In this document: one piece after another, positions 1 to 64,000 of the stretch
Numbering within the stretch: the first letter of the stretch is position 1
How the letters are laid out: each line of letters opens with the position of its first letter
NCBI GenBank assembly: GCA_964016885.1
Contig: OZ024741.1
Location: forward strand, 406,968,001 to 407,032,000
Origin: Eledone cirrhosa
Lineage: Eukaryota
Reading direction: 5' to 3'
DNA: 64,000 nt
Made by a program: the position numbers and the translations under genes
Notes under the pieces: model-generated
Seen by the model: only the letters and a program-made list of their open reading frames with translations
The model's database searches: none
Told to the model about the DNA's origin: nothing

Positions 1-1801
1 ATGTATATCTACAGTAATGTAGGACTAAGTCTATCAATATGTAATGTATATCTACAGTAATGTAGAACTAAGTCTATCTATCAATATGTAATGTATATCT
101 ACAGTAATGTAGGAGTAAGTCTATCTATCAATATGTAATGTATATCTACAGTAATGTAGGAGTAAGTCTATCTATCAATATGTAATGTATATCTACAGTA
201 ATGTAGGAGTAAGTCTATCTATCTATATGTAATGTATATCTACAGTAATGTAGGAGTAAGTCTATCTATCTATATGTAATGTATATCTACAGTAATGTAG
301 AACTAAGTCTATCTATCAATATGTAATGTATATCTACAGTAATGTAGGACTAAGTCTATCTATCTATATGTAATGTATATCTACAGTAATGTAGGACTAA
401 GTCTATCTATCTATATGTAATGTATATCTACAGTAATGTAGGAGTAAGTCTATCTATCTATATGTAATGTATATCTACAGTAATGTAGAACTTAGTCTAT
501 CTATCAATATGTAATGTATATCTACAGTAATGTAGGAGTAAGTCTATCTATCTATATGTAATGTATATCTACAGTAATGTAGGACTAAGTCTATCTATCT
601 ATATGTAATGTATATCTACAGTAATGTAGGACTAAGTCTATCTATCTATATGTAATGTATATCTACAGTAATGTAGGACTAAGTCTATCTATCTATATGT
701 AATGTATATCTACAGTAATGTAGGACTAAGTCTATCTATATGTAATGTATATCTACAGTAATGTAGGACTAAGTCTATCTATCAATATGTAATGTATATC
801 TACAGTAATGTAGGACTAAGTCTATCTATCAATATGTAATGTATATCTACAGTAATGTAGGACTAAGTCTATCTATCTATATGTAATGTATATCTACAGT
901 AATGTAGGACTAAGTCTATCTATATGTAATGTATATCTACAGTAATGTAGGACTAAGTCTATCTATCAATATGTAATGTATATCTACAGTAATGTAGGAC
1001 TAAGTCTATCTATCAATATGTAATGTATATCTACAGTAATGTAGGACTAAGTCTATCTATCTATATGTAATGTATATCTACAGTAATGTAGGACTAAGTC
1101 TATCTATATGTAATGTATATCTACAGTAATGTAGGACTAAGTCTATCTATCAATATGTAATGTATATCTACAGTAATGTAGAACTAAGTCTATCTATCTA
1201 TATGTAATGTATATCTACAGTAATGTAGAACTAAGTCTATCTATCTATATGTAATGTATAGCTACAGTAATGTAGAACTAAGTCTATCTATCAATATGTA
1301 ATGTATATCTACAGTAATGTAGGACTAAGTCTATCTATCAATATGTAATGTATATCTACAGTAATGTAGGACTAAGTCTATCTATCTATATGTAATGTAT
1401 ATCTACAGTAATGTAGGACTAAGTCTATCTATATGTAATGTATATCTACAGTAATGTAGGACTAAGTCTATCTATCAATATGTAATGTATATCTACAGTA
1501 ATGTAGGACTAAGTCTATCTATCAATATGTAATGTATATCTACAGTAATGTAGGACTAAGTCTATCTATCTATATGTAATGTATATCTACAGTAATGTAG
1601 GACTAAGTCTATCTATATGTAATGTATATCTACAGTAATGTAGGACTAAGTCTATCTATCTATATGTAAGGTATATCTACAGTAATGTAGAACTAAGTCT
1701 ATCTATCTATATGTAATGTATAGCTACAGTAATGTAGGACTAAGTCTATCTATCTATATGTAAGGTATATCTACAGTAATGTAGGACTAAGTCTATCTAT
1801 C
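1..1801. repeat. 47-bp (43-bp variant) tandem satellite, unit ATGTATATCTACAGTAATGTAGGACTAAGTCTATCTATCAATATGTA
   Basis: Highly homogeneous units read directly; the array resumes at 2753..2898 after a LINE insertion. Confidence 0.97.
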
Positions 1802-2752
1802 TCTCTTTACGATGCACACATGTGCTGAGCTCTATCTCAAAATTATAGAATCCACCTCGTCATTCTATAGAGGGCTGGTGGTTAGCAGGTGCGACGACGC
1901 CCTCGGAGAAGCCCTAGGCATGGAGGAAGACGAACTGGCCAACCTGTTTGGTAGGACATTCAGCCCGGGACCCATGGATAACTTCCAGAGGTCCATGGCC
2001 TGGCAATGCTACAGAAGGGCTCTGCCCGTTCGAGAAAGGCTCTACAGATACGGGCGCCCGGGTAGGGACACCTCGAAAAAGATCTGTCCCAGATGCGTGT
2101 GCGACGAGGAAACCGTTGCACACGCATTGGTTCACTGCTCGGGCATTGCCGATCTGTGGGGCTATGTCGAACAACTGCTGTCAAGGGTGGGACCGATCCG
2201 GTTGACCACCGAGTCTATTGTAATGATAAAGCCGCCTCCCCTCTTCAAAAACGAAGAAGAGGCAGTGTTTCATGGCGAAAGAGGTTGTATAGTGGACGCG
2301 TCTGAAAGGACTGAGATCAGACACCTTTCTCTCTGGCCAACAACTGGTCCGTTTCTTCCGATATCATTTCGGAAGAAGGATCAGGATGGAGAGAGAGGTG
2401 CTGCACCCCAGCCGTTTTTATGAAAGATGGGTGAAAGTGGCAAGAATGGCCCGTGTGAATGGGCCTTCACTCTACATCAGACTATAGGTGAGGAAGATGA
2501 AAGACCAAGGGAGCACCCCTTCTCTGTGCTCCCGAGGAAAAGGGTTGCACACTTTTTTTCGGGGGGTGTGTGCAACCCCCCAAGGCGCCTCCTCTCTATT
2601 GAGGACTTTGTTATAAATTTTATTTTTTATTATATTTTATTTTATTTTTATATATTGTTATTTCTTCCTCCTTATTGAGGACGCTTTGTTTTGTAAACTC
2701 CCCCCATTGTACTTGTCCCACTTTTGATGCCCTGGTGGCAAATAAAAGAAAC
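1802..2752 (+). mobile_element. 5'-truncated Tx1/L1-like non-LTR retrotransposon 3' fragment (zf-RVT region plus 3' UTR)
   Basis: ORF 1812..2423 has W..Y..ALPV and CPRC...EETVAHALVHC (zf-RVT-like); frameshift near 2270; ends AATAAAAGAAAC; homologous copy at 9382. Confidence 0.8.
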
Positions 2753-2898
2753 ATATATGTAATGTATAACTACAGTAATGTAGGACTAAGTCTATCAATA
2801 TGTAATGTATATCTACAGTAATGTAGGACTAAGTCTATCTATCTATATGTAATGTATATCTACAGTAATGTAGGACTAAGTCTATCTATCAATATGTA
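2753..2898. repeat. Continuation of the 47-bp satellite
   Basis: Same unit as 1..1801. Confidence 0.95.
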
Positions 2899-3114
2899 AA
2901 TGTAGAAACGCTACATCAACTTAATTTTGCTTTGAATGAATGTGGTTGGATAGAAGAGTTGTGTATTTGTAGTCGGAAGAAATTATATACATACTGGATT
3001 ACATGAGTATATACACACACTGACCAGTGGGTATTCGACCAGTTACAAACATACAATGAGTCGTATAAATGGTAATTAGATGCATATACATCCCATCTGA
3101 AAAAGCAAACTATT

Positions 3115-3315
3115 GGTATATATATATATACATACATTCGTACATACTAACATACTTACATAAATACACACATACATATACACATATATTTATACATACA
3201 TACATGCATGTATATATACATACATGCATATATATATACATACATATATATATATACATACATATATATATATACATACATATATATATATACATACATA
3301 TATATATATACATAC

Positions 3316-3380
<65 letters not shown>

Positions 3381-3511
3381 CATACACATGCATTCATACA
3401 CCTATGCGTGCATACATACATACGTGCATATATTCATACATGCACGCATTGATACTTAATTATACAAAGCTTGCAAAGAGGCTCATCCATTCACAGTCAA
3501 ATGCACATGTT

Positions 3512-3578
<67 letters not shown>

Positions 3579-4765
3579 CCCACACACATACGCACACACA
3601 CACACACATATATATATACTGGTTTATAAGCCAATGTACACCTGAAGCAGTACAATTCCCTTCGTACCAAGTCTTAATAAACACATACATGCAACAGGTC
3701 TTCGAAACCTACATATATAGTAAAACATACACATACACTCTCACACATTTCTACATAAACACTTAAGCACAAACATGCACGCATAAACACACGTAAGCAC
3801 ATATAGGCATACGAAAGCATACAGAAGCAACCATAAGCACCCACAAGCACACACAAGCACACACAAGCACACACAAACACACACAATCACACACAAGCAC
3901 CCACAAGCACATACAAGCATATACAAACACACACAAGCAGACACAAACATACACAAACATACATAAGCACATACAGATGCACACAAACACACACAAACAC
4001 ACAGAAGCACACACAGATACACACAAACACACACAAGCACATACAGATGCACACAAACACACACAAACACACAGAAGCACACACAGAAGTTCACACAGAT
4101 ACACACAAACACACACAAATACCAAGACATGTGAATAGAAAAGATTTGCATATGTAAAACAGACATTTGGAAACGAACAGCTCTGAAAATAATGCACGTG
4201 TCCACGCATACAGCACCACACACACACGCACAGCCCTCCTCTCTACCGTACTCAAACACACGTACAAATACACACACATAGACACTCACACACACACCAC
4301 ACTCCCCAAAACATAGTCACACACACGTAAAAATACACAGACACACAAATGCACAACGCCCCTCCTCATAAACATAGCCACACACACTGGCAGCACCCCC
4401 GCCCCAACGTAGCCACACACGCGCGCCCCCCCCCCCCCCCATCAACGTATCACACACGCCCAAAACGCCTCCCCTCACCTCCCCACCCAACGTAGCACAC
4501 GCACAAAAAACGCCCCCCCCCCCCACAACGTAGCACCTCCCACGTACCCCCCCCCCTCTCACCGTAGCCACACACGTACTATTTCATAAACGTTAAGGAA
4601 ATGACCGTGTAAACATACACACACACCCGAACACACATTGAAGAAAACAGACATATTTTGTGCATGCATTCTTACACACAGGCACAAACAAACACAGATA
4701 CACACACATACATTCACAAACACACACACCACTATATATATATATGTGTGTGTAAATATATATAT
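3115..4765. repeat. Compound microsatellite/minisatellite: (TA)n, (TACA)n, (CA)n, 10-bp CACACAAGCA
   Basis: Direct reading. Confidence 0.9.
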
Positions 4766-5278
4766 AAAGGCTCAATACAGTTGATGACAAACATATGCAG
4801 ACGATAACCTTACAGTTAAATCTATGGCTGACTCATCGACAATGCACTGTAATGGTGAGTCATTCTTATTTTAGAAACCATAAAGTGTATTTTGTCGACC
4901 TTGTATCCCTAATGTTTTTTGCTTTTTCAAACTTAATCCCTTTTCCTTTTAACTGAACCTGTCAAATTAAAAATGACCGCAATAACACCTGACATTTGCT
5001 GGTTGTCTTGCCTACAACAGTTATTTGTCAATACCTTCCATTGGCTGTGATATTGCGTGTTACAACAAATTTATCTCCATAGACCCCTTTAATAGCAACA
5101 GCAATGGGATCACCAAGTACTTAAAATTGCTTCATATCAAAACCGCGTCAAGTCTCTGTCTCAAACAGCATATCTCCTCTCTCTTTCACACACAAACACG
5201 GGTGTGCCTATACATATGTGTGCACACACACACACACATATATATATAATAAATGTAATCTGAGATTTTCGAATATTA

Positions 5279-5390
5279 ATAATTGTTTCTACTTTAGGCA
5301 CAAGGCCAGCAATTACACACTGGTACTTTATTTTAGCGACCCCGTAAGGATGAAAGGCAAAGTCAACCTCGGCGGGATTTGAACTCAGAA
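5279..5390 (-). mobile_element. tRNA-derived SINE family A (Nin/Deu-like core), 3' part
   Basis: Reverse complement of core GCCTTTCATCCTTACGGGGTCG..AAATAAAGTACCAG and tail GTAGAAACAATT. Confidence 0.8.
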
Positions 5391-5621
5391 TATTAATAAT
5401 AATATTCGATTCGTTTGCAATTATGCAAACAAACCTCATTTTTAAAGCAATGTCAGTAGAATGAGCCCCCCCCCCCCTCTTGAACTTGTGTTGGCATGTA
5501 AACAGAACTGCATAATTGCAAACGAATCGAACATTATTATTAAATCTCTGATTACATTTATTGTATTCAGCCAAGTAGAGTGAATTTTTATTTTTTTATT
5601 TTATATATATATATATATATA

Positions 5622-5735
5622 TGAGCGAGACACGGTCACCCGACCAATTTTACCTCAAGTGGGACAACTCCCGTCTAACCCATTCTAGCGTGGAAGATAG
5701 ACATTAAACGATGATGATAATGATGATGATGATGT
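5622..5735 (+). mobile_element. Short retroposon 3' end with (GAT)n tail (RTE-like)
   Basis: Matches the inverted copy at 13889..13999; ends TAAACGATGATGAT. Confidence 0.65.
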
Positions 5736-5962
5736 TGATATATATATATATATATTTCGTTTCTGAATGTGTTTAGCAAGATTCTTTATCTGAAAACGTG
5801 TGTTGAAACCGATATTGTTATACTTTGGGAGGGTCATGTTGCCAATAAGAAACACACGCACCAGATGTTTCACTCCAATTTATTATAAATTAAATTTATA
5901 AATTTAAGAATTTATAAATTTCCGTTTGGTTGGTTCCATAACCGGACGGTTGTTCATATATT

Positions 5963-6005
5963 GTCAAAGTTCTTTCGTCAAACATTCTGTGACCTCTTCA
6001 GTGAC
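5963..6005 (-). ncRNA. Type I hammerhead ribozyme (minimal stem III)
   Basis: Minus strand GTCA-CTGAAGA-gGTCACA..TTTGAC-GAAA-GAAC-TT-TGAC. Confidence 0.7.
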
Positions 6006-6138
6006 TGGGGATTCTTTTCTTTGTTTTTGTGCCTCTCCTTTGTTCTGTCCTACACCATCTGTCCTACGCCATCTGTCCAAACAAGATGGCGTAGGACAGA
6101 ACAAAGGAGAGGCACAAAAACAAAGAAAAGAATCCCCA

Positions 6139-6181
6139 GTCACTAAAGAGGTCACATAATGTGTGACGAAAGAACTTTGAC
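6139..6181 (+). ncRNA. Hammerhead ribozyme, core-mutated (CTAAAGA)
   Basis: Mirror of the 5963 motif with a G5-to-A change. Confidence 0.55.
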
Positions 6182-7751
6182 AATATATGAACAACCGTCC
6201 GGTTATGGAACCAACCAACCGGAAATTTATAAATTCTTAAATTTATAAATTTAATTTATAATAAATTGGAGTGAAAGCATCTGGTGCGTATGTATCTTAT
6301 TGGCAACATGACCCTCCCAAAGCATAACAATATATATATATATGAGAACAATCTGATAACAGGTCGTATCCCAGAAAAAATGGCAGCAGGTTTTGGATAG
6401 ATACTCATCTGTTTCCGGCTTATTTTCCCAGTCGTTAGATTATTTTCTGTAGTCAAATATACCGCCAGAGCTATTATTCCAATTCAATTTTCACATTCCA
6501 ATTCACACTCTCTTCTAATCATGTCCATTTTCGTCTCTGTCCATTTTTGTTATCGTCTAAAAGTGTAAATTATATACAGAGAGTTAGAAAGGAGAGAGAT
6601 AAACCAATATACATAATTTTGTGGGGGGTATGTACATAGTGGGAGCAGCATATTCTAGGGCAGACTTGCCCCTACAGAGAAGCAGTGTCTTTTGAGATTA
6701 TAACACCAAGAAAATAGAATCAACAACATAGTAAAAATATGTGACAAGAGACAGTAATACTAATAAGAGAGACATTAAAATGTTGTGTAACTTCTCTCAG
6801 AAAATTCCCATTTAATCGAAGCCTGTAAACTGATAAACATACATTAAAAACCTATTAGATTATGTCGTAAATTCCGCCAGAATGTAAACAATATATTAAT
6901 TCATGTGATAGACGTCGTTATCAACATTTACTTGTCTTAGAGGGTTTGAACGTTGAAATTTAAAGCAGACTTTAATCTAATGCCGACTACAATTTGGGCA
7001 ACACCTATTGAATTATTATACACAATAAAATAAAAGGTTGTTTATGATGGTAGATTGTGGATTTGTTATTATTTAGTATTATATAAGATAGCTACAATAG
7101 ACACGCGAATAGTTGATGACATATCACTATATGACTATTCTTTATGTCTAAGGACAGACAGCTTCTTTTATTATCTTTAAATTTGGTTGTTGTTGTATAA
7201 AGTTATTAGTTATAACTGATATACTTCATTGTCGTTTATCTCAGAAAGAAACTGTTTTCATAGCTCCTTGCAGCCGAGAGAAAAAGAGATATGGGAGCTT
7301 TATATTAACGTAAAAATCAAATGATTGTAATTGGCATTGAATATATGCAACACAAAGACATAAAACGATAAACAATATATAAAAAGTAAGAAAAAGAAGT
7401 TGAAGTTTGATTCCTAAAGATTATCAATACAACCACCCAGTCTACGACATGATAATTTCATATGAGAACATAAATTTATATATAAATTTTATTTGAATGG
7501 AAAACCCGTTTTGATTGCCAAAAGTTTTCTTTAATGTATTATATTTAATAGATTATAGATATGTTATGTACGATGAAGACATTCAAATTCTCTATTTCGT
7601 TTGTTCATCGATTCTTTGTAATATTGAGACGAGCTGAAACCCTTTATAACAATATACTGTAGTATTTAGAACATCAAACATTTCTAAATAGATACAAGGC
7701 CACAAAAGATGTCGGAGGAATATAATTGATCTCAATAAATGACCTGTATTT

Positions 7752-7969
7752 TACGAGGGTCAGTTGGAAAGGTCATAGCCTTAAAAGTACATAGGCTGAC
7801 CAAGATATTCTCATGGAATGACCAAATGAGGTTTATTTTTCAACATTGCCTCTGGAATGAGACAATGTAGTTATTAATAAGAAGAGTTGAAATTAGTGCA
7901 TACAAGATTTCACAGCCCTAGCACCAATCCGTCATAGTCAGCCTATGAATTTTTCAGCCCAACCTTGTA
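7752..7969. mobile_element. Mariner-type MITE
   Basis: TACGAGGGTCAGTTGGAAAG ... TTTCAGCCCAACCTTGTA imperfect TIRs with TA ends; related copies near 29495, 40415 and 44459. Confidence 0.7.
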
Positions 7970-8235
7970 TTTCATCGATTCAGGAAGGATAAAAGGGATA
8001 GTTGACCACAACAAAATTTGAAGTCAACAAGTAGAGAGACAGCCCCATACCGAAGACATGTCATTTGCTCTATTGATACTGTCAATCTACCGCCCTCGGA
8101 TAAAACATATATTTCTTACATTACACAAAACTAGGGATTTGTTGGAAGGGGACATTGACTATATCAATGTCATTGCTCGACGAGTATTCATTTTTATCGA
8201 CGTTGGAAGAATGAAAAACATAGTTGACCATGAAA

Positions 8236-8368
8236 TAACTGTTTCTACTTTTGGCACAAGGCCTGCAATTAACCCAGTGCATTACTGGTACTTTATTTTA
8301 TCGACCTCGTAAGGATGAAAGGCAAAGTTAACATCGGCGGGATTTGAACTCAGACCATAAAGGGCCAT
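8236..8368 (-). mobile_element. SINE family A
   Basis: Same core and tail as 34947..35143. Confidence 0.8.
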
Positions 8369-8413
8369 GAAGACCAAAATTGTGAAATTATTGAATTGCA
8401 TGAGGATTTAATT

Positions 8414-8902
8414 CAGAGGTGCCCAAAATGGGCTCTACCACCGCCTGGGGCTTGAGAAGGTCCAGGGGGCGATGGGGGTGGTAGAGATGATACAATAGTA
8501 TATTAAATATCAAATGATATATACTATATATAAATATAATAAAATGAAAAATATTTCTTTATACATAGTATATATTATAGTATAAGTAGAGAGTCGGACG
8601 CCATGCTTTCCAGCATAGTTACGTCCCTTTACGGTCTGAGTTCAAATCCCGCCGAGGTTAACTTTGCCTTTCATCCTTACAGGGTCGATAAAATAAAGTA
8701 CCAGTAATGTACTGGGTAGTTGCCGGCCTTGTGCCAAATGTAGAAACAATTGTTTATTATATATAAATTAACGATTTTATTTATTATATATTTTTTACAA
8801 TTTACGTGTAATATAGTTGGGTGGGTGAGAGTGGGGGCACTGAAGTTATTACGTGGTCATGAGGGGTTTGTGGGTTGGGGGCTGGGGGTTGGGTGACCTC
8901 TG
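8414..8902. mobile_element. hAT-type MITE with a nested SINE
   Basis: TIRs CAGAGGTGCCCAA / TTGGGTGACCTCTG; perfect 8-bp TSD ATTTAATT at 8406..8413 and 8903..8910. Confidence 0.8.
8586..8753 (+). mobile_element. SINE family A nested in the hAT MITE
   Basis: B-box GAGTTCAAATCCC, core and tail. Confidence 0.85.
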
Positions 8903-9094
8903 ATTTAATTTATCATGTGCAGAAATTAAGGTTTGATAGTTTAATCTACCAGCCTAAAGATGGAATTTCTTTTAACACGTAAAATCCACACGAAACCGTC
9001 ACTGGTTCTAGGATACAAACCTGTTTATTTTAAAGTGTATTATATATCTAAAAGCCTGCCATCATAATTTTATATCAGAAATTGTCTTAGTTAA

Positions 9095-9279
9095 TAATTA
9101 TTTCTACATTTGGCACAAGGCCAGCACTTACACAGTACATTACTGGTACTTTATTTTATCGACCCCGTAAGGATGAAAGGAAAAGTTAACCTCGGGGGGA
9201 TTTGAACTCAGATCGTAAAGGGAAGTAACTATGGAAAGCATGTCAGACCCTCTACCGATGCTGCTAATTCACCGCCCTT
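9095..9279 (-). mobile_element. SINE family A
   Basis: Near full length on the minus strand. Confidence 0.85.
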
Positions 9280-9299
9280 GTCTTAATTAATAATGCTCT

Positions 9300-10345
9300 G
9301 GTTAGTTATGTTACTAGTTAGTTATATTACTAGTTAGTTATATTACTAGTTAGTTATATTATTGGTTAGTTATATTACTAGAGAGGAGGACGAACTGCCC
9401 AGTCTGTTCGGTAGGACCTTCCGCCCGGGACCAATGGACAACTTCCAAAAGTCCCCGGCCTGACAGTGTTACCGAGGAGCTCTACCAGTTCGGGACAAGC
9501 TCTACAGACACGGAAACCGTCGCACACGCATTTGTACACTGCCCGGGCAATACCGACCTGTGGGGCTATGTAGAACGACTATTGTCGCGGGTGGGACCAA
9601 TCCAGTTGACCACCGAGTCCATTGTCATGATCAAACCGCCACCCTCCTTCAAAAACGAGGGAGAGGCGGTTTTCCTATGTGCTATGGCTATGGTGAAAGA
9701 GGTTATATGGTGGACGAGGTTAAAAGGGCTGAGGTCAGACACCTTTCTCTCCGGCGAGCAACTGATTGGTTGTTTGAAATATCATTTTGGAAGAAGAATC
9801 AGGATGGAGAGAGAGATGCTGTACCCCAGTAAATGTTATAAAAGGTGGGTGAATGTGGCAAAGATGGCCCGAGTGGTTGGGCCTTTTCTCTATATAAGCC
9901 TGTAGGTTGAGGAACAAGAGGAAGGGAGTACTCACTCTTGGTGCTCCTGGAGATGAGGGTTGTACATTTTTTCGGGGTGTGTACAACCCCTGTGTAACAC
10001 CTCCCCCCTATTGGCGTTTTCAATTGTTATTTGTTATTGTATTAATAGTTTTATTTTCATATACCTGTATGTAAACTCCCCATTTGTATTTGTCCCCTTC
10101 TTTTGTGCCCTTGTGGCTAATAAAGAAATTTATATTACTAGTTAGTTATATTACTAGTTAGTTATATTACTACTTAGTTATATTATTGGTTAGTTATATT
10201 ACTAGTTAGTTATATTATTGGTTAGTTATATTACTAGTTATTTATATTACTAGTTAATTATATTACTAGTTAGTTATATTACTAGTTAATTATATTACTA
10301 ATTAGTTATATTACTAGTTAGTTATATTACTAGTTAGTTATAATA
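9300..10345. repeat. 16-bp minisatellite (TAGTTAGTTATATTAC)n, split by a LINE fragment
   Basis: Units at 9300..9381 and 10130..10345. Confidence 0.92.
9382..10129 (+). mobile_element. Second Tx1/L1-like 3' fragment, with internal deletion
   Basis: ORF 9582..9905 SRVGPIQLTTESIVMIKPPP is nearly identical to the 1812 ORF; ends AATAAAGAAA. Confidence 0.8.
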
Positions 10346-10600
10346 CTAAATTCTAGAAAGTTCTTGATTATTTCTAGCATGATTTGAAAAGTAAAGGCAG
10401 TGTTTATCGTTGGAAATATGGTAAGGAAAAGTTTAAAGAAACCTATACTAACCAGATAATTCCACCTAATGAGAATCAGTGAAGTTTTACCTTTAGGCTG
10501 ACACATAATTAGTTGTTGTCCCAGCCCTACAATTACCGATCAAACCACTGACAAATTGTATCCAGCAATGAGCAATCTATTGTTTATAGAATGTTATCTT

Positions 10601-12307
10601 TGTAGTAAGACGCCTCACGCTCCTTGATAGAACAACGCCGGTTGAGAACGCCAGAAAGAAAAGACAGACAGCCACTGGAAAGCCGACTGATCACACGCCA
10701 GAAACCAGCCTCTGTACAACACCATTGTTTGTGCTACATCAAAAAATAAATGTATATCTCATCTCTAATTTCTGCTGTTGAAATAATTATTATGTCACTC
10801 GTATCTCGATAACATCTATAACTAATACTGCTAAAGTGGTGACCGACGTAAGAATTTAACGCAGCCCTTCTTTTTCATTCAGTTGAACTTTTATTGCCAC
10901 ATTGCCGGCCTTTTTTTCGCAACTTGCGAAAATAAAAAATATTCCTTTTAAAATTATCGAAAAATTAGTAGTATTTCAAAAACTTTTTGCTACACTCGAC
11001 AACAACAACGACAGCAGCAGCAGCGACAACATTGTTTAACCACTGACCAAAACAGGGAATAGTGAGTGGCAGCTTCATAGCCTTACCGACGCAAACCACC
11101 ACACATCGGAAATATCAAAACGATTCATTCGTGTCGATAATTTAGAGCAACTTTTTTTTATTCACTTGAATATTTCATTTCCGTTGCCAACTTTTTCGCA
11201 ACTTACAGAAGAAAAAAGAAAAAAGTGTATTTTTCCAAGGTGGCGTTGCGTTCCTTCCCAGTTTTGTAACGGACACATTTTTTGAATTGCGTATGTGTTC
11301 CATGACTGATCAAGAGAGAAGAGACTAAACTTTTTTTGTGAACATAACTGCCCCGCATGGGGATATACATGCCTTACCTTTTTCTAAGGGATTTTTAGCC
11401 ACTGGCTACCTTTGTTGATATCCAACGCGGATATATTTAAAAAAAAAACAAACATTTTTTTCCTCCTCTTTTTTTTTTTTACCTTATTTGATTTGGCTGG
11501 TTCGTTGAAGCAACGCGAGGGGACAGACGTTGAAGGAAAATTTTTTTTAAAAAGATATATATCTGTATTTTATGTATTTTTCATATTTCCTTATGTTTTG
11601 AATGTCTGTTTCTTTTTGCCCTCTAACTTTTTCTCAATATTGGCTGTTCTCTTTTCACTGTACAAGGGTACATTAATTGCTCTTTAGATATATATGTATA
11701 TATTTTTTTATAAAAGTTAACATGAATGTGCCACATTTGCCCGCCTTTACTGGAAAACCTAAGATGTGGTTTGCCCAGTTACAGGCGTATTTTACGGTCT
11801 GTAAGACCGAATCTGACCAGCGCCTCGCTGTACTGATTAGCGGCCTTCCCCCTAATCTAGCAGATTCGGTCCAAGACCTAATTACAGACCCCCACCCCCT
11901 CTGACTTGACGTATGAGTTTTTGAAGGGCGAGATTTTGAGGGGGAATTGTAAGTCGGTAGAGAGTCGTTTTCGGTCACTGATCGAGGACGAACGATTAGG
12001 TGACAGGACCCCTACCGCTTTTCTCCGGCATTTGCGGGATTTGAGCGATTCCCAAGATCAGGATAGCCCTTTCCTGAAGCAATTGTTCTTCTCTCGCCTA
12101 CCTCAAGAGGTACAGGCGATCCTAGCCCATATGCTGGAGGTGAATACTCTGGATCACATTGCTGTCTCTGCTGACAAAATTGTAGAAGTGACGAAGAGAG
12201 ACACTTCGAAGCCAAAGTTCGTTGCTTCCTCTTCTCTTCCTAAATCACGCTCATCAGCGTCTGATGGCAATTTAATCACCACAATGGAAGCCATGACTTT
12301 TACATGA
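10601..12307 (+). mobile_element. Ty3/gypsy (CsRn1-like) 5' remnant: LTR, PBS, leader and gag
   Basis: Putative LTR 10601..10835 (TGTAG start, AATAAA near 10745); PBS-like TGGTGACCGACGT at 10837..10849; frameshifted gag. Confidence 0.7.
11722..12307 (+). pseudogene. Gypsy gag-like protein, frameshifted and truncated
   Basis: LPAF..KPKMWFAQLQAYF, YEFLKGEIL, LGDRTPTAFLRHLR, LFFSRLPQEVQAIL, ADKI motifs. Confidence 0.8.
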
Positions 12308-13519
12308 GAGTGGAATACGAGGCAGATTTCGTTGATAGTTTCTAGTAGGTTAAAAGAATAAATAGAGCCTCTGGTGTTGACTTGAAATCATTAATAATTG
12401 TCGATAAAATAAAGTACCAGTAATGCACTGGCTATATGCTGGAAATGTGCCAAAAGTAAAAACAATCTGTTGTTGTTGTTCTTCTTATTATTATTATTTA
12501 GCACAAAGATAATCAGGATGAAGCGAACCGGTAATTAAATAATGATGTTGGCTATCTCTGTGCTAAGCAAAACATTCAGCTAAGATCCTCCAATAGCGTA
12601 GTTGATGCTGACTGGGGGTGGGTGGAGCCTTCCACTTTGCTCCCATTCCTGATAAAGCATATATTACAATCCAATAAACCAGAAGGACCACCTGGGACAC
12701 ATCAGCTCTTCCTTCCTGTTCGTCGACCATTGAGAAATTCTCTATTATTACGCTGTCCCAACCTACTTTATGCAACGTCTGTCCTTTAGAAGACGATTGT
12801 ATATGATTTGAGGGCGATTTAACTGCTAATTCTGGTCTACCAATACAAGACGTAGATGTTGCTTGATTGACCAAAAAGCATCATTGGTTATCTGATGTGA
12901 TTATTAACACAATGCACTGCTGTAAATAGACGGGAAAAGTTCGTCGTTTGGCTAGCAAGCCGTTAAATAATTTGAACGGTGGACAACATTATTCGGATGG
13001 TACATAATAAATACACCGTGAAAAACACGCTAAAACACCCCCAAAAACATGCGGGAAAATGTTAACCTCAGTTTACAATTATCGATTACTTGTTGGTTTC
13101 ACTGCAAAATCATCTAAAATGGAACTGTATTAGAAACCAGGTCTAAAACAGTGAGACAAACATTTTCACACACACAAATAAATGTGAAATGAAGTTAATA
13201 TTGTTTGTGTGGCTAAAATGATAGCTGTGCGATGACTTTAGTTTCAACACAGAGATTCAGATGAAGTCAGAAGCTAGACAAGTACAACTGCAACACTGAG
13301 AGAAGGAATATATTGAAACAGATCACTGTTTGAAATATTTCAAAGAAATTAAACAGTATTATACTATACGTTTCTTTTCTCTTTCTGTTCCCTTTAATGT
13401 TATGTGAATAAAGTCAGAGAAACGAGGGAAATGTGATCAATAATCTCGCTGTTCACTTACAGTTCGTATGTGATGTGTGTACATATGTCAGTGCGTACAC
13501 AACTGTGTGTGTGTACGTA

Positions 13520-13640
13520 CGTATGTGATGTGCGTACGTATGTGATGTGCGTACGTATGTGATGTGCGTAGGTATGTGATGTGCGTACGTATGTGATGTG
13601 CGTAGGTATGTGATGTGCGTACGTATGTGATGTGCGTACA
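13520..13640. repeat. 17-bp minisatellite GTATGTGATGTGCGTAC
   Basis: About 7 units read directly. Confidence 0.85.
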
Positions 13641-13822
13641 CAATGTGTGTGAGTGTGTATGTATGTATTCGTGTGTATTTACGTACGTACGTATGAATAT
13701 ATGTCCATAAGCATTTGTGAGTACGAATGCAAGTATGTATGTAAATATGTATGTGTATATATCTGTATGTATATATGTGCATATAAATGTATATATATAT
13801 ATATATACATAAACACACACAC

Positions 13823-13888
<66 letters not shown>

Positions 13889-13890
<2 letters not shown>

Positions 13891-13999
13891 CATCATCATC
13901 ATCAACTTCGTTTAAACGTCCATTTTCCACGCTCGCATGAGTTAGACGGGAGTTGTCCCACTTGAGGCAAGGCTGGTCGGGTGACAGTGTCTCGCTCAT
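13889..13999 (-). mobile_element. Short retroposon 3' end with (GAT)n tail
   Basis: Inverted homologue of 5622..5735. Confidence 0.65.
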
Positions 14000-14421
14000 A
14001 TAGGACTATATATACATAAATATATATATATAAATGTAACAGACACATATATATATATGTTTATATATTTATGTACACACCATCATAAATATATGTATGC
14101 ATACATGTACATATATATGTATATTATTGTGTATCACCATATATTTGTGTATCAATACGATTCTACAAGTAATTTGAAATACTGAAAAAAAGCAAACGAC
14201 TTTTGATGTTATTTATGGATTCTCATTTGGTTGAAGAAAGATGGGTTTATACGTTGACGTATAGTATATATATATATATATATATATCTATATGTTTATC
14301 TCTTTCTCCCTCACTCTCTCTCTCTATATATATACATATATACATATATATATGTATATATATATGTATATATATATATAGATATATACATATACATATC
14401 TATCTATATATATATATGTGT

Positions 14422-14495
<74 letters not shown>

Positions 14496-14635
14496 ATATA
14501 TATACATACATCTGCCATGCACACACACACTTACACACACATACATATATATATATGTATGTGTGTGTGTGTGTTTGTGTATGTAGATGTATCTATGTAT
14601 ATAAAAATAAATATATATATATATATATATATATA

Positions 14636-14830
14636 GGTAAAGGTTCAGGAGCCCGACGGCAGAGCTCAATCCGTTTCGACAGCTTTTTCTGGATTGAAAT
14701 AGCCGTCGAAACGGATTGAGCTCTGCCGTCGGGGTCCCGAACCTTTTCCTATTACCCACTCTACTACCCAAAGTATCGAGTACTCTGGTGCGTTATGGTC
14801 CACCTGGTTCCTTACCACACTTCCTTCATT
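14636..14830. mobile_element. Short asymmetric hairpin family H, copy 1
   Basis: CCCGACGGCAGAGCTC..GTTTCGAC / GTCGAAAC..GAGCTCTGCCGTCGGG plus unpaired tail; lies in (TA)n. Confidence 0.85.
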
Positions 14831-14841
14831 ATATATATATA

Positions 14842-15066
14842 TAAGAGATGTCAACATGAATGGATCTGTTATTTTTATCTAAAGACATTTTTTTCAATTC
14901 CAACCCGCCTGTCCCCTCAATCTATCTTATTTCTCATTCTTTCTTCTCATGAAAGACTAGCGTCCGAAACGTTAAGACACTCTTCCTGCTATACCAAGCG
15001 TTAATCTAATATATTCCTTCCATATACTGTACCGATTGTGTTGTTATTTCTGTTTACCTTTTACAT
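14842..15066 (+). mobile_element. ~225-bp HHR-bearing element, family K (HHR 14942..14977, core CTCATGA)
   Basis: Inverted paralogue at 27660..27880; TCTT-CTCATGA-aaGAC..GTCc-GAAA-CG-TT-AAGA. Confidence 0.75.
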
Positions 15067-15067
15067 C

Positions 15068-15103
<36 letters not shown>

Positions 15104-15262
15104 GTGAGTTATCCACTACCAGTGATAATTTCGAACGGGAGAATTATCACGTGACTAGCGCCCGACAGAGGGGCAGTGTTATGTGGACAATGGGAAGTGA
15201 TGAGGATGCTAAATATAGCAGCCAGATTCGGCCAAATCTTTACTCGACCGTAAGGGGTAATT

Positions 15263-15300
<38 letters not shown>

Positions 15301-15303
<3 letters not shown>

Positions 15304-17991
15304 TAAGAGACAAAGCAGACCAGAGGTCCAACAACTTGGGAGGTAACCTGTAGAAGGCTTGGTTAGCCTCAAGCAGCGCACAAGTGATGGTGAGGTAGTA
15401 TGTCGACCCACAGATAAGTCTGGTAGGATGTCAATAGACAGCATGCCGAACTACATCAACGCTATGCAACCCCACATCACCAACACGAGCGAAATTGCAC
15501 AGCAAATACATGTTTGGGAGAGAGAAGATCCTCAACGCTCACATGATGATGTGGACCGACATCCTAAAGCCAAGCAGACGCACTGCCAACAACTTCCAGG
15601 CGTCTAACAATGGCATACAACACTTGTATGGGCTCCGCAAAGACCATAAGACAGTCGACGACCCGACAACAGGACCACCAACAAGACCTGTATGCGGAGC
15701 AAATATAGATAGCAACTACAGGATCTCCTACTTCCTCTCAATGGTTATACGCCCCATAATCAAGATGTCCCCAGTTGTATGTGACAGTACAGAGGACCTC
15801 CTCAGCAGAATCAGTGAGTGCAACATAAAAACAAAATCCTATCCAACTGCATAATAGGCAGTATGGATGTGATATCACTGTACCCATCCATTAACATTGA
15901 TTTTGCTGTGGAAAAATGTGTGGATATGATCATTGAGATTGAGGTGGAGTTCTGCGACGTCGACACAGACGAACTGGGCCTCCTACTTAGACTTGCCTAT
16001 GACACTGACTACCTAGACAGCCATGACCTTAGACGTTTCTGCCCCAGTAGACCCATAAGAGGTAGACTTCCCACCATAACCTCAATGGCAAAAAGACTCC
16101 AATGGGAAGGTGGATTGGGTGGACCAAAGCTATAAGGACCCCCTAAAACAGTGATCAGGTACGAAAAATGGTCGCACATGCAATAGGGGCTAGTATCAAA
16201 ACTACCCTAAAGGGCCACATATTCAAATTCAAAGAGAAGATCTACACCGAAATAAGGGAGCAGCCATTGGCGTCAGCATAGCTGGTGACGTTGCCAACCT
16301 TTTTATGGTATGGTGGGAAAGGAGACTTAAAGATCCCCTTGATGAGAGCTCCATAAACCTCATCATGTACTTTCGTTACGTAGACGACATCAATGTAGTA
16401 ATAAGGACATCTCCACAAGAGAGTACTAACAAGTTTGATTTAGAATGTAGCACAATGGAAAGCATCCAGCAGATAGCTAATTCCATACACCAGAGTATAA
16501 CTGTAACTATCGACTACCCTTCCAAACACCCTAACAACAGATTATCTGTATTAGACAATAGTGTTAATCCAGACTATCTGGATTAACACTATAGACGAGA
16601 GAGCCCAAATTCTCCACTCACACTACGCTAAGCCCATGGCCTCCAAATACCTGATACTCAAAATCTCAGCAATGTCCAGTAGTGCTAAGTTTAATATTCT
16701 GATCGCAGACTTGGTACGAGTGATGAAGAACGTGTCCCGCATGTGCGACCCAACAGGATTGGAAAGACACATCCAACACTTCATCAACCGCATGCAGTTC
16801 TCTGACTACAACCAAAGAGACAGAATCAGAGTATATGAAGGAGCCACGGAGAAGTATAAGACCCTCATAGAACTGGACATGAAAGGAATTTGCCCATTAT
16901 ACAGGAGCAAATCATGGAATAGCTTAGATAGGACTAGACATAAGATAGGGAAAGCCACCTCATAGTACGACAACCAGAGATACCAGAGTGTCATGTTTGT
17001 GGACGCCAGCCCTGGAGGGAAATTAGCTAACCAGTGTAGAAAAGCCCTGAGAAAGACCCACTTAAAGATTAAGGTAGTAGAAAAGCCAGGAACCACCATA
17101 AAATCCCTGATCAGCAAAACCTACCCTTTTAAGAAAACCCACTGCACTAATAGGAAATGTATTATATGTAAAGTAAACCCCCGGATAAACTGTAAAACTA
17201 GAAACGTAGTCTATAGCATAAGATGTACAGAGGGTACTTGCAGAAACATGGCAACAACATACATAGGCGAGACAGCTCGTAGCATAGGTGAAAGGATAGA
17301 CCAACACTGGGGAAAGTAAAAGGAGGAAAAAACGGTTCAGTACTCTACGAACATGCCAGACAACAACACGAGGGTAACATAGACAACATAGAAATTAGAA
17401 TAATATCTAAACATAGAAATGATCCAGCAGATAGGCAAATCAGAGAGGCCAGCGAAGTAGAACATAAGAAGGCCAAGGCTAAACAGAAAAAATGAATGGA
17501 ATAACAACAACACCCAAACAAACAATACTGACCTAAGAGAAGTATAAATAAATAAATACATACACAAGCATAATAACAACAAACACATATAAACACACAC
17601 TAGTAAACTAAGATAGAATACAATAACCAATACACAGTCACCCAACCACGAACACACATCAAACACTATACACACACGCAAACGCATGCGCAGAGAAGAC
17701 AAAAAAAAAAAATGAACAGACTAAATAAAGATTGCATAGGCATACAATACAACAGGAGGAAACATAATAGCACCACTGACGAAAGAACTTTGATAGACTA
17801 TATATATGTGTTTGTGTCTATATTGTATCTGTATTTTTGACCGTTTTTAATCAATGGTAACATTGAGGACCGAATAAATTAAATTAACCGATATAAAAGA
17901 CACAGAAGCGAAAACCAACCAAACAGTGAGTGTGTTCTGTTATTAATTCTGGCAATATTACACAAATATGACCCTCCCCAAGTATAACAAT
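15301..17991 (+). mobile_element. Penelope-like retroelement, 5'-truncated and frameshifted (RT, Cys linker, GIY-YIG)
   Basis: DKSGR, LYGLRKDH, GSMDVISLYPSI, FRYVDD, CxxxxCxxC, NVVY..YIGETAR; closely similar to 47881..51449; (TA)n flanks. Confidence 0.92.
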
Positions 17992-18171
17992 ATATATATA
18001 TACACACAAATATAGACATACATATGAGGGAGTCCAACATACACCAATTATGCTCAATGGAGGAATTAATAAGAATCAATTCTTCAGAGCATAATACAGT
18101 TTGTATTTCGCAAATGTTAATAAGATAAGACATATTTACCTCTTTACTTATATATACATCCATATATAATG

Positions 18172-18325
18172 ATTTCTTATATAGGCACAAGGCCAGCAAT
18201 TTTCGGGGAGGGAAAAGTCGATTAAATGGACACCAGTGCGTGACTGGTATTTTAACTCAGATCTTAAAGGGCCGTAACTCATGTCGCAAAGCATGGCGTC
18301 CGACCCTCTATCGATACTGCCAACC
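18172..18325 (-). mobile_element. SINE family A (internally deleted)
   Basis: Head and tail motifs present. Confidence 0.7.
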
Positions 18326-18697
18326 CATATAGTAAAAAAAAACGAACAATTGATTCTCATCAGTCAGCCTCTTGAAATCATAATAGCTTCAGTGCATTCA
18401 TCCCAGGGCACATTGCTTCGTGTCAAAATAGGTAGACAGGACGGGTGGTACATTTCGGAAGATTACACAAAGAAAAATTAGAGAACCGAAGTATTAGCTG
18501 ATAAAGTAGAGAGAGATAGTAAATAGATGAGAGAGAGACATAGAAACGGTCGCATTAGCTTAGAAAATGGAGAGAAAAAATAGAAAGAATAGAAAGAGAA
18601 AACATATGGACCACAGTCCAACGTGAAGAAACAGGAAAATTAGAGGAATTCATATGTGAAATCCTTAACTATCGAAGTTTTTTTTTAACTTAACAAA

Positions 18698-18832
18698 TAA
18701 TTGTTTCTACTTTAGGCACAAGGCCAGCAATTACCCAGTGCATTACTGGTACTTCATTTTATCGACCCCCGTAAGAATGAAAGGCAAAGTCAACTTCGGC
18801 GGGATTTGAACTCAGATCGTAAAGGGACGTAA
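18698..18832 (-). mobile_element. SINE family A
   Basis: Core and tail. Confidence 0.8.
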
Positions 18833-19464
18833 CCTAACAAATAATATATGTTACCCCTACCATTTTCTCTATTTCCCTTTTATATACTTTCTCAGTCTCC
18901 GTGATATAGGAAGATACATAACTATATGGAATTTAACTAGAATATGTCAGTGAGTTCAACATTTGAATCACATATATCTTCATTTAAGTAAAGTCATTTC
19001 TCTTTGGAAAAACATTTGTTGCCTCAAACATATAATTTGAAGCTGCAAACATATAAACACACAAAACATATTTCACTTATCTAATAAACAGATTTTATCA
19101 GCTTTAACTTAACAAAAAACTCACACATACACATAAATATCAATAATATAATATTCAAATTTTGTTATTCCTCGTAGATGTATTCAATCTGCCAGATCTA
19201 ATAATGAGAAAAATAGCCTATATTTTAAATATAGATGAGCATTTGGAGATAAATATATTGACATCGTTTGTAAACAAACGCATCTGGATCAAATAATACA
19301 TTGGTTCTTTTAGTTGTCATCTTTACTATAGATTGAAATGAAACCACATTTGTATCCTCGGGAGGTTGTTAATAACGATAGTTTTGATGCTGTGTATCAG
19401 ATTAGATTAGATGATATCACTACTGATCCTTATCATTGTCAGCAACTACGGAATATGTGATATG

Positions 19465-19522
<58 letters not shown>

Positions 19523-19566
19523 TTGTGTGTGTGTGTGTGTGTATGTATGTGTGTGTGTGTGTATAA

Positions 19567-19656
19567 TAATTGTTTCTACTTTAGGCACAAGGCCAGCAAT
19601 TACCCCAGTGCAATACTGGTACTTTATTTTATCGACCCCGTAAGGATGAAAGGCAA
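19567..19656 (-). mobile_element. SINE family A, 3' part
   Basis: Core and tail. Confidence 0.75.
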
Positions 19657-20251
19657 AATAATAATGATAATAATTAGGGAACAAACAATCAGTGTTGCAA
19701 CATATACATATTTAATCTAATTTTACATATATTTCACTGTCGATCAGTTCGAGGAACGATCGATTAAGGTAAAAAATATAAGACATTCAAAACTAGATAA
19801 CAATGGTTAGGATTAGACAGAAGACAAGAATGATGGAAGGAGGAAATCGTATGAAATTTATGCAACAAAACAGACAAATCTCTGACAGGCTTTGAAAGCC
19901 ACTGCAGCGCTCACAGCCACCAATAGAGATATAATATTTATCGGTAAATGTGTGAATAATTTAACGAGTTGATGGACATTATGTGTGTATATATACAGGT
20001 GATTACACAGGTGAAACTCCAGACGTAGCTATTATAAGGAATACTGAAAATCTACTTCGGATTGAGTATACGTTTTCACATATGTATCTAGCATAGAAAC
20101 GTACGCGCGCACACACACACAGACGCACTCTCACTCACACACACACACACACACACACACAGGGGCATACACGGGTTGAAAATCCGCTCGGTGAAACGCA
20201 CGTCCCAGAGTGTCGTTCGCTCATTAGTTGTGGAACTAATTAACGCTTTCT

Positions 20252-20334
<83 letters not shown>

Positions 20335-20336
<2 letters not shown>

Positions 20337-20864
20337 GGCTGCCCCCTCGTTATCGAGTATGGCAATTGCACGATATACAATTATTAATAATTATTAATTA
20401 ATTCTATCGTGCAATGCCTGTGCATGAAGATTTTTTTAAAGTGAGAAAAGACTGTGCACTGAGCCAATCCCACTCCCTGAGAGACAGTAGCTATAACCTG
20501 AAAAGAAGAAAAGATCAACATCATCGGTAACTACTGAGCCGCAGGTTTTATATCGGAGTTATTCCAGTTTCCTGAGTTGCCTTCTCCTAGAAGAATGCCC
20601 TGACAAAGGCTAGGGATCCTTCACTCCCAGTGGTTTAACCGCGTGGTACATGTGTATATACATATTTACACACTTTTGGATGGCCATTCACTCTTATGAG
20701 TTTTTCCGCCCTTTGTCAGGTTTTGATTTTTGTCCTGCAGGGTGTCCAAAATCCTCCTCCTCACCAAGTAAACTTGGTGGGGTTGGCGGTTTAGCCATCG
20801 ACGACCCGACAATGCGACAGACTGTACTGGGTTACATGTTACGAGTAGCACTCAAGAGTTACCC

Positions 20865-20866
<2 letters not shown>
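20335..20866 (-). mobile_element. Non-coding retroposon, probably RTE-derived and non-autonomous
   Basis: Homologous to 59165..59778 (CCTTCTCCTAGAA, TGGATGGCCATT, CTTGGTGGGGTTG, CGACCCGAC); the RTE assignment and strand are inference. Confidence 0.55.
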
Positions 20867-20907
<41 letters not shown>

Positions 20908-20908
<1 letters not shown>

Positions 20909-21097
20909 GGAAAAAGTATGACCCCGACGGCAGAGCTCAACCCGTTTCGACGGCTATTTGAGTCCAGAAATAGCCGTCGAAACGGCTTGAGCTCTGCCGT
21001 CGGGGTTATACTTTTTCCTATTTCCCACTCTACTACCCTAAGCATTGAGTACTCTGGTGCGTTATGGTCCATCTGGTTCCTTACCACAATTCATTTG

Positions 21098-21098
<1 letters not shown>
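20908..21098. mobile_element. Hairpin family H, copy 2
   Basis: Same hairpin and tail; lies in (TA)n. Confidence 0.85.
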
Positions 21099-21142
<44 letters not shown>

Positions 21143-21624
21143 GATAAATCTACCAAAATATACGGTGGTGTCTAATCCGCATGAAGAACTCAATGTAATC
21201 CAAATATGAATTTTTTAATATAAGGAACTTTTTAATATAAGCAACTTGTTCTTTGTTTTTATTCATTGTTTTTATTAATTTATATATATATATATACATA
21301 CATACATAATATATATATAATACCAAAAGCTTACAATGAAAGCAGACAGTATACTTGATTTAGGGGTCACTGAAGCCTCCCAATGGATTTTTCCACCAAG
21401 TTCCAGGAAGGTTCAGGTAAACATTTTTTGTTAACCTGTTTAGCTTGCTCGTCTTTCCGGCTGCCTGGCTTATCGATTCACAGCCATTTTAATAATATGT
21501 CTGGCCCTTATAACGTAAGTTAATTGCTCTGGCTTCTTCCTAGTCCAATCAGCGCTTCCCGGCATATCTCGAAAATTGCGTTTCGTTTTGTTTTGGCAGC
21601 CGCCGAAATACGATCTCGCTGAAA

Positions 21625-21691
<67 letters not shown>

Positions 21692-21694
<3 letters not shown>

Positions 21695-21876
21695 AAAATG
21701 TATGACCCTCGACGGCAGAGCTCAAGAGGTTTCAACGGCTATGTCCAGAAATAGCCGTCAAAACGGCTTGAGCTCTGCCGTCGGGGTCATACATTTTCCT
21801 ATTAACCACTCTACTACCATAAGTATTGAATACTTTGGTGCGTTATGGTCCATCTAGTTCCTTAATACAACTACTT

Positions 21877-21880
<4 letters not shown>
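21692..21880. mobile_element. Hairpin family H, copy 3
   Basis: Same hairpin and tail; lies in (TA)n. Confidence 0.85.
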
Positions 21881-21945
<65 letters not shown>

Positions 21946-21947
<2 letters not shown>

Positions 21948-22265
21948 AGAGGTGAGTTTTATTGTAGCGCAATAAAGCAATGCAAATATTGGATAAGTAG
22001 CACTCTACAGTTTGTAGGACTGGAGTATAAATAATATAAGATCAAAAGATGGTTAAAAGAGTTCCAAGTATTTTATTATGCGCATTTCAAAAAACAAATA
22101 TGTTGATTTAAAACCTCACTATTCACAAGTGTTTTTTTAAACTTCATATGTATCCCTATTTTATCTGATGAAAACGCAGCTATCATCCCATGATGATATT
22201 TGTTTTTGAAATGCGCATAATAAAATACTTGGAACTCTTTTAACCATCTTTTGATCTTATATTAT
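21946..22265. mobile_element. Asymmetric fold-back element with HHR
   Basis: ~70-bp inverted arms 22031..22102 and 22196..22265, left extension, (TA)n flanks. Confidence 0.8.
22157..22227 (+). ncRNA. Type I hammerhead ribozyme
   Basis: TATTTTAT-CTGATGA-[stem II with TATCATC/GATGATA]-GAAA-TGCGCA-TA-ATAAAATA; 8-bp stem I, palindromic stem III. Confidence 0.8.
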
Positions 22266-22283
22266 ATATAAATATATATATAT

Positions 22284-22500
22284 AGTAATAATATTAAATG
22301 TAAAGACTAAAATCCGAAGAGGGCTCGATAGGGATAATATATATATAAAAATATATAAAAGCGTAGAACAAATATTTATTAAAATAACAGATTAAAGTTT
22401 AAGCAAAGAATCGCTGCTTTCACCCTTAACGGTTGAAGATCTCGTTAAGGGCGAAAGCAGCGATTCTTTGCTTACACTCTAATCTGTTATTTTAATGAAT
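22284..22500. mobile_element. Asymmetric fold-back element, family L
   Basis: Arms ~22376..22431 and 22443..22500; paralogue at 51567..52115. Confidence 0.8.
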
Positions 22501-22528
22501 AAATATCTATATATCTATATCTATACAG

Positions 22529-22595
<67 letters not shown>

Positions 22596-22598
<3 letters not shown>

Positions 22599-23335
22599 TA
22601 TAAATTATGTCCTTAGAAACATTTGATAAGATATAAACTCAATTTCCTCTCCCAATTAGCATAATCAACCACACAAATAACCAATTAAACCAGGCTATAA
22701 GATTAAAAGGCAGCCGTGAAGAAATAATAGATAAATAAACGATAGCCATTTATTCGCGATCAACAACCGTAGAATATTTACCCATCATTTCAATAGCACG
22801 TGGAAATTGATTAAATATATCGTCAACCATACACAATTAGGTATAAAATTAAAGTTAGAAGAAAAAATGTATATAAACATACCAGGATTACATTTCTACC
22901 CTTTAGGGTTTCATTCGTTTTCGGAAATATCCTATCAAGGATAAATTCTCGAGCTTCGAACTCATCAGGAAACAAACTTACTTGGACAGAGATTTTTCTG
23001 AAATGATCCCCGCCAGAAACGAATTCAAAATGGCTAAGAACTGTGACGTGGCAGTGGTCAAGTCAGAAAGAATGTAATTGGTGCCTACGGCTAGTAGGCT
23101 GGTTGCTAGAAAGCGCAGCCTAATATTGCTCAAATTGCATCTCAACCTTATGGGAGATTATCAAATATAAAGATTTACATATACACAAACTAGACAGAGT
23201 TATAGATATGTTTTTGGCAACCATTCACGATGTGGCTCAATGATGAATTAATAAATTAAATAATCAGAGCAATATACTATAAATTATGTCCTTAGAATCA
23301 TTTGATAAGATATATACTCAATTTCCTCTCCCAAT
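22596..23335 (-). mobile_element. Retrozyme-like element: 679-nt monomer with ~60-bp terminal direct repeat
   Basis: 22598..22656 repeated at 23277..23335; (TA)n flanks; internal HHR. Confidence 0.8.
22892..22973 (-). ncRNA. Type I hammerhead ribozyme, canonical core
   Basis: Minus strand GTTTC-CTGATGA-GTTCG...(TATCCT/AGGATA)...CGAAT-GAAA-CCCtaaaGGG-TA-GAAAT. Confidence 0.88.
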
Positions 23336-24316
23336 ATATATATATAATAAATTTGAAGACTAAACACATAGGTACAGGAGACCGTATGTTATTTATTTCC
23401 AACCATCACTGTAGTATCAGCTGTTGGTCAGACACACCTCTAGTATTCTCTGCTGTATTAATCAAGTTTTATCTATATTTTAATATGTAACCATGCGTTA
23501 TTATCCCTGATGGTTTTGGAGGGAAGGTTGAACCATTTCTGGCGAATTGTTATATTCAGCTAATGAATTAGCACTACTCGAAGAGGGAGTTTAGAGCACT
23601 GGTTGGTGCAATAGAGAAGGAAACAGAATAGGCAACATCATAGATATGCTAGACAGTAAGTGAGAGTGCTGGGAAAAAATAATTCTACAGCGAATGTTAA
23701 GAAAAACATAGTTGCTTAAAAGCACGCCTTGACTGATTTAGTAACTGTCCTCGGGAAATATATTTCATTCTGAGAAAATTGTATTGACGAGACAAAGTAA
23801 TTTGAATTTCAAGGAATATAATTTCTTTGAATTACTAATTAATTTGAATTTCAAGGAATTTAATTGTTTTGAATTACTAAGTTTTTCTTTCAAAAAATAA
23901 CTAAATAAACACATAGTAGTAGTTATAGTTAGTAGAATGTATTCTTACTAGGAAAATAGTCAGAAATTACTTGGAAGCTTCGCCTACGTTATTGACTAAA
24001 TGTCTTAACATAGAAACGTTACCCTAATTTAGAGAGTAAATGCAGAGATACAGATTTGTAGTAAAATCATGTGGCCATAACCAGACAACGTTGAAATTAT
24101 CTGCCAATTAATCGTTTCAACGAGGTTAAGGACTACGTGACAACATTTATGTGAAGTTAAGAGAAGCCATGTTTATACGTTGATGTATATTACATTATTT
24201 CTAATTATTGATAGGACATCGGAAATAGGTGGGAATGGAGGAAAGAGATCTAAGTTGACAACGTAGAAATTTCATGTTACAGGAATGCAATGAAATTTGC
24301 AGAATGTAATGAAATT

Positions 24317-24350
<34 letters not shown>

Positions 24351-24485
24351 AAAGTAAAGTTTTTTTTTACAAAATGAAAAATAACCGAGGTGTCCTACAC
24401 GAGTGAAAGTATAAAGAAAAAAAGATGAAATCGAAAATGCAACTGGAGTCTTATTTTTTTTTAAATATATATATTTATTTGGTTC

Positions 24486-24521
24486 CTTTACCGGTTTCGC
24501 AGTTCTTCTGCTTTTCAAAAG
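24486..24521 (-). ncRNA. Degenerate hammerhead ribozyme
   Basis: CTT-TTGAAAA-GCAG aagaa CTGC-GAAA-CCGG-TA-AAG; all three stems present, two core changes. Confidence 0.5.
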
Positions 24522-24725
24522 TAGAGTTGAGATGGAGGGTCTGTGGTTTTTCTCACATCATCGATATACTATACTTCCCACCTAGATTGATGTTGTGATT
24601 ATTTCAAATAATTTATTGCTAACATTGTTGATATTGTTGTTATTGTTCTAACTGAATGCCATTACTACTACATATAGTAGCCTGTATATTCTTTTCATGC
24701 CTGTATATTCTCTTCATTCTCGCAA

Positions 24726-24831
24726 GCTCCGATGAACTGACTGGTTATAATTTTGTATTGGCGATCGAGTAACGTGAAAATAAGCGGTTAGCGATCTCTA
24801 GACCTACCAGTTCAGAGAAACAATTGTCAGC
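24726..24831 (+). ncRNA. Type I hammerhead ribozyme, CCGATGA core variant with long stem II
   Basis: GCT-CCGATGA-aCTGACTGGT...ACCAGtTCAGa-GAAA-CAATTG-TC-AGC. Confidence 0.7.
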
Positions 24832-25304
24832 AATGAGATTAAAAACCTTTTTTTGTATAGCAAACCGTATCACTCTTCTTTCCTGATTTATATATATATA
24901 CACACACGCATGGATGGATGCCTATATAGAGAGAGCAAGAGTGATAGATAGTTATGAGTTAAATATTTCATTTCTTTGTAATCGACAATACTTCCCTTCT
25001 ATTCCCCTCATATCCTATATACCACCCACAATTAAAAATAATACAACCCACTGCATTTCATATTTCCGTCCTCCTCTTTACTGTAATTTGACATATGTCA
25101 CTTAGTCTTTTAGCGAAAGTGACAGATTTATAGATGTCTAATATCGAACACATGATTTCACTACAAGATTCTGTCACTTCCTATTTAATGAATCGACATT
25201 CGCTACATTTCACTGGCATTAATATTTATTTTAAAACATTCATTCGATATGAAGTTAATCACTAAGGCAACAGGTTATATACTTACACATAAACACACTC
25301 ACGC

Positions 25305-25357
<53 letters not shown>

Positions 25358-25380
25358 TGCACACACACGCACACACACAA

Positions 25381-25448
<68 letters not shown>

Positions 25449-25452
25449 AAGA

Positions 25453-25566
25453 GATCGATGCCATAATCAGTTGATCCAGCGCGTCTCCCTTGCCGTCCCC
25501 CAGGGAAACGCCTTCTCCATTCTGTTCGTCGGGACTGTGGGGGAGGCCACCAATATGATTGACTGA
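25453..25566 (+). mobile_element. Extreme 3' fragment of a CRE-like non-LTR element
   Basis: LIQRVSLAVPQGNAFSIL matches LLQRVSLAIFRGNTFAV near 42580. Confidence 0.6.
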
Positions 25567-26107
25567 CTTGTCATTTTATCAGTCAGATGTTTTTAGACAC
25601 CATGAGTTGCAGCCCGAGTTAAGACAATTTGAAATCTTTGCCAAAGTGACATTCGGTGCTGGTATCACGGTGAGGTTAAGGTGTTCCCTTCGCAACCACA
25701 TGGTTCTGGGGTTAGTCACGCTGAGCGCTGCAACTGCTTACTACTATAGCGACGATTATGATAGCCAAGCTGTGCAGAGACAATCTTACGAGGTAGACGC
25801 GAATCGGACATGCGTATTAAACACACACACAAACAGACATAATTTGCACTTCCGTTTTATAACAATTATCAGTTGATTCAAGTTTATTTTAAACTCCGTT
25901 ATACGGATTTCACTGATGATTTCAAAACATTGAGCGTCCGTAAAAAATCTTTAAATTTGAAAAGAAAGTCCAATAACTTCCTCGAAAAAGATTTTCTTTT
26001 CTTGATACAGAGGGCCGGCCGAACGCTTGGGGTTGTTTCTTCGACGCTAATCTCTGGTCGCAAGATACCAGCTCCAGTAATCAACACAATTTCTGTATAA
26101 CCTATAT

Positions 26108-26236
26108 ATAACTGTCGAAACGGCCGGAACTCAGCCGTCGGGGTCCTGACTGTTTTCCTATTACCCACTCTACTACCCTAAGTATCGAATACTCTGGTGC
26201 GTTATAGTCCACCTGGTTCCTTACCACACTTTCTTT

Positions 26237-26238
<2 letters not shown>
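26108..26238. mobile_element. Hairpin family H, copy 4 (single arm)
   Basis: GTCGAAACGGCCGGAACTCAGCCGTCGGGG plus tail. Confidence 0.8.
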
Positions 26239-26288
<50 letters not shown>

Positions 26289-26304
26289 TATATATATATA
26301 TATA

Positions 26305-27606
26305 CAGGGTGGGGCATAATTCCTGTTACAAAGTTTTAAATCAATTTAAAAATACATTATGTTGCTAATATAACTAATATATTTGTATCAAATCCATGCA
26401 CTATAACCATATTAACTATTTTTCAGAACATTACTCCATTAACAATTTGCAATGTCCATAGAATTGAAAAGAAAGTTCATAATAGAGAAGCATGAAAAAG
26501 GCCTGACTCCACCCAAGATATTTAAACTGGGGAAAATTCTTAAGATCAATAGAATGTTGATCAAAAGGACAATCGATCGATTTAAGGAAACTTCCTCGAT
26601 CAAAGACAGACCTCGATCCAGACGCCCTCGCACCTCAAGAACACCAAAACTCGTTAAAAGTGTGAGGGAAAAAATAAGGCGTAATCCAAGAAGGTCCATG
26701 AGAAAATGGCAGAAGAAGCAGAAACGTCGCCGAGAACTATGCGGAGGATATGTCGAGATGATCTGGGGATGTCACCCTATAAGTTCCAAAAGAGGGAGCT
26801 TCTTTCTGCAGCCACAATTGAAAAGAGGCTCTCCAGAAGTAAACCGTTATTGAACTGTATCAAGGATGGCACGCTGCAAAACATCATCTTTACAGATGAG
26901 AAGTTATTCACTGTGCAGCAGTCTCAAAATCATCAAAATGATCGAGTACTTGCAAAAAGTCTCAAATCAATTCCTTCAAGTGTAGGAAAAGTGTTCAGAA
27001 CACAGAAACCAGCATCAGTGATGATTTGGGCAGCCATTTCTGAAAGAGGTAAGTCTCCTCTGATTTTTGTGCCTCAAGGAGTTAAAATTAACAAAGAACT
27101 TTACATAAAGGATATTTTTGAAGGAGCACTGATGCCATGGTGCATATCTGTTTATGGCGATGACATTTGGACTCTCCAACAAGATGGAGCGACGAGCCAC
27201 ACTGCTTGCATAACACAACAGTGGTGTAGAGACCATGTCCCGCATGGTTCAGTAAGGAAGAGTGGCCTCCCACATCACCAGATCTCAACCCTCTCGATTT
27301 TTCTTTATGGTCAATTCTTGAGAGTGAAACCTGCTCTACTCCGAGCCAAAATATTGAAACTCTAAAATCAAAACTGAATAAAGTATGGGAGAAAATACCC
27401 ATGGAAACTGTTCGTGCAGTCATCGAAGACTTTCCTAGAAGACTTCCAGCGGTGGTGAGAGTTAGAGGAAAGCATTTCGAATAAACTTTTGTGCAGTTGT
27501 TTAATAGTATATTACTTACTATTTGTTGAAGTCAGATCTTGAAATAAATGTTTTTTTCAAGAACTATTTGCATTTTATTTTGTAACAGTTTTTATGCCCC
27601 ACCCTG
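26305..27606 (+). mobile_element. Tc1/mariner DD37D (maT-type) transposon, full length
   Basis: TIRs CAGGGTGGGGCATAA...TGTTACAAA and TTTGTAACAG...TTATGCCCCACCCTG; TA flanks within (TA)n. Confidence 0.93.
26452..27484 (+). pseudogene. DD37D transposase with two frameshifts (near 26705 and 27240)
   Basis: IIFTDEKLF, VMIWAAIS, QQDGATSH, and shifted WPPTSPDLNPLDF; 37 residues between the 2nd and 3rd D after repair. Confidence 0.9.
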
Positions 27607-27659
<53 letters not shown>

Positions 27660-27666
<7 letters not shown>

Positions 27667-27877
27667 TAAGGTAAACGGAAATAACCACCCAATCGGTGCA
27701 GTATATGGAAGGAATATATTAGGTTAACGCTTGATATAGCAGGAAGAGGGTCTTAACGTTTCGGACGGTAGTCTTTCACCAGAAGAAAGAATGAGAAATA
27801 AGATAGATTGAGAGGAGGGGCGGGATGGAATTGGAAAAAATGTCTTTAGATAAAAATAACAATTCATGTTGACATCT

Positions 27878-27880
<3 letters not shown>
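27660..27880 (-). mobile_element. Family K copy 2 (HHR 27751..27786, core CTGGTGA)
   Basis: Reverse-complement homologue of 14842..15066. Confidence 0.75.
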
Positions 27881-27967
<87 letters not shown>

Positions 27968-28246
27968 TGTATCTCCAATCCAAGGTATGCTCCCTCCTGT
28001 TGGAGGAACTCCTACCAGGTTGGTGAGGGCATAGCTGGATATATATATATATTCATTTAGGTTTGTCGGTTCACCAGTGGATACAACTGGTCATTTCGTA
28101 TAGTCAACCTCAATGTAATATTAGGGAGAGCACTCGACGTAATGGAACTCACCCGTCTTCCTTTGTGTAGTTGGTGGTGCGAGTACGGAGTTAATTATTA
28201 TAAATTAACAGGAGGCTGGACTGGTGTAATTCCTCAAAGGTTTATT

Positions 28247-28304
28247 ATACTATGATCATTTCAGTGACCGGGTTCAGTATGAATCCGGTGATATCATCAG
28301 GTAT
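28247..28304 (-). ncRNA. Type I hammerhead ribozyme
   Basis: ATAC-CTGATGA-..ACCGGATTCA tac TGAACCCGGT..-GAAA-TGATCA-TA-GTAT; base of stem II imperfect. Confidence 0.75.
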
Positions 28305-28448
28305 TCCGAAATTTAACCAAGGAATATAATAGACACAATCCAAGGGGGCTGAAAAGCTAATTTTTGGCCGCCTTCTCGTCTCGAGCATCTCCCTCTGCTT
28401 TTCAGCCCGTTGGATTGTGTCTATTATATTCCTTTGTTAAATTTCGGA

Positions 28449-28506
28449 ATACCTGATGATGTCACCGGATTCACACTGAACCCGGTCATTGAAATGTTCA
28501 TAGTAT
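28449..28506 (+). ncRNA. Type I hammerhead ribozyme
   Basis: ATAC-CTGATGA-..ACCGGATTCA cac TGAACCCGGT..-GAAA-TGTTCA-TA-GTAT. Confidence 0.72.
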
Positions 28507-29134
28507 AATAAACTTTTAAGGAATTACACCAGTCCAGCCTCGTGTTATTTTGTTATATATATAAATATTTAGTTATATATATATATATTATTTATATTTA
28601 TATGGATGCTTGTGGGGCTTTGTTTTAATGTATGCATGTATGTATTTTGCCAATGTCTCTTTTGTTTAACTCTAAGAAGTGGCAGTACTTAGGAATGTGT
28701 TGGCCTCCACTATGTATGATACATGTATTTTCATGTATGTGTCTTGCCGTATTTCTGTTTACGGTTACTCTCCCATTATATTAGAGATTCTATAGAATAC
28801 GTACGGAGTCTGAAAAGATTAAGTACTCATCAATTTATTCCTTGAAGGTGGTGCTTAATGAGTGACATTTTTTGAAGGTGTTGTCAAATGGCTGAAACCA
28901 GTAAATTAAAAAAGAAAATATGTGCTTCATCTACATATACAGCCACGACATTTTTTTCGGCAGCTTGGAATGTTTATGGGACCAATCTTTACACTATTAA
29001 TATTTGCCTGTATTGTTATCGACCCGTCAGACATGGTTGAGTTTTAAGGGCATCGTTATGATATACGACGTTCCTTGGGCATTTAACCTTGCAGACCCAT
29101 TCAGGTTCGGAGTCAGAAGCCAGGATATTCTTGC

Positions 29135-29138
<4 letters not shown>

Positions 29139-29168
<30 letters not shown>

Positions 29169-29211
29169 AGAGAGAGAGAGAGGGGGGGGAGAGAGAGGAG
29201 GATAGAAGAGA

Positions 29212-29277
<66 letters not shown>

Positions 29278-29326
29278 GGAGGAGAGAGAGGAGGATAGAA
29301 GAGAAGAGTGAGAGAGAGAGAGAGAG
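29139..29326. repeat. (GA)n-rich microsatellite
   Basis: Direct reading. Confidence 0.9.
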
Positions 29327-29494
29327 GTTAGGAAGTAACAAAGAGATATAGAAGGTTCGACATTAGCTCGTATTTATCAATTTCTAAAAGACGAAATCCA
29401 AATCAACGTTGGTGGGATTTGAAATCTGAGACTGTAGATCCGGACCGAACACTGTGAAGCCTTCACTATAGCGTTCTAACGTGTCTGGCAACGT

Positions 29495-29654
29495 TAGGGT
29501 CAGCTGTAAAGTTTATAGTCTGACCAAGATACTCTCATGGAATGAACAAATGAGGTTCACTTTTCATCATAGTTATTAGTAAGAGTTGAAATTAATGCAT
29601 GCAAGATATCACAACTTCATATTCAACCTATCAAATTTTCAGTCGACCCTCGTA
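29495..29654. mobile_element. Mariner-type MITE (same family as 7752)
   Basis: AGGGTCAGCTG ... CAGTCGACCCTCGTA; shared internal sequence. Confidence 0.7.
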
Positions 29655-29780
29655 TTCTAAGATTTGCGGTATTTTGAAGAGAATTATGTTTTCACTCTTT
29701 TTACACGTTTTCTCTCGGGTTTTCTATAAACGTTTGGAGAGAGGTTGAGCCAAAATCTAAATATGACTAACTGGTATTAT

Positions 29781-30144
29781 TGTGGATTGGCAGTATCGGT
29801 AGAGGGTCGGACACCATGTTTTGCAGCATAGAGTTACAGACCATTATAGTCTGAGTTCAAATCCCACCAAAGTTAATTTGCCTTTCATCCATACGGGGTC
29901 GATAAAATAAAGTACCAGTAATACACTGAGTTAATTGCTGGCCTTGTGCCAAAAGTAGAAACAATTAGTGAAATAATTGGCTAGGGCGGTGGATTGGCAG
30001 TATCGGTAGAGGATCGGCTTTGGCGCATAGAGTTACGGCCCTTTCCATTCTGAGTTCAAATCCCGCCGAGATTAACTTAATAAAATAAGGTACCAGTAAT
30101 GCACTGGCAATTGTTGGCCTCGTACCAAAAGTAGAAACAATTAT
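29781..30144 (+). mobile_element. Two tandem SINE family A copies
   Basis: 29781..29966 and 29984..30144. Confidence 0.85.
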
Positions 30145-30588
30145 TGAAATAATAGTTTTTAATACTTGTTGATATCCTGTCTCAACAATATGTCTGATTT
30201 GAAACTGAAAACTTGTTTCCTATTGTAGTTCAACAATCTTTGGTAAAATCTAGTAAATAACCTAAACTGTAATAATGCTGCGAACATTCGCTGAAATATA
30301 TGTTAGAGATAAATAGCAAGTCACGAATTCATGAGTGATAACTAGTTAGAAATTCATTGTAATGTCAGTATCTCCTCAACCTATGTTCCTAATAGTCATT
30401 ATAGTTGATTTCACAAGTATTGTATGATATGATCTACAGGCGTCTAGACTCTTGATTATATTTCCTTATATTTACTCATGAATGGCACACCGAAGTATAA
30501 TGTAAATATCGTGACTAAACGGTGAGGTAACTCTCACATAAGTAGCTGTTAATTTGAGGAGTTATATTAAAATTGATTTATCAAGACG

Positions 30589-31008
30589 TACTCTCGGGTC
30601 CCAAATAATAGGGGAGTGGTGGAATAAACGGGGGGGGGTGAAATAAGCGTGGGCTGGGGGTCGAATGAACAGGGGGTTGGGAAATTGGTAACTGTTCTTG
30701 GTAGTCTACGTTAGTTTAAACAAAACCAGAATTAGTCGTTTAGTTTAGATATTGATACCCACTCCAACCCATCCTATTTATTTTATAACTTATGGCATTT
30801 CTAGTAATGTATTTTCTTGTCATGTATAATGTTTTTTAATGTATAAAGAAAATTAATTCTCACAGGAATGTTGCCACTTAAAATAAAAAAAATTGTCGGT
30901 GATAGATTAGCAAAATTTAATTAGTGGTGGAATAAGATTGGAGGCGGGGTGTGGAAAAAAATCCGAAAAATTAAGAAGTGGGGGTCGATTATTTGAGACC
31001 AGTGTGTA
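30589..31008. mobile_element. Degenerate TA-flanked MITE
   Basis: Imperfect TIR TACTCTCGGGTCCCAAATAAT / ATTATTTGAGACCAGTGTGTA. Confidence 0.55.
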
Positions 31009-31117
31009 TGACTAGAATCCACCGCAAGCTATTGGGTAATTTAATTACTATTGCAAGAATTTGGGGACATGCTCCCAATGAATGTTATCATCTCTTCCTC
31101 CCATTATTTGCAAAGTA

Positions 31118-31322
31118 GGCTGGTGGATAGGCAGTATCAGTAGAGCGTCGGACAACTTGCTTTGTGGCATATAGTTTCGGCCCTTTACATTCTGATATCA
31201 AATCCTGCCGAGGGTAACTTTGCCTTTCATCCTTACGGGGTCTTTAGAATAAAGCACCAGTAACGCACTGGGGTCGATTTAATCCAACATTCGTGGCCCT
31301 GCGCCTAAAACAGAAACCATTA
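31118..31322 (+). mobile_element. SINE family A
   Basis: Head, core and tail. Confidence 0.8.
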
Positions 31323-31532
31323 TGTAGAGAGGCAATAAAAAGGTTCATGTGCACAGCATTTCCGCTATTAGGAAAAACAGCATTATATTCCTGTTTATAA
31401 TATTGAAATATTCAGATTTTTACAACATTATATTGTTTATTTAGGGGTAATTTTGTCTTGAAGATAACCAATAGGGGTAAATAACTTCTCAGCTAACTAG
31501 TTACCTGTGTTTCATTTTATCTATAGACAATA

Positions 31533-31680
31533 GTGAAGGCGCATGGCCTAGTGGTTAGAGCATTGGGCTTGCAATCGAAAGGCTGTGAGTTCAATTCTCG
31601 GAGCGGGTGATGTGTTGTTTCCTTGAGCAAGTCACTTTATTTCACGTTGCTCCAGTTTACTCAGCTGTAGAAATGAGATG
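31533..31680 (+). mobile_element. tRNA-derived SINE family B
   Basis: A box TGGCCTAGTGG, B box GAGTTCAATTC, then CCTTGAGCAAGTCACTTT; related copies at 31837 and 46335. Confidence 0.75.
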
Positions 31681-31836
31681 ATAGGACTGGGGTCCCTATC
31701 ATTATACCTTATACGAGATATACCTTAGAGGAGGCCAGCTAAACCTGCCTAGGTAGAAGAATCAATTCTGGTATTCAGTGGTCTACAACTCTTAATAAAA
31801 ATATAATAGAATTATACTTGCGTTATTTCATTTTGG

Positions 31837-32130
31837 GTGAAGGTGTACGGCTTTATGGTTAGGGTATTCGACTCACAGTCTTAAGGTCGTGTGTTCGCTT
31901 TCTGGCGGCCTCTTGTGTCCTTCAGCAAGACACTTTATTTCACGTTGCTCCAATCCACTCAGCTAGCAAAATTGAGTTGTACTTGTAATTCGAAGGACCA
32001 GCCTTGTAACATTCTGAATCTTGTCACGTTGAATCTCCCTGAGAACTACGTTATAGGTACGCACTTTTGTGGAATGCTCAGTCACTTGCATGTTAATTTC
32101 ACGAGCAGGTTGTTCCGTTGATTGTAACCA
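31837..32130 (+). mobile_element. SINE family B
   Basis: Same head and CACTTTATTTCACGTTGCTCCA body. Confidence 0.7.
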
Positions 32131-32716
32131 ATGGAGTGCCAAGAAAAAATGTTACTTGTTATCCCTGCTGCCGATGTGGGAGTCTCTATGCGTTCAGTCG
32201 ACCTACTAGTCACAGCAGCTAAATCTTTCTGATATTCCCACCATATTAGTTAATATAAAGACGGCTACATTTTACAATATAATCATTTATATATGCAAAA
32301 TGCAATATGGTCACGTCTGGAGTACATCTGCTCATAGTTCTTGCTTTATCTGGGTTGACATGGAGCTTAGTAACAAGAAAACCAATAGCAAGAGCTGCTG
32401 TTTTTTATTTCTCTCTATCAACTGGAAATAAATGATTTTCTTTTTATATTTCTAATTATTGATAATGTGTGACCTTTGTCACAAAATAGCTTTGAAAGAT
32501 ATTATTTCTCAAATATATTAAGAGAAAAATATTGAAAATATAATATGAAAGGAGATGTGTAAATAGCTATGTTGTGCTATAGTAAGATGAAGGCGGGACT
32601 TAGACAACTAAATTAGGTATTATAATACCTTCGAACCACATCAAACGATATGTGACTGACACAGTTCAATCGATGTTGATTTGTATGATTTAGAGCTTCT
32701 CTAGTCTCCATATGTA

Positions 32717-32791
<75 letters not shown>

Positions 32792-33459
32792 CCTCTCTCT
32801 CTCTCTCTTGAGATCCAGATTTCCTTTTTGCTTTTCAAAATCATTACTTTCATAATCTGAAAGATCTGGCGATACCATTGTTATATTAATGTAATTCATG
32901 TTAAGAAATGTTTGATAACAGTTTAAAGAGAGTTTTTCTTTTAAAATGACACTTTACCGTATCTTGAATAAAGGTCCTCCAATGATGATGTCAATATAAT
33001 TTTGATCTTTCTTTCAATGTCATACGTAGAGCATTTGTCGATTTAGTCTTCAAAACTAAGGATAGTGACAGGTCACTGATTTCAATAGGATAATTATTGT
33101 AAGATGTCTCTAGAAACTAAACTATTTAAAGGACTGGAAACTTATAGACAATGTGAAGTGTTTTCCAATCATTAAGCCTCTGACAAATTCCGAGAGTAAC
33201 TTAATGAGAATCACATTAAACCAAATAACTTCGTTGCTTTGGGCGGACGCAAAACTTGTGTGAATAGCAAATTAAATGTGTTTCTTTCTTTTAAACATCG
33301 CAATTTTCTTTAATGGATGGAAGATCACAACCTTTGATCTTGTAACAATTAAGTTTACTCTCTTAAATTAGAATCCATGGACAGGTTTTCATTCATTTAA
33401 GACACATATATTTAAAACATGCTGTTTAATATTTAATAATTTCGTTGTTCTCATTCTAT

Positions 33460-33554
33460 ATATTTCTGTTAATTAGCATAGAATGGAAGCAACTAAAATC
33501 AGATGTAAGTTTCATGTAATTATACACACACACACACATACACACGCACACACG

Positions 33555-33600
<46 letters not shown>

Positions 33601-34501
33601 GGCTTAAAATTAAGAAGGAAGCAAGAACGGGTGGGGGGTGTTTCCTCATCAGTTGTCTACTGAGGGTCTCGGATATTTCAACGCTTTAAAGACAATATAT
33701 CTACCCACAAAGTGTTCAATAACTGGGTAAGTTATTGGGAAAACAACGAGGGACGGAAGGAAAATAGAAGGGAAAAGGGAAAAAAGGGAAGAAAAGAGAA
33801 AAACAGCGAAAAGAACAACAAATCGGAGAATGTGTGAGCAACTTCAGGTAAAAAAATCCAAGTCCACATCGGTGGCTGAACATAAGTTCTAGAGTGTGTG
33901 GACGAATGAAAAAGCCCGTCTGATGCCAGCGAGTGTAAGTGAGAAAGGGACTACTAGGGGGTCAGGCGAGGGAAACAATGAGGTGACTGGAAGAGTGAGA
34001 GGGAGAAAGGGAGAGGAAGAAAGAGAGGGAAGAGTAGGGCAACGAAATAGGTAGGTAGAAGGAGAGAGAAAACGGGTTACAGCGAAACATGATAAAATAA
34101 AAGGAGAATAGGATTGGTTGTGTAGTTGCTAGTTAAGTTAGGCTTGAAATTAAGAAGAAAGCAAGAACACATTGACAATGTGGTTATAGATAGACAACCG
34201 ATAGAATGGTTATGGCTAGAACGCTTTTAATTGTGGATCTAATTTAAAGTCTCACCTGTATTTAACCCTTCTATTTTCCTTCCCTCCCTCCTCCGTTTTC
34301 CCAATAACTTACCCAGTTATTGAACACTCTGGCGGTAGATACATTGTCTTTAAAGCGTTGAAATATCCGAGACCCCCAGTAGACAACTGATGAGGACCCC
34401 CCCCCCCCGCGCTCTTGCTTCTTTGTGCGTCTGTGTATAATTACATGAAACTTACATCTGATTTTAGTTGCTTCCATTCTATGCTAATTAACAGAAATAT
34501 A
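33460..34501. mobile_element. Fold-back element with ~235-bp inverted arms and a purine-rich spacer
   Basis: 33460..33771 versus 34266..34501, left arm interrupted by (CA)n(TA)n; 29-bp direct repeat at 33600 and 34140. Confidence 0.8.
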
Positions 34502-34946
34502 TTCAAACCGGCCATATCCAATCAGAATTTTCTCACCTCTTTCAGTCTTTCAGTTCAAATCGGACCTAACGAACCACTTATACCAATTGTTCTCAAAATA
34601 AATAATATTAAAATCTCATAGATTCGATATTATGTGAGGTTATATGTCAGATAAAGCCTTTACTGTGAAAATACAATAGGGAATATAGAGTAATGTGAAT
34701 GCTTAAACCATGTAACAATTCACTTTTCTCTTGATCTATCTCTTGTATATTCATCTTTAAATGTATGACCTAACTCTTTCATCCATAATGCACATTTCAC
34801 AAGTATTGATATATTAAACGTACATGAGATTTTTCAACAAACACTGTATTTTGCATGAATATTTATTATGTAGCCTATAGAGGCAACATGTTTCATCTTT
34901 TGACTTTAGCTTGAAGTGTTTTGCATTATTTATATTAAAATCCACT

Positions 34947-35143
34947 GGCGGTGGATTGGCAGTATCGGTAGAGGGTCGGACGCCATGCTTTGACGCATAG
35001 AGTTACGGCCCTTGCTATTCTGTGTTCAAATCCCGCCGAGGTTAACTTTGCCTTTCATCCTTACAGGGTCGATGAAATAAAGTACCAGTAATACACTGGT
35101 GTAATACATTTGGTGGCCTTGTGCCACAAGTAGAAACAATTAT
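34947..35143 (+). mobile_element. SINE family A, full length
   Basis: GGCGGTGGATTGGCAGTATCGG (A box), GTTCAAATCCC (B box), Nin/Deu-like core, GTAGAAACAATTATT tail. Confidence 0.88.
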
Positions 35144-35812
35144 TTATATTAAAATTTGAATTTCCACCTCGGAATTCGTATATTTACGACGCAATTTACA
35201 TTAGAATAAAAGTAATCATACTTTTCTGAAGTTCTGTTATTTCTTCACATGTCTCTCTTTCCCCACTTCTCTTATAATTATGTTTTTGTTTCCTTGTAAA
35301 CTATTATAGAAATAAACACGAAAGTCTTGAAAAAGTGATGAATTACAAAATATTATTTGATTTGAAATATACAATAAAGAGAAAATAAATCAATGATTCC
35401 TAAACGATGAACGAGAACCATATATATGAACAAATATAAAGAAAAAACGAAAAATGAAGTCTCGTCTTAAATAATTGATTTTTTAAGCAATACATTTTAT
35501 AATATTTAAGAGGAATATTTACATCCATCATAGACAACACCAGTTTTGTTATATTTTAAAATTATTGCTGCTTTCGAATATTTGATCAGTTCCTCTCCTT
35601 AGTGTATATGAAACAACGCAGTAACTTTTCCAGGATATAGTGGGGAAAAAATGACTGTCAAACTAGATTATTTCAAATTTGAAATGGCGGCCATCATTCT
35701 TTAACCGAACCATATCCTTTTAACCAATGGAAATTGAATGGCAACTGACATTTGAAAGCATGCTTTAACTTTGTTCAAAGGGTTTTCTTTTACTTTGCAC
35801 AGATTATCGATT

Positions 35813-35870
35813 TATCATCATCATCATCATCACAATCATCATCATCATCATCGTCAAAATCATCATCAGT

Positions 35871-35907
<37 letters not shown>

Positions 35908-35942
35908 CATCATCATCATCATCATCATTATCATCATCATCG

Positions 35943-36003
<61 letters not shown>

Positions 36004-36022
36004 TATTATTATTATTGTTATT
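35813..36022. repeat. (CAT)n/(ATT)n microsatellite
   Basis: Direct reading. Confidence 0.95.
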
Positions 36023-36413
36023 AATATTGTTAAATTTGTTCGTACTGATATTTAATGTAATGTAACAAAATGGCCGTTTAAAAATATTAAACGGAAAAGA
36101 AAACACGTATAGATTATTGTTCATTGAGATATTAAGATACTACTTTCAGAATTAAACGTTTTGTTTTATTTCTTGTTGTAATGTCATATATTGATATTAT
36201 AGTCGATATTGTTGGTGGTGTTGTTGTTGTTGTCGTTATGTTGAAGCATTTGTTACATTGTTGAAAGTCAACGTTATGTAATTCCATTGGTAGTTATACA
36301 ACAATCATTCACCACAAGAGACTACTGCTCTTGGTATACCTTATAAGTAATTGAATTTAGCAGCGAACACACACACACATACACACACACACGCACTCAC
36401 GTGTGCGTATATT

Positions 36414-36449
<36 letters not shown>

Positions 36450-37119
36450 AATATACACGGGTGTGTATGATTGCGTATAGAAGATTATATTAATAAAAGG
36501 AATTCCAACTTTGTCTGATCTGCTTGTTTTATTTACAATCCTTTAAAATTAAAATGATATTATAATGAAATAGTATGGTAGAATGAATATTACATGTTAA
36601 TGGAACAAGTACTTTCATGCTTTCGCAATCTTCAGGTTCATATTCAGTGGTGACAGTTAAGTTGGCAATTTTCAACTGTTGAAAATTGCAAACTTGACTG
36701 TCAACATATATCAGAGATTAAATGATATTGCTGATGTTATATGGTTACACTTGTTTAAATCTTTCATTCATAATATGTCAGCCATATTTTGTAAGTTTAA
36801 TCCCTGTTCCCATCAGGTATGACTGTTGCACATAGCACAGCAAATAGTTTATTGGAGTTAGAACTATTATTATAGTGTTTTACCGTAGGATATCATGATT
36901 CCACAGATATACTCCCTCGTGTTAAATAGAATTGTGAATAACAATAGTATTTTATGTTTTATCTTTAAGGGTTTCAGTCATTGAACATGATGCCAAACTG
37001 GGGTACAGTCTTATGGGTTACAGCCAATTTAATCGATCATCGTGAAAGTTGATTGGTACGTATTCAGTAATCAGAAGAAGGTGTAAAAGCCAAACTCGCT
37101 ATCTTCAATTCGACATTCA

Positions 37120-37295
37120 TGTCAACCCTTACCTAAGGTCATGAATCTTGGGTAACGACTGAAAGAATACGATCACTAATACAAGCAACAGAAATGGGGT
37201 TCCTCCGAAGGGTGTTTGGAGCAACGTTACTCGATAGGGTGTATAGCTCGGAGATGAGGAGATGAGAGAGTCATTCCAGGTAGAGCCGCTTGAAG
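37120..37295 (+). mobile_element. RTE-clade LINE ORF C-terminal fragment
   Basis: Translates LT*GHESWVTTERIRSLIQATEMGFLRRVFGATLLDRVYSSEMR, typical of RTE ORF C-termini. Confidence 0.75.
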
Positions 37296-37298
37296 GAT

Positions 37299-39668
37299 TG
37301 GTGCTGGTGTTACTGGTTGTGCTGCTGTCGTTGTTGGTGGCGGTGGTTGTGCTGGTGATGGTGTTTGGGGTGATAATGGTGTTGGTGGTGTTGGTGGTGA
37401 TGGTGTTGCTGGTGATGGTGTTGATGGTGTTGTTGGTGGTGGTTATGGTTGTGGTGATCATGGTGGTCGTGGTGATGGTTTTGGTGGTGGTGGTGATGAT
37501 GGTGTTGGTGTTGGTGGTATTGCTGAAGGTGGTGTTGGTGGGGATGATGATGTTGGTAGTGTTGGTGGTGTTGGTGGTGTTCGTGTTGGTGATGTTGGTG
37601 GTGATGATGGTGATCGTCTTGGTGGTGATGGTGTAGGTGGTGTTCGTGGTGATGGTGGTGATGTTGCTGGTGATGGTGGTGTTGTTGGTGTTGATGGTGT
37701 TGGTGGTGATGGTGGTGGTGGTGGTGGTAATGGTGTAGATGGTGTAGGTGGTGATGGTGTAGGTGGTGTTGGTGGTGATGGTGTAGATGGTGTAGGTGGT
37801 GATGGTGTTAGTGGTGATGGTGTGGTGATGGTGGTGATGGTGTAGATGGTGTAGGTGGTGATGGTGTAGATGGTGTAGGTGGTGATGGTGGTGATGGTGT
37901 AGGTGGTGATGGTGTTAGTGGTGATGGTGTGGTGATGGTGGTGATGATGTAGATGGTGTAGGTGGTGATGGTGTAGATGGTGTAGGTGGTGATGGTGGTG
38001 ATGGTGTAGGTGGTGATGGTGTAGGTGGTGTAGGTGGTGATGGTGTAGGTGGTGTAGGTGGTGATGGTGTAGGTGGTGTTGGTGGTGATGGTGATGGTGG
38101 TGATGTTGGTGGTGTTGGTGGTGGTGGTGGTGGTGGTGTGGTGGTAGTGGTGGTGGTGATGGTGTAGATGGTGTTGGTGGTGATGGTGGTGTAGGTGGTG
38201 TTGGTGGTGATGGTGGTGTTGGTGGTGTTGGTGGTGATGGTGTTGGTGGTGTTGGTGTAGGTGGTGTAGGTGGTGATGGTGTAGGTGGTATTGGTAGTGA
38301 TGGTGTAGGTGGTGTTGGTGGTGATGGTGTTGGTGTTGTTGGTGGTGTTGGTGGTGGTGTTGGTGGTGGTGGTGATGGTGGTGATGGTGTAGATGGTGTG
38401 GGTGGTGATGGTGTTGGTGGTGTTGGTGGTGGTGGTGTAGATGGTGTTGGTGGTGATGGTGTAGGTGGTGTTGGTGGTGATGGTGTTGATGGTGTAGGTG
38501 GTGTAGGTGGTATTGGTAGTGATGGTGTGGGTGGTATTGGTAGTGATGGTGTAGGTGGTGTTGGTGGTGATGGTGGTGTTGTTGCTGGTGATGGTGTTGG
38601 GTGTGATGGTGGTGGTGGTGGTTTTGGTGGTGGTGGTGATGGTGGTGATGGTGGTGATGGTGTTGGTGGTGATGGTGTAGCTGGTGTTGGAAGTGATGGT
38701 GTAGGTGGTGTTGGTGGTGCTGGTGGTGGTGGTGTTGGTGTGGTGGTGGTGGTGATGGTGTAGATGGTGTAGGTGGTGTTGGTGGTGATGGTGGTGTTGT
38801 TGGTGGTGATGGTGTTGGGTGTGATGGTGGTGGTGGTGGTGATGGTGGTGGTGGTGGTGATGGTGGTGGTGGTGGTGATGGTGGTGGTGGTGGTGAATGG
38901 TGTTGGTGATGATGGTGTAAGTGGTGTTGGTGGTGATGGTGGTGATGGTGTTGGTGGTGTTGGTGGTGTTGGTGGTGATGGTGGTGATGGTGTTGGTGGT
39001 GTTGGTGGTGATGGTGTAAGTGGTGTTGGTGGTGACGGTGTAGGTGGGGTTGGTGGTGACGGTGGTGATGGTGTTGGTGGTGTTGGTGGTGTTGGTGGTG
39101 ATGGTGTAGGTGGTGTTGGTGGTGTTGGTGGTGATGATGGATGTCGTGTTGGTGATGTTGGTGGTGGTGGTGATGGTGTTGGCGGTGTTGTAGGTGATGG
39201 TGGTGATGGTGGTGATGGTGTTGTTGGTGTTGGTGTAGGTGGTATTGGTGGTGTTGGTGGTATTGGTGGTGATGGTGTAGGTGGTGTTGGTGGTGTAGGT
39301 GGTATTGGTGGTGATGGTGTAGGTGGTGTAGGTGGTGATGGTGGTGTTGGTGGTGTTTGTGTTGGTGTTGGTGGTGTTGGTGTTGGTGGTGTTGGTGGTG
39401 TTGGTGTAGGTGGTGTTGGTGGTGTAGGTTGTATTGGTGGTGATGGTGTAAGTGGTGTAGGTGGTGATGGTGGTGTTGATGGTGTTGGTATTGGTGGTGA
39501 TGGTGTAGGTGGTATTGGTGGTGATGGTGTAGGTGGTGTAGGTGGTGTAGGTGGTGTAGGTGGTGTTGGTGTAGGTGGTGTAGGTGGTGTTGGTGGTGAT
39601 GGTGGTATTGGTGGTGTTGGTGGTGTTGGTGTTCGTGTTGATGGTGTAGGTGGTGTTGCTGCTGCTGC
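37299..39668. repeat. 2.4-kb degenerate (GGT/GAT/GTT)n trinucleotide array
   Basis: Direct reading; explains the long T-rich and G-rich pseudo-ORFs. Confidence 0.95.
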
Positions 39669-39942
39669 TTGTAGTGATGTACCCTACATAAGTCTGTATT
39701 TTATATGACAAGTGTATTGTTAGTAACTTAACATCAGTTGTTTAGAAGCTGTGATATAAATAACTTCGCTCTACTTCATATTGCCAACTGTGCAAATTGT
39801 ATTTGGCTGGCCCCTACTAAATTTGGCATCCTTAATAAAGATTTTATAAACCTAAGTACGTTTAGGCTGTGTAAATGAATTTATGCCATTGCATTGATTT
39901 GAAAAACCGGCAGGCACGATCTGCTTTTGGTTGTATTAATAT

Positions 39943-40203
39943 TGGTTTCTTATATAGGCACAAAGCCAGCAATTTTAGGGGAGGAGATGTTGATCAAATC
40001 GACCCCAGTGCCGGACTGGTACTTTATTTTATCGACCCCGTAAGGATGAAAGGCAAAGTTAACCTCGGTGGGATTTGAACTGAGATCATAAAGGGCCGTA
40101 ACTCTTTGCTGCAAAGCATGGCGTCCGACTCTCTATCGATACTGCCAATCCACCACCCTAGCATGGTGTCCGACGCTCTACCGATTCTGCCAATCCACCA
40201 CCC
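39943..40203 (-). mobile_element. SINE family A with duplicated head
   Basis: Full copy plus a second head segment at 40161..40203. Confidence 0.85.
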
Positions 40204-41227
40204 TTGGTTGCATCAATATTGATCTCGATTCCAAAACAAAGATTGACAAATCTTATGTGACCACGTGATAATGACAAACTGGAAGAATCATTAGAAAGTT
40301 GGATAGAATGCTTTGTGGTATTAGTTCCGGCGCTCTACTCTATGAGTTCGAATCCCCCCACGGTCAAATTTGCTTTTCATCCATGCAAGATTTCACAGCC
40401 CTAGCATCACTCCTTCATAGGCTGACCAAGATGCTCTTAAGGAATGAAGAAATGGGGTTTATTTTTCAACATAGTCCCTGGAAAGAAACAATGCAGTTAT
40501 TAGTAAGAAGATTTGAAATAAATGCATTTAAGATTTCACAGCCTTAGCATCATTCCTATGAACTTTTCAGCCGACCTCGTCTATTACTATATTCTATTGA
40601 CCCTCAGTTGACCTCCGTAAGATTTGAACTTGGAGTTATGACAGCCAGAACAAACACATGCAAGATTTCACAGCTCTAGCATCAATTCTTCACCGGTACG
40701 TTGCAATAAAAGATAGGGAAAATCTAGCTAGAAAACTTTTCATCATAGGTTTTATCGAACAGAGTTGCTTTGGTCTAAACAAAAACAACAAAAGCAACAG
40801 CAAGGGTGACAGGCAAGTACCTTCACAATAACAATAACAAAATTAGAGTAACTACCATTGGCAAACGTCCACAAATGTGTAAGGAAAGTCTGTAGTCAAT
40901 TGAATCGGTTATTTTATCCTGGCAAAAATCAGAGCACAGAAGGTTTCAATATCAAAGGATAAGATTTAGATTGGTATCATTTCTGACAGAACAATCTTCC
41001 TGCTATAGAGACAACTTTGTATGACGCAGTCAGGTCCATAACCCCCGCTCTCTATATATATACGTATATATCTATACATATACATCCATATATATATGTG
41101 TAAATTTAAGTTTGAGAAATAAACGTAAGAAGAATGAATATAGTATCTACATTTGCACATAAATAGTCCACTGTAAACACACACACAGGCAGACATACAC
41201 GCAGGCATATATATAGGTATATATATA

Positions 41228-41513
<286 letters not shown>

Positions 41514-42009
41514 AAGTTTTTGTGAATTTTAACATGCTACCTTTTGTAAATATATGTCCTTACATTTTTACAAATTATCTGCTGTTAATGTTTGATATAT
41601 TTATTTATATATGGTATATACAACAAATTAGTTCGACTCATGAATGCAGTGAACGTACGACTGAAACTGACCTTCAAAGATAAATAAAATACCATCTTTA
41701 ACAACTTAGTACGAAGTGTCTAATTGAAACATTCATATTACTATGAACGTATGATTTCATTATCTATTAATTATTCATCCAAAATGTATTACCTTGGAAA
41801 TTACCTCATGTAGATAAACGTATTAAAGATATTTCTACTATCGCACTATCTATTTACCAAACCGGATTATGTTATATACTGTCAGGTATTTAAATAAGTA
41901 TCCAGACGTAGTTGCTCCAGTATATCCTTAGATAAGCTCCGCTCCAGATAGTTTGTTCTGAAAGGTCTTGCAACTGTGACCCTCCTGTCTTTATCTGACT
42001 ATTGCAGGT

Positions 42010-42718
42010 TCTAAGAAAACATGACCAAATCTTTCCGTCCTGTCAAATCCATTAGACGGATCGAGTCTGCCTTGGACCAACACCGCATCCCCTGTTTCCG
42101 TCCCGCTTCACAGCCTAACAGCGGTGCATGGCTCAATTCAGTGCCCTCTTCATCAACCGATACACTCCCATCGGAGTGGCCTAACGCCTCGGCCTCCGCG
42201 TATGTGAACCACATAAATGCCATTATGCGGTGGTCGTCTACAAGTTTGGCCTGCACCGACTATATTGCCACCAGGATGAAGGCCGGTTCCTCCCACATGC
42301 TGCACTCAACGAGATATTGAGTAGGAGCCTGCATGCAGCTGGCTTCCCATCACAAGTGGAGCCAGCAGGCCTCAACCGCGGAGACGGCACGCGCCCCCGA
42401 CGGGATTACCCTCTTCCCATTCAAAGGAAGTAGATACCACATCTGGAATGCCACATGCTCCGCAGAGAAAAGGAAGGCACACAAATACCGGGGTCTCTCC
42501 GGCCGCTTCCTCTTCGCACCCGTCACCGTTCAGACTGCCGAGCTCCTCCCCAATGTCAGCAGCCTCTCGAGGTGGGGTGGCTGTTGCAGCGGGTGTCACT
42601 GGCAATTTTCCGTGGGAATACTTTTGCGGTCTTCTCTGCGGGCTGTAGCCCCCCCCCCACCTTCAATTCGTCTATGAACCTAGCACCCTTTCTTTTCCCT
42701 TCCTTTTTTTGTTTTTAA
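42010..42718 (+). mobile_element. CRE-like (RLE-encoding) non-LTR retrotransposon 3' fragment, degraded
   Basis: Across frames: SGAWLNSVPS, RLGLRVCEPHKC, HAALNEIL, EPAGL.RGDGTRPDG, AE.RK..KY, LLQRVSLAIFRGN. Confidence 0.8.
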
Positions 42719-43144
42719 ATATTTGTAGTGTTTTTCTAATCCATTCATATAGTTACTCATTTAGGGAGATTCTGTTTCTATTTGGCAGTTATTTATACCC
42801 CGTCTAAACTGGTGAATTGGTAGAAACTTTAGAAAGTTGGGTGGACATCTTCTCTATGGTTGTTCTGGTTGTCCGTGCACTGACTTCATATACCGTCAAC
42901 GTCAACTTTGCCTTCATTGTTCGATAAAATAAAACACCCATCAAATACTGGGGAGGGATATAATAGATTTTCCTCTCCCCTCGAATTGCTGGCTTTGTGC
43001 CAACAATGAAATCCTTATTTCCATATCTTCGGCTGTACTCGTGTAATGCCAGCTATGGTGTAGTTTAGGTATCAGTAATTTGGCTATAATGTATCAATTA
43101 GAGGATATTTTTATAATCATTATTAAAATGTAAGATATCAATAA

Positions 43145-43365
43145 GGGCGGTGGATTGGCAGTAACGGTAGAGCGTCGGACACCATGCTTTGCAGCAAAGT
43201 GTTACGGCCCTTTACGATCTGTGTTCAAATACCACCGATGTTATCTTTGTCTATAATTCTTATGGGGTCGATAAAATAAAGTACCAGTGATGCACTGGGA
43301 TCGATTTCATCGACTTTCCATGCCGCACCAAATTGCTGGCCTTGTGCCTATATCAGAAACCATTA
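43145..43365 (+). mobile_element. SINE family A
   Basis: Full length; a degraded copy lies upstream at about 42810..43015. Confidence 0.85.
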
Positions 43366-44458
43366 TATGCAATGTAAACTGATATATCCAGAGTTATATT
43401 CATTGTTTCAAATTAAATTATTCTTGTCTAAGCTCACAAAGAAACATTGGATTGTATATTAGTTTGTATTTCCATCACACTGTCCTCATATAATGTATTT
43501 ACCTCTTAGTTGCCCAGTCTACAGTTTATTCACTGTAAGAAGTGAGTGAAGTAAATAACCAATATTCTTTTAAATAAACACAAACATAAATTTTGTAGAG
43601 AATGTTGAATAGAGCATCTTTTCAATCAACCAGTTAATATAATATCCACTGGTTCTTAGAGCTGTTTGACTAACTAGAAATAAATCAATATCAGAGTTAA
43701 TGTTCGGTTGCAAGTTGATTGAGTCTGCAGAGCGTATAACTAAAGACTTTATAATAATTTCTTTTGATGCTTTTTAACTTCGGAGTTCAAATAATACTGC
43801 GACAATTGCCATTTAAAAAAAAAAACTCTCTCCAGTCATACATATATGCCTGAAACCGTAACTTCTGAGGGAATCGTGGGGGCGCCATATTGACACATGG
43901 CGTTTCTAGGGCATTTTAAAACCTGGTGGAGCCAATCTCCTCTCCTGGTCTCAGTACTGCTGATTTCTTACAGAGAATGTAAGAGAGAGAATGAGAGAAT
44001 GACAGTGAGAAAGGCATAAAGAGGAGACTTTTACCCCAGTAGTAGACTGGTACATTTTTTATCGACTTTAAATGGACGAAAGTGAAGGGTACAATGAATG
44101 GTAGTTGGGAGTCTCTTCTTTGAAAGATTTCTAACTGTAAACCAGTGTCAATAGACGAGTAAAATAGACACACTTGTAGTCATTTAAATGACAATTATTT
44201 AAGCGTTTATATTTTGTTTGTATTACACATCTCTAGTTTCCACACATGCATGTTTAACTTGCATTAAACCGCCATGTGGAGAAAACAGAAGGTTACATCA
44301 ACTCGACGAATGGCTCGTACCTTTGCAACGGATGGGATAAACCAACAGTTGGATATAGTTTAAGGGCCATGTAGGCCATACTTGTATATTGACTCCGTAG
44401 AGAGAGATACGGGGCAAATACCGACTGAAATACCTTTTCTCTCACAATTCCGCTAATA

Positions 44459-44660
44459 TACGAGAGTCGGATGAAATACTCATAGGCTGACAAAGATACT
44501 CTCATCGAATGACCAAATGAGGTTTATTTTTCAAAAGAGTCCCTGGAAAGAAATAATTCAGTTATTAATAAGAAGAGGTGAAATTAATGCAGGCAATATT
44601 TCACAACTCTAGCATCACACCATCTTAGTCGGCCGATGAACTTTTCAGTCGAACTCTATA
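44459..44660. mobile_element. Mariner-type MITE (same family as 7752)
   Basis: TACGAGAGTCGGATGAAA ... TTTTCAGTCGAACTCTATA. Confidence 0.7.
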
Positions 44661-45384
44661 TATCAATGTAATCTATTCCTTTCTTTTGTATTGATCCGTA
44701 GAATTATTATCGGCAGATTTAATCTCGGTAAGATTTGAACCCGGAGTGATGACAGCTGGAACAAATACTGCACCATATTTTGTCCTACGCTCTACCGATT
44801 CTGCTTATTTGCCGCCTTCGGTTATGAATGGCCTGTGATTGTTGAACCGAGATTATTTTCTCAAGTTTTGCTAGTTCGAAGTAGAACGAACGACATTTAC
44901 TTATCAATTGCCATTTTTTCTTTCTATTAAAGAATATGTTAGAAACTCTTCATAAATAATTTGCTGGTATCCTGTATTTTCTAATATGTTTTCTCGGGTA
45001 AAACAGAAATGGTACAATGCGGAAGATTGCGTGGTTTCCCGAATTTTTTCGATGAGATTTTTGACATTTTTCTAAGGAAATTAATCCGGATATTTTAAAA
45101 TATCTAGAAAAATTTACAAGTGAAAGACTATAGGTCGTCAAATCTTACTTATATTTCTCTAAGAACTTTAACCATTTCCGTCTTTATTTCCGAACAGTCA
45201 GTTTAAAGTTTTATCCTCGCAAATATTTCCTTAAACATTCCCATTATTAATTTTCTTTGCCATTTTCGCATTCTTTCTTGTAATCTCTCTTGTAAATTCT
45301 TTCAACATTGCATTGCTCTCTTTCTCCTCCACCTCTTTCTCTCTCACAATATACGTACTACTACGTAAACATACACAAACAGGT

Positions 45385-45454
45385 AAACACACGCACACAC
45401 ATATACACACTCACACATATGCACATACGTACGTAATATATATATATATATATA

Positions 45455-45532
<78 letters not shown>

Positions 45533-45744
45533 AGTGTGTGCGTGTGTGTTTGTTACGCGTATATATATATATGTGTGTGTGTATGTATATGTTTGTATGT
45601 GTATTTCATAATTTCACAATATTTTGCCAATAGAAAGAGAGAGTCGATTTCTAACATAGGTACAAGACGTTAAACCACTTCTACCTAACTCGTCCCTTGG
45701 ACTGAGTGCTCTACCACTACGAATATTACCTTCCAGTGTTCCAC

Positions 45745-45806
<62 letters not shown>

Positions 45807-45833
45807 CTGTGTGCGTTTGTATGTGTATATGTG

Positions 45834-45909
<76 letters not shown>

Positions 45910-46155
45910 TCTGTCTGTCTGTGTGTGGGTGTGTGTGTGTCTATCTGTGTGTGTGTGTGTGTGTGTGTCTGTATGTCTGTCTGTGTGTGTGTGTGTCTAT
46001 CTGTCTGTGTGTGTATGTGTGTGTGTTTCTGTCTGTCTGTCTGTCTTTGTGTATGTGTTTCTGTCTGTGTGTCTGTGTGTGTGTGTGTGTGTCTGTCTGT
46101 CTGTCTGTCTCTGTGTGTGTGTGTGTCTGTCTGTCTGTCTCTGTGTGTGTGTGTC
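45385..46155. repeat. (TA)n/(TG)n/(TGTC)n microsatellites
   Basis: Direct reading. Confidence 0.9.
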
Positions 46156-46334
46156 TTATGTAACACCAATCCTGACTTCATTGTTTACTTCTATTATCTC
46201 CTCTTTCTAATACAACATAGGAGATGTTTCCTTAAACAGATTCTGTTATAATTAAACAACTAATCGTGATTCAAGCTGAAGTCATGGAAAAGAATGCTTG
46301 GTCCTTATAAACCTCTGATAAAGAACAATCTATT

Positions 46335-46640
46335 AACCCTAGTGGTAAAGCTGTTGGACTTTCGATCATAATGTTGTGGGTCCGATTCCCCTGCTAGGTT
46401 GTGTGTTGTGTTTCTTGGGCAAAATACTTTACGTTGCTCCAGTATACTCAGATGAAAATGAGTACCAGCAATAGCTAAGTGTTGTTTAACCCTGCGATGG
46501 ACTGTCATACTGCAATAGCTGGGTGTTTAACCCTGCGATAGATTGGCGCCCTGTCCAGGGGGAACTCCTTTACTCTCAGTCACTTCACGCCATCAAAACG
46601 GGATAAATATTAGCCTGACGATCCTGCAGGCTTGAGACAG
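46335..46640 (+). mobile_element. tRNA-derived SINE with V-domain-like segment
   Basis: tRNA-like head, CTTGGGCAAAATACTTT, CCCTGCGATGGACTG / GGCGCCCTGTCCAGGGG. Confidence 0.6.
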
Positions 46641-46851
46641 ATTTTATATATAAAATACACCTGAAATGATACGGACATCTTTTAAGAAGTTTATATTTAT
46701 CTAAAAACATTTCATCCTAATATTAAAAAAGAACCTTTGTTAGGTTATTCCCCCAAAACAGCCCGGAGGCTCATCAAGCCGAGGCGTCTCCCGGTATCCG
46801 AGGTGTTAAGCTACTGAGAGTACTGTAAAGGAATATCTAAATAACGTAATA

Positions 46852-46926
46852 TATTGGGTTGTAACATAACTTCCCATTGTTATTCTTATTAAGAAGTCTT
46901 ATAACAACGGCGGGAACAACCCAATA
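46852..46926. mobile_element. 75-bp mariner-type mini-MITE
   Basis: TATTGGGTTG ... CAACCCAATA terminal inverted repeat. Confidence 0.6.
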
Positions 46927-47501
46927 GTTTTAGTAACAGAAGATGTGTGACAATCAAAATTTAGGTAGGATGACAATCAGTGTGAAGTGTGACAATTAGT
47001 GTGTAGGATGACAATCAGTGTGAAGTGTGATTAGTTTTAACAAGTTAGCTATAGCGAACAAACAGAACACCAGGCTTTGGAAACATTTTGCTAATGTTAC
47101 TGTATACACACATGTCTCAAATAGTTTAATTATGATTATTATAAATAATTGCTTACAATAAATATACTGCCAAGGTAAAAGACGAGGGCAAGTTAGTTTG
47201 AAGCGTCTTTTGGTCTTTCCTTGTTAATTATGTAGAATTAAGGAAAATCGTATCTCATCCCCTGATGATGAATTTTTATATTAGAAACCCGATTATTGTG
47301 AATATGTATAATTATTCGGATCATATAGACGCTAGATTTCAGGGAAAAGAAACATATATATGTAATACAGGGCTGTATATCTTTTAATATGCTAGAAATC
47401 TGGGAAAAATAACACACCAGGACACATTTAATTGCCTATCTATTTATTTATTTACCTATCTATCTTTCTTACTTTTTGGCTGATTACCCCCCTCTCTCTA
47501 T

Positions 47502-47606
<105 letters not shown>

Positions 47607-47646
47607 TATACATATTAATAAAATAGATGTTCTTTTGATTAATTAC

Positions 47647-47699
47647 ATTTTATTATATATATTTCGGATTTACAACAGTACGTCCTCATCAGACAAAAT
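47647..47699 (-). ncRNA. Type I hammerhead ribozyme in a ~250-bp insert between (TA)n runs
   Basis: ATTTTGT-CTGATGA-GGA...TCC-GAAA-TATATA-TA-ATAAAAT. Confidence 0.85.
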
Positions 47700-47843
47700 A
47701 TAATGATACATGACACCCTGAGATGTTAAGTGGTTAACATTTAATCAAGGTAGTGATTAACCTAAGAGAAAGTTTAACATTTATACCTTAATAATGAGAA
47801 AATGCGAAAACGTAATAAATTCAATAGAGAATGTATGAGTAAG

Positions 47844-47881
<38 letters not shown>

Positions 47882-49155
47882 CGGCGATGAATTAGTTTTG
47901 CGAGGTTTTTTATATGAAATCAGTGAACAAGAACAACAAATCCTGCAGCTACCACCAACATTTGCCATCTACAAAAAGATTAACCCTATGGAGTGCAAAA
48001 TGGAGCTGGAAAAGTGTTTCACAAAAATACGTTGGAATGCAAAAGTAAACAACAACAACAACTATACGGACAACAACAACAACAATAATAACGGTAGTAG
48101 TAATATAAACAATAACTCTGAGTATAGAAATAACAGCCATAACAATAATAATAGCAGGAGAGTGAGAAATAGTAATGATGGTAATAATACTAACGATAGA
48201 CAGAACAACAACAACAACCACAATAATAATAATAATAGAAACATTAACCACAGACACAGCAGCAGCGACCACAGTAGTAGTAACGGTAACAATACGAACA
48301 ACAACAATAATAACCACAGTGGTAATAATGGAAATAATACATGTAGCAACATCAATGATAGACACAACAAAAACAAGAAACATAATAAAAGTAACAACCA
48401 CAATGGTAGAAATAACAGTAACAACAACAATAACGGTGAAGTAAACAAGAATACATCGAGCAATCATAACAATAATAATAATGCTAATGATAGGAACAAA
48501 AACATCCACCATGAGAACAATAATAGCAACACACATAGAGAAACTATTTTTCAACCCAGCTGACAAAACATATAAGATGGGTAATATCTATCCTACGAGA
48601 TTACCCTTTAATAAAAGAGTTTGCATACCACAACAAATAGATGACGAGACAGAGGCACAGTTCACCATAGCTAGAAATAAGATTAGACAAATAGTAGACC
48701 GGTATACTAAGAGACAGAGCAGACCAGAGGCCCAACAACTTGGGAGGAAACCTGTAGAAGGCTTGGTTAGCCTCAAGCAGCGCACAAGGGATGGGGAGGT
48801 AGTATGTCTACCCACGGATAAGTCTGGTAGGATGTCAATAGATAGCATGCCGAACTACATCAAGGCTATGAAACCCCACATCACCAACACGAGCGAAATT
48901 TCACAAAAAATTGCACAACAAACACATGATGGGAGAGAGAAAATCCTCAACGCTCACATGTAAGATGTGGACTGACATCCTAAAGCCAAGCAGACGCACT
49001 GCAAACAACTTCCAGGCGTCTAACAATGCTATACCACCCTGTATGGGCTCCACAAAGACCACAAGACAGTCGACGACCCGACAACAGGACCACCAACAAG
49101 ACCCGTATGCGGAGCTAATATAGCTAGCAACTACAGGATCTCCTACTTCCTCTCA

Positions 49156-50920
49156 ATGGTTATACGCCCCATAATCAAGATGTCCCCAGATGTATGTGAC
49201 AGTACAGAGGACCTCCTCAGCAGAATCAGTGAGTGCAACAAAAACAGGAACCTATCCAACTGCATAATAGGCAGCATGGATGTGGTGTCACTGTACCCAT
49301 CCATTAACATTGATTTTGCTGTGAAAAAATGTGTGGAGATGATCATTGAGAGTGAGGTGGAGTTCTGCGACGTCGACACAGACGAACTGGGCCTCCTACT
49401 TAGACTTACCTACGACACTGGCTACCTAGACAGCCATGACCTTAGACGTTTCTGCCCTAGTAGGCCCATAAGAGGTAGACCCCCTACCATAACCTCAATG
49501 GCAAAAAAGACTCCCATGGGAAGGTTGATTGGGTGGACCAAAGCTATACGGACCTCCCAAAACAGTGATCAGGTAAGAAAAATGGTCGCACATACAATAG
49601 GGGCTCGTATCAAAACTACCCTAAAGGGCCACATATTTAAGTTCAACGAGAAGATCTACAACCAAAATGAGGGAGCAGCCATTGGCGTCAGCATAGCTGG
49701 TGATGTTGCCAACCTTTTCGTGGTATGGTGGGAAAGGAGACTTAAAGATCTCCTTAATGAGAGCTTCATAGACCTCATCATGGACTCTCGTTCTGTAGAC
49801 GATATCAATATAGATATAAGAACATCCCCACTAGAGAGCACTAACAAGTTTGATTTAGAACGTAGCACAATGGAAAGCATCCAGCAGATAGCTAATTCCA
49901 TACACCAGAGTATAACTGTTACTATCGACTTCCCTGCCAAACACCCCAACAATAGACTACCCGTAATAGACACGGAACTCTGGATTAACACTATAGACGA
50001 GAGAGCCCAAATTCTCCACTCACACTATGCTAAACCCATCGCCTCCAAATACCTGATACTCGAAAACTCATCAATGTCCAGTAGTGCTAAGTTTAATATT
50101 CTGATCGCAGATTTGGTACGAGTGATGAAGAATGTGTCCCGCATGTGCGACCCAACAGGATTGGAAAGACACATCCAACACTTCATCAACCGCATGCAGT
50201 TCTCTGGATACAACCAAAGAGACAGAGTCAGAGTATACGAAGCAGCCATGGAGAAGTATAAGACCCTCATAGAACTGGACATGAAAGGAATGTGCCCATT
50301 ATACAGGAACAAATCATGGAATAGCTTAGATAGGGCTAGACATAAGATAGGGAAAGCCACCTCATGGTACGACAAACAGAGATACCAGAGTGTCATGTTT
50401 GTGGACGCTACCCCTGGAGGGAAATTAGCTAACCTTAAAAATTAAGGTGGTAGAAAAGCCAGGAACCACCATAAAATCCCTGATCAGCAAAACCTACTCT
50501 TTTAAGAAAACCCACTGTACTAATAGGAAATGTATCATATGTAAGGTAAACCCCCGGATAAACTGTAAAACTAGAAACGTAGTCTATAGCATAAGATGTA
50601 CAGAGGGTACTTGCAGAAACATGACAACAACATACATAGGTGAGACAGCTCGTGGCATAGGTGAAAGGATAGATCAACACTGGGGGGAACTAAAAGGACG
50701 AAAAAACGGGTCAGTACTATACGAACATGCCAGACAACAACACGACGGTAACATAGACAACATAGAAATTAGAATAATATCTAAACATAGAAATGACCCA
50801 GCAGATAGGCAAATCAGAGAGGCCAGTGAAATAGAACTTAGAAGGCCAAGACTAGACAGAAAGAATGAATGGAAGAGCAACAACACCCAAACAAGCAACA
50901 CTGATCTAAGAGAAGTATAA
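49156..50920 (+). pseudogene. PLE reverse transcriptase-GIY-YIG endonuclease, frameshifted near 50433
   Basis: A deletion relative to 17032..17061 separates RT from EN; catalytic Y changed to S. Confidence 0.88.
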
Positions 50921-51200
50921 ATAAGTAAATAAATAGATAAATAAATAAATACATACATACACAAGCACAATAACAACAAACACATATAAACACACACTAG
51001 TAAACTAAGATAGAATACAATAACCAATACACAGTCACCCAATCACGAACACACATCAAACAAAACACTATACACACACGCAAACGCATGCGCAAAGAAG
51101 ACAAAATAAAATAAACAAACAAGCAAATAAATAAATAAATATATAGACAGACTAAATAAAAATGGCGTAGACATACAATGCAACGGGAGGAAACAATAGC

Positions 51201-51242
51201 ACCACTGACGATGTTGCAGATGTGCAACGAAAGATTTCTGAT
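51201..51242 (+). ncRNA. Hammerhead ribozyme motif in the PLE 3' region
   Basis: ACCA-CTGACGA-tGTTGCA gatg TGCAAC-GAAA-GATT-TC-TGAT; weak stem I. Confidence 0.65.
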
Positions 51243-51443
51243 AAACTAAATATATGTGTTTGTGTCTATATTGTATCTGTATTATTTTTGACCGTCGGTC
51301 AGTCAATGGCAACATTGAGGACCGAATAAATTAGATTACCGATATAAAAGATACAGAAGCGAAAAGCGAAAACCAACCAAACAGTGAGTGTGTTCTGTTA
51401 TTAATTCTGGCAATATTACACAAATATGACCCTCCCCAAGTAT

Positions 51444-51492
<49 letters not shown>

Positions 51493-51493
51493 C

Positions 51494-51566
<73 letters not shown>

Positions 51567-51571
<5 letters not shown>

Positions 51572-52115
51572 TAAAATAACAGATTAAAGTTTAAGCAAAG
51601 AATCGCTTTTAGTCTACAACTTCTGCTATACCATTTACGCGGTTTTGTCTTTGCGCGCTATTGTTCTCCACGCTCCACATATGACTTATTATCTTCGTTT
51701 TTTCGTTCATTGCCAGAGAACATCTCTATGCACCACCTAAGAGAACATTAATCTACGACCTCTTTTATAGCATAAACGTGGTTCTGTCTTTGCGCGTAAT
51801 TGTTTTTCACCGCTCCTATTAATGACGTATTATTCGTTTTTTCCCGTTCTTTGCCAGCGAACGTTTCCACCAACCAAAGTATCGTCTTCCTGTCTTCCTC
51901 CGGTTGCAACGTTTTTTGAAATATCCAGTTCTGCGTTTACAGATTGACTTCGTTAGTTTCAGAAGATCCCGTTAAGGGTGAAAGCAGCGATTCTTTGCTT
52001 AAACTTTAATCTGTTATTTTAATAAATATTTGCTCTACGGTTCTTATATATTTGATATATATTTTCCTTATCGAGCCCTCTTTAGAATTTAGTCTTCAAT
52101 TTTATTATTATTACT
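51567..52115. mobile_element. Family L fold-back element, copy 2
   Basis: Arm 51567..51606 inverted at 51988..52027; right extension is the reverse complement of 22284..22375. Confidence 0.8.
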
Positions 52116-52394
52116 ATATATATATATATATATATGTAAGTATGCATGTACACGTACATACATATATGTATACAGACGTACATTTACGTAAGTGCCATAC
52201 TAAGAGTGAGAAATGAAATTTCGTTTTCATTTTGTTTCAATTTATATATATATATATATATATGCAAAAGTTTTATTTAAGATTGTTGGGTTACAACGAG
52301 TAAATATTTTATAACTGATATAAAAGCACTCAACAGTTTCTGGAGTAGGTTTACGATATTAAACAATTGGAAACTATATTTATAAAACCATATT

Positions 52395-52460
52395 TATTTC
52401 GTTATATATATTTCTGGGATATCATATTAAAAATATGGTATGCCTTCCTCAGACAAAATA
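52395..52460 (-). ncRNA. Type I hammerhead ribozyme (sense to the Naiad ORF)
   Basis: TATTTTGT-CTGAGGA-[CATATT/AATATG stem II]-GAAA-TATATA-TA-ACGAAATA. Confidence 0.82.
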
Positions 52461-53617
52461 CAATACATAAGCTGTTTTATAAATAATTAGTGACATACCT
52501 TGTAATAATGCAACTTCCATTTAAAAAGTTGATTTGGTAGTGAAACTGTTATGACAGTTATATAGAAAGAAAAACGAAGATGAGAAGAAGAAGATGAAGA
52601 GATGTATGTAAATAAAAACAACGGAGCGAGATAGAGAGACAAGGAGAGAGAGAAATACATTGAGGAGGTGAAAATATAGTAGGCTGCTTTTGGACAGATG
52701 ATCATCGTATATGTGAGAGGTTAAGGGAAGGGATACAGTTAAACTAGTGTATAGGAGAAAAAGAAAGAAAGATGATATATTTTAAATATATTAAAAATAT
52801 ATTATGTCTCATCCATTTGAATTATCAATTTTTATCAATTAGGTATTATAATGTAAATATCAGTATTCATGAATGAGACACATATCCATAATGTGTGAAA
52901 AAATGACCACATGCTCAGTTTAAAAATTCTTAGGTCTATAAGCAAAAACTGAGATAAAACTTCAAACATAAGTATATATGCATTCTCGTGAAAAAAAGAG
53001 AAAAGAGAAGGTTATCTCAAATTCAAGTTGATAAATATAGACGCACATGTGAACCTATTCTTATATTTCATGAACAACTTCAATGCGTTAGAAAAGATTC
53101 CACCCTATATACATTTACATACATATATACATATATATAGACACAAAATATATAAGATATACATTAACATCTAAAATAACATTCCAGCCTCACTTGCATG
53201 ATCATCGATCAAGCATAGAGTAGACAACAGATATCAATATTAAAATTAAAAACGCCAAGAATATCTTCGTCACTCCACAGAGTATCTAGGGACGCAAGAG
53301 AACATAGTATGCCACGCATATCGGTCATAGAATCAGAGTCAAAAGCAAACAAAACCAAAATTGTTCACCAAGCCTTATTTAGCAGAAATCATTCAAAACT
53401 TATTCTACAAATGCTCTTATATTTATTATAGAAGTTTATCCAGCTTAAAAAATTTATTCAAAAGATTGGGAACAACGCCAATTTTAGGGTAGTTTATTTA
53501 ATCTCATTAATTATATATTCATGCAGAAAGGTTTTAAAAAAATTGAAGGAATCGAAAGATTTATCGCCAAGTATCATAAATAGTCAAATACCTTAAGTAA
53601 ATATACTACATTTTATA

Positions 53618-55417
53618 CTATATTTTAAATTTATATTTATATTTAAATGTTGAGTTCAATCTATGTCTGCAACAGCTGAATAAATTGGTTCGTAAATTAA
53701 GGGAATTTTTAGATTTTAATATAAAGAATATCTCCTCCGCGCAGAGGTCACATGTCACAGAAGAAGAATTAAAAGGAATCCCTTTTGAGACTATATTCCA
53801 AACCATCGAATATCCAACTTTACCATGCTTAAGTTGCCAGAGTAACCCTGACAGCGATGTTGAGGATTTTTTATTTGGATCCGTGAAAGAATTTTTGTGA
53901 TTATTATAGCGAAGTTTAAATTCTGTCGAGGTGGAACCAACATAATTAAAAGAATTTAAATCAGTTCTAACATTACAGTTGTATATTATATTTTTAACTA
54001 AGCAATTGTTATTTAGCGGACATTTAGATCTATCTCTACAGTTACAGTTTTTTAGTTGAATATTGTTTAGGCTATTTTCGGTATTTTGGCTAGGTTTTAG
54101 ATTCCTATTATTTATTCTATTAATATTTTGTGCTAAATTTTTGGTGGACGAGTACGTTAATTTTATAGTATGTCTATTAAAAATTGAGTGATACTTATGT
54201 GTTCTAGGGAAGCGTTTGTCAAGAGCATTAAAAAATAGTTTAGCGATGTGGGTTTTAATGTTTAGTGAGAAGGGGGGGGGGGGGGGGGCAAACCGTATTA
54301 TATTTCTAGTTCTATTTCTTTTCTGGTTTTTGAAATTATTGTAGTGCTTTCTATTATAGTTGTTAAAGTTGTTACTGTAATTAAAATTGTTGTTATTTTG
54401 GTTAGTTTGTCTATTATCGATGTACATAATTTTATCACTATATCCTGCTCTAGCTAAAGCTTCATTATAATTCTGGGCTTTTTCGTCAAAAATATTTTTA
54501 TTGGAAGAGATTCTAGAGATACGTTTTTGAACAGAGTTCACTATAGTATTTTTGACAGATCTGGGGTGATTGGAGCTAAAATTGACATAATTCAAGTTTT
54601 CATTTAACTTGTGAAATGGATAGTGAAGACATGTGTTGAGATTAAATGTTACGTCTAGGAAATTGACTATTCTATGGTTATTCTCAATTTCTATTTTTAG
54701 ATTAAGGTAATTAAAAAATTGTATAATTTGTTTTCTTTTCTTATTTAGTTCAGAGTTATTATTTTCAATAAGTAAAAGCATGTCATCTCTATATAAACCT
54801 CCGGTAACACCGGGTATTTTCCTATGCAGCGAATTAATTATAAATAGGCCCACAAGGTCCGTTACCTGAGCTGAGTCTGATGATCCCATAGTAATGTCAA
54901 AATTATTATCTCTATCTGCCCTAGTCCATAGTTGGTTATTAAATTCTATCAAAGTTTTCCTTGCCGATAATATAATGTGCATTTCATTGCTAGTTAGGTC
55001 TGTATGCTTGAATGCGTAATTTAGTGCCTTATTAAGTAGATTAGGGGTAATGGATGAATAGTAGTTAGCAATATCTAGTTGAATAAATTTATTATTATTG
55101 TTATATTTAATTTCATTAAACAACTCAATGACCACCCCAGTTCCCTTCCACAAGGTCAAGCCAGGTAAACAATTCAAGTCCTTAATTTGCTGTATCACTC
55201 TGTCTAGAATGTTCTTGCTAAGTTTACCCAGGTCAGATTTTGATGGTGCAATCAACCTGACTGGCAAGTCATTTTCAAAATTTCTCTTGTGATCTTTCAT
55301 ATTGATCTTGGGTTTCCTAGGCACGAAAGGTTGTGTTTTGTTCTCAATTTCCAACTCATGCATTATACATGATGCCTCTGCTTTTGACTCTGATTCTATG
55401 ACCGATATGCGTGGCAT
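53618..55417 (-). CDS. Naiad-type PLE RT plus GIY-YIG endonuclease (599 aa, uninterrupted; first 13 codons come from the inverted repeat)
   Basis: KDHK.NF...RLI.PSKSDLG, QLDIANYYSSI, FDITMGS.D.A, LYRDD, NFLDVTF, CNCR....CPL...CL, IIY/YVG, R...H, CDLC..E, CRH. Confidence 0.9.
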   Translation of the reverse strand: MPRISVIESESKAEASCIMHELEIENKTQPFVPRKPKINMKDHKRNFENDLPVRLIAPSKSDLGKLSKNILDRVIQQIKDLNCLPGLTLWKGTGVVIELFNEIKYNNNNKFIQLDIANYYSSITPNLLNKALNYAFKHTDLTSNEMHIILSARKTLIEFNNQLWTRADRDNNFDITMGSSDSAQVTDLVGLFIINSLHRKIPGVTGGLYRDDMLLLIENNNSELNKKRKQIIQFFNYLNLKIEIENNHRIVNFLDVTFNLNTCLHYPFHKLNENLNYVNFSSNHPRSVKNTIVNSVQKRISRISSNKNIFDEKAQNYNEALARAGYSDKIMYIDNRQTNQNNNNFNYSNNFNNYNRKHYNNFKNQKRNRTRNIIRFAPPPPPFSLNIKTHIAKLFFNALDKRFPRTHKYHSIFNRHTIKLTYSSTKNLAQNINRINNRNLKPSQNTENSLNNIQLKNCNCRDRSKCPLNNNCLVKNIIYNCNVRTDLNSFNYVGSTSTEFKLRYNNHKNSFTDPNKKSSTSLSGLLWQLKHGKVGYSMVWNIVSKGIPFNSSSVTCDLCAEEIFFILKSKNSLNLRTNLFSCCRHRLNSTFKYKYKFKI

Positions 55418-56330
55418 ACTATGTTCTCTTGCGTCCCTAGATACTCTGTGGAGTGACGAAGATATTCTTGGCGTTTTTAATTTTAATATTGATATCTGTT
55501 GTCTACTCTATGCTTGATCGATGATCATGCAAGTGAGGCTGGAATGTTATTTTAGATGTTAATGTATATCTTATATATTTTGTGTCTATATATATGTATA
55601 TATGTATGTAAATGTATGTAGGGTGGAATCTTTTCTAACGCATTGAAGTTTTTCATGAAATATAAGAATCGTTGCAGCGTATCACGTAGGTTCACATGTG
55701 CGTCTATAATTATCAACTTGAATTTGAGATAACCTTCTCTTTTCTCTTTTTTTCACGATAATGCATATATACTTTGATAATGCATATATATGTTTGAAGT
55801 TTTATCTCAGTTTTTGCTTATAGACATAAGAATTTTTAAACTGAGCATGTGGTCATTTTTTCACACATTATGGATATGTGTCTCATTCATGAATACTGAT
55901 ATTTACATTATAATACCTAATTCATAAAAATTGATAATTCAAATGGATGAGACATAATATATTTTTAATATATTTAAAATATATCATCTTTCTTTCTTTT
56001 TCTCCTATACACTAGTTTAACTGTATCCCTTCCCTTAACCTCTCACATATACGATGATCATCTGTCCAAAAGCAGCCTACTATATTTTTCACCTCCTCAA
56101 TGTATTTCTCTCTCTCCTTGTCTCTCTATCTCGCTCCGTTGTTTTTCTTTACATACATCTCTTCATCTTCTTCTTTTTTTATTTACATACATCTCTTCAT
56201 CTTCTTCTCATCTTCGTTTTTCTTTCTATATAACTGTCATAACAGTTTCACTACCAAATCAACTTTTTAAATGGAAGTTGCATTATTACAAGGTATGTCA
56301 CTAATTATTTATAAAACAGCTTATGTATTG

Positions 56331-56396
56331 TATTTTGTCTGAGGAAGGCATACCATATTTTTAATATGATATCCCAGAAATATATATAACGAAATA
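56331..56396 (+). ncRNA. Type I hammerhead ribozyme (inverted pLTR copy)
   Basis: Mirror of 52395..52460. Confidence 0.82.
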
Positions 56397-56455
56397 AATA
56401 TGGTTTTATAAATATAGTTTCCATTTGTTTAATATCGTATATATATATATATATA

Positions 56456-56541
56456 GCGAGGGAAAAGTGGTAAGGAACCAGATTCCGTACAGAATTAGCC
56501 GTCGAAACGGCTTGAGCTCAGCCGTCGGGGTCTTACTTACT

Positions 56542-56543
<2 letters not shown>
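56456..56543. mobile_element. Hairpin family H, copy 6 (deleted)
   Basis: GTGGTAAGGAACCAG joined to TAGCCGTCGAAACGGCTTGAGCTCAGCCGTCGGGG. Confidence 0.75.
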
Positions 56544-56625
<82 letters not shown>

Positions 56626-56827
56626 TATACATATATATACATATATACATATATATACATATATACATATATATACATATATATATACATATATATACAT
56701 ATATATACATATATATACATATATATACATATATATATATATATACATATATATACATATATATATATATATACACATATATATATATACATATATATAT
56801 ATATACATATATACATATATATATACA

Positions 56828-58193
56828 TTCCTTGAGAGTAACAATATGCTGAACTCCAACCAGCATGGATTCCGTCATGGAAGGGATTGCCTGACGCAGC
56901 TACTGCATCACTTTGATGACATTTTGAGAGCCTTGGGAGAGGGTTCTAACACTGATGTTATCTACCTTGATTTCAGCAAGGCCTTTGACAGGGTTGATCA
57001 CAATATTCTACTGAGAAAGCTGTCCAATATTGGTGTCACTGGAAAGCTGCTGCAGTGGATCAAGTTCTTCCTGTCAAACAGAACCCAACATGTTGTAGTC
57101 GAAGGAGTCAAATCCAGCCCAGCCAAAGTCAGTAGTGGGGTCCCACAAGGCATTGTGTTGGGCCCACTTCTCTTCATCATCTATATTAATGACATCACTG
57201 ACATCATCAAACACAGCAACATTATAATTTTCACTGATGATTGCAAGCTCCAGAAGGTCATCAATGACGTGGATGACCGGATAAGCCTTCAGTCAGACCT
57301 ATTGGCTGTTACCCAATGGGCGGAAAAGAACAACATGTTACTGAACGAAGACAAATTCGAACTGATCCATTTTGGAAAAGAGGATGCTCTGAAACTCCCG
57401 TACTCCCTTCCTTCCGGTGAAACTCTCGTGGCATCTAACAACATCAGAGACTTGGGAGTAACTGTGGACAGCAACATAAGCTGGGCCACGCATATAAGCA
57501 GCACAATTGACATGGCCCGCAGAATGTGTTCCTGGATCGTCAGAACCTTCCAGTCGAGAGTTTCCCACACCATTATCCTTCTCTTCTCTACTTTTGCCCG
57601 ACCACACCTTGAATACTGTTGTCCACTGTGGTCTCCCCACATGAAACAAAGTATCATGAATCTTGAAGTTCCCCAAAGGGCAATCACGAAAAAGATAGAT
57701 GGCATGTCAGACCTTGACTACTGGGGTCGACTAGAAAAGCTGAAACTTTACTCACTCCAACGTCGCCGTGAGCGTTATATTATCTGCATGATGTGGAAAA
57801 TGTTTCATCAGCACTGCCCAAATGATGTTGGCATCGCCTTCAAAATACACCCAAGGCTTGGGCCCCGTGCTATCCGTCCCAAACAAAAATCTAAATCGCA
57901 ACTCATAACAACAATACGGCACAATTATTTCACCTCAATTTGCCCTGTTCTCTTCAACAGGACACGTTAAAACAGAAACTGACCACACAAAATTCAAGAA
58001 GTCTTTGGACAAATTCCTCCAAGTAATCACGGACAAACCACCCATACCCGGATATGTCTCCGCAAACAGTAATTCCCTTCTCGAACGGGCCATGGTGCCC
58101 AAATCCTGAATTGAAAGACTTCGCCAGATGGTGCTATTAAGTTAGACATATCCTTAGCCAATACTGGACAAAACATTTCAAAGTTATTCAAAG

Positions 58194-58196
<3 letters not shown>
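56828..58196 (+). mobile_element. 5'-truncated CR1-clade LINE
   Basis: RT ORF plus 3' UTR ending in tandem TTCAAAGTTA; lies in (TA)n. Confidence 0.88.
56846..57970 (+). pseudogene. CR1-type reverse transcriptase (truncated)
   Basis: [62 protein letters not shown]. Confidence 0.9.
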
Positions 58197-58226
<30 letters not shown>

Positions 58227-58296
58227 CGGAACAAGCAAACATTAAACAATATTTTAAATAAATTAAAATACGATTTAAATATTTACCTCTTCTAGT

Positions 58297-58376
58297 GCTA
58301 TGACCGGCGGTTTCGCTTATCAAAAGATTGGAAATTCAGAGACTTTCCAATGGAAAGATATAGCTCTTCAGATAGC
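58297..58376 (-). ncRNA. Type I hammerhead ribozyme, canonical core
   Basis: GCTAT-CTGAAGA-GCT..TATC..TTGGAAA/TTTCCAA..GATA.AGC-GAAA-CCGcCGG-TC-ATAGC. Confidence 0.88.
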
Positions 58377-58764
58377 TTTTCCAAATCTACTAGACATAAG
58401 TCCGTATAGATGTAGATATATCACCCTCTGCCCAGTGAATGAATCAAGCCGTTAAAATGATCCACACACTTATTGGACCGTTAGAAAAAGCGGGAAATAT
58501 AGAGTTGCTGATATTTCATGCTGCTAGAAATAGCAGCATGATACAGCAGATTTTTTTTTCTCTACATTAAGGAGAATTAGATAAATGATATAGATAACCC
58601 AGTAGGTACTAGGTACCCACGGAAATATATATGGTGTCTATAATAGTGGTTCTTCTATGGTACGAATTTGAGATACCAGAACTGTAAATATGAGCAGAAC
58701 AAGCAAACATTAAACAATCTTTTAAATAAATTAAAATACGATTTAAATATTTACCTCTTCTAGT

Positions 58765-58844
58765 GCTATGACCGGCGGTTTCGCTTATCAAAAGATTGGA
58801 AATTCAGAGACTTTCCAATGGAAAGATATAGCTCTTCACATAGC
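58765..58844 (-). ncRNA. Hammerhead ribozyme copy with C3-to-G change (GTGAAGA)
   Basis: Otherwise identical to 58297..58376. Confidence 0.7.
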
Positions 58845-58973
58845 TTTTCCAAATCTACTAGACATAAGTCCGTATAGATGTAGATATATCACCCTCTGCC
58901 CAGTGAATGAATCAAGCCGTTAAAATGACCCACAGGCTTATTGGACCGTTAGATATATATATATATTTATATA

Positions 58974-59131
<158 letters not shown>

Positions 59132-59134
59132 CAT

Positions 59135-59164
<30 letters not shown>

Positions 59165-59166
<2 letters not shown>

Positions 59167-59778
59167 GGTGGCTGCCAACTCGTTTTCGAGTGCGGCCACT
59201 ACTTTATATCCATGTAGGAGAACTCCTACCGATGCGCTGAACTTGTGTGACTTTTTTAGTCCAGCCAGCGACTTGAACACTCTGGTACAAACACTACACT
59301 TGTAACAATTATTGACACATAGTGCTGGGCCCATGGTGCCGTGTGACGACAAGTGCAGAGCGATCTCCAGATATAAAGCAATGCCTGTGCCATGAAGCTT
59401 TTATATTGAGCAAAGGCACTGCACAAAGCTAGTCCCACTCTCTTAACCAAGATGATATTTACCAAAAAGAAGAACAAGTCAACATCATTGGATACCATCA
59501 GGGTTGCAGGTATTATATAAGAGTTTTCCTTCTCCTAGAATTCTGCCTTGACAAAGGCTAAGGGGTCATCTCTCCCGGTGATTTTGGATGGCCATTGACT
59601 CTTAAGAGCTCCCATGCCCTTTGACAGGTTTTGTTTTTAGTCCTGCAGGATGTCCAAAGTCACCCTACTCACCAAGAAACCTTGGTGGGGTTGCCAGTTT
59701 AGTCGCCAACGACCCGACCATGAGACAGGTTGTACTGGGATACATGTTAGAAGTAGCACCAACTGGTGACCTGACCAT
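59165..59778 (-). mobile_element. Non-coding retroposon, paralogue of 20335..20866
   Basis: Shared blocks in the same order. Confidence 0.55.
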
Positions 59779-59800
59779 ATATATATATATATATATATAT

Positions 59801-59990
59801 AACGAAGGAAATGTGGTAAGGAACCAGATGGGCCATAACGCACCAAAGTACTCAATACTTAGGGTAGTAGAGTGGGTAATAGGAACGAGTAGGACCCCGA
59901 CGGGTGAGCTGAAGCCGTTTCGACGGCTAATTCTGGACTCAAGAATTAGCCGTCGAAACGGCATGAGCTCAGCCGTCGGCGTCCTACACG
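59801..59990. mobile_element. Hairpin family H, copy 7 (opposite orientation)
   Basis: Tail on the left, then hairpin. Confidence 0.85.
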
Positions 59991-60752
<762 letters not shown>

Positions 60753-60786
60753 ATATATAAATTAACATATATATATATATATATAA

Positions 60787-61376
60787 AATTTTAGTAAGTA
60801 AGTTGATTTTTAATTCTTTTAAATTTTCTTATTTTACGTCTTTCATATAATTATTCTGCATCCCCCTGCATAGAACCACAAAGGTACTAAGACATAACAT
60901 ATATATTTGCTAGCATGGGTGTACATCTGTACACATATGTTGGTAGATGTACTAATTCTCTATATTTATCTCCAAATTATTTGTTGAGCAAAACTTGCCA
61001 AAATTTACTGCTGATTCATGGTAGTAGTAGGCTCTTGTCATAATACCACCCCACTGCTAACTGATTAACCTCAGTGTCACGTGATTGATTCTTTAGAATC
61101 TGCCACTGACCAGAGGCAGTGAATTTTTTCAGTACTCTTGAATTTAGTCCCCGCTAGCTTTATTCCATCCACTGAATTATTATTTTTATATGGGTTCCTA
61201 GTATCTGCGCATCGCCTGGGAACTTAGCTGAGAATAAACTCCCAGATGACGTAAGGAATTCTCTATAGTTATATTACGTAACTATATTTATCCCCTTACA
61301 GAAACTAATTAGTTGGAGTGAACATTTTAGTAAGTTGATTTTTAATCTTTTTAAATTTTCTTATTTTACGTCTTTC

Positions 61377-61380
<4 letters not shown>
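60787..61380 (+). mobile_element. 532-nt monomer with terminal redundancy (family M, copy 2, inverted and diverged)
   Basis: 60787..60849 repeated at 61324..61380; diverged reverse complement of copy 1. Confidence 0.72.
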
Positions 61381-61410
<30 letters not shown>

Positions 61411-61565
61411 TGTTATACTTTGGGAGGGTCATGTTGCCAATAAGAAACACACGCACCAGTAACTTTCACTTCAATTTAATTTATTAAATATTTATAAATT
61501 TACAAATTTATAAATTTCTGGTTGGTTGGTTGGTTCCACAACCAGATAGTTGTTTATATATATAT

Positions 61566-61610
61566 AGTCATAGTTCTTTCGTCACACACTCTGTGACCTC
61601 TTCAGTGACT
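61566..61610 (-). ncRNA. Type I hammerhead ribozyme
   Basis: AGTCA-CTGAAGA-gGTCACA gagtg TGTGAC-GAAA-GAAC-TA-TGACT. Confidence 0.82.
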
Positions 61611-61715
61611 GGGGATTTCTTTCTTCGTTTCTGTGCCTTCCCTTTCTTCTATCCTACGCCATTTTTCTAGAAAAAAGAAGAAAGGGAAGGCACAGAAACG
61701 AAGAAAGAAATCCCC

Positions 61716-61760
61716 AGTCACTGAAGAGGTCACAGAGTGTGTGACGAAAGAACTATGACT
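61716..61760 (+). ncRNA. Type I hammerhead ribozyme
   Basis: Same motif on the plus strand. Confidence 0.82.
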
Positions 61761-62005
61761 ATATATATATAAACAACTATCTGGTTGTGGAACCAACCAA
61801 CCAACCAGAAATTTATAAATTTGTAAATTTATAAATATTTAATAAATTAAATTGAAGTGAAAGCAACTGGTGCGTGTGTTTCTTATTGGCAACATGACCC
61901 TCCCAAAGTATAACAATATCGGTTTCAACACACGATTTCAGATAAAGAATCTTGCTAAACAAATTCAGAAACGAAATATATTTATATATATATACATATA
62001 CATAT

Positions 62006-62083
<78 letters not shown>

Positions 62084-62094
62084 ATATATATATA

Positions 62095-62182
<88 letters not shown>

Positions 62183-62190
62183 TTTTCATT

Positions 62191-62222
<32 letters not shown>

Positions 62223-62316
62223 TATGAGCATCCCCACTGAAAGTCTTTTCAAGACTATACAGACCATTTGTAGTCTTTCCAAATTGAAGGATGAGTATTT
62301 TAAACTTTATTTTATC

Positions 62317-62567
62317 ACGGCCCTTTGCGTTCTGAGTTCAAATCCGCCGAGGTTAACTTTGCCTTTCATCCTTACGAGATCGATAAAATAAAGTACCAGT
62401 GTTGCACTGGGGTAATCGCTGGCCTTGTGCCAACAGTAGAAACTCTATTTTTAGTTCAAATCCCGCCGAGGTTAACTTTGCCTTTCATCCTTACGGGGCC
62501 GATAAAATAAAGTACCAGTAAGGCACTGGGTTATTGCTGGCCTTGTACCAAAAGTAGAAACAATTAT
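62317..62567 (+). mobile_element. Two tandem 5'-truncated SINE family A copies
   Basis: B box, core and tail occur twice. Confidence 0.85.
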
Positions 62568-63744
62568 ATTTGAATACATTTCTGTTTACAACTATGTTTG
62601 TATGTGTTTCTATCTATCTCTTATTCTCTCTGTAGTCTGAGTATATATGTTTACACTTGTTTGTGTGTGAAGGAGGTGAGTAGAATTTTATATTTGGCAC
62701 ATGATATTCTTAAAGATCAGCTGACACAAGGTGACGTTAAGATGATCTTTTCCCTAACAAACAGCTTACTCAGTCATTTAAATTTCGATTATTCTCGTTC
62801 ATTGACTTTTTTCTAATTTATTACATCCTATTTTCATATATGCACAGATTTAAATTTAGTTCTCTTCAAATAAAATGAATGCCGACACATGTACAAAGTT
62901 CATATTGACCTATTGTCTTAAAACACAAGGCAAGAAGAAAAAAGGAATCTGTTTCAGTTACAGAACATGTGGCGCCATCTTGTTAATGCAATTATAATTG
63001 TGAAAGGGGAATAACCTTGTTAAATTTATAGATTTAAAAAAGATGTAGGCCGATTAATGTTTTTATTGTTATTCTCTTATAATTTATTGAAAAGTGATTT
63101 TGAAGAACTTCTTTTAGAATAAGAAATAGTGCACCAAGAATGTTAGATTTATTCAGTATAGATCAGGTCGGATATAAATTCCATATATGAGAGCCAACAT
63201 TACTGAGACATGTCTAAGGCGTTAGAAATCATTTGGCAGAGGGCTAAATTGTGTGATATATATGAAATATACATTAATATAATTGTAATGATATTTGAAA
63301 CCAGAAAACAATTGTGTGAATTGCAGTATTTATATAGTGATAATAGAATTCTAGAATTGTAGACTGGATTTGGACAAGGAAAACAAGATTTGTTTGTCTT
63401 AGCTATTCAAATAAAAACAAAATGCTATATTGGGCTTTGGTAAACGTATGTTACTTTATTCTATAAATAATAACGGACACATCGTGAGCGTTAACATATT
63501 CTTCCTAGATAAAACATTTCATTTTTGTCAAATCTCGTTCAGTTGGCTGGCTGTAGCGATGTAGAATTGTGCTTTCGATAGACAAACTCTTAACGAATTT
63601 GGCGTATCATGACAAGATAGGTTATGAACATAGTGTGGAAGGAAAAGTCTAATAATAGAAGGAGCTGACTCGAGCAAACGAAGTAACTAAACCGATCAAA
63701 TCAAACTATCAGGAATAAATTATAATAGAGATTTAGATCGATAA

Positions 63745-63851
63745 ATAATTGCTTATACTTTTGGCACAAGGCCAGCAATTATCCCAGTGCATTACCGATG
63801 CTTTATTTTATCGACCCTGTAAAGATGAAAAGCAAAATTAACTTCGGCGGA
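63745..63851 (-). mobile_element. SINE family A, 3' part
   Basis: Core and tail. Confidence 0.75.
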
Positions 63852-64000
63852 TCGCTAAATAATAAATACATAAAATCCTTCACAATTATTTCGAAGTTGT
63901 CCACAGAATTGATCGATAACAGTTGCAAAAAATACTTGTTTCTGATCACTTAACCCTTTAGACTTTACATTACTCTATATTTACCATTGTATTATCAGAG

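Follow-up and report, generated by a model that had tools for sequence, protein, structure and literature searches.

A dispersed family of 679-nt hammerhead-bearing units in Eledone cirrhosa whose copy ends suggest Penelope-type copying of ribozyme-cut, probably circular RNA

Introduction

How does a 679-nt non-coding unit come to lie in a genome with a hammerhead motif in its middle, a short direct repeat at its two ends and TA runs outside? Such a unit is found in the Eledone cirrhosa stretch of 64,000 nt analysed here (the window), where a first-pass annotation had read it as one monomer plus a short overlap left by reverse transcription of a circular or multimeric RNA. Animal retrozymes occur as linear and circular monomer RNAs (PMC7229834), and their mobilisation by Penelope-like elements via circular RNA, with cDNAs longer than one unit, was proposed earlier (PMC7761336). 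Penelope insertions combine a partial tandem with an inverted copy and may add a tail (PMC8557442), their usual hammerheads are minimal and of the dimer type (PMC4209133), and self-priming has been offered as another origin of inverted repeats (PMC3846280). A 2026 preprint (10.64898/2026.07.22.740005) argues that non-LTR retrozymes and non-autonomous Penelope elements are the same thing, with the mechanism still to be elucidated. In the element PAc, priming is internal, at two sites and on both strands of AT-rich DNA, the hammerhead is dispensable in vitro, and RNA ends at its cut were not seen (PMC11167929).

Three questions are open in this literature: whether circular retrozyme RNA is a real template for reverse transcription, which is proposed only (PMC7229834, PMC7761336); whether Penelope-associated hammerheads cut in vivo, PAc being without such RNA ends (PMC11167929); and how pseudo-LTRs (pLTRs) and inverted partners arise. 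The family of the window copy offers countable genomic footprints bearing on all three, and it is a small testable substrate whose genome also houses an autonomous Penelope that is young and has kept its ORF intact.

Materials and Methods

Phases are counted along the unit with phase 1 at 22593, and the predicted ribozyme cut falls between phases 304 and 305. The sample of the window's own family (family A) was the first 100 of 302 genomic matches to a 32-mer (contigs C1-C2); six second matches were dropped, giving 84 insertions, and four were added back for later tests, giving 88. For a young relative (family B), the first 100 of 188 matches gave 63 loci after removal of one segmental duplicate. 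The end statistics rest on about 150 genomic copies of both families. Copies longer than about 717 nt had two chances of being sampled, and a second-pass test in which they were down-weighted gave p 1e-4. Two length-selected sets (30 and 20 loci) were used only for junctions and repeat comparison. All units were folded as linear molecules.

Results

Layout of the window copy

The terminal direct repeats of the window copy are 64 nt each, 62/64 (97%) identical and 679 apart (Table 1), which bears out the first-pass claim of a ~60-bp repeat with a period of 679. The TA runs reported outside it were also found, long on the left and short on the right, as was the absence of an ORF: the longest stop-to-stop frame across the element is 79 aa, and the frame with reverse transcriptase (RT) and GIY-YIG endonuclease that defines an autonomous Penelope-like element (PLE) is lacking. 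Start sites A and B are 107 nt apart, measured across the unit junction. The window copy comprises 1.09 units with a single hammerhead; 30 of its 679 positions depart from the commonest letter, 3 of them within the ribozyme region. It is probably a product rather than a source of the family, since it carries one ribozyme only and since nowhere but in the 64-nt overlap is site A joined to its downstream context.

Table 1. Features of the window copy, with positions numbered from the first letter of the window
Feature	Position	Strand	Basis or remark
Target microsatellite (TA)n, left flank	22530..22597 (approx.)	none	likely priming side of reverse transcription
Start site A (phase 1, ATATA), the family's fixed end, RNA-sense 3' end	22593..22598	+	
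Single 679-nt non-coding unit	22593..23271	- (RNA sense)	repeat spacing, family, ORF check, fold
Direct repeat, copy 1	22593..22656	+	62/64 identical to copy 2
Long rod hairpin, predicted, 3' of the ribozyme	22659..22832	-	in MFE and centroid folds
Type I hammerhead ribozyme, predicted cut 22897/22896 (phase 305/304)	22891..22974	-	conservation, 5'-end pile-up
Conserved block, short motifs resembling E2F, YY1 and CCAAT boxes	23008..23087	none	conserved alignment columns
Hairpin-like block, best conserved among subfamilies	23097..23120	-	mean column identity 0.89-0.91
Start site B (phase 573, ATATA), unused by the window copy	23165..23169	+	
Direct repeat, copy 2, second-pass overlap and variable 5' end of the insertion	23272..23335	+	
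Short TA remnant, right flank	23334..23345	none	seen in sequence

Folding of the whole unit is strong on the minus strand (z -4.9) and poor on the plus strand (z -1.3), and a 66%-identical cousin folds at z -4.5 with a similar rod hairpin. The conserved block, with its E2F-, YY1- and CCAAT-like motifs, is a putative internal promoter; it showed no significant similarity to Neptune pLTRs. The hairpin-like block may be an RT-binding signal 3' of the start sites.

The hammerhead ribozyme

As read from the sequence, the ribozyme of the window copy has the core CUGAUGA, followed by stem II (5 bp with an interrupted extension) and GAAA, a stem I of 5-6 bp, a stem III of A-CCC/UAAA/GGG-U and a GUA site at the predicted cut. 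CUGANGA, GAAA and NUH lie around three stems and the whole is open at stem I, as in the type I layout. The first-pass annotation had called this minus-strand hammerhead fully canonical; the type I motif is there, while its canonical status was overstated, since the pair 10.1-11.1 beside the core is a G-U wobble. This pair was G-C in 34, A-A in 20, U-U in 18, U-A in 17 and G-U in 4 of 99 hammerhead copies, and with pairing in only 60/99 it is often non-canonical. The reading of that annotation also needs correction in that the single hammerhead of the window copy cannot alone yield a monomer running from ribozyme to ribozyme.

Stem I is paired in 95-98/99 copies per position and stem III in 90-99/99; the 99 rows were chosen by core motifs, so that conservation of the core itself follows by construction. 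Among 24 diverse copies, stem I showed 95.8% pairing with three double-sided pair changes, and the hammerhead covariation score was 0.220 vs 0.153 in shuffled alignments (0/500), a control inflated by relatedness. The ribozyme has the same position within the unit in all cousin subfamilies. A search of Rfam at the gathering cut-off and at E<=10 gave no hammerhead match, and the minimum-free-energy structure of the isolated 106-nt motif was not the full hammerhead and folded no better than shuffles (z -0.97); its centroid shows stems II and III, with stem I absent. A pol III signal was considered for a B-box-like word in stem II and rejected, the word not being kept in cousins.

A dispersed family

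A 32-mer taken from the repeat matches the genome exactly at 302 places, a control at 0, and the unit belongs to a multicopy family, so that it is not a chance arrangement and the repeat is not the locus-specific duplication that would have told against a reverse-transcribed origin. Searching the 3.0-Gb genome with the unit gave 4,810 first-look candidates, 40 of which were scored; the 41 longest matches had 91-100% identity. Cousin subfamilies share 66-95% identity with the family, a 17-mer picked to avoid the window's subfamily has 1,014 exact matches, and family B has 2,189 candidates in the genome. Across subfamilies the period stays at about 660-690, as the first-pass annotation had expected of paralogues; the circular permutation that it also expected is not free, and we rejected that idea, because copies start at fixed ATATA sites.

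Loci with several units also exist, including masters with 2-10 or more hammerhead cores. A tandem array of about 25 kb (L236 and L237, G000:C1:92.99-93.016 Mb) consists of a cousin unit with a period near 660, with 9-10 consecutive hammerhead cores per 10 kb spaced 656-667 apart; its units are 92-98% identical, every sampled unit has the core, and the array is a candidate source locus for its cousin subfamily. Within the family itself, L122, L123 and L129 hold 2-3 hammerhead cores; neighbouring units differ by 0-1.6% (about 3% for the last partial unit of L129), and these multimers look like later DNA expansions.

Fixed starts and variable far ends

Site A was the start of 78/84 family A copies and site B of 3/84. 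Both are ATATA words adjoining TA runs, and site A is kept in cousin subfamilies. Flanks were TA-rich on the left in 70/84 unselected copies and on the right in 61/84, and such flanks hide any target-site duplication. The opposite (5') end is variable, copies ranging from 38 nt to more than 3 units, with 57/88 shorter than one unit and 31/88 of 1-1.5 units, and in other close copies the overlap measures 43-425 nt or more. One monomer plus some 60 bp, as first described, is therefore true of the window copy and is not the family form; it is one point on a truncation distribution. The fixed end corresponds to the 3' side of the RNA, and the template therefore has minus-strand sense, like the ribozyme.

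An inverted partner was present in 16/84 family A copies, and in 14/16 both outer ends lay at start sites, always one A and one B. In family B, 22/27 two-sided insertions pair A with B and 5 have one end elsewhere. Taken together, the resolved two-sided insertions of both families were A-B in 36/36 (14 + 22), and A-A or B-B never occurred. The Penelope-type anatomy, which the first-pass annotation had missed, is displayed in full: the family targets TA microsatellites, has a fixed 3' end with truncation at the 5' end, and shows a partial tandem (pLTR), an inverted partner and a tail between the two start sites. It agrees with what is known of PAc, namely initiation at two internal sites and extension of both strands (PMC11167929).

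Copy ends at the predicted cut

Variable ends of family A were concentrated at the predicted cut, with 18/84 within phase 286-307 (22 nt), where the hazard was 1.16 per 100 nt, against 0.08-0.19 over the rest of the first pass; the fullest 22-nt window among 10,000 uniform simulations held 13 ends. The pile is one-sided, with 17 ends on the 3' side of the bond vs 3 ends in 19 nt on the 5' side. Five ends lie exactly at phase 304 (L093, L105, L015, L341 and L342; two first pass, three second pass) and one at phase 305 (L122), the exact second-pass ends being 983 nt from the start. Family B repeats the pattern, with 8/40 ends in phase 278-299 and its cut at 295 (p 9e-5), 5/8 of them at a TATAT word 3 nt before the cut. 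TA microhomology shapes many copy ends, and we rejected it as the sole cause of the pile, because without such ends 12/48 still fall in phase 290-305 (p 2e-9). Some ends lie at phase 296-299, the foot of stem I, where stalling at that stem may explain them; the long rod, which is more stable than the hammerhead, shows no pile of ends at its foot.

Stopping after one full period

Past one period, the hazard in family A climbs from about 0.12 to 0.5-0.6 per 100 nt. At the same phases, stops numbered 17/26 in the second pass vs 15/87 in the first (p 6e-6) in family A and 6/10 vs 4/57 (p 3e-4) in family B, that is, stopping rises 4-5-fold once a full period has been copied. Over phase 1-110 of family B, first crossings primed at B (unselected segments) stopped in 2/19 cases and second crossings primed at A in 9/17 (p 0.01); the corresponding comparison in family A, 3/9 vs 16/27 stops, was not significant (p 0.26). 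Family B, unlike family A, has a second pile: 14/34 A-primed ends lie around site B at phase 531-580, six of them precisely on it. Synthesis may there have run into the second primer on a circle, or simple microhomology may be at work.

Divergence between repeats is 4.2% inside a locus and 7.1% from one locus to another, the former being the lower in 67/76 non-independent pairs; master loci that have been homogenised would also produce this closeness. Where copies pass over the cut, indels open at about background frequency (3 in 107), so that precise ligation, or a template that was never cut, is more plausible than an imprecise jump. A pure circle does not explain the exact ends at the second cut, 983 nt from the start, for which linear dimers or a template jump are required. 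The first-pass inference of reverse transcription survives in altered form: the end statistics favour a ribozyme-cut, probably circular RNA template, while the 60-bp overlap is not what characterises the family.

Search for the mobilising partner

A genome-wide GIY-YIG search gave 10,596 candidates, of which 150 were scored, most with a cysteine linker. This linker resembles the one described for Neptune (PMC8557442), and the resident Penelope is provisionally labelled Neptune-like. One locus, L171, is autonomous, with a 938-aa RT and GIY-YIG frame and pLTRs that are 99% identical, and a 30-mer of its pLTR has 12,451 exact genomic matches. Its copies are TA-flanked and have two start sites 70 nt apart; among 30 rows, at least 12 two-sided insertions used each of the two sites once. 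In 50 GIY-YIG loci, a subset of the at least 150 scored from the 10,596 candidates, blastn and nhmmer found no homology of the 679-nt unit to an autonomous partner, and only family copies matched. A motif scan against two pLTRs gave no significant similarity, 14-124/200 shuffles scoring as high. A cousin element beside the Penelope ORF in L181 was rejected as a partner link, being TA-flanked and taken as an independent insertion. The shared insertion anatomy suggests by analogy that the mobilising enzyme would be of the Penelope type.

Some further observations concern the L171 family. Four unselected partner segments have their ends at 148-159, close to the family's predicted cut (152), and ends are also numerous at 214-227, where transcription may begin. 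A pLTR fragment of this family lies in the window at 24339-24559, and its hammerhead appears to have a U3-A8 core variant.

Other elements in the window

A second family of like anatomy is represented at 58226-58953 (TA-flanked, period ~465, ~1.6 units), with a minus-strand type I hammerhead at 58376-58297, a mutated core in the second copy and a weak hit (E 0.075) to the profile of the conserved hairpin block. A TA-flanked fragment of a further distant cousin lies at 15103-15270 (nhmmer E 2e-9). A pLTR-like fragment at 21975-22270 is two-sided and flanked by TA; it has an inverted repeat of 68 bp and contains a minimal hammerhead with palindromic stem III at 22157-22227 (+); pieces similar to this fragment flank L025 and occur in L188, and a tie between the hammerhead at 22157 and the ORF in L188 was rejected as mere co-location. 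There are also a minimal hammerhead-like motif with a long stem I on the minus strand at 47642-47704, a TA-flanked element of ~190 bp that recurs (~14640-14830, 20900-21090, 21690-21880) and encloses an inverted repeat, degraded LINE-like reverse transcriptase sequence, judged by eye, at ~56830-58100, and a satellite with a 47-bp unit in 39 copies together with a long GGT-rich repeat at 1-1802 and 37299-39658.

Discussion

Proposed mechanism and alternatives

The reading that we favour, and consider probable with a good measure of reserve, is that of a non-autonomous, Penelope-mobilised retrozyme copied from ribozyme-cut linear and circular RNA monomers. Reading from the family, its insertion anatomy, its end statistics and its ribozyme conservation, which the genome itself displays, we propose a course of transcription from multi-ribozyme loci, cleavage, ligation, TA-primed internal initiation and strand displacement. 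Rare source loci with at least two hammerheads would be transcribed on the minus strand, and, as the end statistics suggest, the hammerheads would cut the transcript into 679-nt monomers, a share of which would be ligated precisely into circles. A borrowed RT/GIY-YIG enzyme of the Penelope type would then cut (TA)n, and the 3' end of the cut DNA would prime internally at the UAUAU of site A, while the other strand could prime at B. Synthesis on a linear monomer would reach the end of its template at the cut, 304 nt beyond A. A circle would let synthesis pass the cut cleanly, make one full turn, meet its own cDNA and usually halt within ~170 nt, leaving one unit plus a short overlap. The window copy would be such a circle-type product and, with its one hammerhead, likely a dead end.

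Linear templates might do without the circle, a Penelope enzyme copying partly cleaved multimeric transcripts of long master loci and the repeat being an ordinary pseudo-LTR formed via 5' truncation. This is the standard PLE model (PMC11167929, PMC8557442), such masters exist, and it would account for copies ending precisely at 304 or 983 as well as for the cleanness of the crossings; it is nevertheless unlikely in our judgement, as it leaves unexplained the 4-5 times more frequent second-pass stops on the same sequence, as a sharp pile at a transcription start is not seen among the copy ends, and as long arrays are few and copies of 1.0-1.3 units common. A circle could also be mimicked if the RT ran off the cut 5' end of a linear monomer and jumped to that monomer's own 3' end, which would account at one stroke for three features, namely the accumulation of ends at 304, the increased stopping beyond 679 and the ends falling exactly at 983. 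Template jumps usually leave scars, as with R2-type RTs, whereas the crossings here are without excess indels or added bases (3 in 107), and we hold this course to be quite improbable.

A more sceptical account has no cutting by the hammerhead in vivo and puts the ends near 304 down to RT stalling at the folded motif or to microhomology joining, and the repeats to DNA-level duplication. Several ends at 296-299, at the foot of stem I, would suit it, as would the multimers that are DNA expansions and the finding that 8/9 Xenopus retrozyme dimers were uncleaved in vitro (bioRxiv 10.64898/2026.07.22.740005). Against it stand five ends that coincide with the scissile bond and lack TA microhomology, the absence of a pile at the foot of the long rod, which is the more stable structure, the compensatory change in the hammerhead stems and the overlaps, which begin at site A without exception, and we give it very little credence. 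Returning to copying from cut linear and circular monomers, one may go further and see in the genome a countable fossil record of hammerhead cutting in vivo and of Penelope-type copying of circular RNA, with two-strand, two-site priming into TA repeats, and Penelope pseudo-LTRs in general may be the strand-displacement overlap of such a circle; this extension we put forward tentatively, and on the whole we doubt it more than we believe it.

Comparison with known systems

In the literature that we found, neither the window's family nor such end statistics are described; Repbase, Dfam and supplements lay outside that search, and supplements may list the family. LTR retrozymes of plants and TRIM-like elements share with the window element a unit of ~700 nt, terminal direct repeats and a hammerhead. 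Theirs, however, is a type III ribozyme within the repeats and their LTR ends are fixed, whereas the window element has a type I ribozyme in mid-unit and its family has repeats of variable length. We therefore rejected an LTR retrozyme identity, given repeats of 43 to > 425 nt and a type I ribozyme outside the repeats of the window copy.

Animal non-LTR retrozymes (PMC7229834; 10.64898/2026.07.22.740005) are likewise non-coding and of low GC, with one type I hammerhead per unit, and occur as monomers, dimers and multimers, as in the window's family. Their structural definition, a type I hammerhead per unit and at least two consecutive units at some loci, also describes the family. The invertebrate units studied measure 170-400 nt, shorter than the 679 nt here, which lies within the range of 51-972 for vertebrate ones. 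Unlike them, the window family consists mostly of dispersed 0.05-1.5-unit insertions in (TA)n and uses two fixed internal start sites asymmetrically.

With PLEs that carry pLTRs (Poseidon PAc, Neptune, Naiad), the family has in common the pseudo-LTR, 5' truncation, adjacent inverted copy, optional tail, microsatellite targeting and a hammerhead in the repeat, and nonautonomous Chlamys such as MRC1 are also a close Penelope-type comparison. It differs from such PLEs in its tail of 107-127 nt vs 30-40, and in family A in a stem III of 4 bp with a non-palindromic loop vs the minimal dimer-type PLE ribozyme; cousin subfamilies, unlike family A, have a palindromic stem III. It also differs from PLEs in having neither an ORF nor detectable homology to the resident autonomous pLTR. 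The feature in the window is thus of a known class, and a variant of it whose copy-end statistics bear on the mechanistic questions raised above.

Follow-up and report, generated by a model that had tools for sequence, protein, structure and literature searches.

Two hammerheads in one DNA hairpin of Eledone cirrhosa: very probably head-to-head PLE pLTR copies in a (TA)n target

Why should a stretch of about 570 bases fold back on itself almost perfectly and carry the same hammerhead on both of its strands? The stretch lies near the 61 kb mark of an AT-rich (36% G+C), microsatellite-rich window of animal-type sequence, the window being the whole 64,000 nucleotides analysed here. An inverted-repeat search finds two fold-back arms of 244 nt each, 61407-61650 and 61676-61919, which are 99% complementary and 25 nt apart; aligned to one another they match at 242 of 244 positions, with two mismatches and no gaps. 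Folded at full length as RNA, the hairpin reaches -427.5 kcal/mol (z -58 against 100 shuffles). A pattern scan places identical hammerhead cores at 61721 on the plus strand and 61605 on the minus strand, and with this the near-perfect arms of about 240 bp and the hammerhead per strand reported in a preliminary description hold. The answer proposed here is that the hairpin is very probably two head-to-head copies of the pLTR (end-repeat) of a Penelope-like element (PLE), a retrotransposon, lying in (TA)n, likely left by one retrotransposition event, and that hammerheads occur on both strands because each copy carries one.

The unit is asymmetric. Runs of (TA)n, read directly from the sequence and given no strand, border it on the left (61378..61408) and on the right (61976..62160). 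The left arm, a tail-less pLTR copy with its sense on the minus strand (61407..61668; repeat search, alignment), stops at the left (TA)n, and the right arm, a pLTR copy with its sense on the plus strand (61676..61919; same methods), continues into a one-sided tail of about 58 nt (61920..61977, plus), its edges blurred by AT microhomology, before the right (TA)n begins. The head-to-head junction between them (61651..61675, unstranded; sequence, contig comparison) contains a perfect 14-nt palindrome at 61662-61675. The left arm extends 5' beyond an ATGGCG motif as far as a CTAG centre; 11 nt present in this arm and in one contig of the public run X6 are absent from the right arm. Near the left-arm 5' end lies a YY1-like motif (61657..61665, minus), a candidate transcription-start signal.

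A second hairpin of the family, H6 (5752..6333, unstranded; pattern, alignment), has (TA)n on both sides and its tail on the left arm. Its two arms are 97% alike, differing by 7 mismatches and 2 gaps, whereas arms of different copies (61 kb against H6) differ by 24-29 mismatches and 4-6 gaps. The junctions also differ, that of H6 having two extra rounds of a 14-nt segment on the left arm. That arms are closer within a copy than between copies, and that the junctions are not the same, argues from sequence comparison that the palindrome is formed anew at each insertion and not passed on whole; arms could also stay alike through gene conversion between them. Within the H6 junction (6040-6097, left arm), GGACAG occurs three times at 14-nt spacing, which looks like two rounds of realignment and renewed copying of the 5'-terminal segment.

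What, then, is the tail? The conserved arm terminus opens with an ATG at 61894, and the frame stays open through the tail for 28 codons (61894..61977, plus; translation, comparison) in the 61 kb copy and in H6 alike. The two tails are identical at 58 of 60 positions, although the arms are only about 87% alike. An inverted fragment of the tail (47880..47925, minus; alignment, translation) sits at the 5' end of a coding PLE copy elsewhere in the window (local z 8.9, 1000 shuffles). Compared with this homolog over 47881-47919, residues are kept in 9 of 13 codons (4 identical, 5 synonymous, 4 changed), and 8 of 11 base changes fall at third codon positions (binomial p 0.009). The third-position bias suggests that the tail probably represents the beginning of the parent PLE ORF, with the 28 codons as its likely N-terminus. 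Relative P0013 (44% identity in the RT region) begins with a stretch resembling the tail peptide; among the N-termini of full-length relatives it is the best match, a weak one (p 0.014-0.017, one of 35 and one of 42 proteins) that is non-significant after correction, and a comparison with the relatives over their whole length gives no clear match.

The coding copy that bears the inverted tail is a 5'-truncated, broken PLE of a sister family (47920..51451, plus), encoding an RT followed by a C-terminal GIY-YIG-type endonuclease. It has a pLTR with a hammerhead core at 51205, and its 3' end has no tail. Since the inverted tail homolog adjoins it, this copy has the same plan as the hairpins: over 47880-51451 an inverted tail-bearing fragment is followed by a long truncated copy that ends at the near site. 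A second broken copy (15302..17993, plus) is 88% identical to the first. In this 18 kb copy, stem II of the hammerhead (17775-17790) has been deleted between two short ACGA repeats, leaving the core halves fused. The preliminary description had proposed that the arm shares its terminus with both coding PLEs, and the arm end does match 27 of 29 bases at 17965-17993 and 51423-51451 (E 7e-7). It had also pointed to a common stem III motif, GAAAGAACT, at about 17781; the match is present, but the PLE copy there lacks the entire stem II. The hammerhead at 51205 has a full core and a helix III that differs from that of the hairpin.

The proposed link of the hairpins to the PLE group proves stronger than was stated, because homology extends over the whole arm, which aligns to the end-repeats of the coding PLEs with global z of 8.2 and 6.5, and is joined by the tail homolog (z 8.9). 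Without its last 32 nt the arm still aligns, with z of 5.1 and of 3.4; at least 1 of 300 shuffles scored higher than the second of these. By sequence, the coding copies of the window are a diverged sister family and not the parent of the hairpins; no coding parent with the exact hairpin pLTR was found within the 64-kb window. The coding translation contains DKSG, YVDD, a C-x4-C-x2-C linker and C-x4-C between the two GIY-YIG core motifs, that is, a DKG-type RT, a C-terminal GIY-YIG, a CX2-5CxxC linker and two GIY-YIG cysteines as described for the Neptune type, a label that here follows from motifs and not from an RT tree and whose linker is shared by Nematis. Pfam gave no relevant match to the window PLE proteins; the relative P0025 matches Pfam GIY-YIG above the cut-off. 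The N-terminal region of the coding PLE (48040-48530) is an in-frame, Asn-rich, low-complexity stretch of about 160 codons.

An inverted 5'-truncated copy, a one-sided tail and a (TA)n target together are the published insertion pattern of PLEs, as given by Craig et al. 2021 (PMC8557442). There, insertions of EN+ PLEs are described as truncated at the 5' end, where an inverted and likewise truncated copy often adjoins them; a tail of 30-40 bp occurs at one end only, targets tend to be (TA)n without discernible duplication, and the pLTR holds a hammerhead. The mechanism of inversion is stated as unresolved. The hairpin shows pLTR homology (to the sister family), an inverted 5'-truncated copy at the 5' end, a tail at one end that falls within the ORF start, and (TA)n as its target. 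It differs in that the tail is about 58 nt and that both copies are reduced to the pLTR, which is why the 61 kb unit is a near-perfect hairpin. The same asymmetry recurs among 12 hand-picked inverted units in the window: nine adjoin (TA)n on one side with 42-143 extra bases on the other, two are symmetric and one is of uncertain asymmetry. One of the asymmetric units is an unrelated coding PLE at 52264-56440, and the set also holds four or five members of a short family, likewise unrelated (14.6, 20.9, 21.7, 41.2 and 59.8 kb). The 61 kb hairpin is a young non-coding PLE insertion, of a new family with a known architecture.

How might such a palindrome arise? The closest biochemical model is PAc, a green anole Poseidon element (Frangieh et al. 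2024, PMC11167929). Its protein cuts both target strands and extends them, with reverse transcription beginning internally, at two ORF-start sites that bound the tail. Against the analogy, the work concerns a Poseidon element, no strand difference in RT start site was seen in it, and the formation of inversions lies outside its results. The hairpin resembles PAc in ending within the ORF start at two tail-bounding sites, in its AT-rich target and in a hammerhead upstream of the ends. It belongs to a different clade, its ORF begins about 140 nt downstream of the hammerhead and not inside it as in PAc, and its start sites are deduced from DNA ends. By analogy with the lizard protein in vitro, the RT-endonuclease would nick AT-rich DNA on both strands, and reverse transcription would start inside the RNA at two sites, here about +25 and about +84 from the ATG. 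The near-site cDNA (~+25) would give the tail-less arm and the far-site cDNA (~+84) the tailed arm. Both cDNAs would extend as far as the RNA 5' end or close to it, which puts their ends a few bases upstream of the YY1-like motif; microhomology would join them there into a palindrome whose centre varies. The same product could come from a single cDNA folding back.

Where would the RNA begin? In both window copies and in three contig joints, the end of the longer arm lies a few bases upstream of the ATGGCG motif, a clustering of 5' ends that is biased because the reference itself stops there. In H6 the motif agrees exactly with the YY1 site that PMC5381506 gives for the start of mammalian L1. 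A near match lies in the coding PLE at 51159, at the pLTR edge, and one unrelated match at 62973. Together these suggest a putative transcription start at the YY1-like motif. Of the seven substitutions that separate the H6 arms, two correspond to alleles common in the family (7% and 12% of X1 depth) and both lie on one arm, a pattern with a chance of 0.02-0.15 as computed from 40 of 52 table rows; neither mismatch of the 61 kb copy is found among the listed family alleles. The H6 alleles give a weak hint in favour of two RNA templates. One may go further and read each hairpin as a frozen intermediate of integration, in which a PLE protein dimer copied two separate RNAs from the two target strands, one per RT start site, to the YY1-set 5' end, with the RT realigning and recopying 14 nt in a telomerase-like manner; I offer this tentatively and think it rather unlikely.

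If that dimer and two-template reading were true, thousands of short hairpins could settle the formation of PLE inversions from genome data alone. The worth of the 61 kb hairpin as a mechanistic record is modest. Taken by itself it is an ordinary dead PLE insertion of described shape and, lacking an RT, likely inert. It does extend the rule that two internal start sites bound the tail within the ORF start from the lizard Poseidon to the Neptune-type group, and it suggests a PLE transcript start and could separate two-template priming from fold-back of a single cDNA. A search of openly accessible papers brought up no work on the hairpin family or on PLE twin priming; supplements may already include the family or its junction types.

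Public sequencing contigs bear on whether these features are family-wide. Twenty of the 24 listed runs contain part of the stretch; none is recorded as RNA, so they have no bearing on expression. Family contigs aligned number 11,680 in X1 (placed on 366 bases of the stretch, X1 possibly being the source sample), 587 in X4, 24 in X5 and 6 in X6. In X1, 161 contigs exit into (TA)n behind 61919 and others continue into the tail; therefore tailed and tail-less ends both occur across the family. Among 15 of 34 X1 joints listed, three are fold-back joints (61664->61877, 61665->61875, 61666->61725), linking the antisense 5' end to sense positions that represent other truncation points. Among 30 of 12,440 contig pieces listed, none spans the whole stretch or the exact 61 kb junction, which is therefore without independent confirmation. 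Many contig 'skip' joints that enclose unknown letters were disregarded as probable divergence between subfamilies, and tail-to-arm depth ratios, which differ between X1 and X4 and are not readable as copy numbers, were left out. A>G differences among contigs were considered as RNA editing and rejected, the differences lying between DNA copies. X5 and X6, which carry other organism labels, contribute few low-depth contigs, some of which match the 61 kb copy at 98-100% identity across 99-143 bases and may derive from a close relative, trace DNA or transfer.

The hammerheads themselves are minimal type-I motifs by pattern scan, at 61716..61760 on the plus strand and 61566..61610 (core at 61605) on the minus strand. 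They have a stem II of 6 bp, a stem I of 5 bp, a helix III of 2 bp with an AA loop, and a CUA cleavage triplet. On the plus strand stem I is 61716-20/61756-60, the core 61721-27, an extra G 61728, stem II 61729-34/61740-45 and GAAA 61746-49, with the predicted cut after 61755. They were recognised by pattern together with the description of minimal hammerheads of metazoan PLEs by Cervera and De la Pena 2014 (PMC4209133), with which they share the core, stems I (short) and II, the extra base between 9 and 10.1, G10.1-C11.1, the 2-bp helix III and an NUH site; they differ from it in that loop 3 is AA, non-palindromic, and in that the partner is inverted and not tandem. Rfam returned no hammerhead at gathering score anywhere in the window, nor any among 52 weak matches to 61380-62000 at up to E=10; these weak matches were microRNA models that fit any long hairpin, all below cut-off, and were discarded. 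The cores called identical and intact on both strands are thus complete and identical, with 'intact' applying only to a complete predicted core.

Could these ribozymes act? The G15.2-C16.2 pair of helix III is present, and the AA loop would place two A-A mismatches in a dimer (duplex +0.4 kcal/mol), so that the dimer helix III is weak because loop 3 is non-palindromic; the partner copy would provide no dimer in cis because it is inverted, not tandem. In the predicted fold of a single arm, stem II has a probability of 0.96-1.0 and stem I only about 0.08; in the full-length read-through hairpin of either strand both are 0.0. The 61 kb ribozyme likely needs a tandem partner or protein, and would be buried in any read-through RNA. 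In PAc, the hammerhead cleaves only with protein, and its cleavage is dispensable for insertion (PMC11167929).

The preliminary description called the arrangement ambisense, a misleading label that is not supported: the motifs belong to two copies of the same sense sequence that face outward as a result of inversion, not to two polarities of a replicon. With head-to-head copies, transcription reading through from either side would produce the antisense arm first. The further proposal that such RNA would be a long dsRNA burying its own ribozyme agrees with the modelled folds, the RNA itself and any action of ADAR or Dicer on it being hypothetical; sequestration is predicted if read-through occurs, and an internal promoter would give two identical outward RNAs and no duplex. 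If transcribed, thousands of near-perfect palindromes of 200-250 bp could be a large source of dsRNA. Since the hairpin follows an insertion pattern already described for PLEs, the presence of a ribozyme on each strand probably came about as a side effect rather than marking a new two-stranded replicon, and nothing points to ribozymes adapted to the two polarities.

The reading that comes nearest to the one preferred here shares its insertion chemistry and differs only in the source of the template, which would be a short, non-autonomous, retrozyme-like RNA of pLTR plus tail, made from tandem master arrays and moved in trans by PLE protein. This is a real possibility, if one I consider somewhat short of probable. 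The family is very large and diverse (the 11,680 X1 contigs above), the window holds no coding parent, and the arms end near the same 5' site; in bioRxiv 10.64898/2026.07.22.740005, animal non-LTR retrozymes are reported as non-autonomous PLE derivatives, non-coding, pLTR-related, with a type-I hammerhead and a high copy number, all of which fits. Yet retrozymes are defined by tandem, head-to-tail repeats with a hammerhead per unit, whereas both window copies are inverted, head-to-head pairs with a tail; the tail frame is open in both; and among the 15 of 34 joints listed the only go-back joints are of about 35 nt, at the arm end. A host might instead keep the hairpin as a source of dsRNA, and hence of small RNAs or edited RNA, by which the PLE family is silenced. 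A read-through RNA would indeed form a duplex of about 240 bp, but high arm identity is explained by the youth of the insertion, there is no sign of transcription or selection, and H6 shows ordinary decay, which makes such a role improbable.

That the whole hairpin is a mobile unit of its own, MITE-like or viroid-like, with a ribozyme per strand processing both polarities of an ambisense RNA, would account for two copies of the same overall plan and for the complete cores on both strands at 61 kb. Such a replicon would be a fixed unit with a foldable ribozyme in each polarity; here junctions vary, arms group by copy and not by side, the ribozyme stems have zero probability in either full-length strand, and the H6 cores are decayed (G5 lost in one, stem II weakened in the other). 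The tail is on one arm only, and a coding PLE and other families show the same plan. This reading is already largely refuted, and I regard it as very unlikely indeed. Equally hard to credit is an assembly or library artefact, a fold-back chimera of a single arm, which would suit the 99% identity of the arms and the want of a listed contig spanning the stretch; it fits poorly with the two arm mismatches, the asymmetric centre, a tail starting exactly at the known end point of the family, the second copy, whose arms show 9 differences, and further fold-back joints among public contigs.

The window holds further elements of related form. The PLE at 52264-56440, of another type and on the minus strand, contains a 629-aa open frame (53618-55507); its inverted copy spans 1,059 bp (93%), a tail of about 88 nt is present on one side only, and each of its repeats lacks pieces that the other has. 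Its CxC-x4-C linker resembles that described for Hydra. A fold-back family of about 190 bp lies in (TA)n at 14636-14830, 20909-21100, 21692-21880, 41226-41400 and 59801-59993, with partial copies at 26108-26235 and 56440-56540; it has arms of about 50-55 bp, a variable centre and a one-sided extension of 42-82 nt, shows no hammerhead by pattern scans, and is likely another PLE-type end. Two older inverted pairs, 33615-34424 (90%) and 60117-61373 (~75%), contain hammerhead-like CTGATGAG or CTGACGA cores, with no one-sided tail seen. A dispersed 214-bp repeat (91%; 14846-15059 and 27669-27877) has a decayed hammerhead-like stretch and lies between (TA)n or (CA)n runs. The window opens with a tandem array (1-1802) of units of about 45-47 nt with a higher-order period of about 184, partly copied at 2754-2904. 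Finally, an abundant SINE-like dispersed repeat, 80-94% identical between copies, occurs at 5275-5390, 8233-8364, 8579-8757, 9093-9296, 18695-18833, 29782-29967, 34947-35147, 62317-62567 and 63741-63850, among others.
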